This document shows, in pieces, positions 1 through 64,000 of a stretch of DNA of 64,000 nucleotides. Origin of the DNA: Mobula hypostoma (lineage: Eukaryota). Location of the stretch: assembly GCF_963921235.1 (NCBI RefSeq), contig NC_086097.1, positions 153,080,001 through 153,144,000 of the forward strand, written 5' to 3'. Made by a program: the position numbers and the translations under genes. Under the pieces are notes generated by a model. That model ran no database searches. It was not told the origin of the DNA and saw only the letters and a list, made by a program, of their open reading frames with translations. Positions within the stretch are counted from its first letter, which is position 1. Each line of letters opens with the position of its first letter.

Positions 1-1640
1 GCTAGGGCATTTTGAGGCTGAGTCTCTTAAAGGGTATTAAGGTGGATGTCCCCAAAAGCTAATTGGATATACCCCAGTTTATCGAGAGAAGCAGGAGAAT
101 AAATCGCTAAGGACTTGACGTTTTCTCTAGCCAAAGGCAAGGTCCCAGAGGACTGGCAGGTAGCTAATGTTGTTCCATTATTCAAGAAGGGAACCAGGAA
201 TAATCCTGGAAACTATAGATCCACGATTCTCATATCAATGGTAAGGAAGTTACTGGAGAGTGTTCATGGTGATAGGATTTATGAGCATTTGGAAAACCAT
301 GACCTAATTAGAGAGCAACACACACAAAATGCTGGAGGAACTTGGCAGGGCAGGCAGCATCGATGGAAAAGAGTACAGTTGACGTTTAAGGCTGAGATCC
401 TTCAGCAGGACCTGTAGATCTGCCTGGCCTGCTGATTTTCTCCAGCATTTTGTGTATGTTGCTTGCGTTTCCAACATCTGCTGCTTTTCTCCTGTTTGTG
501 CCTAATTAGGGAGAGCCAGCATGCATTTGTGCAGGACAAGTCATGTCTTATTAACTTGATTGAGTTTTTTGACGGGCTGTCAAAGGTGATTGATGAAGGC
601 AGAGGTGCGGATGTTGTATACATAGACATTAGTGAGGCATTTGACAAGGCCCCTCATAGGTGGCTCATGCGAAAGATTCTGATGAATGGGATCCATGGTC
701 AATTAGCTATTTGGTTTCAGAACATGCTTCCCCTTAGAAGAAAGAGAGTAGTGGTTGAAGGCACTTAATCTTGCTGGAGGTTTGTGCTTAGTGGTGTTCT
801 GCAGGGATCTGTATTGGGACCTCTGCAGTTTGTGATGCATATAAATGATGTGGATGAAAATGTAGACGGCTGGGTTAGTAAGTTTGCGGATGATACAAAG
901 ATTGGTGGTGTTGTAGACAGCGGAGAAAGCTGGTAAAAAGTACAACAGCATACAGATCAGTTGCAGATGTGGATAGATGAAGTTTAACCTGGCCAAATAT
1001 GAAGTGTTGCACCTTGGTAGATCAAATGTAATGAGACAGTACACTTCTAAGGGTAAGATCCTTAATAGTGTTGATGAGCAGAGGGATCTTGGGGTCTAAG
1101 TTTATAGATGCCTGAGAGTGACTACACAGGTTGTTAGGGTGGTTAAAAAGGCATATGACATGCTTGAGACATTGTGTCAAAAGTCAGGAAATTATTTTGC
1201 TATTTTATAAAACTCTGTTAGGCTGCATCTGGAGTATTGCACACACAGGGTGCAGAAGGGGTTTACCAGAATGCTACCTGGATTAGGGGGCAAGTTTGAG
1301 TTTGGAAAAACTTGGGTTGTCTTTTTCTGGAGTGGCAGAGGCTGAGAGAAGGTCTGATTGAAGGTTGTAAGATTATGAGAGACATAGGTAAAGCAGGCAG
1401 ACAATCTATTTTTCCAAGTGTTGGAATGTTTAATACTGGAGGGCATGGATTTAAGGTGAGAGATAGTAATATCAAAGGAGATGTGAAGGCCCAGTTTTTG
1501 ACAAAGAGAGTGTTGGGTGCCTACAATGTGCTGCTTGTGATGGTGATAGAGTTAGAAACATTAGGGACTTCTAAGAGACATTTAGAGAGACACATAAATG
1601 TGAGGAAAATGGAAAGAAATGGTCATTGCGTAGGCAGAAG
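1..1640 (+). mobile_element. CR1 LINE fragment (degraded ORF2 RT and 3' end)
   Basis: Frameshifted ORF pieces VPEDWQVANVVPLFKKG..NYR, KSCLINLIEFF..VDVVYIDISEAFDK, and the FADD-coding sequence tttgcggatgatacaaag at ~883-900; typical CR1 C-terminal text (GHGFKVR). Confidence 0.9.
312..500. mobile_element. Palindromic Penelope-terminal-repeat mini-element inserted in CR1
   Basis: Inverted arms cacacaaaatgctggagg.. / ..ctccagcattttgtgt; flanked by cctaattag at 303-311 and 501-509. Confidence 0.75.
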
Positions 1641-2723
1641 AGGTTAGCTTAGTTAGCCTTTTGATTACTAATTTAATTGGTTTAGCACAACATTATGGGC
1701 TGAAAGTTGAGTTCCTCTGCTGTACTGTTCTATGTTCTAAGTTCATGTTCAAGTTTAGTTGCCATTCAACCATACACATGTACAATATACAGCTAAATGA
1801 AGCATTGTTCCTCTGGAGCCAATGTGTGAAACACAGCACATACAATCAAACACAACACACAGAACATTTAGTTATGTATGATAGCATATAGTATACAGTC
1901 ACTAAATAATAATTTATGACTGATAGAAGAAAAGGAATATACAATCAACATGGCAAGCAGCAACTGCTGTTATTTGCAAGTCAACAATTCAAAGTTTTAT
2001 ACTCCAGTGAAAGTTGTCTGCAAATCAGATTGAATGTCAAAAGAGAAGATGGTACAAAGCAAAATGGTAAGAGGCTGCTCAAGTAAAGACACAGAAGTTT
2101 CATTTATAGTAGAGATCAGAGGAGTGAGTATAAATCAAAATTGTTTCTGGATTGGGGTCCAGAGATTACAAACTCTCATACGGAAAATGTAGCTCAAATC
2201 CCAACCCAGCATCTGAAAATCAAAATTTATGAAATTAAATTTGAAATTGAGAAGTAATACTAGTAATGATGACCATTACAAAACCTATTTGTTCATTAAT
2301 ACCACTTAGGAAAGTAATTCTGCTGCCTTTACCCGCTGCAGTCTTTATGTGCTCCCGAACCACAGCAACGCACCTGACTGAAATGGCCCAGCAAGTCATG
2401 CTGTTTTTCACAGGCTGTACAACAATGTTGAGTTAATTATTAATACCCACATCCTATGAACAAACACATTCTAAACCTTCTTTACCAAAAGATAATTTGC
2501 TATTCCTTAGATTCCTTAGAGGAGCTATCTGACAGAGAGACTAAACAAGTCTAGCTATTCTTGTGCTTGTTCAAACCAAATGGCAAGGGGCACCTTTTTA
2601 TTCCACCACTCAGCTAAGGTACTTCATGTTGGGATATTGTGTTTGGATGAGTAATGAGTTTATAATATTGCAAAATTTTGCAGTCACAGGAAATTTGACA
2701 TTAAATGGACAATGCTGGAACTA

Positions 2724-4342
2724 CAGTGGCATGGAAAAGTTTGGGCACGCCTGGTCAAAATTTTTGTTACTGTGGATAGCTAAGCGAGTAAAGATGACCT
2801 GATTTCCAAAAGGCATAAAGTTAAAGATGACACATTTCTTTAATATTTTAAGCAAGATTACTTTTTTATTTCCATCTTTGACAGTTTCAAAATAACAAAA
2901 AAAGAAAAGGGCCCAAAACAAAAGTTTGGACACCCTGAACAGTCAGTACTTAGTAACAACCCCTTTGGCAAGTATCACAGCTTGTAAATGCTTTCTGTAG
3001 CCAGCTAAGGGTCTTTTAATTCTTGTTTGGGGGATTTTTCACCCATTCTTCCTTGCAAAAGGCTTCTAGTTCTGTGAGAGTCTTTGGTCGTCTTGCATGC
3101 ACTGCTCTTTTGAGGTCTATCCACAGATTTTTGATAATGTTTAGCTCGGGGGACTGTGAGGGCCACGGCAAAACCTTCAGCTTGCGCCTCTTGAGGAGCC
3201 TGCAATGTGGGTTTTGAAGTGTTTAGGATCAATATCCTGATGTAGAAGCCATCCTCTTTTCATCTTCAGCTTTTTTACAGATAGTATGATGTTTGCTTCC
3301 AGAATTTGCTGGTATTTATTTGAATTCATTCTTCCCTCTACCAGTGAAACGTTCCCCATGCCACTGGCTGCAACACAAGCCCAAAGCATGATGGATCCAC
3401 CCCCGTGCTTAAAAGTTGGAGAGGTGTTCTTTTCATGAAATTCTGCACCCTTTTTTCTCCAAACATACCTTTGCTCATTACGGCCAAAAAGTTCTATTTT
3501 AACTTCATTAGTCCACAGGAATTGTTTCCAAAATGCATCAGGCTTGTTTGGATGTTCCTTTGTAAACTTCTGATGCTGAATTTTGTGGTGAGGATGCAGG
3601 AAAGGTTTTCTTCTGATGACTCTTCCATGAAGGTCATATTTGTGCAGGTGTCACTGCACAGTAGAACAGTGCACCACCGCTCCAGAGTCTGCTAAATCTT
3701 CCTGAAGGTCTTTTGAAGTCAACTGGGGTTTTGATTTGCCTTTCTAGCAATCCTATGAGTAGTTCTCTCGGAACATTTTTTTGGTCTTCCAGACCTCAAC
3801 TTAATCTCCACCATTCCTGTTAACTGTCATTTCTTAATTACATTATGAACTCAGGAAATGGCTACCTAAAAATGCTTTGCTATCTTTTTATAGCCTTCTC
3901 CTGGTTTGTGGGTATCATTTATTTTAATTTTCAGAGTGCTAGGCAGCTGCTTAGAGGAGCCCATGGCTGCTGATTGTTGGGACAAGGTTTGAGGAGTCAG
4001 GGTAATTATAAAGCTTTGAAATTTGCATCACCTGGCCTCTCCTAACAATGACTGTGAACAAGCCATAGCCCTAACAAGCTAATTAAGGTCTGAGACCTTG
4101 GTAAAAGTTATGTGAGAGCTCAAAACTCTTGGGGTGCCCAAACTTTAGCATGGTGCTCCTTTCCTTTTTTCACTGTAAAATTGTAGAAAACAAAAATAAT
4201 ACACTAATCTTGCTTAAAATGTTGAAAAGAATGTTTCATCTTTAAATTTATGACTTTTGGAGATCTGTTCATCTTCTACTCACTTAACTATTCACAGTAA
4301 CAGAAGTTTTGACCAGGGTGCCCAAACTTTTGCATATCACTA
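2724..4342 (-). mobile_element. Full-length Tc1/mariner DNA transposon, IR/DR type, inactive
   Basis: TA|CAGTGGCATGGAAAAGTTTGGGCAC at left and GTGCCCAAACTTTTGCATATCACTA|TA at right; ~210-bp imperfect TIRs, each with an inner direct repeat (aaagtttgg(g/a)cac). Confidence 0.95.
2943..3964 (-). pseudogene. Tc1 transposase pseudogene (stops and frameshifts)
   Basis: MGSSKQLPSTLK..GEGYKKIAK N-terminus; MLWACVAASGMG, WLLHQDIDPKH (QDNDPKH-like) and WPSQSPELNII motifs; ends ..TKY*. Confidence 0.9.
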
Positions 4343-5339
4343 TACATAACATATCAAGCAGCTTTTGTTGAGAGTTTTAAACTTTTTTAGTTTATAAGGT
4401 TTCATCAGAAATGGATTTTGATAAAAGGACGTCATCTTGAAATGTTTCTTTTTCCAGAGTTGCAGTCATTGAAGGCTCTGGTCTTATAGACTGGCAAATA
4501 TTAATTCAAATTCCAGCCCAGTAGTTTGTTGAAATTAATTCCATAAATCTAGCAAAGGTTTCAAAAACAAAGTCCACCATTGCCTTTCCAGAACATTTCT
4601 AAAGAAGTGGTGATCAATACAATTTATGCAGCTTGTCACTGTGTAACTCTCTTTTGGAGAATAAATCAAAGTGAAATCTTACAAAATCAGAGCTATGGTC
4701 TAGACATAGCAGACACTTGCCTGATATGTAGGACTCAGTACCACTTTAGGCAGTAGAAATGGACCCATTGATAAAGGAATGCAATTGTTTTTTTAAAATG
4801 TAAAAAAACTTTATCTTCTTAGGGTCACAATAGCTGTTGAAATTACAGAGTTAAATCATATCGTTCAAGATCAAAAGGGAATTTGAACTTGAATTCAAGG
4901 ACTTAGTTATCAGCAAGTCATCAGAACGGCTATATTATACATTGAAACACATGTTCTTTTGAAGTTAATCAATAATTTATCTGTCTGAGAGGTGGAAGTA
5001 CAAACAGTATTGATAAATCTATGCATAATAGCAAAAAGATCAATTCTGTTTAATTCAAAAAATACCAGCACAACACCTACCCGTGCATCAGCATGAATAA
5101 TGCAACACTGAAAATTTATTATGAACATGCTTATCTTCAGATCCTTTCCTTTTGTTCTGTTGCCACAATGATCCATCTCACATTGATCCCTCAATGATTC
5201 AGAAAATGTAAAAAAACCTGCTCACTTGTTTTTTTGTTGTTGTTGTTGCATATCTAAGTGCTCTGCAGTACGAGTGCCGAGTGTTTTATTAAGTCCTTTT
5301 TTAACTCATCTTCAAGCCAGGCAGCATCTATGAAAAGAA

Positions 5340-5570
5340 CGTAAATACAAGAAATAGGAGCAGGGGTATATCATTCAGCCTCATGTACCTGCTGATCTTT
5401 GCCTCAGCATCACTTCCTTGCACAAACCCCATAACCCTTGATTCCCTTAATATTTAAACATCTATTAATATTAGTCTTGAATACACTGAGAAAATAAGTC
5501 TCCATGGACCTCTTGGGGAATGAATACCAAAAATTCATCCTCTGGGTAAATAAAAACCTTTCTCATCTCA
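5340..5570 (-). mobile_element. CR1 3'-end fragment, degraded
   Basis: agaaataggagcagg..ccataacccttgattccc resembles the 3' ends of the CR1 copies at 40.0 and 55.2 kb. Confidence 0.65.
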
Positions 5571-5599
5571 GACAATCTATACTGGGTCCGACATATTTC

Positions 5600-6700
5600 C
5601 ATAATTGCAAGCAAGGCCCAGCAGCAGCTAGACTTCATTAGGAGTTTAAGGAGATTGTTATGCCGCCAAAGACTCTTGTAAATTTCAACAGACGTACTGT
5701 GGAGAGCATTCTGACTGGCTCAATCTCCATCTGTAATGGAGGTACCAATACATACAGTATGATCGGAAAAAGATGTAGAGGATTGTAGACTTAGCCAGCT
5801 TCATCATGGGCACTAGCCTCTGCACCATCAAGGATATTTACGAAACCAATGCCTCAAGATGGTAGCATCCATAATTAAAGTTCAATGTTCCAAGCTCAAA
5901 GTACAGTTATTATCAAAGTATGTATACTATATACAACCTTACAGGCAGCCACAAAACAAAGAAACACAATAAAAACCATTAAAAATAGAAGACCATCATA
6001 TGCCCGATGTAGAAGTAAGAAAATAATATTTAGAACCAAAGTTCACAAAAATTAGTTCACAACCACGAAGCAAATCACAGCCAATCCAGGAGACCGTTAG
6101 TTGCAGGCCACAGTCTCAGTTCAGTGAAGAGACAAGTAAACCTCGCTGAGCAGCCAGCTGAAGACTGACCCATCCCTCTCCGCTGGCCCCGGCATCCTGA
6201 CCTTTTCCATCTGGCCTGATGCTTTAATTAGCTAAACAGTTGGTCATTTTTCACTCTCAGACCCAGACCCTGCAGCTTCAATACATTCTCAGGTCTGGGC
6301 CCTGCCACCATGATTCGGCCCATACCTGACCCATCCAATCTGGTCTGTCACTTGAATCAGTCAAACCACAGCTTGTTCTGTGCTCTCGGACCAGGCCCCA
6401 CCACCTCAACTCTGCCTCGCCTTGGTTCTGCTGCTTTGAATTGCTTCCTAGTCCACTCCAACAGACAAACATTGGCTCATTCCTTGCCCGCCACCTCGAT
6501 TCAGCCTATACATGCCACTCCACAACCACCTTGCTCATTGTAGACTGCATTTCATACCACAACAATGCAAGGTGATACGACGAGACTCTCACCATCCAGG
6601 ATCAGCCCTCTTCTCATTACTATCTTCAAGGAAAACGGACAGGAGTTTGAAGACATGCACTCAACATTTTAGTAACTGCTTCTTCTTCTCGCCATCAGAT
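5600..6700 (+). mobile_element. Rex1/Babar LINE 3' fragment, split by an insertion at ~5880-6575
   Basis: tgtggagagcattctgactggc (VESILTG) before the insert; resumes with caccatccaggatcagccctcttctc (HHPG.ALFS) at ~6590. Confidence 0.7.
5880..6575 (-). mobile_element. Non-autonomous non-coding retroposon (same family as 52961-53655)
   Basis: caaagtacagttattatcaaagtatgtata..acaggcagccacaaaacaaagaaac is shared with 52961+; (ttgaac)-like tail on the minus strand. Confidence 0.65.
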
Positions 6701-7094
6701 TTCATTCGGGCCTATATTCCATTTGGGTAGCCTCCAACCTGATGGCATAAACATCGATTTCTCCAACTTCTAGTAATGCCCCCTTCACCACTTCCCATTC
6801 CCTATCCCCTTGCCCACCCATTACTTCCCTCTGGTGCTTCTCCCCCCTTTTTCTTTCTTCCATGGCCTTCTGTCTCTTTCACGAATTGACTTCCTAGCTC
6901 TTTGCTTCATCCTTCCCCCTGCAAGTTTCACCTATCACCTGAAGTTTCTTCCTCCCTCCCCACCCCCCCCCACCATTTAAATTTACTCCTCAGCTTTTTT
7001 TCTCCAGTCCTGTTGAAGGTTCTCAGTCTGAAATGTTGACTGAACTTTTTTCCTGGCCTGGCCTGCTGAGTTCCTCCAGCATTTTGTGTGTGTT
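6700..7094 (+). mobile_element. Penelope-like element 3' end with terminal repeat and decayed hammerhead
   Basis: LIF.LGSLQPDGINIDFSNF-like end of ORF, pyrimidine-rich UTR, agtcctgttgaagg..gaaatgttgact at 7006-7041, then ctccagcattttgtgtgtg; reverse-complement similar to 24595-25000. Confidence 0.8.
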
Positions 7095-8566
7095 GGAGGG
7101 ATATGGACATTGTGTAGGTAGGAGGAATTAGTGTTAGCATGTTTTTAATCCTTTTTAGCAGGTTCGGCACAACATTGTGAGCCAAACGATCTGTTCTTGT
7201 ACTGTACAGTTCTAAGTGTTTCTAAGTTCTAAGGAATAAACAGTCAATGTTCTGGGCCAAGACCCTTCATCGGGATGCCAGTCTCCCTTGTTTAATTCAT
7301 AGTTATCAATAGTGAACAGCTGGGATCCTGAAACATCTTATTGATCATAGATTTCCAACAAAAAATATCCCCATTTGTCCGTACACTCTATGTGCTTACC
7401 GTTAGATAATCATTAGTCAACACCAGTCTATAACTATATATATAAATAATCATATATTATCCAGGTATTTTAAGTGTAAGTCAATACTGACAAACATATA
7501 ATAAACAACATGAAAAAATGCACCAGTAGCAAAGCTCTCCGAAGTTTTGCGAGTACTCGTGCAGATAACACACTTGACCACTGTTACACTCCCTTTCGTA
7601 ACGCTTACAAAACTCTCCTTTGCCCAGCTTTTGGAAAATCAGACCACTTTTCGATCCTGCTTCTCCCGACGTACAGGCAGAAGCAGAAACAAGAGGCAGC
7701 CATTGTTAAAATCGTCCACTGTTGGTACGATCAATTGGCCCCCATGCTGAAGGACTGCTTCAATGACATCGACTGGAATGTTTTCCATGATGAGGATGTC
7801 TCCAAGGTCACGATGGAGTCACATGATTCATCCGGAAGTGCATCGACAATGTTATCCCCCAGAAGTCGGTCAGAGTCTTCCTGAACCAGAAACACAGAAT
7901 CAATAGTTCCGTGTGAGCAGGACTTGCAGCGTGACATCGAGCTTACATTGCCGGTAGTCAGCGGGAACTCAAGAAAAGCGGCTACAATCTGCAAAAAGCT
8001 ATCAAGGCTGTGAAACAACAATACAGGGACAAGATCGAATCATGATTCACAACAAATTGCACACGTGACTTGTGGCGAGGGCTGCATACCATCGCAGACT
8101 TCAAAGCCAAACCTTGTGGTGCCGCCAACATCGCGGCATCTCTCCCGGATGAACGCAATCATTTCTATGCTTGGTTCCATGTCGGTAATTCTGAGTCTCT
8201 GAGGAGAGCCACCACTTCAACCTACAACCTCATCATATCTGAGGCTGAGGTATGCAGATGCTTCCAACGAGTGGACAGTCGCAAGGCTGCAGGACTGGAT
8301 GGCATCCCAGCTGACTATTCAGGATGTGCTCAGCACAACTGGCAGGTGTGTTTACTGACATTTTTAATCTTTCCCTCTCCCAGTGTAGAGTGTCCTCCTG
8401 CTTCAAATTATCCACCATTGTCCCTGTACCAAAAAAGACCAAGGTAACATGTCTGAACGACTGGCGTCCTGTCGCACTCACCTCAATAATAAGCAAATGC
8501 TTTGAGAGGCTGGTCAAGGATTACATCTGCAGCTTGTTACCACCCACACTGGACCCCTTACAATTC

Positions 8567-8700
8567 AAACACGAGGAATTCTGCAGATGCTGGAAATTCA
8601 AGCAACACACATCAAAGTTGCTGGTGAACGCAGCAGGCCAGGCAGCATCTCTAGGAGGAGGTACAGTCGACGTTTCAGGCCAAAACCCTTCGTCAGGACT
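8567..8700 (-). mobile_element. Penelope terminal-repeat fragment inserted in Rex1 RT
   Basis: aacacgagg..gctggtgaacgcagcaggccaggcagcatc..gtcgacgtttcaggccaaaacccttcgtcaggact interrupts Rex1 between DPLQF and EKKDAYVRM. Confidence 0.8.
8665..8700 (-). ncRNA. Minimal type I hammerhead ribozyme motif
   Basis: Minus strand AGUC-CUGACGA-AGGGUUUUGGCCU-GAAACGUC-GACU: stem I AGUC/GACU, core CUGANGA and GAAA, short stem II, palindromic ACGU in place of helix III, GUC cleavage triplet. Confidence 0.7.
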
Positions 8701-9869
8701 AAGGATGAGAAGAAGGATGCTTATGTAAGAATGATGTTCTTGGACTACAGTTCAGCATTCTACAGCATAATTCCATCCAGGCTCGACAGGAAGCTCAGAG
8801 ACCTTACCTTGTGCAGCTGGATCCTGGACTTCCTGTCAGATTGCAGGGAGGTGGTAAAAATGGGCTCCCTCACCTGGAGCCACTCAAGGCTGTGTACTGA
8901 GTCCCCTCCATTACTCCTTGTATATCCATGACTGTGTCGCCATCCACAGCTCTAATCTGCGAACTAAATTTGCCAATGACACTACTTTGATTGGCCTAAT
9001 CACAAACAATAACAAACTGGCCTACAGGGAAGAAGTCATCTCTCTGACACAGCGGTGTCAAAAGAACAACTTCTCCCTCAAGGTCACAAAAAGAAAGGAG
9101 CTGGTTGTGAATTACAGGAGGAATGGAGATGGCCCTATTGCCATCAAAGGATCTGGGGTTGAGAGGGTAAACAGATTTAAGTTTTTCGGCATCCACATCA
9201 TCGAGGACCTCACGTGGTCTGTACACACCATCTGTATGGTGAAAAAAGCACAACGGTGCCTATTTCACCTCAGACGGTTGAGGAAGTTTGGTATGGGCCC
9301 CCAAATTCTAAGAACTTTCTACAGGGGCGCAATTGAGAGCATCCTGACTGGCTGCATCACTGCCTGGTATGGGAACTGTACTTCCCTTAATCGCAGGACT
9401 CTGCAGAGAGTGGTGCAGACAGCCCAGCGCATCTGTAGTTGTGAACTTCCCACGATTCAGGACATTTACAAAGACAGGTGTAAAAAAAGGGCCGAAGGAT
9501 CACTGGGGACCCAAGTCACCCCAACCACAATCTATTCCAGTTCCTACTATCTGGGAAATGGTACCGCAGCATAAAAGTCAGGACCAACAGGCTCCGATGA
9601 AACTTCTTCCACCGGGCCATCAGACTGATTAACTCACGTTGATTTGAGTGTATTCTATGTTACATTAACTGTTCTAATTATTATAAATTACTATGATTGC
9701 ACAGTACACATTTAGACGGAGATGCTGTGTAAAGATTTTTACTCCTCATGTACGTAAAGGATGTAAGAAACAAAGTCAATTCAAATTCAAATGTACACTA
9801 TGTTTGTTTCCACTTTATCTTGTGAGATTTCTATGTATTTACTGAGAGACTTACTTTTTTGCTTAATGT

Positions 9870-10110
9870 CTCAGAGAAGACTATCAGTAGAAGCATAGGG
9901 AACCATCAGCTACATGAGGAAAAGCTTTTCATGAAACAACTGTTCAGGATTTGGAATGCATTGCCTGATTGACTGATAGATTCAACTGCAGTTTTCCAAA
10001 GGGAATTGGATAAATATCTGAAAGGCTTCAAACTGCAAAGTATGCATGAAATACTGGTGCTTTGATAGAACCGGCACTGGATCATTTCTTCTGTGCTACC
10101 ACGTCCTATG
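9870..10110 (+). mobile_element. Ancient CR1-like 3' end
   Basis: aggatttggaatgcattgcct..aagggaattggataaatat (WNALP..FKxELDxY-like); similar to the inverted copy at 16190-16420. Confidence 0.55.
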
Positions 10111-10569
10111 TCTTTGCAAAAGTAGATATGAGAACTGGGACTGATGGTGTCATTTAGAAATTCACTGAAAAAGTCACTACACTACAGTATACAATTATCA
10201 TTATTAAATGTGCTTAATATTCACTTGAATGGCACCTGAATGGCAAATCCCTTCAGAACATCATACCAGATCAATGAGTCTGCCAGGCAAAACCTCAAAG
10301 CACTCTAATAGATTTATTAAAATATCATTTCATTTCACTTTACTGAACCCGCATTGACACTGCCTAATCAAATTCAAGTTCAAGTCCAATTTCAAGATTA
10401 TTGTCGTGGGCAGACTCCGGGTATAAATGCTATGAAAACCTCATTTTTACTGCAGTAGCACAGTATCTGACAAACATTAATATATAAGCTCTAATATAAA
10501 CTATACAGGTAGAACTAGGGTTTTTCATGTCAGTTCAAGAACGTGAAATTATTGAGGGAGAAGATGTCC

Positions 10570-13270
10570 ATAAGACCATAAAATATTGGAGCAGAATTAG
10601 GCCATTTGACCCATCGTGTCTGCTCCGCCATTCAATCAAGGCTGATCCTTTTTATCCACTTCTTAGCCCACTCCTTAGCCTTCTCCCCATAATTTTTTAT
10701 GCCATGGCCAATCAAGAACCTATCAATCTCCACCTTAAATTCACCCAACAACCTGCTATTCACAGCTGCCTGTGGTAACAAATTCCACAAATTCACCAAT
10801 CTCTGGCTAAAGATATTTCTCCAGCTCCCTGTTTTAAATGGACACCCCTCTGTCCTGAGGCTGTATCCTCTTGTCTAGACTCCCCCATCATGGGAAACAT
10901 CCTTTTCGCATCTACTCTGTCTAGGCAATTGAACATTTGAAAGGATTCAATGAGATCCCCCCCCCTCCATCATCCTACTAAATTCCAGTGAGTACAGGCC
11001 TAGAGTCATCATAGGATAACCATTTCATTCCTGGAATCATCCCAGGACCTCCTCTGAACCTTCTCCAATCCCAGCACATCTTTTCTTAGATAAGGAGCCA
11101 AAAACTGTTCACAATACAGTTGAGGCCTCGCCAGTTCCTTATAAAGCCTCTGCATCACATCTGTGCTCTTATATTCTAGACTTCTAGGAATGAATTCTAA
11201 CATTGTATTTGCCTTCCTCACCACCAAGTTATCCTTTAGGGTGTTCTGCACAAGGACTCCCAAGTCTCTTTGCATCTCAGATTTTTGGAATTTCTCCCCA
11301 CTTAGAAAATAATCTTCACATTTATTTCTTCTTTCTTTTTAAATCTTTTTATTAAGTAAGTATACAAAAAGGTAAGCCATATAGACACTAATACATTGTT
11401 AGAATATAATAAAATTACAGAAGATATTAATACAAAAAAAAACTACAAACAATGTAATTTAAACATAATATACCAAGGTAACATAATAGTATACTAATTA
11501 TATATATATATCAATAGAGAAAAAAAAAACCCAAAAAAAACCCACCGTGCAACTAACTAAAAGCATTTTGGAACAAAGATTGGTAACGCCTGAAATATAT
11601 ATAAAAATTTTGGCAAAAAAAACATCTTAACTGCATTAATACGACCAATCAAAGTTGAATATAAAGATATAAAGGAAGCCATTTAGATGAAAGTTGAGTA
11701 ATATGGTCTATTAATGGTAAAAAGTTAGTCTTAAATAAATCTTTGTATTTACAAGTAATTTTAATCCCAAGATATGAAAAATAATTATTAATCAATTTAA
11801 ATGGAAATTTATAATATAAGGGAAGTTGTTTATTAATCGGAAAGAGTTCACTCTTACTAAGATTTAACTTATAACCTGAAAAAAGACCAAATTGTGCTAA
11901 TAACTCTAAAACAGCCGGGATGGATTTTGAGGATTAGAAATATATAAAAGTAAATCATCAGCATAGAGTGATAATTTATGGGACTTTAAGCCCCGAGTTA
12001 TCCCAGTAATATTTGGAGATTCTCGAACGGCAATTGCAAGAGGTTCTAATGCAATATCAAATAATAAGGGACTAAGAGGACAGCCTTGTCGAGTACCTCG
12101 AAAAAGAGGGAAAAAAGGTGAACTTAAAGAGTTAGTACGGACCGAGGCCACAGGAGAATAATATAAGAGTTTAATCCAGGATATAAATTTCAAGCTGAAA
12201 TTAAACCTTTCAAGCACCTTAAATAAATAAGGCCATTCTACTCTATCAAAAACTTTCTCGGCATCTAAAGAGATAACACACTCAGGAACATTTTGTGAGG
12301 GAGTATAAACGATATTTAACAGTGTACGAATATTATAAAAAGAGTAACGACCTTTAATAAAACCCGTTTGGTCTTCCGAAATAATAGAGGGAAGTACTTT
12401 TTCTAATCTATTTGCTAATAACTTAGAAAAAACTTTAGAATCAACATTTAATAAAGATATTCGTCTATAAGATGCACATTGAGCAGGATCTTTATCCTTC
12501 TTTAATATTAAAGAGATTGACGCTCTATTAAAAGATTCAGGAAGTTTACCAAGTTTCGATGAAGCCTCAAAAACCCGACATTTATTTCTTCTAACAAAGT
12601 GCATGATCATGTATTTTCCAACATTGTATGTAATTTGCCACTTTCTGGCCCATTCCCCTAATCCGTCTAATCAGCCTTCCTGTTTCATCAACACTACCTG
12701 CCCCTCCACCAATCTTCATATCAACTGAAAACTTGGCAACAAAGCCATGTATTCCATAATTTAAATCATTGATATACAGCATAAAAAGAAGCGGTTCCAA
12801 CACCAACGCCTGCGGAACACCACTGGTCACTGACAGCCTCCCAGAAAAGGGTCCCTTTATTCCCACTCGTGGCCTCCTATCAATTTGCCAATGGTCTAGC
12901 CATGCTAGTAAATATCCTGGAACACCATGGGTCCTTTAACTTGTTAAGCAGTCTCATGTGTGGCACCTTGTTAAAGGCCTTCTGAAAATCCAAATATACA
13001 ATATCTAGTTCATCCCCTTTATCTATCCTACTTGTAATGTCCTCAAGGAATTCCTACAGGTCATCAGGCAAGATTTTTTCTTAAGGAAACCATGCTGACT
13101 TTGTCCTTACTTAACCTGTGTCGCCAAGTGCTCCACAACCTCATCCTTAACAATGGACTCCAATACCTTTCCAACCACTGAGGTCAGGCTAACTGGTCTA
13201 TAATTTCCTTTCTGTTGCTTTCCTCTTTTCTTAAAGAGTGCAGTGACATTTGCAATTTGACATTGAACCT
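10570..13270 (-). mobile_element. CR1 LINE fragment (RT to 3' tail), host of the L1 insertion
   Basis: GNYRPVSLTSVVGKVLESIVKD, VTSGVPQ.LVL.PLLF, QRDLGVLVQ..RKDVLGLEKVQRR; cataagaccataa tail at ~10570. Confidence 0.9.
11333..12577 (-). mobile_element. L1-clade LINE fragment, 5'-truncated and internally deleted, with TSD
   Basis: ISLDAEKVFDRVEWPYL, RGTRQGCPLSPLLFDIALEPLA, LSLYADD; A-rich tail with AATAAA; exact 15-bp TSD acatttatttcttct at 11318-11332 and 12578-12592. Confidence 0.93.
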
Positions 13271-13567
13271 CCTGCTGGTGGCAACAATGACTCGAGAGCA
13301 AGGCCTGAATGGTGGGGGTCCTTAATGGTGGATGTCAGCTTCCTGAAATTCCACCTCTAGTAGATGAGATCAGTGGTGGTGAGAGCAAAATTTATGATGG
13401 ATCCTATTATTCTTTTCTTTTCTAAGTTACTATTGTTTTTTAATAACTGGTTCCAACATTTGCACTGTTGCTCCTATGCTGGAGAACATGAATCAACTAA
13501 CACACATGTATTTTCCCCATTCACCTAAACCAATAAGTGTGGCTAATTTTGACTGTAGCATTGAGTA

Positions 13568-13800
13568 TGTGATGTAATAGGCTTCCGTTAGTCTCGTGAG
13601 ACCATGGATTTGCGCCTTGGAAAGTTTCCAGGGCACAGGTCTGGGCAAGGTTGTATGAAAGACCGGCAGTTGCCTATGCTGCAAGTCTTCCCTCTCCACA
13701 CCACTGATGTTGTCCAAGGGAAGGGCACTAGGACCCATACAGCTTGGCAGCGTCATCGCAGAGCAACGTGTGGTTAAGTGCCTTGCTCAAGGACACAATG
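13568..13800 (-). mobile_element. SINE-like retroposon with RTE-type 3' tail
   Basis: Minus strand gtgtccttgagcaaggcacttaaccacac (common fish SINE segment) to ccatggtctcacgagactaacgg.. tail. Confidence 0.55.
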
Positions 13801-13879
13801 TGATTTGATTGGCACCAAAATTCATCACCTGGGGATTAGGGGTCCTATTGATGTTTGTAAATCAGTGACCTCCACTGGA

Positions 13880-15062
13880 TAATGTGTCACCACCCACAGC
13901 TCCCATCTGCTAATTAAATTTGCTGATGACACAATGCTGATTGGCCTAATCACAAATAATAATGAGGCAGCCTACAGAGAGGAAGTCACCACCCTGACAC
14001 AGTGGTAAAAAGGAAACAATCTCTCTCTTAATGTCGCTGGTTGTGGACTACAGGAGGAAGGGAGACAGGTTAGCCCCTATTGACATCAATGGCTCTGGGG
14101 CTGAGAGGGTGAACAGCTTTCGGTTCCTTTGCATCCACATCACCGAGGATCTCATGTGATCTGTACATACTGGCTATGTGGTGAAAAAAGGGACAATTGA
14201 GAGCATCCTGACTGGCTGCATCACTGCCTGGTATGGGAACAGTACATCCCTCAGTCACAGGATTCTCCAGAGAGGGGTGCAGAGAGCCCAGTACATCTGT
14301 AGTTGTGAACTTCCCACTATCCAGGACATGTACAAAGACAGGTGTGTAAAACGGGCCCAAAGGATCACTGGGAACCCGAATCACCCCAACCACAAACTGT
14401 TCCAGCTTCTACCATCCAGGAAATGGTACCGCAGCATAAAAGTCAGGACTAACAGGCTCCGGGACAGCTTCTTCCACCAGGCCATCAGACCGCTTACTCA
14501 TGCTGACACAACTGTATTTCTATGTTATATTGACTATTCTTTTTTAGATTATGAAGACATGCAGTCCTCTTTTATTGTCATTTAGTAATGCATGCATTAA
14601 GGAATGATACAAAATTTCCTCCGGTGTGATATCACAAAACACAGGACAGACCAAGACTGAAAACAACTAACAAAACCACATAATTATATAGTTACAACAG
14701 TGCAACAATACCATAACTTGATGAAGAAGTCCATGAGCACAGTAAAGTTCAAAGTCTCTCAAATGTCCCACATCTCATGCAGGCGGGAGAAGGAAGAAAA
14801 ACTCTCCCTGCCATACCCGGCCACAGACCGACGCTGAGTCATCCGAAAACTTCGAGCCTCCAATCAGCTCTCTGACACCGAGTACTGAGCACCATCTCTG
14901 TCCGAAGGATTCGACGTCAATTCTGTTGTACATACTATTTATTATAAATTACTATAAATTGGACGTTGCACATTTAGACGGAGATGTAACATATAGCTTC
15001 ATACTCCTCAGGTATATGAAATATGTAAGTAATAAAGTCAATTCAATTCAATTCAATTCATT
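13880..15062 (+). mobile_element. Rex1/Babar LINE 3' fragment (same family as 7545-9792)
   Basis: KFADDT; IESILTGCITAWYG..CELPTIQDMYKDRC is near-identical to the 9.3-9.5 kb copy; (attca)n tail at 15037-15060. Confidence 0.9.
14541..14919 (-). mobile_element. 5'-truncated non-autonomous retroposon (family of 25176-25838)
   Basis: Reverse complement aligns with ~25410-25830; TSD attct at 14536-14540 and 14920-14924. Confidence 0.8.
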
Positions 15063-15064
15063 TA

Positions 15065-15450
15065 CATGCCAGTAAGGACAGAAAAAATGTTTAGTCATAG
15101 GTTGGCAGTGGCTGAACCACACTAGGAATATCGTGTTCAGTTCGGTTCGCCATACTAGAGGAATTATGTGATTGTTCTGGAGTGAGTGGAAAGATGTTTC
15201 ACAGAATGTTTTATGGATGGGATGACTATAGTTAAGGGAAGAGACTGGATATGCTGGGCTTGTTTTTCCTGGAGGAAAGGAGGCCAAGGAGAGTAGCCTG
15301 AGAGAAGCATATAAGATTATGAGAGGTATAGAGAAGGTAGTAAATCAAAATTGTTTTCTCCATTTATCAGGAAAAAAGAGCATAAGTTTAAGATGACAGA
15401 AATTAATTTAAAAAGTGATCTTAAGGATAAAGAGCGGTTGGTATCTGAAA
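15065..15450 (+). mobile_element. Degraded CR1 3' fragment
   Basis: gtgttcagttcggttcgcc..tataagattatgagaggtatag (CVQFWSP, YKIMRG-like). Confidence 0.6.
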
Positions 15451-15553
15451 TATGTTAGTAGAGTTGGTAATAGAATCGGGTCAGAATTGAAACGGACTCC
15501 CTGGTGCTGTGAGACAGTGACTCTATTAGCTGTGCTGCTATGATGCTCTACAA

Positions 15554-16186
15554 CAGTGGTCCCCAACCTCTGGGCCACGGACTGATACTGATCCACGAAG
15601 CATGCAGGGGTGCAGCAGTAGTCGGAGCGCACCCAGCACATCTTTAAGAAAAAAGCCAAAATAATCAAGTTAATTAATTAGGTGCCGCCCGGCACGTAAA
15701 TGTCGGCCCAGAGCAGAGGCGATTGCTGATTTCACTTGCTCTACGCGATGTTCACTCCTCTTTCCAGGGCGCTGGAGCCTTTAGTTGTTCCATTGTCTGG
15801 TCAATTTAAACACCACCCCAGACAGGCTGAAAAGACAGGACTGTCAGGATCGAGGTGACACGTTGAATCTACACAAATTTCTAATAAAGTATAGGTGCTG
15901 CCGTGCTTTCTTTGTAATCACAGTTACGTGCTGGTCCCAGGACAGATCCTCTGACACTTTTCAGAGAGAGAAACATTGATCCTTAATGCCAAAGAATTTA
16001 AAGTTATTGATCCTCTCCACCTCAGTTCCTCTAATGAAGACTGGCTTCTAGATGGCACCTAATTAATTAGCTTGTTTATTTTGGCTTTTTTCTTAAAGAT
16101 GTGCTGGGTGCGCTCCGGCTACTGCTGCACCCCTGCATGCTGCGCGGCCCGGTATCGGTCCATAGCCCGAAAGTTGGGGACCACTG
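15554..16186. mobile_element. Non-autonomous hAT (Charlie-like) MITE with ~130-bp TIRs
   Basis: Ends CAGTGGTCCCCAACC / GTTGGGGACCACTG; long inverted arms 15554-15686 and 16054-16186; 8-bp flanks ctctacaa / acctacaa (6/8 match). Confidence 0.88.
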
Positions 16187-16580
16187 ACCTACAAGGCAGA
16201 AATAAGCCATTTGACCTTCCAGTTCTGGCTCGGTCTACAGGCCAGTTCATGTCCACTCTTTTTTCTATATCTTTGCAATGTTAACTCTTTTAAGTATTGA
16301 TCCAATTCCCCTTTGAAAGTGGCAGATGAATCAATTTCAATCATTCCATTAGACAATATATTCCAAATCCTCAATAGTTGTTTCATGAGAAGGCTTTTCT
16401 TTATGTTGCTTATGGTTCTCTGTGCCCTCTCCAGTCTCCACTGAAAAAACAAACAAACAGAAATCTTTCATAAATAAACAGAAGTCATACAAAAAAGAAA
16501 AAAATATGCAATTTTTGCCCCTGGCACATTATCACGCTGTTTATTGTGTGTTTGTCGGTATTGATTTGCACTCAACATAC

Positions 16581-16920
16581 CTGCAGGCAAACAATATGAA
16601 GGTGGTTATTGCTGCATGATAACCTAACATAATCAAAATATTCTTTGCAGCTCTATCCCTGCTTTCTCCCTTCAATATTTGAACTGTTTCATGGATGGCT
16701 GCCTTCCAATGCTTTTCAGTATTCCGTCGACATTTTCTAATGATCTCGTATCCCATTTGTTGACAAGAAGTCACCTACATTTTCTTGAAATCCATTTGGC
16801 CTTCTCCTCCTTCTTCCAGATCCATTTATCCAGGTTATCTTCGTCTGCTTTGTTTCATTTCCAGCATGAAGGAATAACATCATGAAATTCACTCACAAAC
16901 AGTTAGCGGCCAATTTGTTT
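16581..16920 (-). other. Candidate host-gene exon (unidentified)
   Basis: Sequence with no recognisable repeat, bounded by acceptor ttttaatcacacttttcag| and donor CAG|GTATGT; ORF MGYEIIRK..MLGYHAAITTFILFAC runs into the donor. Confidence 0.3.
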
Positions 16921-16949
16921 CTGAAAAGTGTGATTAAAATTGGAATAAT

Positions 16950-17130
16950 ACAGTGGAAGAGCTGGAGGAGCTGGAACATGCAGCTCCAGTAACCCTTGGG
17001 TGCTGCCTGTATGGCATTTGCAACAGTTTCCTGGGATCACATGCATTTTCTCCAATTTCTCTAGGTTTCTCCCACATCCCAAAAATATGTGGAAGGTTAG
17101 TAGCTTAATTGGCCACTGTAAACTTTCCTT
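16950..17130 (+). mobile_element. Degraded V-domain (HE1-like) SINE, interrupted by an RTE derivative
   Basis: ggtttctcccacatcccaaaaatatgtg..ttaattggccactgtaaa resembles the V-SINE core also seen at 39.3 kb. Confidence 0.55.
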
Positions 17131-17708
17131 ACTTACTGCACATTATACTGCTGACATTCACGGCAGCAATGAATGTCCTCCATCTCTGTCCTTGGCCACC
17201 TTCTCGATTGTGCCCCAGGTGTGGTTTAGGTCCTTAATTCTGCCTCTATGGTATGGTGGCAAGTTGTCTTTGGTCTTCCATGTTTCTTCTGCCCTTCAGG
17301 GATCCAGTGAAGTGCTGGCTTGATGATGGAGTTGGCTTGTCTTCCTGGTCTTTTCTTCCTTCATCATGCCAGTAGCTACCTCTTAGTTTTTACTACTGTC
17401 ACCCATATAAGTCTCGGTGAGCGAATTGGGAATGCTGTTGAACACAGATATAGAAGGATTCTTCATTGCTGTCTCTATAACACTTTTTTTTCGAACCGAC
17501 AGGGTTGTTGGCCCTGTGGTGAACCTCCAAACCTGGAGGACCAGTGGACCACTCTTAGTCTGGCATCTACTCTTTAACCTGCTTGACATGGGTGACCCTA
17601 CCAAGAGACAAAGGACAAGGCCTTGACTGCAGCCAATATAGCTTTCCTGGTCATTGGGGCATGCAAGTCTCTAAACCCCATGACAATGTTGTGGTCCTCT
17701 AGGAGGTC
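17130..17708 (-). mobile_element. Bipartite non-autonomous RTE-derived retroposon
   Basis: Minus strand: RTE-like 5' UTR (acttgcatgccccaatgacc..gtagggtcacccatg..cagactaagagtgg) joined to an RTE-like ORF end (PEGQKKHGRPKTTC..WRTFIAA) and an (agta)n tail. Confidence 0.6.
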
Positions 17709-17859
17709 ATAGGAATGTGGGGAAATTAAAGTGAATTGTTATAGGGTCCAAATTCAAGTCCCAGAACCAGCTGTCAGATCTGGCAGGGCTTACATGCTGC
17801 AAGACAAATTCAGGCCGCATTGTCAACAATGGCGCATCCCTTCCTAATGAGACTAATAA

Positions 17860-19590
17860 GACCATAAGATCATAAGAGCAGAATTAGGCCATTCATTGAA
17901 TCTGCTCAGCCATTCCATCATGGCTGATTTATCATTCTTCTCAACCCAATTCTCCTGCCTTCTTCCAGTAACCTTTGATGCCCTGACTAATCAAGAACCT
18001 ATCAAATTCCACTTTAAATAAACTCAATGACTTGGGCTCCACAGCTACCTGTGCATATGAATTCCACAGATACACCCACCACCCTCTGTCTAAAGAAACT
18101 CTTCCTCATCTCTGTTCTAAATGGATGTCCCTCTGTTCAGAGGCTGTGTCTGCTGGTCCTAGACTGACCCACTATAGGAAACATCTTCTCCATATCCATT
18201 CCATCTCGACCTTTCAATGTTCGATAGGTTTCAATGAGATGTCTCCTCATTCTTCAGAACTCCAGTGAGCACACGCCCAGAGCCATCAAATGCCCCTCAT
18301 ACATTAACCCTTTCATTCCTGGAATCACTCTTGTGAACCTCTTCTGGACCCTCCCCAATGCCAGCACACCATTTCAGAACAGAATCAGAATCAGGTTTAA
18401 TATCACTAACATTTGTCATGAAATTAGTTATTTTGTAGCAACAGTACATTGCAATACATAATAATAAAAGCTATAAATTACAGTAAGAAGTATACAGTAT
18501 ATATAAAAAAAATTAAAGGAATAGTGCAAAAAGAGAGGGAGAAAAATACTGAGACAGTTTTCATTGGTTCATTGTGATGGTGGAAGGGAAGAAGCTGTTT
18601 CTCAAATGTGTGCCTTCAGGCTCCTGTACCTCCTCCTTAATGGTAGCAATGAGAAGAGGACGTGTCCTGCGCGATGGGGATCCTGAATGATCAAAGCTAC
18701 CTTTCTGAGGCATTGCATTTTGAAGGTGTCCTTGATACCAGAGGGGCTAGTGTCAATGATGGAGCTGGTTAAGTTTACAAATTTCTGCAGCTTTTTTTGT
18801 TCCTGTGCAGTGGCCCTTCTATTACAGACAATGCTGGAACCAGTTAGGTTGCTCTTCATGGTACATCTGTAGAAGTTTTCAGGTGTCCTTGCTGACATGC
18901 TAATTGTCTTGAAACTCCTAATGAAATATAACAACTGTCACCCCTTCTTTGTAATTGCATCAATAAGTTGGACCAAGGATAGATCCTCTGAGATGTTGCC
19001 ACCCATCCAGGAACTTGGACTTGCTCATTTTCCACTTCTGATCCCTCGATGAGGACTGCTTTGTGTCCCCTCTTAGATAAGAGGACTAAAACTGCTCATT
19101 ATACTCGAAGTGCGGTCAGGCCATGCCTTATAAAGCCTCAGCATTATATTCTTGCTCTTGTAGTCTAGTCTTCTCAAATGAATGCTACCATTGCATTTCC
19201 CTTCCTTACCGCCTGCAAGTTAACATAGAAAATACATAGAAAACCTACAACACAATACAGGTCCTTCGGCCCACAGAGCTGGGCGAAACGTGTATAGGGG
19301 ATCTTGCACAAGGGCTCCCAAGGCCCTTTAAAGCTCTAATTTTTGAACTTTCTCCCAGTTTAGAAAATAGTCTATGCCTTTATTCCTTCCACCGAAGTAC
19401 ATGATTATACATTTTCATGCACTATATTCCATCTGCCACTTCATTATCCATTCTCTCAATCTGTCCAAGTCCTGCAGATTCCCAGCATCTTCAATACTAC
19501 CTGCTTCTCCACCTATCTTCATATCGTCTGCAAACCTGTCCACAAAGATGTCAATTTCATCATCAAAATCATTGCCATATAACATGGAAA
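17860..19590 (-). mobile_element. CR1 fragment with nested insertions
   Basis: FVDRFADDMKIGG..WQMEY; aagaccataagatcataag tail at ~17860. Confidence 0.8.
18375..19070 (-). mobile_element. Rex1/Babar 3' fragment nested in CR1
   Basis: NFYRCTMKSNLTG..QDPHRAGHVLFSLLPLRRRYRSLK; (attctg)n tail at ~18375-18395. Confidence 0.85.
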
Positions 19591-19809
19591 CAAGTGGTCT
19601 ATGCATTCTATGAATGTTTTAAACAGAAGGGGATTGGAATGTCACTACCCACCCTGACAATAATGATGGATCCAGGAAGGGAATAGAGAAACTATTTTCC
19701 CGGTGTCATTCGTGCAATCTTTTCCTCAATATCAGATAACCAGAGGATAACTTCAGGAGTGGAAATTTGGAGGGAGAGGGTGTCGTGCCCATAATCCTGT
19801 TTACGTCAA

Positions 19810-20460
19810 AGCTGCTGAGGTTGAAAGGGTTGAGAGCTTCAGGTTCCTAGGACTGAACATCACCAATAGCCTGACCTTATCCAAACATATTGATGCCTGG
19901 CCAAGAAAGCTCACCACCACCTCAACTTCCTCAGGAGGCTAAATAAACTTGGCATACCTTGTTTGACCCTCACAACTTTTTATCAATGCACCATAGGAAG
20001 CATCCTATCTAATGTATTGTGGCTTGGTATTGCAGCTGCTCTGCTCAAGACTGCAAGAACTTCAGAGAAACTGCCATGGTCACAGCTCAGCACACTTTGA
20101 AAATCAGCTTCTTCTCCATGGACTCTGTCTATGCTTTCTGCCTTGGTAAAGTAGCCAACATAACTCACCCCAGTCATTCTCTCTTCTTCCTCACATCAGG
20201 CATGAAGTACAAAAGCCTGAAAGTATATTGCACCAGGCTCAGAGACAATTTTGACATCACACTCTAATTCATTATGACTGGCACCTTTTTGTCAGTTTGC
20301 TCCATACTTTCTCTTTACCTATAAACTTAATTTTGGACTGTTATTATTTTACCTTGTGCTTCCTTGATGCACTGTTGTAATGAATTGATCTTTTTAAGCA
20401 GTATACAAGCTTTTCATTGTGCTTTGATATACATGACAATAATAAATCAATTTATCAAAC
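19810..20460 (+). mobile_element. Degraded Rex1/Babar 3' fragment
   Basis: gagagcttcaggttcctagg (ESFRFLG), FYQCTIGSIL, HPSHSLFF. Confidence 0.75.
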
Positions 20461-22030
20461 CATGTAAATAGGTATTTGACTGTCAAAACAGACTAACTGG
20501 ACCAAATGGCCTGCTTGCTGGTTATATGATGTTCTAATACTCCATGAAAACTTGTTGAAACGGAATATGTTCATTACATTTCCCATCCTTCCTTTGGCTT
20601 ACAAAATCATGCTTCCCTGAAGGTCACACTTTTCCCAACATCTAAACCCCTCATCTTCCTCAGTATCCCTTTACCTCTTTCCACTGCTCTCTAAGTTTTT
20701 TCAATGCATTGGAAATGTTCAGTTAAGATTAACTGAATTAATACATGGAATAGGTGGATTGTTTTATATGTTAATCTAATCGTCTTGTTGATAGATGCAA
20801 GGTTGGAGAAGCAGGTTTGCCTTCTCTGCTGTTTCAAACAAGACACTGGAGATAAATCACTATGTGAGATTGCTGGATCATTTTCTTCCTTTTGGAATCA
20901 GTAGCGCTAGAGCCCATTCTGGAATTCCTGTCACTGTATCTCATTTGGACTCCACCTGAGCCTAAATGGTGAAGAACTTATCAAAGGAGCTAGGGATAGA
21001 GTCAAATATGGTTGTAATCTCCATTCCCTGTGAGGGTTAAATAAAGTTACCTGCTATTGTAACTTGATATGCAATGATCAGGTGTCACTAGAGTAAGTTA
21101 TTTCCATTACCCCTCTTTAAGTTATGATGATTGCACATTCTAGTATCAATTGTTTGCTGACAATAAAGTATAAAGTATAAAGTTTTGGGTCATTAACTAA
21201 TTTACAAAGCAGCACACAACAGATCTTTTCCACAACAGATTCTATTAATTATTTTGATCCTAAGGAGAAGGAGTTGGAATCTAGCTCCTCTGGTTTTAAT
21301 GACCTAGAGAGTAAATAGAAAATGTCAAATGTAACTAATAATAAGTGGAACAGCACAGAAAACTATTATAGTTTAATTAATCTCAAGATTAGACTAACCA
21401 ATACATTTCTTTGGGCTTTTGGATTTTGGGCTAAGTAGATGATATGGTCACATCAACACTTGTACTCTGCCTCTGTGATTTATTACATTGAATCTGCTGG
21501 AATGAATTTTAGAGCAGCCTACAATACACTGAAGTGATAATGTAGTGTTTTTAGTGCTATTGACTGGGGATGGATTTCTAGCAAAGTGATTTTAAGGGCA
21601 GGTTAGATAATACGTACACAATCCTACATTTACACCTGAATAGCACCTGATAGATCATTCAGCATAATGTTTCTGCCATTCACTAAAGTTGTGTGTTCTG
21701 ACATATGATGACTAATGCCACCTTTGATGTGACATAGATATTTTAGCAGTACATTGAGCAAAGATGCCTACTTCTATCATGAAACTTTGCTCTAAAATTA
21801 TCATATGGGCTTTCAAGAGTAGATTTGCAGATACTGTTTCTAATTGTAAGAGGGTTGGCCTTGATGGCAGCAATTGAAGATAATGGGCAAAAGCTAGGAG
21901 GGATATGTGGAAAATGTAGCAGAGCATTTAAATTAAAATAGAGTATCCTGACATTCTGGAGTCTCAGATTCAATTGGATCTGCACCGTATAATAAGCTAA
22001 TTTATAAAAAATTCAAAAATAGAGAGTGTC

Positions 22031-23123
22031 TATTAGATCTGCAGCTGGATCTTCAACTTCCTCACAGACAGGACCCAGGCTGTAAAAATAGGGGACAAGC
22101 TCTCCTCGTCAATCATTCTGAGCACTGGTGCCCCACAAGGCTGTGTACTCAGCCCCCTGCTGTACTCACTGTACACCCATGATTGTGCAGCCAAGTTTCC
22201 ATCAAACTCAATACATAAGTTTGCTGATGACACAACAATTGTAGGCCGTATCTCGGGTAATGATGAGTTTGAGTACAGAGAGGAAATTAAGAACCTGGTG
22301 GCGTGGTGCGAAGACAATAACCTATCCCTCAATGTCAGCAAGACGAAGGAATTGGTTGTTGACTTCAGAAGGAGTAGAGGACCGACCGACCCAATTTACA
22401 TCAATGGTGCACAAGTGGAACAGGTCAAAAGCTTTAAGTTCCTTAGGGTCAATATGACAAATGACCTGACTTGGTCCAACCAAGCAGAGTCCACTGCCAA
22501 GAAGGCCCACCAGCACCTTTACTTCCTGAGAAAACTAAAGAAATTTGGCCTGTCCCTCAAACCCCTCACTATTTTTTATAGATGCACCGTAGAAAGCATT
22601 CTTCTAGGGTGCATCACAACCTGGTATGCAAGTTGTCCTATCTAAGACCGGAAGAAGCTGCAGAAAATTGTGATCATGGCGCAGCACATCACACAGACCA
22701 ATCTTCTGTCCTTGGACTCACTTTACACTGCACGCTATCGGAGCAGTGCTGCCAGGATAATCAAGGACACGACCCACCCAGCCAACACACTTTTCGTCCC
22801 TCTTCCCTTCGGGAGAAGGCTCAGGAGCTTGAAGACTCGTACGGCCAGATTTGGGAACAGCTTCTTTCCAACTGTGATAAGACTGCTGAACGGATCCTGA
22901 CCCGGATCTGGGCCGTACCCTCCAAATACCCGGACCTGCCTCTCGGTTTTTTTTGCACTACCTTACTTTCCATTTTTCTATTTTCTATTTATGATTTATA
23001 ATTTAAACTTTTAATATTTACTATCGATTTGTAATCCAGGAAGCGGGAAGCGCAGAATCAAATATCGCTGTGATGATTGTACGTTCTGGTATCAATTGTT
23101 TGGCGACAATAAAGTATAAAGTA
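22031..23123 (+). mobile_element. Young 5'-truncated Rex1/Babar LINE
   Basis: [49 protein letters not shown] with one premature stop at 22645; (aagtat)n tail; TSD agtgtc at 22025-22030 and 23124-23129. Confidence 0.93.
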
Positions 23124-24594
23124 AGTGTCAGTTTAAAAGAATGCAAAGTCATTCAGACAAAAGCCAAATTGCTGCTTAAGTTAGAAGTACAAATGTCAAA
23201 TAAATTGGTGCAGATTCTAAACAATTCATTTACCTGGATACTTTGATCAGACAGTTTGAAACAGTTAGAAATCTCACTGAAGGATGGAATGAGAAGATAT
23301 GGGAAATAGAACGATATTATATATGTACAAAAAGTATGAAAGATAAAACATTAATTCTTCCTTCCATGGATACTGTCTGTTTCCAAACAGTTTCTGTACT
23401 TTACTATTTTGATACATTATTCAGCAGAATGTTACCCTGGATCTAAGGACAAATTCTTTCTCATATATGAGGAGAAATTTAGAAAGAGAAAGATTGTGAG
23501 GTAGAATTTCTAAGAGATAGAAACACAGAAGAACATCTCACTGACAACTGGGTAGATTTAACAGTTGCATTTCATGTTAATTGTAGGGCCATTAGTCCTC
23601 AAGGTTTGTTGATTTGAAGTGACTGGGAAGCAAAAGTCTTTAAAACCTGATTCACGATCCATACCTGCTTCCATAGAGTGAATTCCTATCTTAATGGGGG
23701 ATGGTGGAATACCAGGATAGAAGAACATCCAACCAATTTATTCTGAGGGGATAATTTGATTCATCACAATGTTTAGGGAGGTTGCATTCAGTCATTCCAT
23801 GATGAGTTCTAACTCCTACTTTGAGGACTTAATTGCCCAGGGCCTGGAAATAATAGCAGTGCCCATGTGTCAGAACTAGTCCCCAGCTTCTCTGTTCTAC
23901 CCTGATCCTTGCCCAATCTCCACAATTCTAAATCATTGGCACCTCTTAATGTCTCCCTATGACCACCAACACCTACTCACACCCAGCTAACCACCTTAGA
24001 AATGTTAATCTATCAGATAGAAATTTTGTGGAACTAACAATGACAAATCTTGCAGTTAATTGCTGCCAATTGTGTTTCAAACCAATGATTTCATGTTATG
24101 AGACCCCTTCCTCAGCTCTGTTTATGCTGTTCTCTTCTTGGTCCAGCATATATAATGGGAGCAATGTGTTTAGTAGAATATAAACAAGATCCAATTACAT
24201 TTGCTGGTTTAGTAAGGGAGACTTACCTCATTACCTCCAGGTAAATTATTTAGTAATTTCATTTTCTACTCATGATGTTTTATTTATCACGTAATTATAA
24301 TTCACCAGAACAAATGTTTGTTTGCACTGAATATTTTATTGAAGCTAAAAATACTGTGGATGAAAACATCCAAGATGGTAAAGTTCCAAAACTTTAAAGT
24401 GACAGAACACTGGGTGGTGCCCTGGCTTACTTCACTGTTCTGAGACCATGGTTTGATATGGTTCAACTTTGATCTTGTATGGGGAGAGTGCCTCATATTA
24501 TATTTATCAGAGGCTACTTTATACACTAGGCTACATGAATATAAAAATGCAACTTTAATTACACTGGTAACTTCAACAATATTGCTTGTGAGCC

Positions 24595-26395
24595 ACACAC
24601 ACAAAATGCTGGAGGAGTTCAGCAGGTCAGGCAGCATCTTGGAAAAGAGTACAGTAGACTCTATGGGCCAACCCTCGGGCAGGACTGGAGAAAAAAAGCT
24701 GAAGAGTAGATTTTAAAGGTGGGTGGTGGGGAGAGCGAAACACAAGGTGAGAGGTGAAACCTGAAAGGGGAGGGATGAAGTAAAGACCTGGGAAGTTGGT
24801 TAGTGTAAGAGACAAAAGGCCATGGAAAAAAGAAAAGGGGGGAGGAGCGCCAGAGGGAGATGATGGGCGGACAAGGAGATAAGGTGAGAGAGGGAAAAGG
24901 GAATGGGAAATGGTGAAGGAGAGGTGGGTGGAGAGCATTACCAGAAGTTTGAGAAATTGATGTTCAGATTGGAGGCCACCTAAATAGAAAAAAGGGGTTG
25001 TTCCTCCAACCTAAATGTGGTCTCATCACGACAGTGGAGGAGGCGATGGATAGACATATTGGAATAGGAATGGGAAGTGGAATTAAAATGGGTGGCCACT
25101 GGGAGATCCTGCTTTTTCTGGTGGATGGAGCGTAGGTGCTTGGTGATTCACCATCTATATCGGGCCTTGCCGATAGAAGATATAGAAGATGGTGGCGCGA
25201 CGCAGCTTGCAGCAGCCACTCCGGTGGTGATATCTGTTATCTGTCAAGTAGGGTGTCGTGCACAATCCTGATTTGATGGAGACAGACGTGAGAGCACAGG
25301 GGAACATCTGGTGAAACTTCTGAAATGCCTGCTTCGCTGCTGCTGCTACTGTGTGATCCAGAATCTCCGGAGGGGAAGGCCCTGAGTCCTCAGCGGCTGG
25401 CGTGGGGTCGAAGCGCTCGGCAGAGGATGGTGCTCGGTGCTCGTTATCTGAGGGCTGGTCAGAGGCTCGAAGTTTTCGGACGGACTCAGAGTCGGCTGCG
25501 GTCGGGTGCTTCCAATGCATCGGCAAGTTTGCAGCGCTTGGAGGTTCATGGCAGGGAGAGTTTCTCCCTTCTACCGTCTGCGTGAGATGATGGGGCTATC
25601 TGGACTTGAGACTTTTTTTTACCGTGCTCATGGTCTGCTCTTTATCAAATTACGGTATTGCTTTGCACTGTTGTGACTATATGTTATAATTATGTGGTTT
25701 TGTCAGTTTTAGTCCTGGTTTGTCCTGTGTTTCTGTGATATCTTTTTGAAGGAACATTGTATCATTTTTTAATGCATGCATTTCTAAATGACAATAAATG
25801 AGGACTGAGTGCCCTCATAATCTAATCTAATCTAATCTGATATACAAGAGGCCACACCAGGAGCACCAGACACAGTATATCACTCCAAAAGATTCACAGG
25901 TGAAGTGTTACTTCACCTGGAAGGACTATTTAGGGCTCTGAATGATAGTGAGGGAGGAGGTGTAGGGATATGTGTAGCACCTGTTCTGCTTGCAAGGATA
26001 AGTGCCGGGAGGGAGATCAGTGGGGAGGAACGAATGGATAAAGGAGTCGCATAAGGAGCCATCCCTGTGGAAGACAGAAAAAGAGAGAAGGGAAAAATGT
26101 GCTTTGTGGTGGGATCCCATTGGAGATGGCAGAAGTCAAGGCGAACTATGTACTTAACACAGAGGCTGGTGGGATGGTAGGTGAGCACAAGAGGAACCCT
26201 ATCCTTGGGAGGGTGGTGGGAGGATGGGGTGAGGGCAGACATGCGTGAAATGGAAGAGAAGGGGTTGAGGGCAGCAATGATGGTGGAGGAAGGGAATCCA
26301 CTTTCTTTGAAAAAGGAGGCTATCTCCTTCATTCTAGAATGAAAACCCTCATCCTGAAAGCAGATGCGGCGGAGATGGAGGAATTGAGAGAAAGG
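24595..26395 (-). mobile_element. Penelope-like retroelement 3' portion (RT C-terminus, linker, GIY-YIG endonuclease, terminal repeat)
   Basis: PFSQFLHLRRIC..DRVPLVLTYHP; TYPCKQNRCYTYPY; HFTCESFGVIYCVWCSWCGLLYI (GIY-YIG); ends in the ctccagcattttgtgtgtg repeat. Confidence 0.9.
25176..25838 (+). mobile_element. Apparently full-length non-autonomous retroposon inserted in the Penelope GIY-YIG
   Basis: Starts ..AAGATGGTGGCG, no credible ORF, AATAAA then (atcta)n tail; gata flanks at 25172-25175 and 25839-25842. Confidence 0.75.
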
Positions 26396-26756
26396 TCTCA
26401 ATGATAGACAAGGGGCCACAATGGGAGTCATAATAGCCTGGGACCAAACACTGCATTTCTGAGATATAGTGACATGCAAACCTTCCAGCATTAAATAATG
26501 CCAGTTTTCAGATAATTAGTGTCCTCCGTTATAGTGCTACAAGTGATCATCTTGTCTTTGTGAGCTGAGTCCTTTATCTGCTTTATATGCCTCATTCTCT
26601 GGTAACCAGATAGTTTTGTGCAATCAATAGTATTGCCACAGTAAAAGTGTAATTTACTTGTTGTTAACCTTCTAGGTAGCACACGTAGTAATCTACACAT
26701 TGCATTAGAAGACAAGTTACAAATATGCATAAAACATATGGAAAAATAAATAAAAG

Positions 26757-26886
26757 CAACACACACAAAATGCTGGAGGAACTCAGCAAACCAGGCAGCA
26801 TTTATGGAAAACAGTAAGCAGTCAATATTTTGGGCCAGGACTCTTCATCAGGACTGATGAAGGATCTCAGCACGAAATGTCGACTG
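26757..26886. mobile_element. Penelope terminal-repeat fragment with back-to-back hammerhead motifs
   Basis: acacacaaaatgctggaggaactcagc..cagtcaatattttgggccaggactcttcatcagga|ctgatgaaggatctcagcacgaaatgtcgactg. Confidence 0.75.
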
Positions 26887-26984
26887 CAAGATATGCCTTA
26901 CACTTAACAACAGCGACACAACGGTACAGTACTAACCTGCCCCTACCATCCATTGCCATTTCTCCACAATAAAGATACACGTTA

Positions 26985-27230
26985 GACATAAGAGATAAGA
27001 CATAGGAGTAGAGTTAAGCTATTCAGCCCATTGTGCCTGTTCCTCCATTTCATCATGGCTGATTCATTTCTCTTTCAACCCCATTCTCCTGCCTTCTCCC
27101 CATAACCATTCACACCCTGACTGTTCAAGAACCTGTCAACTTCTAGCTTAAGAACGCCCAAATGACTTGGCTTCCATAGCCACCTGTGGCAACGAATTTC
27201 ACAGGTTCACCTCCCTCTGGCCAAAAGACT
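26985..27230 (-). mobile_element. CR1 3'-end fragment
   Basis: agacataagagataagacataggag tail; ctgtggcaacgaatttcacaggttcac. Confidence 0.75.
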
Positions 27231-27544
27231 CACTGGAAAGTGAAGGAGGAGATATTTAAAGATCAAGGCCTCAGATGTCGAACAAAACTTCTTGTCTCAT
27301 GGGTAGCAGTGATCCATGCCACTTTCAGCTTTTGTGGCCTGGATGACTGATGCAGGAAGCTCAAGGGACTGAAAAGATAACAACAACTCCAACTCCACAA
27401 AATCCCCCAAATCTATTGTAAGGAGAAGCAAAACAATAGCAGTGTGTTTTCCCAACAAGGCCAGCAGAAGTAGCCTATTTGCTTCTAGGTTAGCTCTCTT
27501 AGACATATCATTCACATGTCCAATACTAGACTCCTGAAGCAGAC

Positions 27545-27675
27545 TCTCTAGTTTGGGATGAGGCCTTTTCTTCAGGACTGGAAAAGGTCTCAACTCAAAA
27601 CATTGACTGGTTACTCTTTTCCAATGATACTGCCTGGCCTGCGTAGTTCCTCCAACACTTCGTGTATGCTGCTTA
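27545..27675. mobile_element. Degraded Penelope terminal-repeat fragment
   Basis: ttcaggactg..aaaacattgactg..tgcctggcctgcgtagttcctccaacac. Confidence 0.6.
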
Positions 27676-28504
27676 GGAAACCACCTTACCTGACGAAGGG
27701 TTAAAGTGCTACTTCAGCAAAAGGTCAGTAGTAAATAGATACCTTTCAGGCTGGGCTGAAATGTCAGAATGATGCCATCATGATAATGCAAAGAAGTACA
27801 AGATAACTTCATATCTTTTCCATTCTAATGAAAGCATTAAACAATTTGTTAATACTTCCTTCAAAATAATAGATAAAGCACTCTCATATTAGTTTCTGAA
27901 TTATTCTGAATTAAAATAAAGCTGTATCTTATAAAAATGCTACCACAATCTCATCCCTCTATAAAATTATATTGTCAGGAAATATTGCACAGTGTAATTT
28001 CAAAGGCCATGATGGAAGTGATGATATTTTAAAATGCCACCTTCATTTTTGATAGCCTCAGTATCACCGAATCAAATTCTATCTGAGCGACTATTTGCTC
28101 CTGTGGAATGATGTACCTCATGTCATGGATGGGCGAATACCTCTTGGTCCTTGAGCTTATCTTAATGTGACAAGTATAAATTCCTATCCATCGTTCTCTG
28201 TGGAATTACTGTCTCACCTCAGGTGTTACTGAGGCTACAATTACTTTGTAGCATTGTCTAGGATGATTAGTCAAAAGCAATTATCATCATCACTGATTAC
28301 ATTTTCTATCTTTAAGAATGAAGTTGACGCAGCTGCCAAAGAAATCTACTCTTATCTTGTGATAAGCTGAGTTCAAAGCTTATTTATTAAAGCCAAAAGG
28401 AAGTTTCTTAAAAGTGAAGTGCATGAATTCAAACTAACATGTTACAAAGAATGATATGTGTTTCTTTGTACTTTGTTTCTTATTATTTGAGACAAACAAA
28501 CCAA

Positions 28505-28900
28505 TAAATCAGAATTAGAATTCAGAATCAGATTTATTATCACTGATATATAACACAAAATTTGTTATTTTGTGACAGCATTACAGTGCAAAGACATAAA
28601 AATCTAAACAGTACAAGAAATAAATAAACAGTGAAAATAAAGGGAATAATGATGTACTGTTCATGAGTTCATGGGCTGTTAAGAAACCTGATGGCTTACG
28701 GGTAGAAGCTGTTCTTAAATTCTTGAGTATGGGTCTTCAGGCACTTGTACCTACGCCCTGCTGATAGTAAAGAGAAGATGGTGTCTGTACTAAAGCATCT
28801 ATAGTAAAGAGAAGATGTCTTGGATGGCGAAGGTCTTAATGATGGTTGTCACCCCTTCATGAGGCACTTCCTCTTGAAGATATCCTCAATGGTCGGGACC
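28505..28900 (-). mobile_element. Rex1/Babar 3' fragment
   Basis: (cagaat)n tail and 3' UTR similar to 18375-18700. Confidence 0.7.
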
Positions 28901-29529
28901 GGAACTAACTTTATTAGGGGTTTAAGTTGATTTGGTAGGTCACCAGGACTATACTTCTATAGATGTATGGAGGAGAGCATTCTGACTGGCTGTATCATAG
29001 TCTATCATGGAACCTCCAAAGCAGTGGATCACAAAAGCTGCAGAGAGTTATAGTTCCAACAAGATACTCATCAATCTCATTTCTTTCTGTGACATTAGTT
29101 CCAGTATGGATTCTACAGACTCTATAAATTAACAGGATGAGTAATTTGGAAGGTGGGAAGGCAAAATCTATAGGTCATGGCATAGAATATAAAAGCAGGA
29201 TGTTATGATAGAGCTGTAGAAAACATTAATTAGACAACTGCTAGAGTAATAAATATACACCAAAAATGCTTCTGGATGAACGAAATAAAGGGTTTGTAGT
29301 TACCAAAGTTAGACACCTTCTTTCTTGAATGTGTTGATGATTATGGCATCTCTAAGATCTTGTGCTATATTAACCGCTTTCCAAATGTAGATGAAATAGA
29401 GCAGTGACAAGGATGACCTAAATAATTTGCTTGGAATGGAATCAAGGGAATCATTTACCATTGCTCTTGCTTTTCAGAGCATAGGAACCTGAGTATTTGG
29501 ACTGTGTGTGTTTTTTACAGCACAGAGGA

Positions 29530-31092
29530 AATGTGAGTGGCAACGGTGGTAGCCCAGCTGACTATGGTCATCAGAGACTGTGCAGCAATGAGAGGGAAGA
29601 CGTGGCTGTGCCTCACAGTAGGACAACACATTGGAGCACAAAGTATGGCTTGGATTCTTGTGTCATTTTGACTGGACCTGCTGTCCTGTTGGGGTGCCTA
29701 CATGGACATGCCGGGGACAACCTTGTGCAGAAGCCATGGCTCTCTGGCAAGGTAGCTCCAGGAAAAGGACAATGCAGGTGCACCAGCTACCACCACTGGT
29801 CTCACAGCGGCCGGGGGCAGTGCGGCACACCCTGCGGCGGCCCAGTGCAACACAGCGTAACCAGGGGCAACCAGTGGTGGCAATGCTTCAGGTGACAGCC
29901 AGCAGCCTGGTAGACCTCCCCACCATTGACCACAAGAAGGTGCACAGCGAGCAGGAAAGTGACCCTGTTCTTGCCTGGGAGAGAGGATGGCTGAGCATGG
30001 GATAACGGTTGGAGTGGGCAGAGGTCTCTACACTGCACCAAGAGACCAAAGCCCTATACTCTCAGTGAGGCATGCTGGAGGTGCACGATGGGTCGCTGTT
30101 CCAGTGGTGGCAGTTTTCTGATGGCGACAGACACCTCCTACAGCTGGTGGTCCGCCCCAATGGCTCCACACAACGGTGTTGTGGTCAGTGCAAGGGCTAG
30201 TGGGGGCCGGTCATTTTGGGGCAGCAAAAGCATTAGGCAAGCTGCACGAACACTTCTATTGGCCTGAGAGTAGGCAGGACGTGGAACTGTTCGTGCACTG
30301 CTGTGAAGCTTGCATGTCGCAGAAGAGTCTGGGCCATCAGTCGAGGCTGCCAGTGCAGCAGTCTCTAATGGAGGGCCCACTAGAGGTCCACTGCCCCAAC
30401 TGTGAGAAGGGGCTATCACCCAAGCTTGGAAGGGGCCAGGAGAGGAGCTCTCCGATGTAGTATACAGAGTGCGGCTGCCTGAGCGGCAGGAGGCAGTCAT
30501 GTTGCACTGGGACTGGCTGGCACTTGGCCACCGCAGACCCAGAGAGGCTGAAGGAAAGAAGTGACATTCTGGATGTCCTGCCTCTTGTCTCAGCAAACTG
30601 TACCTCTCTGCGGGTGCGAGGGCTATAGACACATCGCCCCCCCCCCACCCCCACCCCGTGACCTAGGTGGTGGTGTTGACTACCTCCGTGACTTTTGGAC
30701 TTCATTGTGGACTCTGCAGTTGTCGGGGATGGCTGACCCCTCGGGTGGGGGCTGTGTGGTGATCTGAGGACGTGGTTGACAGCTTGCTCTGAATTCCTCG
30801 CAGCCACTGCTATTTATTTTTCTTGTTTTAAAATGCATTCATGGAACTATGAAGAGATATTCAAGCTCCTTTATTGTTACATTTTAACTTGGGTTATGTG
30901 GTCATTTACTTATGTGTTTGTGACCATCACTATAACTGGAATGTGTAATAATCACATCTGCTGTCTGTATGTGACTGAGTTAATTCTCACCAAGCTATTG
31001 TGTTCTGTCTGCTATTGTGCTTATCATAATAAAACGGGCAGTTGAGATAAATGACCTCTTCTCATCGGTCATCATGGACTGAATGCTCAACA
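29530..31092 (+). mobile_element. Gypsy LTR retrotransposon remnant (deleted pol, PPT, 3' LTR)
   Basis: EQESDPVL..LLQLVVRP..GAGHFGAAKALGKLHEHFYWP..VELFVHCCEAC (integrase zinc-binding region); G-rich PPT at ~30743-30751; GC-rich relative to flanks. Confidence 0.8.
30755..31092 (+). repeat. Putative 3' LTR
   Basis: Begins TGTGG right after the PPT, contains AATAAA near 31028, ends CAACA. Confidence 0.55.
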
Positions 31093-31197
31093 CGATATAT
31101 TTTTAGTCATAAGAGGAGAAGAATGGACAGAAGGTCAAACCCAAGTGAAACCAATCAAGAATACAATCAGAGAATACTGACACATGAGAGTCCTAAT

Positions 31198-33060
31198 CCA
31201 TGAGAAGGCCTTGGCGAGCAGGATGAAAGAAAACCCCAAGGCATTCTACAAATATGTGAAGAGCAAAAGGATAAGCCATGAGAAAATAGGACCTATCAAG
31301 TGCAACAGTGGAGAAGTGTGTATGGAACCGGTGGAGATAGCAAAGGTACTTAATGAATGTTCTGCTTCAGTATTCACGATGGAAAAGTATCATGGTGATT
31401 GTAAGGATGAATTACAGCAGATTCAAAAGCTTGAGCATATAGACATTAAGAAAAAGGATGTGCTGGAGCTTTTGGAAAGCATCAAGTTGGATAAGTCGCC
31501 AGGACCGGACAAGATGTACTCCAGGCTACTGTGGGAGGCGATGGAGGAGATTGCTGAACCTTTGGCAATGATCTTTGCATCATCAATGGGGAACAGGAGA
31601 GGTTCTGGAGGATTGAAGGGTTGCAGATGTTGTTCCCTCATTCAAGAAAGGGAGTAGAGATAGCACAGGAAATTATAGACCAGTGAGTCTTACTTCAGTG
31701 GTAGGTAAGTTGATGGAGAAGATCTTGAGAGGCAGAATTTATGAACGTTTGGAGAGACATAATATGATTAGGAATAGTCAGCATGGCTTTGTCAAAAGCA
31801 GGTCGTGCCTTACGAGTCTGATTGAATTTTTTGAGGATGTGACTAAACACGTTGATGAAGATAGAGCAGTAGATATAGTGTATATGGATTTCAGCAAGGC
31901 ATTTGATAAGGTACCCCATGCAAGACTTATTGAGAAAGTAAGGAGACATGGGATCCAAGGGGACATTGCTTTGTGGATCCAGAACTGACTTGTCCACAGA
32001 AGGCAAAGAGTGGTTGTAGACAGGTCATATTCTGCATGGAAGTCGGTGACCAGTGATGTGCCTCAGGGAACTGTTCTAGGAGCCCTTCTCTTCATGATTT
32101 TTATAAATGACCTGGATGAGGAAGTGGATGGATGGGTTAGTAAATTTGCTGATGACACAAAGGTTGGGCGTGTTGTTGATAGTGTGGAGGGCTGTCAGAA
32201 GTTACAGCGGGATATCAATAGGATGCAAAATTGGGTTGAGAAGTGGCAGATGGAGTTCAACCCAGATAAGTGTGAGATGGTTCACTTTGGTAGGTCAAAT
32301 ATGATGGCAGAATATATTATTAATGGTAAGCCTCTTGGCAGTGTGGAGGATCAGAGGAATCTTGGGATTCAGGTCCATAGGACACTCAAAGCTGCTGTGC
32401 AGGTTGACTCTGTAGTTAAGAAGGCATACAATGTATTGGCCTTCATCAACCATGGGACTGAGTACAAGAGCCGAGAGGTAATGTTACAGCTATATAGGAT
32501 ACTGGTCAGACCCCACTTGGAATACTGTGCACAATTCTGGTCACCTCACTACAGGGAGGATGTGGAAACTATAGAAAGGGTGCAGAGGAGATTTACAAAG
32601 ACGTTGCCCGGACTGGGGAGCATGCTTTATGAGAATAGGTTGAGTGAATTTGCCTTTTACTTCTTGGAGTGACGGAGGATGAGAGGTGACCTGATTAGAG
32701 GTGTATAAGATGATGAGAGGCATTGATTGTGTGGATAGTCAGAGGCTTTTTCCCAGGGCTGAAATGGCTATCATGAGAGGGCACAGTTTTAAAGTGCTTA
32801 GAAGTAGGTACAGAGGAGATGTCAGGGGCAAGTTTTTTACAGAGATGGTGGTGAGTATGTGGAATGGGCTACCGGCAACGGTGGTGGAGGCGGATACGAT
32901 AGGGTCTTTTAAGAGAATCCTGGATAGGTACATGAAGCTTAGGAAAATAAAGGGCTATGGCTAACCCTGGGTAACTTCTAAAGTAAATATACGTTCGGCA
33001 CAGCATTGATGGCCGAAGGGCCTGTATTGCGCTGTAGGTTTTCCATATTTCTATGTCTCT
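31198..33060 (+). mobile_element. CR1 LINE fragment (RT to tail), frameshifted
   Basis: ENPKAFYKYVK, LTSVVGKLMEKIL, MDFSKAFDKVPH, KFADDTK, RPHLEYCAQFWSP; tttctatg tail. Confidence 0.93.
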
Positions 33061-33439
33061 GTGGGACATCACTATGTGGAAATGGATTCTGAAGTTTGCT
33101 CTGATAAAAAGTTTGAAATATTCTTCAAAAGGAGTTGTGTGCTAGAGATGTGGGCAGCATGTTCCTTCTGGAAGATCAGCTTTCCCTACCTGTAAATACT
33201 TCAGAAAAGCCTACATTTCAAAAAATATCAAGGAAAAACAGTGTAATAACACAGAAACTTGATATAGCAGTAGGTTATGTCACTACATAGCCAGGAACCA
33301 ATATTCTACTTGGTATGACTGAATTGTGATCTAAATTTGTTATTCACCTTTTATCCATATCCTTTAAAAATTTTAGTGAATATAAACGAATCTTTGTAGT
33401 TTTTAGATCATTGGTAAACTTATCACAAGTTATTCATTT

Positions 33440-33900
33440 GGATTGTCTGCAATTGGAATAATGTATTCATTTCTGGTCAGCTCATTACAGGAAGGATGTA
33501 GAGGCTGTGGAAAGACCATAGACGAGGTTCACCAGGATGCTAGCTGTATTAGAAGGTATAAACTTGAAAGGGAAGTTGGACAAACTTCAATTGTTTTCTG
33601 TGGAGCATTGGAGGCTGAAGAGACATCTGATAGAATTTTTTTAAGATTATGAGAGGCATAGATAGGGTAGACAGTCAGAATCTTTTCTCCAGCGTAGCAA
33701 TACCAGAGGACATGCTTCAAAAGTGATGTTGGGGGGGGAAGTTAAAAGGAGATATGTTGTACAAGTTTTCTGAACAGAATGGTAACTGCTCGGAACAGCT
33801 GTCCGGGGAGAGGGGTGTTGGTAGGGAAGTGGTGGATGCAGATACAATAGCAAAGTTTAAGAGGCTGCTGGAGAGACACGTGGATATGTAGGGACGAGAG
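33440..33900 (+). mobile_element. Degraded CR1 3' fragment
   Basis: ttctggtc..aggaaggatgtagagg..aagattatgagaggcatagatagggtagacagtcag. Confidence 0.7.
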
Positions 33901-34244
33901 GAATATGGATCGCGCAGAGGTAGAGAAAATTAATTAAATTTTGAAAAATCTGTTCCTGTGTTGTACAAACCCAAGCTGTTCATTCCAAAGCCCATTCAAG
34001 TTTTTGGCAGAACTATGGTGTTTCGGTCACTGACGTTCCTTTCCTTTGAGATTTCCATTGCTGCTGCCACAGGAACTGTCACTTTTATTTATCTCCAAGT
34101 GTGCTGAGAGCTTGGAAAATGCTAAGTTTATTTATTTATTTATTGAGATGCAGTGTGAACTTGGCCCTTTCAGTCCTTCTAGCCTCGTCACCCTGCAAAC
34201 CCGATTTAAGCCCAGCCTAATCACAGGACCATTTACAATGCTTC

Positions 34245-34965
34245 CATAGTTCCATCTGTTATCAGAGAATGCGTACAATATGCAACCTGAAATAGTTAGT
34301 ATTCAGAGATATCCGTGAAAAACAGAAGAACCTCAAAAGAATGAACGATAGAAAAATGTTAGAACCCAAAATACCCCCCTCATTCCTCCCCTGTGCAAGC
34401 AGGAGCAAGTTTCAACCTCCCCCTCCCCCGCCCACACTCACCCATTTCAGCAAAAAGCCTTAGTACCCACAAGCCAACAAGCAACATGAAAGCCCCCAAA
34501 GAGAGATCATGATTTGCAGTCAACAAAGAAAAGCTATTGGTTACCCAATAGTTTGACATGCCACAGGCTCTCTCTTTCTCTCTCTCACTAACAAGAGACA
34601 GAGAGATGTCACCTATTCACAGCAAAAGGGAAGACCAACAACAGTTACTGTTGCAATGTTACAGTCTGCCGTGTTGCTTTTTATTTCAAGATTCTCCGAC
34701 TCGAGAATCGGCAGCAAACTCTCCCCATTATCAAGAGAAAGAGAGAGAGAAAATGGTCGCTTAACTCCAGAGACCTCCTTCATCTGCTGCCACAAAATCC
34801 TTCTCCCGCATGCCTCGGTCAGTGGCACCAGCCTGGAATTGATCGTACACAGGGCCACACCCTACTGCTCGGTGTCCCCCATGCCACGTCTGGAGAATGT
34901 CAGAAAATGGTCAGTCAGTCAGTGAGCTCCACGAACTGGAATTCATCGCTGTGGAAACACCACAG
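34245..34965 (-). mobile_element. Probable non-autonomous non-coding retroposon
   Basis: 3' end resembles the 47135 and 52961 elements (ttatcag..tatgcaacctga..cagagatatccgtgaaa); no credible ORF. Confidence 0.45.
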
Positions 34966-34967
34966 TT

Positions 34968-35240
34968 GCTTAGATGTAGGTACAGAGGAGATGTCAGGGG
35001 TAAGTTTTTTTTACACAGAGAGAAGTGTGTGGGTGGAATGGGTCTTTGGCGATGGTGGTGGAGGCGGACCATGATAGGGTCTTTTCAGAGACTCCTGGAT
35101 AGGTACACGGAGCTTAGAAAAATAGAAGGAAATGGGTAACCCTAGGTAATTTCTAAAGTAAGTATATGTTCGTCACAGCATCTTAGGCTGAAAGGCCTAT
35201 ATTGTGCTGTAGGTTTTCTATGTTTCTATATTTCTATCAC
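34968..35240 (+). mobile_element. CR1 3'-end fragment
   Basis: RYRGDVRGKFF..DRYTELRKIEG; matches 32810-33060. Confidence 0.85.
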
Positions 35241-38029
35241 TATAAATTGTCGAGTAGAGTCAGGTGGAAACGTGGCAGACAGGGTATGTATTTTTAATTT
35301 GACATCCTCCCTCTACCAACAGTGCATTTTGCAGGCACATACAAGGAACACCAAAATGTTTTGTTTTTTACATCATATGTATTACTGACATTCCCTTCTG
35401 TTATCTTCTCCTCCCCTTTCCCCATTTTCTGCATCTTATAACCATGTTATAATCAATCGTTTCCCAAATCTGACTATTCCACAAATAGGTCTCTCCAAAT
35501 ATGCTGACTGATTTAAAATATTTTCTGTTAAACTTCCAATCGGAGTGTCCAGACCACTTAAAGGAAAGTGTTTATTCCTGTAATAAAAATGAAAAACGCT
35601 GGAAGTATTAAGTAGATCAAGCAGGATCTGTGAATCAAAAAACAGAGATGACATATCCGATCAATAACCATTCATCAAACCCATTTGCTTTTGGATGGTT
35701 GATGAACATTTTGAAGAGGGAGTTGCAGGATTTTTATGCTATGTGCCAAAGTGCCTGATGGATATGATAAGGCGAATAAGGTCATTTTCCCTTATCATGT
35801 TATTTTGCCATTTGTTTTCAATCTATTTTCTCTGGTTAAAATCTCACTTCCAATTTCTCTCTGTCTTCTCGATAAAATTGGTCACATTGAATGATGGGGC
35901 AGGCTTCAATGGCTCCATGACTTGTGCCTATTTCTATATTAATATGTTATTACACTTTTATAGCTTCTTTCAAAGCTGGGCATCCTAACCACAGGGAACA
36001 AAAAAGAAAAATTGGAAACATTCAAAATTTGAAATATTTATATACAAAATGATAGAAAACTCAATGAGTCACTCAGTATCGGAGAGAGAGAAACTGTTAG
36101 GATTAAGATTCCAGATGAATGGCATTTAATTTTATTAGAACTTAGAGCATTTTAGGATCATAACTCAGGCAAGTATATCTTGCTTTTGAGTGAAACTTTC
36201 TTAAATCTATGCAGTAGGATTAGTATGTTAGGTATAAATTGAGATAGAATGCTTAGAATGTTATATATTCCGATGCATAAAATCATTCATATTTAATTTC
36301 CATGCTTGAATTAAACATTCTGTTTAACTCTCAATCGCTTTGATATTAATAGGGTTAAATAAATTAGATTGCTTGATGGGGGAAGAGATCTTACATGACA
36401 ATGGATGAGAAAAGTAGAAGCCATTTGAATACAGCATCCAGAAGCAGCACTTCATGAAACGATGCTTGAGTATCCTTGCAGAGTGAAACGGACAGGAGCC
36501 AAACAGCAAGAAAATGTCTCTGAGACTGAGACTTTAAGGCCTCTTGTTTATGAATACTACGATGGAAAGGAGAACATTTCTCAAATGAAAAAGAGACGAA
36601 AAGAGAGAGAGAGATACAGAGACAGCAAGAGAAAGGAATAGAAACATTATTTGTGGAGTTCTATGTCTCTTTTTCTCCTTTGAATGGTTATACTGCAGTC
36701 ACACAATCATAGAATAACGGGACAGAAGAAGCCCACTGACATCTGTCTCACCACTTCCCCTTTTCTCTTTATACTGGTTACTTTCCCTCTTCACACTAAT
36801 CTCCACTCAGTCCTAATGCAGGGTTTCGACCCAAAAAGTCACCCAGTGCTGCTTACCGGCTGAGTTCCTCCAGCAGATCACTCCTTATTACAGATAAAAA
36901 GCTGTTCACTCCACCAGTCCTCTGTGATTTGGAACCATCATGTCACATCATACTGTTTTCCTCCATAAACCTGTAAATTAGTTCCCATCAAATATATAAC
37001 CAACTGACTTAAAAAAATTCCATTGGAATCTAATTTTACTCTTCTTTTTAATTGATACATTCCAGTTATTAATACATTCTTTTTTTTACTGAATTCCCTC
37101 TTGTCCTTTCTGCTATTGATTTTAAGTCTGTGACAGAAGAGTTCTTTCACGCTTTCTCCATTGAAACCTTCACAATACCGAGTACCTTTATTAGGCCTTC
37201 AGTTAACGCTGTCTTCTGAAGGAAAATTATCCCCATGTGCTTATTTATCTTCCACGCTATTATCTGGATAAATGTTTCAGGGCTCTGAGTCATTAAGGTA
37301 GGATAAATGTAAATGGATGCGTGATGGTCAGTGCAGATTCAGTGCGCCAAGGGACCGGTCTCTGAGCTGTATCTGTATGTCTCTATGAACTCTGACCTAA
37401 TTCATTTATAATTTACTTGAGTTCTACAAGTAACTTATACAGATTTAACATTACATCTTTAATTTTGTACTCAGTTGCTTCATTTACAAAACCAAGTTTT
37501 CCCTTCACTTGCTTCATCATCTCATCAACTTTCTAAGACTTGAAAATACAGCATGTACGTGCATCTTCTGGCTAAGACTACATAGAAACATCCAAACATG
37601 AATGAGGAGCGGTGGTAGTCCACCCAGCTCACTTCACCATCCAATAAGATCATGACTGAATTTATAATTGTAAATGTGTTCCCATCTATTCCTGGTAACC
37701 CTTCACTCTCTTGTTTAATAAGTATCTATCCACCTGTGCTTTATAAGCATTCATGTGCACTTTTTGAGAAAAAAAAAGAGTTCCAAAAACTTGACCTATT
37801 GAGTAAAAATATCGCCTCCTCTCTTTCTTAAGTAGGTGATCCTTTTTTTTAACAAGTGATTCTTCATTTTAATTTTTTTAAGTGGCTCCCATTTTTACAT
37901 TTCTATATTATTGCATCTGAAATGAATCATTTCACATCTACAGATGTTAAATTGTACCTAACATCTATCTAGTCACTTTATCAATCTTATACCCGTTAAG
38001 TTGTATCTAACATCAATCAAGAACAGGAA

Positions 38030-38510
38030 GGATGGATGTGGATACCATAGAGAAAGTGCAGAGGAGGATGTTGCCTGCATTGGGGGGGAGGGGTCGTACT
38101 TTACCTGAATAGGTTGAGTATACATGACCTTTTCTCCTTGGAGCGACAGAGGATGAGAGGTGACCTGAGAGAGGTGTATAAGATGATGAGAGGCATTGAT
38201 TGTGTGGATAGTCAGAGGCTTTTTCTGGGGCTGAACTGGGCATAGTTTTAATCTGTTTGGAAATAGGTACTGAGGGGATGCCAGGGCTAAGTTTTTCACA
38301 CAGAGAATGGTGGGTGCGTAGAATGCACTGCTGGCGGTGGTGGCGGAAGCGGATACAATAGGGTCTTTTAGGAGCCTCTTAGATAGGTACGTGGAGCTCA
38401 GAAAAGGAGGGCTATGCGCTAGGGAAATTCTGATCTGTTTCTAGAGTAGGTTACATGGTTGGCACAACCAAAGGGCCAGTAATGTGCTACTATGATCTAC
38501 GTTCTATGTA
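38030..38510 (+). mobile_element. CR1 3' fragment
   Basis: ggatgagaggtgacctg..gtgtataagatgatgagaggc..gtcagaggcttttt matches 32680-32760. Confidence 0.85.
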
Positions 38511-39261
38511 CAACTAATCAATCTGAAATTTGAGTTGATTAAATTTCGGATTATTTTTTTATTTTTGTACAGGATCATCTAATAACAAAAATATCTATTC
38601 AAGATTTGTTGGAGGTTTCTGAGTTTAGATAAGATAAATGGAGAAAAGCTGGTATTTATCAGTGGACCTTCACGATATGTGGACTCAGATTTGAAAAGAG
38701 AAGCAAAAGCCAAAGGAGTTATGAGGAACATCTTTTTTTACACAGACATTAATTTTGAATTAGAACTGACTGCTGTAATGGTGTCCCGTCAGAAGTCTTT
38801 TAAAAGGGAATCGGACAGAAAAACTTGAAGCAAAATAATTTTGAGATCTATGAAAAAATAGGAAAACAGAGCAGATGGGATTTATTTGTGAATGCTTAGT
38901 AAAATGGATAATTTATTTTTGTGGTATAATAATTTTGTGGTTCAACCTTTGATTTCTATCTCTAATTATCAACTTGAATTGCAAATGTTTTTTTTAAAGT
39001 ATATGCTTTTATTTTTTAACAATGACTGGAACGTGCCACTCTTGAGTCTATATACAGAAGTACTGTACATAACTGCACAACCTCTAATAACCTACAAAGC
39101 TGCTTCAGTAAAGGAAATAATCAGGTTATGCAAACATGATTTTCCTTAGTCAAATCCATCTTAATTGTTCATTATGAATCTTTGCTTCTTCAAATAAAGA
39201 TTTTTGTTTCCTTAACATAATTTATGACATAATAGTTTTACCAACAGTAACATCCCACAGT

Positions 39262-39485
39262 TGTCTCTAAGGAGATTGTACATTCTTCCTGTGACTATAT
39301 GGGTTTCCTCTGGGTACTCCGGTTTCCTCCCACAGTCCAAAGATATACTGGTGGGTTAATTTGTTATTGTAAATTGTCCCGTGATTAGGCTAGGGTTAAA
39401 TCAGAGATTGCTGTGCAGTGCGGATTGAAGAGCCAGAAGGGCCTACTTCGCGCTGTATGTCAATAAATTAATTAATTCAATTCAT
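39262..39485 (+). mobile_element. V-domain (HE1-like) SINE, partial
   Basis: gggtttcctctgggtactccggtttcctcccacagtccaaaga core; (attca) tail. Confidence 0.7.
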
Positions 39486-39976
39486 TGACTTGCTGATATC
39501 AAACATTTCCACTTCTATTTTATAAATAGAAGTGCTAAAATATTTGCACTCCTTCATTCCTGTGCCTGCAAAGAAATGGAAGTTTGTGGATCAAGCATCC
39601 ATTATTTCCACCTTTAATTCATCAACTACCTGGATTGAATTATCCTTAGTATTAAAATCAATATTCCAATATTACTGATATTAAGTTTAGAGAGAAAAAT
39701 ATAAAGCCTTTGTCTATGCCTTTTGCCTTCAAAGGAAAATTTCCTGTCAGATCCATTAATCCTTTACCTATTCTGACCTTAATTTTGGTTAGGTAACAGA
39801 TCTAAGTTTGAAACTGATGCCTATTTAGAATTATTTCTTTTTTCTGGAGTAAAACCTGATATTAACCATTTGCACACTCTTCTGTGCTGCTATAGAAATT
39901 TGACATCCACTTCTGGTCATTCCATCATCCAACTTCTGCAATAGAGATGCATTATTCCCCCTATATGCTCCTTTTA

Positions 39977-42890
39977 CATAGAAACATTGAAACATAGAAA
40001 CAAACATAGAAAATAGGTGCAGGAGTAGGCCATTCGGCCCTTCGAGCCTGCACCGCCATTCAATAATAGACAATAGTCAACAGACAATAGGTGCAGAAGT
40101 AGACCATTCGGCCCTTTGAGCCTGCACCGCCATTCTGAGATCATGGCTGATCATCTACTATCAATACCCGGTTCCTGCCTTGTCCCCATAACCCCTGATT
40201 CCCCTATCCATAAGATACCTATCTAGCTCCTTCTTGAAAGCATCCAGAGAATTGGCCTCCACTGCCTTCTGAGGCAACGCGTTCCACACCTCCACAACTC
40301 TCTGGGAGAAGAAGTTCCTCCTCAACTCTGTCCTAAATGACCTACTCCTTATTCTTAAACCATGCCCCCTGGTACTGGACTCTCCCAGCATCTGGAAAGT
40401 ATTTCCTGCCTCTATCTTGTCCAATCCCTCAATAAACTTATATGTCTCAATCAGATCCCCCCTCAATCTCCTTAATTCCAGCGTGTACAAGCCCAGTCTC
40501 TCTAACCTCTCTGCGTAAGACAGTCCGGACATCCCAGGAAATAACCTAGTGAACCTACGCTGCACCTCCTCCACAGCCAGGATGTCCTTCCTTAACCCTG
40601 GAGACCAAAACTGCACACAATACTCCAGGTGTGGTCTCACCAGGGCCCTGTACAAATGCAAAAGGATTTCCTTGCTCTTGCACTCAATTCCCTTTGTAAT
40701 AAAGGCCAACATTCCATTAGCCTTCTTCACTGCCTGCTGCACTTGCTCATTCACCTTCAGAGACTGATGAACAAGTACTCCTAGATCTCTTTGTATTTCT
40801 CCCTTACCTAACTCCACACCATTCAGATAATAATCTGCCATCTTGTTCTTGCTCCCAAAGTGAATAACCTCACACTTATTCACATTAAACGCCACCTGCC
40901 AAGTTTCTGCCCACTCACCCAGCCTATCCAAGTCACCTTGAATCCTCCTAACATCCTCATCGCATGTCACACTGCCACCCAGCTTAGTATCATCAGCAAA
41001 CTTGCTGATGTTATTCACAATGCCTTCCTCTAAATCATTGACGTAAATCGTAAATAGCTGTGGTCCCAATACCGAGCCCTGTGGCACCCCACTAGTCACC
41101 ACCTGCCATTCCAAGAAACACCTATTCATTGCTACCCTTTGCTTTCTATCTGCCAACCAGTTTTCTATCCATGTCAATGTCCTCCCCCCAATGCCATGAG
41201 CTCTGATTTTACCCACCAATTTCCTATGTGGTACCTTATCAAATGCCTTCTGAAAGTCAAGGTACACCACATCCACTGGATCTCCCACATCTACCTTCCT
41301 GGTTACATCCTCGAAAAACTCCAATACATTAGTCAAGCATGATTTGCCCTTGGTAAATCCATGCTGGCTCGGCCCAATCTTATCACTGCTATCAAGATAT
41401 GCTGCTATTTCATCTTTAATAATGGACTCTAGCATCTTCCCCACTACTGATGTTAGGCTAACAGGGTGATAGTTCTCTGTTTTCTCCCTCCCTCCTTTCT
41501 TAAAAAGTGGGATAACATTAGCCACTTGCCAATCCTCAGGAACTGATCCTGAATCTAAGGAACATTGGAAAATGATCACCAATGCATCCGCAATTTCCAG
41601 AGCCACCTCCTTTAGTACCCTAGGATGCAGATCATCTGGACCTGGGGATTTGTTAGCCTTCAGTCCCATCAGTCTACTCATCACTGTTTCCTTCCCAATG
41701 TCAATCTGTTTCAGTTCCTCTGTTACCCTATGTCCTTGGCCCATCCATACATCTGGGAGATTGCTTGTGTCTTCCCTAGTGAAGACAGATCCAAAGTACT
41801 TATTAAATTCGTCTGCCATTTCTCTGTTTCCCATAACAATTTCTCCCAATTCATTCTTCAGGGGCCCAACATTGTTCTTAACTATCTTCCTTCTCTTCAC
41901 ATAACTAAAAAAAACTTCTGCTATCCTCCTTTATATTCCTAGCTAGCTTGTGTTCATACCTCATTTTTTCTCCCCGTATTGCATTTTTAGTTAAGTTCTG
42001 TTGCTCCTTAAAAATTTCCCAATCATCCATCTTCCCACTCACCTTAGCTCTGTTATACGTCTTTTTTAATGCTATGCTATCTCTGACTTCCTTTGTCAAC
42101 CACTGTGGCCACTTTCCCCCCTTTGAATCCTTCCTTCTCCGTGGGATGAAATGATTTTGCACCTTGTGCACTATTCCCAAGAATACCTGCCATTGCTGTT
42201 CCACTGTCTTTTCTGTTAGGATATCCGACCAGTCAACTTTGGCCAGCAACTCCCTCATGGCTCCATAGTCTCCTTTGTTCAACTGCAATACTGACACTTC
42301 TGATCTGCCCTTATCCCTCTCAACTTGCAGATAAAAACTTATCATATTATGGTCACTACCTCCTAATGGCTCCTTTACTTCAAAATCACTTATCAAATCC
42401 TGTTCATTGCACAACACTAAATCCAGAATAGCCTTATCCCTGGTCGGCTCTCGTACAAGCTGCTCCAAAAATGCATCCCGTAGGCACTCTACAAACTCCC
42501 TATCCTGGGGTCCAGTACCAACCTTATTTTCCCAGTTCACCTGCATGTTGAAATCCCCCATAACTACTGCGACATTTCCTTTGCCACATGCCATTGTTAA
42601 CTCCCTATTCAACTTGCACCCAATATTCATGCTACTGTTTGGGGGCCTGTAGATAACACCTATTAGGGTCTTTTTGCCCTTACTGTTCCTCAGTTCTATC
42701 CACACTGACTCTACTTCTCCTGATTCTATGTCCCCCCTTGCAAGGGACTGAATCTCATTCCTCACCAACAGGGCCACCCCACTCCCTCTGCCCACCTTTC
42801 TGCCCCTTCGATAGCACGTATACCCTTGTACATTCAATTCCCAGGTCTGATCTCCCTGCAGCCATGTCTCCGTTATACCATGTCTCCGTT
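39977..42890 (-). mobile_element. Young CR1 LINE with near-complete ORF2 (APE + RT), 5'-truncated
   Basis: APE: GITETWL, GVIYRPP, MGDFN, GGSDH; RT: LDFQKAFDKVPH, GVPQGSVLGP, KFADDTK; one frameshift at the A8 run 41907-41914. Confidence 0.97.
40161..42880 (-). pseudogene. CR1 ORF2 (endonuclease/reverse transcriptase), one frameshift, N-terminus missing
   Basis: ORFs 41905-43047 and 40161-41900 join as ..SRSFFSYVKRR.. if one T is removed; CR1 similarity starts at GITETW. Confidence 0.9.
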
Positions 42891-43329
42891 TTGGGATAAT
42901 GTTGAGGAGTCTGAGCCAAGTTTTCTTATGAATCTCATTAACAGAGATTCCAACCAACTGTCTATCACTACTGTATTGGTTGAGGTTGTTGTACTGGTTA
43001 TTTAGGGATCTAAGTGTGCTTGATCCGTCTGACCACAAAGTATTCACATCCCTTTCTATTTAGGCATTTAAGTGAGCTTCTTCTAAACCTTTTTTTCTGG
43101 ATTCTGTTAGTTTAATGTGCTTAAGCCCTAAATCATTCATCATGGATTTACATTCCTTCAGGAAGAACATCTTCAGTCAGTAAAGTAACTCCATGATGCT
43201 TAGCCATTTTTCTCTAGAAACTGCCAGACCACCTGGTCACCAGTACCCAAATCTGATTCACAAGCAGTCTTTTGATCTACAAGCACAGAACATCACAATT
43301 TCTCACAGCAAGTTTGAAAACACACAATG

Positions 43330-44400
43330 CTTACTCATGGCACCTAGGCACTCTTAAGTTTTAAAACTCACCAACTTGTATACACCATACCTTTTGTAAT
43401 AAAGTCTGATATTTCATTAGCCTCACTGATTACTTGCTGTCCCTCCATGGTTATTGATTGTGTTTTTTTTGTTGTATCCCCTGAGATGGCTTTATATCAC
43501 AACTTTTGAGTCTCACATATTAAATATTAATCTGCTTTGTCATTCTTGCCTCTAAAGTAGATAACCTCACTTTTTATCCATATTATCCATCTGCCAACTT
43601 CTTGGTCCTTCAATATCCCTTCGCAGGTTGTAAGTGTTCTTCTCAAAACTTGCTACTCCACCTATTTTGCACTTTCAGCAAATCTATCAAAAATCCCCCA
43701 GTCTGTTTATCCAATTCAACAATATATACAGTATTAGAAATACTTGAGATCCTGACAATGGCTCCTATGCTCCTATGATTACTGATTGCCAATCCATAAA
43801 TGACACCTTCAAGTTTGTGTCTCTATATAATTTAAAGTTTTCTTTACATTCCCATTTGACATCTTGTCTGTATGTGAACATTTCCATCCATGAGTTGCCT
43901 GCAATGTTAAATGTTCCAGTGGAAATAAAATAGGGGCAGATGCCTATGGTTAAGCTATTTCTCCACCATTGCCTTTATGTGTATCCACCTAACATTATAT
44001 AGATCATCCCAGCCTCACATTTTAAAATGATTACTTCACTGGCATAGATTAACACTCAAAGGGTTTCATCAATTTCATCCTCAATTCCATCTTCCTTGAG
44101 CCTAATTATCTAACAATATTCTTTCATTTTTCATGATGTAGCTCGTCTGGCTCTGAGCTACTTCAGATTTTACTCCTCATGATATACTCATCTATAGTTA
44201 AGATTGATGGGACATATTTATTAAATACTTCAGACAGCTTTTTTCCATCATTTACAAATTAATCACACTCTGCTCTTTGCAGTGCCTGATTACTTTTAAT
44301 CATTTTCTGCTCTTTTCCATGTTTTTGAACTATTTTCATCATTATCCTTTCAGCTTACCTTATCCTGCTGTTAAATTCAATACTTCCATTTTTACTCGTT
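43330..44400 (-). mobile_element. Very old CR1-like RT remnant
   Basis: Patchy similarity to the minus-strand CR1 at 40.7-41.9 kb (e.g. ccatctgccaac, cctattttgcactttcagcaaat). Confidence 0.45.
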
Positions 44401-44784
44401 ATTTTCATTGCCCTCTTCAGTTTTATTTCATTTATATCAGCTTATGAGTCCTTTTGAAAATGAAAGCATTTATGCTAAAATTTTCTAATGTCTTTTAGTA
44501 AACAAGCTCCTGATAGTCTGCATGCAAATTTATGTCTCACCATTTGTCAATACCTTCATATTTTTACAATATCTCTCTTAGTCCAATCCAATATTTTTCT
44601 TTTGCTTTGACTATTTTTAACTTCATCACACTTTATTTGTTTGTAAAATGCATACTCACATTTATCTTAACTATATAATCATTTTTATTAGTCATGGAAG
44701 AATTTGGGTTAAATCCATTTATTTCTCTGTCTACTCCCATTATTCTAAAAATGTAAGTTCTCTTTGAATTTAAACTCTTTGATT

Positions 44785-45365
44785 TTAAGAGCCGAGAGGT
44801 AATGTTGCAGCTATATAGGACGTTGGTTGGACCCTAGTTGGAGTACTGTGCTCATTTCTGGTCGCCTCACTATAGGAAAGCATAGAAAGGGTGCAGAGGA
44901 GAATTACAAGGATGTTGTCTGGATTGGGGAGCATGCCTTATGAGAATAGGTTGAGTAAACCTGGCCTTTTCTCCTTGGAGTGACGGAGGATGAGAGGTGA
45001 CCTGATAGAGGTGTACAAGATAATGAGAGGCATTGATCATGTGGATAGTCAGAGTCTTTTTCCCAGGGCTGAAATGGCTATCATGAGAGGGCATAGTTTT
45101 AAGGTGTTTGGAAGCAGGTACAGAGGAAATGTGGTGGTCAGTTTTTTTTACACAAAGAGTGGTGAGTGCATGGAATGGGCTGCTGGTGACGGTCGTGGAG
45201 GCAGAAACAATAGGGTCTTTTAAGAGACTCCTGGATGGCTACATGAAGCTTAGAAAAATAGAGGGCTATGGGTAAGCCTAAGTAGTTCTAAGTTCAGGTA
45301 TGTTCGGCACAGCTTTGTGGGCCAAAGGGCCTGTATTGTGCTGTAGGTTTTCTATGTTTCTATGT
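44785..45365 (+). mobile_element. CR1 3' fragment
   Basis: MRGDLIEVYKIMRGIDHVDSQSLFPRAEM..GHSFKV; (tttctatg)n tail. Confidence 0.9.
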
Positions 45366-47134
45366 AAATTAAAATCCATGAGAATTTTTTAAATTCTCTA
45401 TCTCTGTAAAATCTGTAGCAGCAAAGAAACGGCAAGACATATCGAAAGGATGTCTTTTATTAAGGAAGGATCCTAACAGACCATCTCTTTGGGGTTAAAT
45501 GAAGGGAACTGTTGTTTTCACATGGCCTTTCATTCCATAACAAAATAACAATTGCCCTTAATTCTCAACCATTTTGTTTTTATTTGTCTCATCCCATGTC
45601 ATTTCTTGTTGTCAACTATCCCTTTCTTTGTAGAAATATCGGAAATTAGAAATTGACGTGGAGAAATCTTCCAGTGCCCCCACTTTCCATTTCTATTCAC
45701 TCAGCAGTGATTCTCTGGGGACACAGTAGTGAAATCTCATTCAACCAACCGATCAAAATTTCCTGTACTTTCTTCTGTAATGTGACTTGTTCTTTTATCT
45801 TCAAAATACTATTTTATGAGTGTAGCTCATGGAATAAGCTCAGCAATGCTTCGTGAAGTTACTGCCTTTCAGAAGTGATCTTTTGTAGGAGTAATCCATG
45901 CATATAAGCCATCAAATTTGGATTTATTCACCTCCTAACACAAAGTGCATGAAGTATCCTTCAAGTCTCTATTTTAAGTTTTATATCCAATATATTCAAA
46001 AAAGTAATGGATAGCTAACAGCTTAGATTAATGACTGAGGCTTGCAGTGGTCTGTGGCACAAGCTCTACAGTCTAGTTCAGTGACCTCTGCACAGGTAAG
46101 ATCTCAAACAAAGCACTTCCTTGCACTATTTAGTACCATATAAGGTATTTCCCTATGACAAAAATTTGAATAATGTTTGCCTCATCTCTAAAGGAAATAT
46201 CTGTCTTCTTATGCACTATTTACTTACTTTGTAATTTATAGTAATTTTATATATTTGCACTATAAAGCTGCTACTAATCAACAGATTACCCATCGTCTAA
46301 GACAGCGATAAAAAACCTGTTCCTGATTCCAATCTACCTCAAGGAATTTCAGATTGGGATCTTCTCATGGAAGAGTCTTCAGTTTTCAGATTTATTGCAC
46401 TTTGTCAGAGGATTTTTGTACTTACTGTTTGTTTGTTAATTCTGTCACTGTTTAACAATAAAAACCTAACTTGGTTGACTTGATAGAAATAAGTAGGTTA
46501 AAAAGATTGGGTCATTCATTTACCAGTAGAACCCATCTTAAAAATTATTCTATTTACATTCCACCGCAGAATTCACCAATATGCCTCCAGCTGAAAATTC
46601 CTGTTACTCAGTTCCTGAATCTTTGTTTCAATATGGGGTATTGAGGTGTGGGAACTCTGGATCACCATGATACTTCAGCTACCTCAATAGCTACTTCCAC
46701 CCCACCCACTCCTTAACTGCAACACCAATTTAATCTTTCCTAGAAAAGCTAAAACTCTTTACTTCTTAATGTTGTGGACAAGTTAAGCCTGGCATATTGA
46801 AACTAGTGAGGGTAGTTGATGTGAGGAACTGGCTAGGAAATAGAAGTTTACTATGTAGAATAGTGAACTTTGCTTTGTGATAATCTGAAAAAAAATATCT
46901 TCTACTTCCTCACTAGGTTCTGTAGCACAATAATGACTTCAGCAAAAATTGATATGAACCATTTTGGTGGAGGATTCCTGTTCAGAAAAAGTTAATCTGA
47001 CAAACTTTTTGACAATGGAATATCTGACTGGATCACTGTGGATTTGAATCCAGGTGGATCTTTCAGTATACAATGGGTAGCAACAGACCAAAGTTGTTTT
47101 AGTTCATCTGGTTGCCTTATGATTAATGACAATT

Positions 47135-48028
47135 AAGTTCAAGGCCTAAGGTACATTTATTATCATTTAGTATGCAGTATGTGACTCTGAGATTCATCTT
47201 CTCCAGATAGCCATGAAACAAAGAAAACCATGGTAGTCATTCGAGGAAAAAGATCAAACTTTCCTCCCATGTGCAAAAAAATCACACAAACAGCAAAAAA
47301 AAATCAACTCACCCCTCATGTGCAAAAAATAAATCATGCAGATGGCAACAGAAGCATCAAAACCCAACCCACCCCCCACAAAAAACAAACAAATCGCAGA
47401 AATGGCAACAAGAAAATCAAACCTTAAACCCCATACCTGTCTCACACAAATGACGACGAGAAAATGGGTGAAAACACAGAATGCAGAACATTAAATTGAA
47501 AGAGTCCAGGAGAATTACAGTCCAATTCATAAATCACAGACCCAGAACTTCTGTTCCATCCTCAGACAGCATTGAGGGAGAGAGAGAGAGAGAGACCATT
47601 CAAATGCAGAAGCCTTCCTTCTGGAGCAACAAGGAGGAGACCATTACACGTAGACGCCTTCCTTCAGCAGCTGCGAGTGAGGGGCTGCTAGATGGCACTG
47701 AACACTCACTCGCCTTCCACATTTGCCTCGATGTTTCAATCTTCCTGAATCAGTGAGATTGGAGGAAAATGGAGTTGATCATTGGCTTGCATCCCAACTC
47801 TCAGCTTCTAGGCCCCATGGCCAATTGCCCCCTGGAATCTTCACAGAGACAGCAAAGTGCCTGATCACTCAATCAATCACCAAACTGTAGATCACAGGCT
47901 GTAACAGTGCCAGGAACGTATTTAAGGTAAAAGGAACATATAAAAGAAGTGAAAGAAACAATTGTGTGGACTATCTAGAAGATATCATACAAGGTAGTGT
48001 CGTTCGCTGGCGCCATCTTGATCGGAAC
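47135..48028 (-). mobile_element. Apparently full-length non-autonomous retroposon
   Basis: Minus strand starts GTTCCGATCAAGATGGCGCC and ends AATAAATGTACCTT..TTGAACTT; 3' end similar to the 5880 and 52961 elements. Confidence 0.6.
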
Positions 48029-48299
48029 TGCTGACATGCAATAGCAATCACTCTCTATTGATTAGTCATCAACTAGAAGTTTTACTAGAAAAATTTCACT
48101 GATGGAGGCCTTTGTCAACAATTGTTCAAGAGGAGACTTCTGATTAGAATATACAGTCTGAGTCCAATATTACTATTCTACTGTATCCTAACATGTCACT
48201 TTTCGAAATTAACTTATCTAATATGCATTGAAATGTACCAGTACAGATTGATTCTACATTCTACATATGGATAGAGTTGGATGCTCATCAGCTCTGGCA

Positions 48300-51200
48300 G
48301 GGTTTGTAGGCCATTACTTCCTACAAGACAAAACCTAACATCATAAATGACTGTGATGCTTCACTCCCAGATGAGCTCAACGTCTTTCATGTACACTTTG
48401 AAAAGACAAAAATATCTATACCTGTGTGAATCCTTTGCAGCTTTGGTGATCCTGTGATATCTGTCTCAGAGGCCAATGTCAGAATATCTCTGAAGAGGAT
48501 GAACACTTACAAGGCATTAGGCCCCGACCGTGTTGCTAGCAGGGAACTGAAAGCCTGTACCAACCAACTGACCTGAATGTTCAAGGACAATCTTTTATCT
48601 CTCACTGCTGCAGTCAAATGTTCCACCTGCTTCAAAAGGGCATCAACCACACTGGTGCAGAAGATGAGCAAGGTGAGCTGTTGCAATGCGTATTGCCCAT
48701 TTGCACTCACATCTACGGTGATGAGATTGATCATGGCTTGAATTAACTCCTGCCCATGCAAGGATCTGGACCCGCTGCAATTTGCTCACTATGAAAATAG
48801 GTCTACAGCAAATGCAATCTCACTGTCTCTCCCCTAGGCCTTGCCCTACCTGGACAACCGCAAAACCCTTGTACGACCGATGGCCACACATTCAAAATTT
48901 ATTTTGAACGTGTTGCTTCCTCAGATATTTTTTGTGGTTATGATAGACTGCTTAAGATGAAAGTCAAATTTAATTTCAGATTACTTGTATCATGTAGGAA
49001 ATTGGAGAAACCAGAAATAAACTTTTATTGAATATAATGCATTTAATTGCATAACGGTGCTGACACTTTGCAATAGTTGAACTAAGCTAAAAAATGTTCT
49101 GTTGATGATTTTCATTTGTACCCAGTGTCTAAGGCTTCTCGCTTAAGTGTCCAACAATAATCAGCCAACATTGATGGATTCCGGCTGCCCTGATATCATT
49201 TCTCTATGACCGCAATGTCCTGGTGAAACCTTTCACCATGCTTAACACTAACAGTGCCAAGATTTGCAGGGAAAAGTCGAAATGGAAATACAGAAAATTA
49301 ATCTTTGGTGACATGTTGTACTTGATGATTTTGTGTGCTTGAAGCATGTTGTTAACCAGCTTAACATAGTTTGATGCTCTGTAGTCATCAAGAAAATTTT
49401 CAACAACATCCTTGAATGCTTTCCAGGCGATTTTCTTCTGTCCCACTAGAAGTTCTTCGAATTGCCTGTCATTGATATCTGTTTAACATGTGGACCAACA
49501 AAAATACCTTCTTTAATCTTGGCATCAGATATTTTGGGAAATATCTGTCTCAAATATCAAAATCCCTCATGAAAGTTTTGTGTCTGGTGACTGCAGATTC
49601 TATCCTTACAGTCTTGAACACAGAAATTCTGTTTTTGCCTTTGACAAACCCAAGTTTCTGACCAGGTCATTTAACTCAGATTGAGTTATCAGATGAGACT
49701 CAATCAACATAAGTGGTTCAAAATCTGTTTCAGTATTTGCATCATTTTCCATTCCTGGCTCATGTCTCATGCATCATCACATCTCTTCCTTCTCTAGACT
49801 CCATGTCTCTGGTGGCTTCAATACTGGAAGACTATCATGCGGCACAGGTTTCATGGCTGAACGGAGATTGGGGTATTCAATGGATTTCTTGTTTATCACA
49901 GAGAAACGAGACACACTGGTTAGACTGAGGTATCAGTCTGTCACTTGATCCTCTTGCTCTCGCCATATCACTGGGACAACAAAGAGTATTTACTTCCAGA
50001 AACCTCTGAGCTAGGCTCCAAGATTGACAGCGCATGTTGTGCAACAAATGTGAGGAGCCCAAGCCTTGGCTTGGTGGTCAATGTTGCAGCCAAAGTAGAG
50101 CTCGTAGGCTTTCATAATGAGGGGATTCATGCTCCATCTTTGACTGTATTCTCAACACAAATATAACAGAAGTTATCACGGCTGTTGCAACATTGGTGAG
50201 ATATTTTGCCACCACAAATACTCCTGAAAATAAAATTATGTTATTATAATGAGTACAGACAATATGCTTACGGGTAGAGCATGTGCATCAACGTGATCGC
50301 AAACCGATATACTGTACATGTAAACACAATGCATGGAATGGTGCTTTTACCGTCTTTCTAAAACCTATGCTGCCATGCAGTGTTCACCCTATCCAAGCAT
50401 GCCTGGACAAGACAGAAAACTTTTCAGCTTACATTGTGAGCAACATTTTAGATGACTTGAATTATGAATTGAAGTAACAAATATAGCTGATAGTTTAAAA
50501 AAAGAATGCTATGTAATAGGAAAATTTCATGGTGATTTTCATGATCAGCAGCTCAAAATCCATAAGCAGCATCCAGAAGTATTAAGGAAGCAAATTTTTT
50601 GTTGTCCAGAGTTACAGCTCAGCATTCAACACAATCATCCCTTCAATACTATCCAATAAGCTTCAGAAGTTGGACCTCGGTACCTCCCTCTGCAACCGAA
50701 TCCTTGACTTCCTTATTGAGAGACCAAAGTCAGTACAGATAGGAAATATTCTCCTTTTCACTGACAATCAACCCCAGAGCAGCTCATTTAGCCTTCTTCT
50801 CTATTCTCTACACTCATAAATATGCAGCAGGATCTCAGATGATTGGAGGAGGAATATAGCGTGTGATAGATGAGCTGGGTGAGTGGTGTCGCAAGGACAA
50901 CACTGGCCTCAGCATTAGTAAGGCCAAGAATTGATTGTGGACTTCAGGAAAGTGAAGTTGAGGGAACACACACCATTTCTCATTGAGTGATCAGCAGTGG
51001 AAAGGTTGAGCAATTTCAAGCCCTGGGTGCCAACATCTCTGAAGATCTATCCTGGGCCCAACATATTGATGCAGTTGCAAAGAAGGCACACCATCAGCTA
51101 TATTTCATTAGGAGTCTGGGGAGATTTGGTATTTCACCAAAGCTCTAGCAAATTTCTACAGATGTACTGTGGAGAGTATTCTAACGGGCTGCATCTCCAG

Positions 51201-51640
51201 CTGGTGTGGAGAGGCAACAGCGTAGGATCGGAAGAAGCTGCAGAGGGTTGTAAAGTCAGCCACCTCCATCATGGGTATCAGCCTCCCCACTGTCATGGGC
51301 ATTTTCAAAATGCAGTGCCTCAAAAGAGCGGCATCCATCACTAAGGAACCTCACCAGCCAGGGCTTAGCTCCTCCTCATTGCTACCATCTGCAAAGAGGC
51401 ACAAGAGCCTGATGACTCACACTCAATGCTTCTTCCACTTTATCATTAGATTTCTGAATGATCAATGAACTCATGAGCATTACCTCACTATTTTTTCTCT
51501 CTTTTTGCATTACATATCCATCTTTTATATGTTTCTTATAGTAATTTCTAGTATATATTATGTATCGCACTATACTGCTGCTATAAAACCACAAATTGCA
51601 CAACATACATCAATGATAATAAACCTGATTTGGATTCTGA
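48300..51640 (+). mobile_element. Degraded Rex1/Babar LINE hosting a Chapaev insertion
   Basis: ctggacccgctgcaatttgc (LDPLQFA) before the insert, tacagctcagcattcaacacaatc (YSSAFNTI) after it; tgtggagagtattcta; (gattct) tail at ~51625-51640. Confidence 0.8.
48885..50611 (-). mobile_element. Chapaev (CMC superfamily, Chapaev3-like) DNA transposon, internally deleted
   Basis: Minus strand CCNSRDNFCYIC, KAYELYFGC..WAPHICCTTC, VIWRE..EYPNLRSAMKPVPH; C-terminal YLRQIFPKISDAKIKEGIFVGP, AWKAFKDVVENFL and gagcatggtgaaaggtttcaccaggac (EHGERFHQD); right end GTTGTCCAGAG|TTA. Confidence 0.8.
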
Positions 51641-52207
51641 TTTCCTTGAAGGAAGCTATTTCATTAAGTTAATTCCCTACATACTAAACTGATCTATCCA
51701 TGTTTTAATTCTGTTTGTTCATATGAAATTTTTGTATAATTTATTTATAAATAATGTGTTTTTTTCTGGTGACTGTCATGTATCTGATGCTACATGCCTG
51801 TGATACTGCTTCAATTGCTTTCTCATTACAGCCACACATACGTGTGCTTATGCATATGACAATCAACTTGACTTTGAATTTCCATCTCTGAAATAAACAT
51901 CAAGTGTTAGGATATGAAAGTAAAGAGATACAGGAATTGTTGTTATTCTGTGATATCCCCTGGCTATTTGACAGTAGCAGTAGATTGAAATCACACCCAA
52001 TAGGCCGAGTAGGCATACATCGACAAGTGGAAATTATCTCTCATTTTGTCTTGCTCGATAATTTTTCTTTAGCAATCAACAGGATATGAATTATTCACCT
52101 GATCATAAGTAATTAGTAAACAGGGATGAACAGTCGAGAATTATAAACTTCTTCCTCATAGCAACTTCACAAAAGATGGAAAAATGTAAATGCCATCACC
52201 AATAGAG

Positions 52208-52301
52208 AAACACACACACACACAATGCTGGAGGACCTCAGCAGGCCAGGCAGCATCTATGAAAAACAACACAGACGACATTTCAGGCCAAGACCCTTCA
52301 G
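52208..52301 (-). mobile_element. Penelope terminal-repeat fragment
   Basis: cacacaatgctggaggacctcagcaggccaggcagcatctat..gacatttcaggccaagacccttcag. Confidence 0.75.
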
Positions 52302-52960
52302 CTGTAGACTGTGTTATGTCAGAATGCTCATTCTTCTGAAATCCTTCTCGTGAGAGCCTATTGTTCATTATTGCATAAATACACCTTGTCAATTACTTGT
52401 TACAGAGATCAAGAGAGTCTGGAAAGAACTGATGGATTATCATCAATAATAGCTCTTTACTTTCCAACTCTATGCTTGCTAGGTTTGACACCTTTCCTAA
52501 AACAAGATACTTGAGAACAGCTGATGGGTTGTAACTAGAACCATCTGAGTCTGCAAGAACAAATTGTAATGTTGTTAACATTTTATCTCATACTTATTGC
52601 TGTTGCTGACAGCATCAACACATATTAAGCAAACCTTATTTAGATGCAATCACAAACATTGCTCGCAACAGATAGATGTCAGTCTGACTGTAAGCTAAAA
52701 AATAAACAGCCCAGCCTATTTGGCATAAATGTTCCATAAAGATTAAACAAAATGGCACCATCTTTAATTACCAGCCCATATGGAACAGGTAAATTCCGGG
52801 TCTGATTTTCCCATTTATCTTGTGTAACTCACCTCAGCCAAAGGTCAGGTCTAGAATTTTTAGGCCACTCATAGAGTTAGAGTTGTACAGCACAAAAACA
52901 GGCTTATCCACTACAATTGTGATCCGTATCTATGGCAATCATTTTGCCTGATTTTAATCC

Positions 52961-53655
52961 AAAGTTCAAAGTACATTTATTATCAAAGTGTGTATATATC
53001 ATACAACCTTGAGATTTGTCTCATTACAGGCAGCCACAAAACAGAGAAACCTAAAAGAACCCATAAAAGGAAGACCATCAAACACCAATGTGCGGAGAAG
53101 ACAAAATAAAAATCGTGCAAACAGTGGAAGTCAGCAAGTAGCATACGGAACAAAAGAGCATCCAAGACACAAATCCCAGAGCAGCCGGAACAGGCCACAG
53201 CCTCAACCTGATTTCAGCGTAGAGCTGAGTAAACGCTGCAGAGCCCTTAGATATGGAGCCAGGAGCAGCTGGAGCAGGCAGCTTCAGTTCAGCGCAGAGT
53301 CAAGTTTATGTTGTGGAGCAGCTCGCAGAACCAGCCGGACCCTTGCCTCATGTCCCAACACCCTGCCTTTTCAATCATCCAAAGATCAAGTCGTTCCTTG
53401 CACTAAGACCTGAACCCTGTCGCATCGATATGCTCTGGGCCTGCCAACACGTCTCAGCCCATACTCGATCTATACAAATCAGTCTGGGACTTAGATCAAT
53501 CAAACCTTGCTGTCAGTTTAGGTGGACAGGCCTCTCCTCTGCTTTGATTGCGCTCCACTCTGCTTGCCCCTGATTTTGCCTCAAATATGCCTTGGCCTTG
53601 CCTGGACCTCACCTCGACTTCTCCTCGCACCCATATACTTCGACACTCAACTCAG
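52961..53655 (-). mobile_element. Non-autonomous non-coding retroposon (family of 5880-6575)
   Basis: aaagttcaaagtacatttattatcaaag..acaggcagccacaaaacagagaaac. Confidence 0.65.
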
Positions 53656-54068
53656 CCTCAACTCATATCCTATCCAATAACTGTCCAAATGCCTTTTAAA
53701 AGTAATTATATTTGTCTCACATATAACATGTTCCATGTAACCAACACCATTAGTGTGAAAACTTGTCCTTCAAGTGTTTCCCACTTCTACTGCTATCCAT
53801 TGAGCTCTGCAGGAAAGTATACGCTTGTGAATGTCAGCTAATAACAGCTTTAGGCTTTACTATGATGCCCCACATACATGAGTAATTTCCACAACCTAAT
53901 TATCCACAATCAACTGCTAAATTTTGTTACATGAAAAAAGCAACCAAGCTGTCCATTTTCCTTTACATCAGGAATCATCCCTTGTACATTTTGATAAATA
54001 TAAGAAACAAATACGAGGAAGCAACAACTTAATGCAATGCAATTTATTCAAGCATTAAATTACATCTG

Positions 54069-54263
54069 GAGACACAAGAGACTGCAAATATTGAAGTTTG
54101 GAGCAACAAACAATTTACTGAAGGAAATCAATGGGTCACACAACCTCTGTAATGAACAGCATTAGTCCTGATTCAGGGATTCAACCTGAAACATTGTCAA
54201 TTCCTTCCCCCACACACATGCTGCTCACCCCACTGAGTTCCTCCAATAGATTGTTTGTTGCAC
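54069..54263. mobile_element. Palindromic Penelope-derived mini-element with 13-bp TSD
   Basis: Inverted arms gcaacaaacaatttactgaaggaa / ttcctccaatagattgtttgttgc; decayed hammerhead agtcctgattcaggg..cctgaaac; exact TSD taaattacatctg at 54056-54068 and 54264-54276. Confidence 0.75.
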
Positions 54264-55190
54264 TAAATTACATCTGATACATTTACGCTATATTTAAATC
54301 ATAGAACATAGAACAGCTTAGTACCAGCCCTTGTGCCGACAACCTTTTAACCTACTCAATGATCGAACTAACCCTTCCCTCCCACACAGCTCATAATTCT
54401 CCATTTTTCTTTCATCCACGTGCCTATCTGAGAATCTCTTAATGACCTTAATGTATCAGACTCTACCCTCACCCCAGCATTGAATTCCAGGCAATTACCA
54501 CTCTCTGTATAAAAATCTACCTGCGAAATCTCCCCGAAATATCCTTCCAGTCACATTAAAAGGATATTCTCTTGCATAAGTCAATGGCACCCTGGGAAAA
54601 AAGGCACAAGCTGTTGATGTTGGCCTCTCATAATTTTAAACTCCTCTGTCAAGTCCCCTGTCAACCTCCTTTGCTCCAAAGAGAAAAGCCTTAGATTGCT
54701 CAGACTTTCCTTATAAGACATGCTCTCTAATTCAGGGAGCATCCTGTTAAATCTCCTCTGCACCCTCTCTAAAGTTTCCACATTCTTCCTACTATGAGGC
54801 AACTAGAACTGAACACAATATTCTAAGTATTGTTGAACCAGTGTTCTATAGAGCTAAATGTTACCTTGCGACTCTTGAACTCATTCTCCCAAGTAAAGAA
54901 GATCAGCACACCATATGCCTTCTTAACCACCCTGTCAACTTATGCAGCATCTTTGTGAGCTCTAAGGACTTGGTTCCCAAAGTCACTCTGCTCCTCCAAA
55001 CAGCTACAAATCAGCTATTAACTTCAAGACTAACCTTCCAGAATATCGCCACACCTTTCTAGATTGAACTCAGGTCATCTCTGCACCTTGTTTATGCCCC
55101 AGTTTAACCTATGATAACCTGCACCATTCATAACACCACAAACCCATGTGTCATATGAAAACTTACTAAACCACCCTCCATTCCCTCATC

Positions 55191-57197
55191 CATAGAAACA
55201 TAGAAACACAGAAAATAGGTGCAGGAGTAGGCCATTCGGCCCTTCGAGCCTGCACCGCCATTTATTATGATCATGGCTGATCATCCAACTCAGAACCGCG
55301 CCCCAGCCTTCCCTCCATACCCCCTGATCCCCGTAGCCACAAGGGCCATATCTAACTCCCTCTTAAATTTAGCCAATGAACTGGCCTCAACTGTTTCCTG
55401 TGGCAGAGAATTCCACAGATTCACCACTCTCTGTGTGAAGAAGTTTTTCCTAATCTCGGTCCTAAAAGGCTTCCCCTTTATCCTCAAACTGTGACCCCTT
55501 GTTCTGGACTTCCCCAACATCGGGAACAATCTTCCTGCATCTAGCCTGTCCAATCCCTTTAGGATTTTATGCGTTTCAATCAGATCCCCCCTCAATCTTC
55601 TAAATTCCAACGAGTACAAGCCCAGTTCATCCAGTCTTTCTTCATATGAAAGTCCTGCCATCCCAGGAATCAATCTGGTGAACCTTCTTTGTACTCCCTC
55701 TATGGCAAGGATGTCTTTCCTCAGATTAGGGGACCAAAACTGCACACAATACTCCAGGTGTGGTCTCACCAAGGCCTTGTACAACTGCAGTAGTACCTCC
55801 CTGCACCTGTACTCGAATCCTCTTGCTATAAATGCCAGCATACCATTCGCCTTTTTCACCGCCTGCTGTACCTGCATGCCCACTTTCAATGACTGGTGTA
55901 TAATGACACCCAGGTCTCGTTGCACCTCCCCTTTTCCTAATCGGCCACCATTCAGATAATAATCTGTTTTCCTATTTTTGCCACCAAAGTGGATAACTTC
56001 ACATTTATCCACATTAAATTGCATCTGCCATGAATTTGCCCACTCACCCAACCTATCCAAGTCACTCTGCATCCTCTTAGCATCCTCCTCACAGCTAACA
56101 CTGCCACCCAGCTTCGTGTCATCCGCAAACTTGGAGATGCTGCATTTAATTCCCTCATCCAAGTCATTAATATATATTGTAAACGACTGGGGTCCCAGCA
56201 CTGAGCCTTGCGGTACCCCACTAGTCACCGCCTGCCATTCTGAAAAGGTCCCGTTTATTCCCAATCTTTGCTTCCTGTCTGCTAACCAATTCTCCATCCA
56301 CATCAATACCTTACCCCCAATACCGTGTGCTTTAAGTTTGCACACTAATCTCCTGTGTGGGACCTTGTCAAAAGCCTTTTGAAAATCCAAATATACCACA
56401 TCCACTGGTTCTCCCCTATCCACTCTACTAGTTACATCCTCAAAAAATTCTATGAGATTCGTCAGACATGATTTTCCTTTCACAAATCCATGCTGACTTT
56501 GTCCGATCATTTCACCACTTTCCAAATGTGCTGTTATCACATCTTTGATAACTGACTCCAGCAGTTTCCCCACCACCGACGTTAGGCTACCCAGTCTATA
56601 ATTCCCTGGTTTCTGTCTCCCTCCTTTTTTAAAAAGTGGGGTTACATTAGCCACCCTCCAATCCTCAGGAACTAGTCCAGAATCTAACGAGTTTTGAAAA
56701 ATTATCACTAATGCATCCACTATTTCTTGGGCTACTTCCTTAAGCACTCTGGGATTCAGACCATCTGGCCCTGGGGATTTATCTGCCTTTAATCCCTTCA
56801 ATTTACCTAACACCACTTCCCTACTAACATGTATTTCGCTCAGTTCCTCCATCTCACTGGACCCTCTGTCCCCTACTATTTCTGGAAGATTATTTATGTC
56901 CTCCTTAGTGAAGACAGAACCAAAGTAATTATTCAATTGGTCTGCCATGTCCTTGCTCCCCATAATCAATTTACCTGTTTCTGTCTGTAGGGGACCTACA
57001 TTTGTCTTTACCAGTCTTTTCCTTTTTACATATCTATAAAAGCTTTTACAGTCAGTTTTTATGTTCCCTGCCAGTTTTCTCTCATAATCTTTTTTCCCCT
57101 TCCTAATTAAGCCCTTTGTCCTCCTCCGCTGAACTCTGAATTTCTCCCAGTCCTCAGGTGAGCCACTTTTTCTGGCTAATTTGTATGCTTCTTCTTT
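55191..57197 (-). mobile_element. Very young 5'-truncated CR1 LINE
   Basis: Reading frame open from the truncation point (KEEAYKLARKS..) to the stop at 55290; (catagaaa)n tail. Confidence 0.97.
55290..56969 (-). CDS. CR1 ORF2 reverse transcriptase domain (intact frame, lacks endonuclease and promoter; probably not expressed)
   Basis: 559-aa ORF with LDFQKAFDKVPH, GVPQGSVLGP, KFADDTK, RPHLEYCVQFWSP. Confidence 0.8.
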   Translation of the reverse strand: MIMGSKDMADQLNNYFGSVFTKEDINNLPEIVGDRGSSEMEELSEIHVSREVVLGKLKGLKADKSPGPDGLNPRVLKEVAQEIVDALVIIFQNSLDSGLVPEDWRVANVTPLFKKGGRQKPGNYRLGSLTSVVGKLLESVIKDVITAHLESGEMIGQSQHGFVKGKSCLTNLIEFFEDVTSRVDRGEPVDVVYLDFQKAFDKVPHRRLVCKLKAHGIGGKVLMWMENWLADRKQRLGINGTFSEWQAVTSGVPQGSVLGPQSFTIYINDLDEGIKCSISKFADDTKLGGSVSCEEDAKRMQSDLDRLGEWANSWQMQFNVDKCEVIHFGGKNRKTDYYLNGGRLGKGEVQRDLGVIIHQSLKVGMQVQQAVKKANGMLAFIARGFEYRCREVLLQLYKALVRPHLEYCVQFWSPNLRKDILAIEGVQRRFTRLIPGMAGLSYEERLDELGLYSLEFRRLRGDLIETHKILKGLDRLDAGRLFPMLGKSRTRGHSLRIKGKPFRTEIRKNFFTQRVVNLWNSLPQETVEASSLAKFKRELDMALVATGIRGYGGKAGARF

Positions 57198-59279
57198 ATA
57201 ATAATTACAAAGAGCAAGGACTCAGAACAGATTTCTGCAGAACGTAAGTAGTCACAGACCTCCAGGAAAAATAAGCTCCATCTACTATTACACTCAGCCT
57301 TCTGTGAACCAATTTCAAATTCATATTGCCATGTTTCCATGGATCTTATTCTTCATGGGACTTTCTAGTTGAACCTTCCATCATCAAATATCCTACTAAA
57401 ATCCATATACACCACATCCATGATTTATTTTGTCACTACACCAAAGAGTCCATCAAGGTTGTGTGGCACAACCTGCCCATCACAAAGCCATGATGACTAT
57501 CCCTTATAAAATACTATCTCTCAGGATCCTCTCTATTAGCTTGCAAAACTGATGCAAAACTCACTGATCTATAATTTCCAGAATTTTTTAACAATGGAAC
57601 ATTTGCCATTTTCTAATCCTCTGATATGACTTCTATGGCCAGTAAGGACATAGGATCATCACTGCCCCAGCAATCATTTCCCTTGCTTCCTGTAGTGACG
57701 TCTGTCTTATTCTTCTTGATAATGCTGTGTTGATATACTTGAAGAAGATTCTGATGTAGTTCCAATAAATCTGTTGCTTTCAAACCATCTCACTGCGCAT
57801 TACTAATAGTGAACTTACATATCTATGTAAGTTCTGATACTTGGCTCCATTTTGTAATTGTGTACTTCTTGATATAGACTGCGTGATGAACATTTGCCCA
57901 TGTAAGTCAATAGAATCTTAATGGATGAGATTTAGGCATTTATTCTTTAGATTGATAGGTTCTGAGAAGGCCCTGCTTCCCTGGATGAATATTCTGTCCC
58001 ACATAATGCAGTCCATTTACAACTTTGTTGAATCAGACTAGCCAGAAGGATCAAATTTAGTCTATTGTGGCTGTACTAACAAATTCAAAGAGATACCTAA
58101 TTAATCCCAAAACTCTGTAAGAGCCATACATTTTTTTTCCATTTTTCATCATCTAAGAGAGCACACTAAGAGTCTGAGCCTAAGGGGCTCAGTGGCTTTT
58201 AAAGCAGGACTCATTATTCTTCACTATTAATTTGTCCAGAGAGACTGCCTAACAAGGGATTGGCCATGGAGATTAGTTGACTCTAGAGGATTTTCTACCT
58301 AATCTCTGACCCAGGCATTCAAAATTACAGACATATACTTCTAGCAATTGATATAATGTGAATAGAAGCAAAATGTTGCCCGTTGACCTTCATGTTAGGA
58401 TATCTGTCTTTTCAGTCATTGAAATTCCTCCTCAGGTAAGAGCATATATAGAAAATTAGTTAAATGTCAACCTAAAACATACAAATTATCAAACACTCTT
58501 TTCTTCTAAGGCTCTTTCACATTTTTTTCACCTTCATTCTTTATTTTCACACATTTCTTAAATATGGCAGAATTTGCTGTTAATCATATCTATTGTCAGA
58601 ACTTTAAAAGATATGTCTGTCATTCTCTTCTGTACTGTTTTAGCAGAAGTATATATAAATTCACTTTAAATTGGCTAATCTAAGACTTTATTGGATGAAT
58701 TAAATATGAATTTGCATATGTTATACTTGTATATATTATGTTTTGTACACTATAACTTCCTAGAAGTCTATTTTATATAATATATCATTATGCTTATATT
58801 TTTAAATATAAAAGATAAGCATTACAACTTTCTTACTAATTTTTTGTTGCCATTTAAATATGTTGGAATTTATCTTCAAAACAAAGTTTTAGTTAAATTC
58901 TCATCTCAAAGTTAACAACTGTATTTACAGTTTCAAAACACTTCTGAACACGGGATCAATGACAGTAGAATTACATTAAGCTCCAATGCCATACAAACTA
59001 CAATAGTACACCTTAGGAATGTATTTAAGGTTGATGATGATGCAGGAAGTAGGCTGTGTTCAGGCTGGGGATTTATCCCAATTCAACAGGAGAGAATAAA
59101 CCAGCCATTGCAATTATAAATCTTTTAAGGTCAGGCTTTGTTAGATGTCAGAACATTATCCTTTTTTCAATTTCTTGTGGATTTCTGAATGGATGTTTCC
59201 AATTGGATGTTTCTTTCTTTGAGTTTATTGAAGATAAATAAAGAATGAATTTATCTTTGGGTTTATTGAAGAATAAGGT

Positions 59280-62270
59280 GGAGAATAAATGCGTGGCTGA
59301 GGGGTTGGAGCTTGGGGCAGGGATTCAGATTTCAGGATCATTGGGACCTCTTTTGGGGCAGGTGTAACCCCAAAGAGGAAGAGGCGATTGGCTCACAAAT
59401 AGAGAAAGTTTGAAGACAGTGCAAAAGGGAGGATAGGCAGGTGATAGAGAAGGGGCAGACTCAGGCCGATTGTTTGAGATACGTCTATTTTAATGCAAGG
59501 AGTGTTGTGAAAAAGTGGACGAGCTTAGAGTGTGGATCAGTACTTAGAGGTATGATGTGGTGGCCATTACAGAGACTTGGATGGCTCAGGGGCAAATGGT
59601 TACTTTGAGTGCTAGGCTTTAAATGTTTCAGAAAGGAGGCAAAAGAGGTAGCACTGTTGATCAGAGATAGTGCCACGGCTGCAGAAAAGGAGGACGTCAT
59701 GGTGAGATTATCAACGGGGTCTCTGTGGGTGGAAGCTAGGAACAGGAAGGGGTCAATAACTCTACTGGGTGTTTTTTATAGACCACCCAATAGTAACGGA
59801 CACATTGAGGGGCAGATAGTGAGACAGATTTTGGGAAGGTGTAATAATAACAGGGTTATTATGGTGGAAGATTTTAATTACCTAAGTATCGATTGCCATC
59901 TCCCTAGAGCGAGGGGTTTAGGTGGGGTGGAGTTTTTTAGGTATGTTCAGAAAGGTTTCTTGACACAATATGTAGAAAAGCCTACAAGAGGAGAGGCTGC
60001 ATGTGATCTGTTATTGGAAAATGAACCTGATCAGGTGTCGAATCTCTCAGAGTGAGAGCATTTTGGAGATAGTGATCACAATTCTATCTCCTTTACCATA
60101 GCTTTGGAGAGGGACAGGAACAGACAAGTTAGGAAAGCATTTAGTTTCAGTAAGGGGAAATATGAGGCTATCAGGCAGGAACTTGGAAGCATAAATTGGA
60201 AACAGATGTTCCCAGGGAAATGTACGGAAGAAGTGTGGCAAATGTTCAGGGGATATTTGCGTGGAGTTCTGCATAGGTACGTTCAAATGAGACAGGGAAA
60301 GGATAGTAGGGTACAGGAACCATGATGTACAAATGCTGTTGTAAACCTAGCCAAGAAGAAAAGAAGAGCTTACGAAAGGTTCAAAAAATGAGGTAATAAT
60401 AGAGATCTAGAAGATTATAAAGCTAGCAGGAAGGAGCTTAAGAATGAAATTAGGAGTGCCAGAAGAGGCCATTGAAGGCATTGGAGGACAGGGTTAAGGA
60501 AAAACTCAAAGGCATTCTACAATTATGTGAAGTGTAAGAGGATAAGACGTGAGAGAACTGTGATAGTGGAAAAGTGTGTATGGAATCGGAAGAGATAGTA
60601 GAGGTACTTAATGAATTCATTTCTTCAGTATTCACTACAGAAAAGGATCTTGGTGATTGTAGGGATGACTGACAGCGGACTGAAAACCTTGAGCATGTAG
60701 ATATTAAGGAAGAGGATGTGCTAGAGCTTTTGGAAAGCATCAAGTTGGATAAGTCACCGGGACCGGATGGGATGTACCTCAGGCTACTGTGGGAGGTGAG
60801 AGAAGAGATTGCTGAGCCTCTGGTGATGATCTTTGCATCATCAATGGGGATGGGATAGGTTCTGGAGGATTAGAGGGTTGCAGATGTTGTTCCCTTATTC
60901 AAGAAAGGGAGTAGAGATAGCCCAGGAAATTATAGACCAGTGAGCCTTACTTCAGTGATTGGTAAGTTGATGGAGGAGATCTTGAGAAGAAGTATTTTTT
61001 TGAACATTTGGAGGGGCATAAATTGATTAGGAATAGTCAGCATGGCTTTGTGAAAGGCAGGCCATGACTTATGAGTCTGATTGAATTTTTGAGGATGTGA
61101 CTAAACACATTGATGAAGGTAGAGCTGTAGATGTAGTGTATATGGATATCAGCAAGGCATTTAATAAGGTACCCAATGCAAGACTTATTGAGAAAGTAAA
61201 GAGGCATGGGATCCAAGGGAACATTGCTTTGTCAATCCCGAATTGGTTTGTCCACAGAAGACAAAGAGTGGTTGTAGATGGGTCATATTCTGCATGGAGA
61301 TCGGTGACCAGTTGTGTGCCTCAGGGAACTGTTCTGGGACCCCTTCTCTTCATGATTTTTATAAATGATCTGGATGAGGAAGTGGACGGATGGGTTAGTA
61401 AATTTGTTGATGACACAAGGGTTGAGGGTGTTGTGGATAGTGTGGAGGGCTGTCAGAGGTTACAGCAGGACATTGATAGGTTTAAAACTGGGCTGAGAAG
61501 TGGCAGATGGAGTTCAACCCAGATAAGTGTGAGGTGGTTCATTTTGTTAGTTCAAATATGATGACAGAATATAGTATTAATGGTAAGACTCTTGGTAGTG
61601 TGGAGGATCAGAGGGATCTTGGGGTCCAAGTGCGTAGATCACTCAAAGCTGCTGCGCAAGTTGACTCTGTGGTTAAGAAGGCATACGGTGCATTGGCCTT
61701 CATCAACCGTGGGATTGAGTTTAGAAGCCAAGAGGTAATGTTGCAGCTTTATAGGACCCTGGTCAGACTCCACTTGGAGTACTGTGCTCAGTTCTGATCA
61801 CCTCAGTACAGGAAGGATGTGGAAAGCATAGAAAGGGCGCAGAGAAGATTTACAAGGATGTTGCCTGGATTGGGGAAAATGCCTTATGAGAATAGGTTGA
61901 GTGATCTTGGCCTTTTTTCCTTGGAGCGACAGAGGATGAGAGGTGACCTAATAGAGGTGTATAAGATGATGAGAGGCATTAATTGTGTGGATAGTCAGAG
62001 GCTTTTTCCCAGGGCTGAAATGGATAGCACGAGAGGGCATAGTTTTAAGGTGCTTGGAAGTAGGTACAGAGGAGCTGTCAGGGTAAGTTTTTTATGCAGA
62101 GAGTGGTGAGTGTGCGGAATAGGCTGCTAGCGACAGTGGTGGAGGCGGATATGATAGAGTCTTTTAAGAGACTCCTAGATAGGTACATAGAGCTTAGAAA
62201 AATAGAGCTCTATGGGTAACCCTAGGTAATTTGTAAGGTAAAGACATGTTTGGCACAGCTTTGTGGGCCC
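59280..62270 (+). mobile_element. Long degraded CR1 LINE (end of ORF1, APE, RT, 3' end)
   Basis: WLRGWSLGQGFRFQDHWDLFWGR (ORF1 end-like), FNARSV, AITETW, GVFYRPPNS, KFVDDT, MRGDLIEVYKMMRG; same subfamily as 31198-33060. Confidence 0.92.
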
Positions 62271-63074
62271 AGACTTATTTCTAAGTGAAATAAAGTCCAT
62301 CTTCAACAAAGGAAGTAACTGGATCATAGATTTGCCAAAACCTGAATAAATACCTGGAATATTTATCACAGATTTCTCATATTTGTTTTGCCTCAAAAAG
62401 GCTTGAGCTTTAACCTGGAATTTTGCTTCACACAGCAGGCACAATACAATATGAAAGCAAGTCCATGCCTGCCATCACATACTTACCCATTATAATCCCA
62501 CTTTCTCATACTAAGCCTATAGCCTGTATATATTCTGATGTTCATCTAAATCCATCTCAAATATTTCCCACATCACACAGACTGTGCCTTCTAGATAACA
62601 GTCACTATGCCAGTAAAAATAAATCTTCCTTGGTTCTTCCCTAAACATCCTACTTCTTACCTTCAATCTCAGGCCTCTGGTTATTGAACACAAGTTTATC
62701 ACTCTCAAACCTATCAATGACCCTCATTATCTGGATGCCTCTATCAGACCTTCCCTCAGCCTCCACTGCTCGAAAGAAAGAAAATCCAACCAATTCAGTC
62801 TATCTTCACAACTGAAGTGCTCCATCCCAGGGAACATCTTTTGTCTCCTCTGCTCCTCATCCCATGACATCATATCCTTTCTGTAGTGTGTAGATCACAG
62901 ACAGTAATCAGCAATGTGTTAACTAATATAGTACTTAACAGTACCATAACCTTCCCACTCTTATAGTTTGTGCCCCAACTAATGCAGACCCATATGACTT
63001 CTTAACCACATTTCAATATATTGTTGCTTTAGGAGATCCTTTGACTTTAAACCAAAGTTCCTTTTTTTTTCCGA

Positions 63075-63173
63075 GTAACACACACATAATGCTGGGGGAA
63101 CTCAGCAAGTCAGTCAGCATCTGTAGAAGCAAATAAATAGTCGACACTTTGAGCCAAGACCCTGCATCAGTCC
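63075..63173 (-). mobile_element. Penelope terminal-repeat fragment
   Basis: cacacataatgctgggggaactcagc..gtcgacactttgagccaagaccctgcatcagtcc. Confidence 0.7.
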
Positions 63174-63480
63174 TAATAGTTTTTTAGGATTAAATTTCCA
63201 CTTAATTCTTTCTGACCATCTTACTGACTCATCAGTATCATCCTGTACCTGAAGGTCATTCTCCTCATTCTCAACAAAACTAGCAATCTTCATGACATCT
63301 GTGACCCCGAGGTCCAGTCACTTCTGGATTATTCATGTACATAACAAACAGCAGAGGACCCTGATGTACACCACAGGCTTCTAATCATAAAAGCAACACT
63401 TCACTGTTACCTTCTGCCACCTATCACCAAATCAATAATATATTAACGTTACCAAATTAACCTGTATCCCATCACTCTTA

Positions 63481-63615
63481 AACAAAAGAGGTTCTACAAA
63501 TACTGGAAATCCAAAGTAACACACACCAAATGTTGAAAGAATCAGCAGGTCAGGCAGCATCCATTGAGGGGAATAAATAATCAACATTTTGTGCTGACAC
63601 CCTTCATCAGGACTG
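63481..63615 (-). mobile_element. Penelope terminal-repeat fragment
   Basis: cacaccaaatgttgaaagaatcagcaggtcaggcagcat..cccttcatcaggactg. Confidence 0.7.
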
Positions 63616-64000
63616 AATGTAATACCATCATTCTTATCTTTTTAGTAAGAGAACCATTCAGGAACTTTTCAAAGGACTTACTCAGGATTAAGCAGACTAT
63701 ATTAATCACAGTAGGCTCATCAACATACTGAAATATCTCCTTGAAGAATGAAATTAAATCTGACAGGATCTCTCCCTTAACAAAGCCATGCTGATTATCA
63801 GTAAGCAATCCTTATCTCACCATGTGCAGATTAATCAAGTTCATCAGAATTTTGTTGCAATAATTTCTTTACCACTGGACCTAGATTCACCAACTTGTAA
63901 TTAACTAACATATCTCTGCTGTCTTTTTTTTGTATAAAGATATCAGATTTGTTGCCCTCCATCCATCTAGCACCATTTCAGTGGCTAGTGAAGATCTGGA

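What the first reader, a model, noticed from the sequence alone, without database searches (positions are those of the whole stretch)
8665..8700. Intact minimal hammerhead ribozyme in a Penelope terminal repeat
Seen (minus strand): AGUC CUGACGA AGGGUUUUGGCCU GAAACGUC GACU. It has a perfect 4-bp stem I (AGUC/GACU), the conserved CUGANGA and GAAA core, a 3-4 bp stem II, no real helix III but the self-complementary ACGU, and a GUC cleavage triplet. Established: Penelope-like elements carry minimal type I hammerheads that are thought to cleave as dimers through such palindromes. Decayed copies lie at ~377-411, 7006-7041, ~7242-7275, ~24652-24686, 26820-26886, ~27545-27607, ~36809-36843, ~52272-52301, ~54164-54200, ~63139-63173 and ~63579-63614. 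In the two longer PLE pieces the motif is sense to the PLE ORF. Inference: this genome is densely seeded with self-cleaving RNA motifs that could cut any transcript crossing the region.
Basis: partly seen in the sequence, partly recalled or inferred. Interest (0 to 1): 0.72.

Follow-up and report, generated by a model that had tools for sequence, protein, structure and literature searches.

The report
Ordinary Penelope stub with minimal hammerhead
This is a real but ordinary 135-base leftover end of a Penelope-like jumping gene, likely from a ray, carrying an already described tiny ribozyme-shaped motif; it is the only copy in the window with the motif whole, likely because it is young, and on its own it is predicted not to cut RNA.

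Summary
The motif is at 8700-8665 (minus) as described, with the predicted cut at 8669/8668. It is the window's only hit to a minimal-hammerhead descriptor (0 in 60 simulated windows). It is the 5' end of a solitary ~135-nt stub of a Neptune-type Penelope-like element (PLE), not part of a flanking repeat pair. The stub is inserted antisense in a decayed LINE. Protein homologues point to a ray.

Such minimal hammerheads in PLE ends are published (PMC4209133). The scan has reported this family before (76 findings, at least 22 genomes).

The inference of dense seeding with active cutters is not supported:
- Of 11 copies scored, only this one keeps core, both stems and palindrome.
- The others decay at CpGs with no compensatory change.
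- This copy has G10.1·U11.1 rather than the usual G-C.
- It is predicted to lock its core in a 4-bp off-helix.
- It has no intact same-strand partner.
- Published single minimal hammerheads did not cleave.

The open point, already noted by earlier scan reports, is that copies mostly begin at the motif's 5' edge, not at the cut site. This fits copying from uncut RNA. Interest is low.

The parts
8665..8700 (-). Minimal type I hammerhead motif: stem I, CUGACGA, unpaired A, stem II (G·U, G-C, G-C, possibly U·G), GAAA, ACGU palindrome, GUC triplet
8668..8669 (-). Predicted scissile bond, 3' of C17 (8669); cleavage not shown
   Evidence: position from the sequence and standard hammerhead numbering (recalled)
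8566..8700 (-). Solo 5'-truncated PLE stub, 134-135 nt: hammerhead, ~65-nt spacer, ~35-nt tail
   Evidence: family ends pile up at 8566/8567 and 8698-8702 in public DNA runs; window copies
8566..8600 (-). Optional ~35-nt 'tail', present in this copy, in the 412-498 arm and at 63492-63614; absent from most other window copies
   Evidence: 30-40-bp tail described in PMC8557442 and PMC11167929
8701..8707 (+). 6-7 nt of filler at the stub's 5' junction, repeated 12 nt further on in the host flank; no target-site duplication; about 23 host codons are missing
   Evidence: comparison with the paralogous LINE piece at 48760-48870
7480..9790 (+). Decayed LINE that hosts the stub (Rex1-type is my recalled label); the hammerhead is antisense to it
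   Evidence: ORF pieces, RT-like by tblastn to RVT_1 frames, extent from self-BLAST
24590..25144 (-). PLE 3' end: GIY-YIG C-terminal part, ~255-nt 3' UTR, decayed hammerhead 24652-24686, spacer
25692..26413 (-). PLE ORF piece: RT thumb region, Cys linker, start of GIY-YIG
6711..7096 (+). PLE 3' end: last codons, 3' UTR, decayed hammerhead 7006-7041 (A6 changed)
314..498 (.). Head-to-head two-armed stub with decayed hammerhead 377-412 (-), flanked by a 13-bp duplication with one mismatch
26755..26886 (.). Two decayed hammerheads joined head to head at their 5' edges (26855-26820 minus, 26850-26885 plus)
7229..7277 (-). Decayed copy, nearest same-strand neighbour of the focal copy; U4, G12 and A13 changed
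27575..27674 (+). Decayed stub beginning at a fold-back junction
36809..36883 (+). Decayed stub (G5, A9, G12 changed)
52214..52301 (-). Decayed stub beginning inside the core
54164..54263 (+). Decayed stub (G8, A9 changed)
63073..63174 (-). Decayed stub (A9, G12, A15.1 changed)
63492..63614 (-). Decayed stub with tail (G12 changed), 12-bp duplication with one mismatch

Best explanation
The motif is a minimal hammerhead-shaped sequence at the front of a solitary 135-base stub of a Penelope-like retroelement; the stub is likely a young, dead-on-arrival insertion copied from uncut RNA, and its motif is predicted not to cut on its own. Shown: anatomy, PLE origin, solo state, decay of the sister copies. 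Inferred mechanism: the element's RT starts inside the RNA at the tail (as shown in vitro for the anole element), copies ~100-135 nt and stops or runs off at the 5' edge of stem I, where the RNA likely begins. The product is pasted into the genome and then decays neutrally. In an intact parent element the motif would cleave slowly, only as a pair joined through the ACGU palindrome or with help from the PLE protein. This copy is whole because it is recent, not because it is selected.
For: PLE origin: the same motif follows GIY-YIG-coding ends by ~240-255 nt at two window loci; homologues are 67-69% identical proteins named from Hypanus and Mobula. Real fold in the lineage: among 94 distinct motifs from metagenome contigs, found with a pattern that left stem I free, 44 have at least 4 contiguous stem I pairs, against 6.9 +/- 2.3 with shuffled partners (max 14 in 1000); 27 of 123 loci hit PLE proteins. 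No selection on inserted copies: 10 of 11 scored copies have lost the C11.1-G12 CpG (5 with T at 11.1, 5 with A at G12), 9 of 11 have core changes, and 0 of 7 pairs show two-sided changes. Youth: in the assessable part of the stub, the public runs' majority letter differs from this copy at one listed place (8657), against at least 15 listed places in the host LINE. Predicted off state: G5-G8 pairs with C15.2-C17 at p=0.98; the double-hammerhead skeleton lies 10.5 kcal/mol above two monomers, against a median of 2.5 in 57 metagenome motifs, only one of which equals it. Uncut template: this stub and most sisters contain both sides of the cut site; by eye 10 of 13 window copies begin within about 4 nt of the stem I edge. 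Literature: PMC4209133 (single motif inactive, dimers low); PMC11167929 (uncut RNA is the main substrate, cleavage needs protein, tail ends are RT start sites).
Against: No cleavage assay and no raw RNA reads were available. Nearest-neighbour energies ignore tertiary core contacts, Mg2+ and proteins; 21 of the 57 comparison motifs also have the off-pair at p>0.5. The loose ends at 8698-8702 mix true 5' ends with copies that run on into the 3' UTR, which the reference lacks. One arm (about 409-498, +) begins near the cut site. The runs used may be of other species than the window's (best share of words 0.50). Positions 8673-8700 could not be assessed in the runs, so it is unknown whether U11.1 and C7 are private or fixed in the subfamily.
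Confidence: 0.8

Rival explanations
1. One reading: the copies are live self-cleaving motifs that cut host transcripts crossing them, as cis or trans dimers among the very many young genomic copies.
For: This copy keeps all 11 core positions scored, 4/4 stem I pairs and the palindrome. The family is very abundant: 26,143 and 20,876 contigs lay on 111 bases in two runs. In the 3' half of the motif the listed variants stay at or below about 8% and all fall in CpGs, whereas spacer positions vary by up to about 31%. A preprint reports that related retrozymes are depleted from Xenopus introns and exons (10.64898/2026.07.22.740005).
Against: Only 1 of 11 scored copies is whole; there is no intact same-strand partner in 64 kb; the core is predicted to be sequestered; published single motifs are inactive without a partner or protein. 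No transcript over this strand is shown.
Confidence: 0.1
2. The 135-nt unit is a non-autonomous SINE- or retrozyme-like element that multiplies itself through its own short or circular RNA, not a by-product of full PLE RNAs.
For: Sharp ends on both sides in hundreds of contigs (621 and 416 loose ends at 8566 and 8567 in run X1), and summed depth tens of times that of the host LINE.
Against: No tandem copy next to it. Two window copies run straight on into PLE UTR and ORF. Tail-plus and tail-minus ends match the two RT start sites described for a PLE. A circle made by cleavage and ligation would not set ends at the stem I edge (inference).
Confidence: 0.15
3. The 5' edge of the stubs is a 3' splice site or an RT stall at stem I rather than a transcript start; the rest as in the best explanation.
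For: In both UTR-bearing copies a pyrimidine run ending in CAG abuts stem I, and in D. virilis Penelope the intron end maps to the 5' end of helix I (PMC4209133).
Against: The solo stubs keep the AG and share no obvious first exon upstream (4 of 4 inspected: 8700, 36809, 54164, 63614). The same letters also fit the initiator consensus YYANWYY (recalled; a low-information match).
Confidence: 0.25
4. Chance resemblance to a hammerhead.
For: No Rfam hammerhead model matched; the 36-mer folds no better than shuffles (z -0.85).
Against: Descriptor null 0 in 60 windows; fixed position in PLE 3' ends; stem I covaries in other PLE families with the same core.
Confidence: 0.02

Closest known systems
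Minimal hammerheads (min-HHR) in pLTRs of metazoan PLEs (Cervera and De la Pena 2014, PMC4209133; parts 1-2 of 4 of the text read)
   Same: Type I, 4-bp helix I, extra nucleotide between 9 and 10.1, palindromic 15.2-16.2 with no helix III, mostly solitary copies from truncated PLEs, some opposite-strand pairs; reported in Xena, Poseidon and Neptune PLEs of fishes.
   Different: G10.1·U11.1 in place of G10.1-C11.1 in this copy; short helix II (3-4 bp). No shark, skate or Callorhinchus entry in the 2 supplementary files searched; file 1 could not be searched.
Poseidon element of Anolis carolinensis, PAc (Frangieh et al. 2024, PMC11167929; parts 1-2 of 4 read)
   Same: Hammerhead shortly upstream of an optional 30-40-nt tail whose ends are RT start sites; uncut RNA as template; AT-rich targets.
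   Different: The element here has a Neptune-type Cys linker. The parts read do not describe piling-up of 5' ends at the motif's edge.
EN+ PLE insertions, Neptune clade (Craig et al. 2021, PMC8557442; passages read)
   Same: C-terminal GIY-YIG, CX2-5CxxC linker, strong 5' truncation, adjacent inverted copy, one-sided tail.
   Different: The focal copy is only the terminal stub and came with a host deletion rather than a duplication.
Non-LTR retrozymes (bioRxiv 10.64898/2026.07.22.740005; part 1 of 5 and passages read)
   Same: Type I hammerhead of PLE pLTR origin; found in the one chondrichthyan sampled; solitary monomers occur.
   Different: Defined there as tandem repeats with a motif in each unit; this copy is single.

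Membership tests
PLE minimal hammerhead (min-HHR) | Core CUGANGA ... GAAA ... UH | tested here: met
PLE minimal hammerhead (min-HHR) | Helix I of 4-5 bp closing a type I fold | tested here: met
   4/4 Watson-Crick pairs, probability 0.66-0.96 depending on flank
PLE minimal hammerhead (min-HHR) | [quoted passage not shown] | tested here: met
   A8689; A in 11 of 11 copies
PLE minimal hammerhead (min-HHR) | Highly conserved G10.1-C11.1 pair (a recurring trait, not part of the descriptor in PMC4209133) | tested here: not met
   G·U in this copy; C at 11.1 in 6 of 11 window copies and 86 of 94 metagenome motifs (pattern allowed only C or T)
PLE minimal hammerhead (min-HHR) | Palindromic 15.2-16.2, no helix III | tested here: met
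   ACGU at 8673-8670
PLE minimal hammerhead (min-HHR) | Lies in the terminal (pLTR) sequence of a PLE | tested here: met
   sister copies follow GIY-YIG ends at two loci; this copy is a detached piece of that sequence
PLE minimal hammerhead (min-HHR) | Self-cleavage as a dimer or with protein | not testable with these tools
   only folding energies, which disfavour the active dimer
EN+ PLE, Neptune clade | RT followed by C-terminal GIY-YIG endonuclease | tested here: met
   tblastn and translation of 26413-24944; the motif was read by eye, Pfam gave no family for 25913-26512
EN+ PLE, Neptune clade | CX2-5CxxC linker between RT and EN | tested here: inconclusive
   the window piece keeps two of three Cys; close homologues P0001 and P0003 keep all three; no RT tree was built
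EN+ PLE, Neptune clade | 5' truncation, inverted neighbours, one-sided 30-40-bp tail | tested here: met
Non-LTR retrozyme | Tandem units, each with a type I hammerhead | tested here: not met
   no tandem neighbour in self-BLAST
Rfam hammerhead families | Covariance-model match | tested here: not met
   no hammerhead family at E<=1

The most novel reading that the evidence does not exclude
The young, hugely amplified ray subfamily carries a self-locked hammerhead (C7 completes a GACG/CGUC off-helix; G10.1·U11.1 weakens stem II), and its RNA starts at the first base of stem I. The motif would then act as the 5' cap structure of an uncut template, not as a cutter. Internal initiation ~100-135 nt downstream and run-off at that 5' end would mass-produce stubs. 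This would be genome-scale natural evidence that hammerhead cleavage is dispensable for PLE transposition.
Probability: 0.25. Interest if true: 0.45.

Novelty: new member of a known kind. Interest (0 to 1): 0.17.

Why it matters
As it stands it adds one more animal lineage to a published motif class and shows that most genomic copies are broken, so it matters little. The only lever on an open question (what PLE hammerheads are for) is the family-level pattern: stubs hold both sides of the cut site and start at the motif's edge, which fits in vitro data that uncut RNA is the template. That needs the whole genome and RNA-end data, and earlier scan reports already raise it.

Tried and rejected
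No whole genome was held, so no genome-wide counts were made.

Rfam scan: one chance-level snoRNA hit, no hammerhead.

Pattern scans: the full 36-letter motif found 0 stretches in metagenome contigs; the shorter core pattern found 0 in viral contigs.

No RNA holder was listed for 8000-9600. The two runs guessed to be RNA are contigs and show neither strand, level nor ends, so nothing is concluded on expression.

Read laying lists differences only about 30 letters from alignment ends, so 8673-8700 could not be tested for family conservation. No listed piece spanned the insertion site, so its presence or absence in other animals is unknown.

A target-site duplication for the focal copy was sought and not found (longest shared word 4 nt; none of 8 or more nt with 1 mismatch). 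A cap-derived extra G before the stubs: 0 of 4 solo stubs.

(42 two-sided changes, 0 of 500 shuffles) was run on the focal copy plus 29 loci that I picked by hand from 123, leaning towards good stem I, so it only illustrates. The unselected count is: 120 matches with enough flank, 94 distinct, related families not independent. The nhmmer scan used a profile built from the same copies and is circular for them. Two copies with indels (24686, 27575) were left out of the 11-copy position table.

In metagenome families only 11 of 65 testable copies ended within 7 nt upstream of C3, and 40 ran on more than 20 nt, so edge-clustering is weaker there.

Lunse et al. (PMC5785218) was not held and is known only from its citation.

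Literature searches: hammerhead ribozyme + Penelope, 36 papers; Penelope + Chondrichthy + hammerhead, 3; Penelope + stingray + transposable element + genome, 0; Penelope + pLTR + transcription start + hammerhead, 3. No listing showed a study of ray PLE hammerheads, but subscription papers are not covered.

Full report
Observation. In hammerhead numbering (recalled): stem I is 8700-8697 with 8668-8665, the CUGACGA box is 8696-8690, A8689 is unpaired, stem II is 8688-8686 with 8679-8677, GAAA is 8676-8673, the ACGU palindrome is 8673-8670 and C17 is 8669. A descriptor for this architecture hits only this site on both strands of the window, and 0 times in 60 simulated windows of the same dinucleotide make-up. 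Rfam has no matching hammerhead model at E<=1, and the 36-mer is not unusually stable (z -0.85). The preferred stem II register begins with G10.1·U11.1 (p 0.96), so 'intact' needs that one qualification.

What it sits in. The motif is the first 36 nt of a 134-135-nt insert (8700 to 8566/8567). On public DNA contigs, family members stop matching at 8566/8567 (621 and 416 loose ends in run X1, 535 and 339 in X3; agreement 0.4, so unrelated flanks) and at 8698-8702. The insert interrupts an RT-like frame of a decayed plus-strand LINE ('Rex1-type' is my recalled label), so the hammerhead is antisense to its host. There is no target-site duplication. Comparison with a paralogous piece at 48760-48870 suggests that about 23 codons of host are missing, with 6-7 nt of filler that repeats the adjacent flank.

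The same motif follows the end of a PLE ORF by about 240-255 nt at 24686 (-) and 7006 (+). The ORF piece at 25913-26512 is 67-69% identical to proteins named from Hypanus sabinus and Mobula hypostoma (5 of 6 hits), so the window is likely from a ray. Homologues carry a C-x4-C-x2-C linker before the GIY-YIG domain, the mark of Neptune or Nematis in PMC8557442; no tree was built. The last ~35 nt of the insert are present in 3 window copies and missing in most, matching the optional PLE tail.

Is the fold real in the lineage? Of 120 matches with enough flank, 94 were distinct. Of these, 44 have at least 4 contiguous Watson-Crick pairs in stem I, against 6.9 +/- 2.3 with shuffled partners and 0-4 with slid registers; N17 is C or U in 90 of 94; 27 of 123 loci hit PLE proteins. 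These motifs fall into related families, so they are not independent, but the stem I sequences differ between families while pairing is kept (illustrated on a hand-picked set). The architecture is therefore under selection in active PLE lineages.

Are the inserted copies selected? In the 11 ungapped window copies only the focal one keeps core, both stems and palindrome; 9 have core changes, and 26850(+) has a whole core but broken stems. The C11.1-G12 dinucleotide survives in 1 of 11: five copies have T at 11.1 and five have A at G12, the pattern of CpG decay (window CpG observed/expected 0.27). G12 is the general base (recalled). Across 14 aligned copies no pair has a two-sided change, and pairing is below the shuffled mean (72% against 77%). 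In the assessable part of the focal stub, the runs' majority letter differs at one listed place (8657), against at least 15 in the host LINE (13 rows were not shown). Youth explains its wholeness. In the motif's 3' half the listed variants are CpG transitions of 1-8%; 8673-8700 could not be assessed.

Would this copy cut? ViennaRNA pairs G5-A6-C7-G8 with C15.2-G16.2-U16.1-C17 at p 0.98, also with 100-150 nt of flank (0.94-0.96). The double-hammerhead skeleton scores -9.5 kcal/mol against -20.0 for two monomers. That 10.5 gap is the highest value, shared with one of 57 comparison motifs (median 2.5), though 21 of 57 also favour the off-pair. These are secondary-structure energies only. The nearest same-strand copy (7277-7242) lacks U4, G12 and A13. 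In PMC4209133 a single minimal motif gave no detectable cleavage, and dimers and trimers gave low cleavage. In PMC11167929 the anole motif cleaved only with the PLE protein, catalytic mutants did not affect insertion, and no RNA-seq reads began or ended at the cut site.

How the stub likely arose. It contains both sides of the cut site, so its template was uncut there, or religated. By eye, 10 of 13 motif-bearing window copies begin within about 4 nt of the stem I edge (some at fold-back junctions), 2 run on into the UTR and 1 begins inside the core. Copies were found through the motif, which biases this count, and one extra arm (about 409-498, +) begins near the cut site. In the runs, loose ends at 8698-8702 total 1138 (X1) and 921 (X3), and none of the six best rows per run is at 8668/8669 (smallest listed 108 and 118; 211 rows not shown). 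Part of these ends are copies continuing into the UTR.

I first read the pyrimidine run plus CAG before stem I as a splice acceptor, as in D. virilis. After reading scan note e1-9579745 I favour a transcript start with RT run-off: the stubs keep the AG, share no visible first exon, and the letters fit the recalled initiator consensus. Neither reading is shown.

Known context and verdict. This is a new member of the published PLE min-HHR class. The scan holds 76 findings with these words in at least 22 genomes and several in this genome; they are unreviewed notes and are not counted as evidence. Supplement file 1 of PMC4209133 and the bioRxiv supplements could not be seen and may list cartilaginous-fish motifs. 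Interest 0.17.

Noticed in passing
window 303-513: Two-armed head-to-head stub (314-498) between 13-bp direct repeats with one mismatch; only one arm has the tail.
   Followed up: partly
window 63469-63636: Stub with tail flanked by a 12-bp duplication (one mismatch), with about 10 extra nt between its 5' edge and the repeat.
   Followed up: partly
window 8701-8719: The 5' junction of the focal stub has a 7-nt word repeated at 12-nt spacing, beside an estimated 23-codon loss of the host LINE; it looks like templated end-joining repair.
   Followed up: partly
window 26820-26886, 63174, 27572-27580: Fold-back junctions centred on the first bases of stem I; the same junction form appears as 258 and 141 loose ends at 8702 in two public runs.
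   Followed up: partly
window 25145-25690: A ~550-nt repeat (similar to 14544-14915) splits the PLE GIY-YIG coding region in two.
   Followed up: no
window 40161-41930 (-) and 55290-57221 (-): Long open RT frames (589 and 643 aa) of LINE copies about 75% alike; RVT_1 confirmed for the first.
   Followed up: no
window 3177-3650 (-): 157-aa frame that reads like a Tc1-type transposase fragment (recalled likeness; Pfam gave no family).
   Followed up: no
L038:1501-1579 and L045:1501-1587: Head-to-head pairs of minimal hammerheads 25-31 nt apart in metagenome contigs, like the fold-backs in the window.
   Followed up: no
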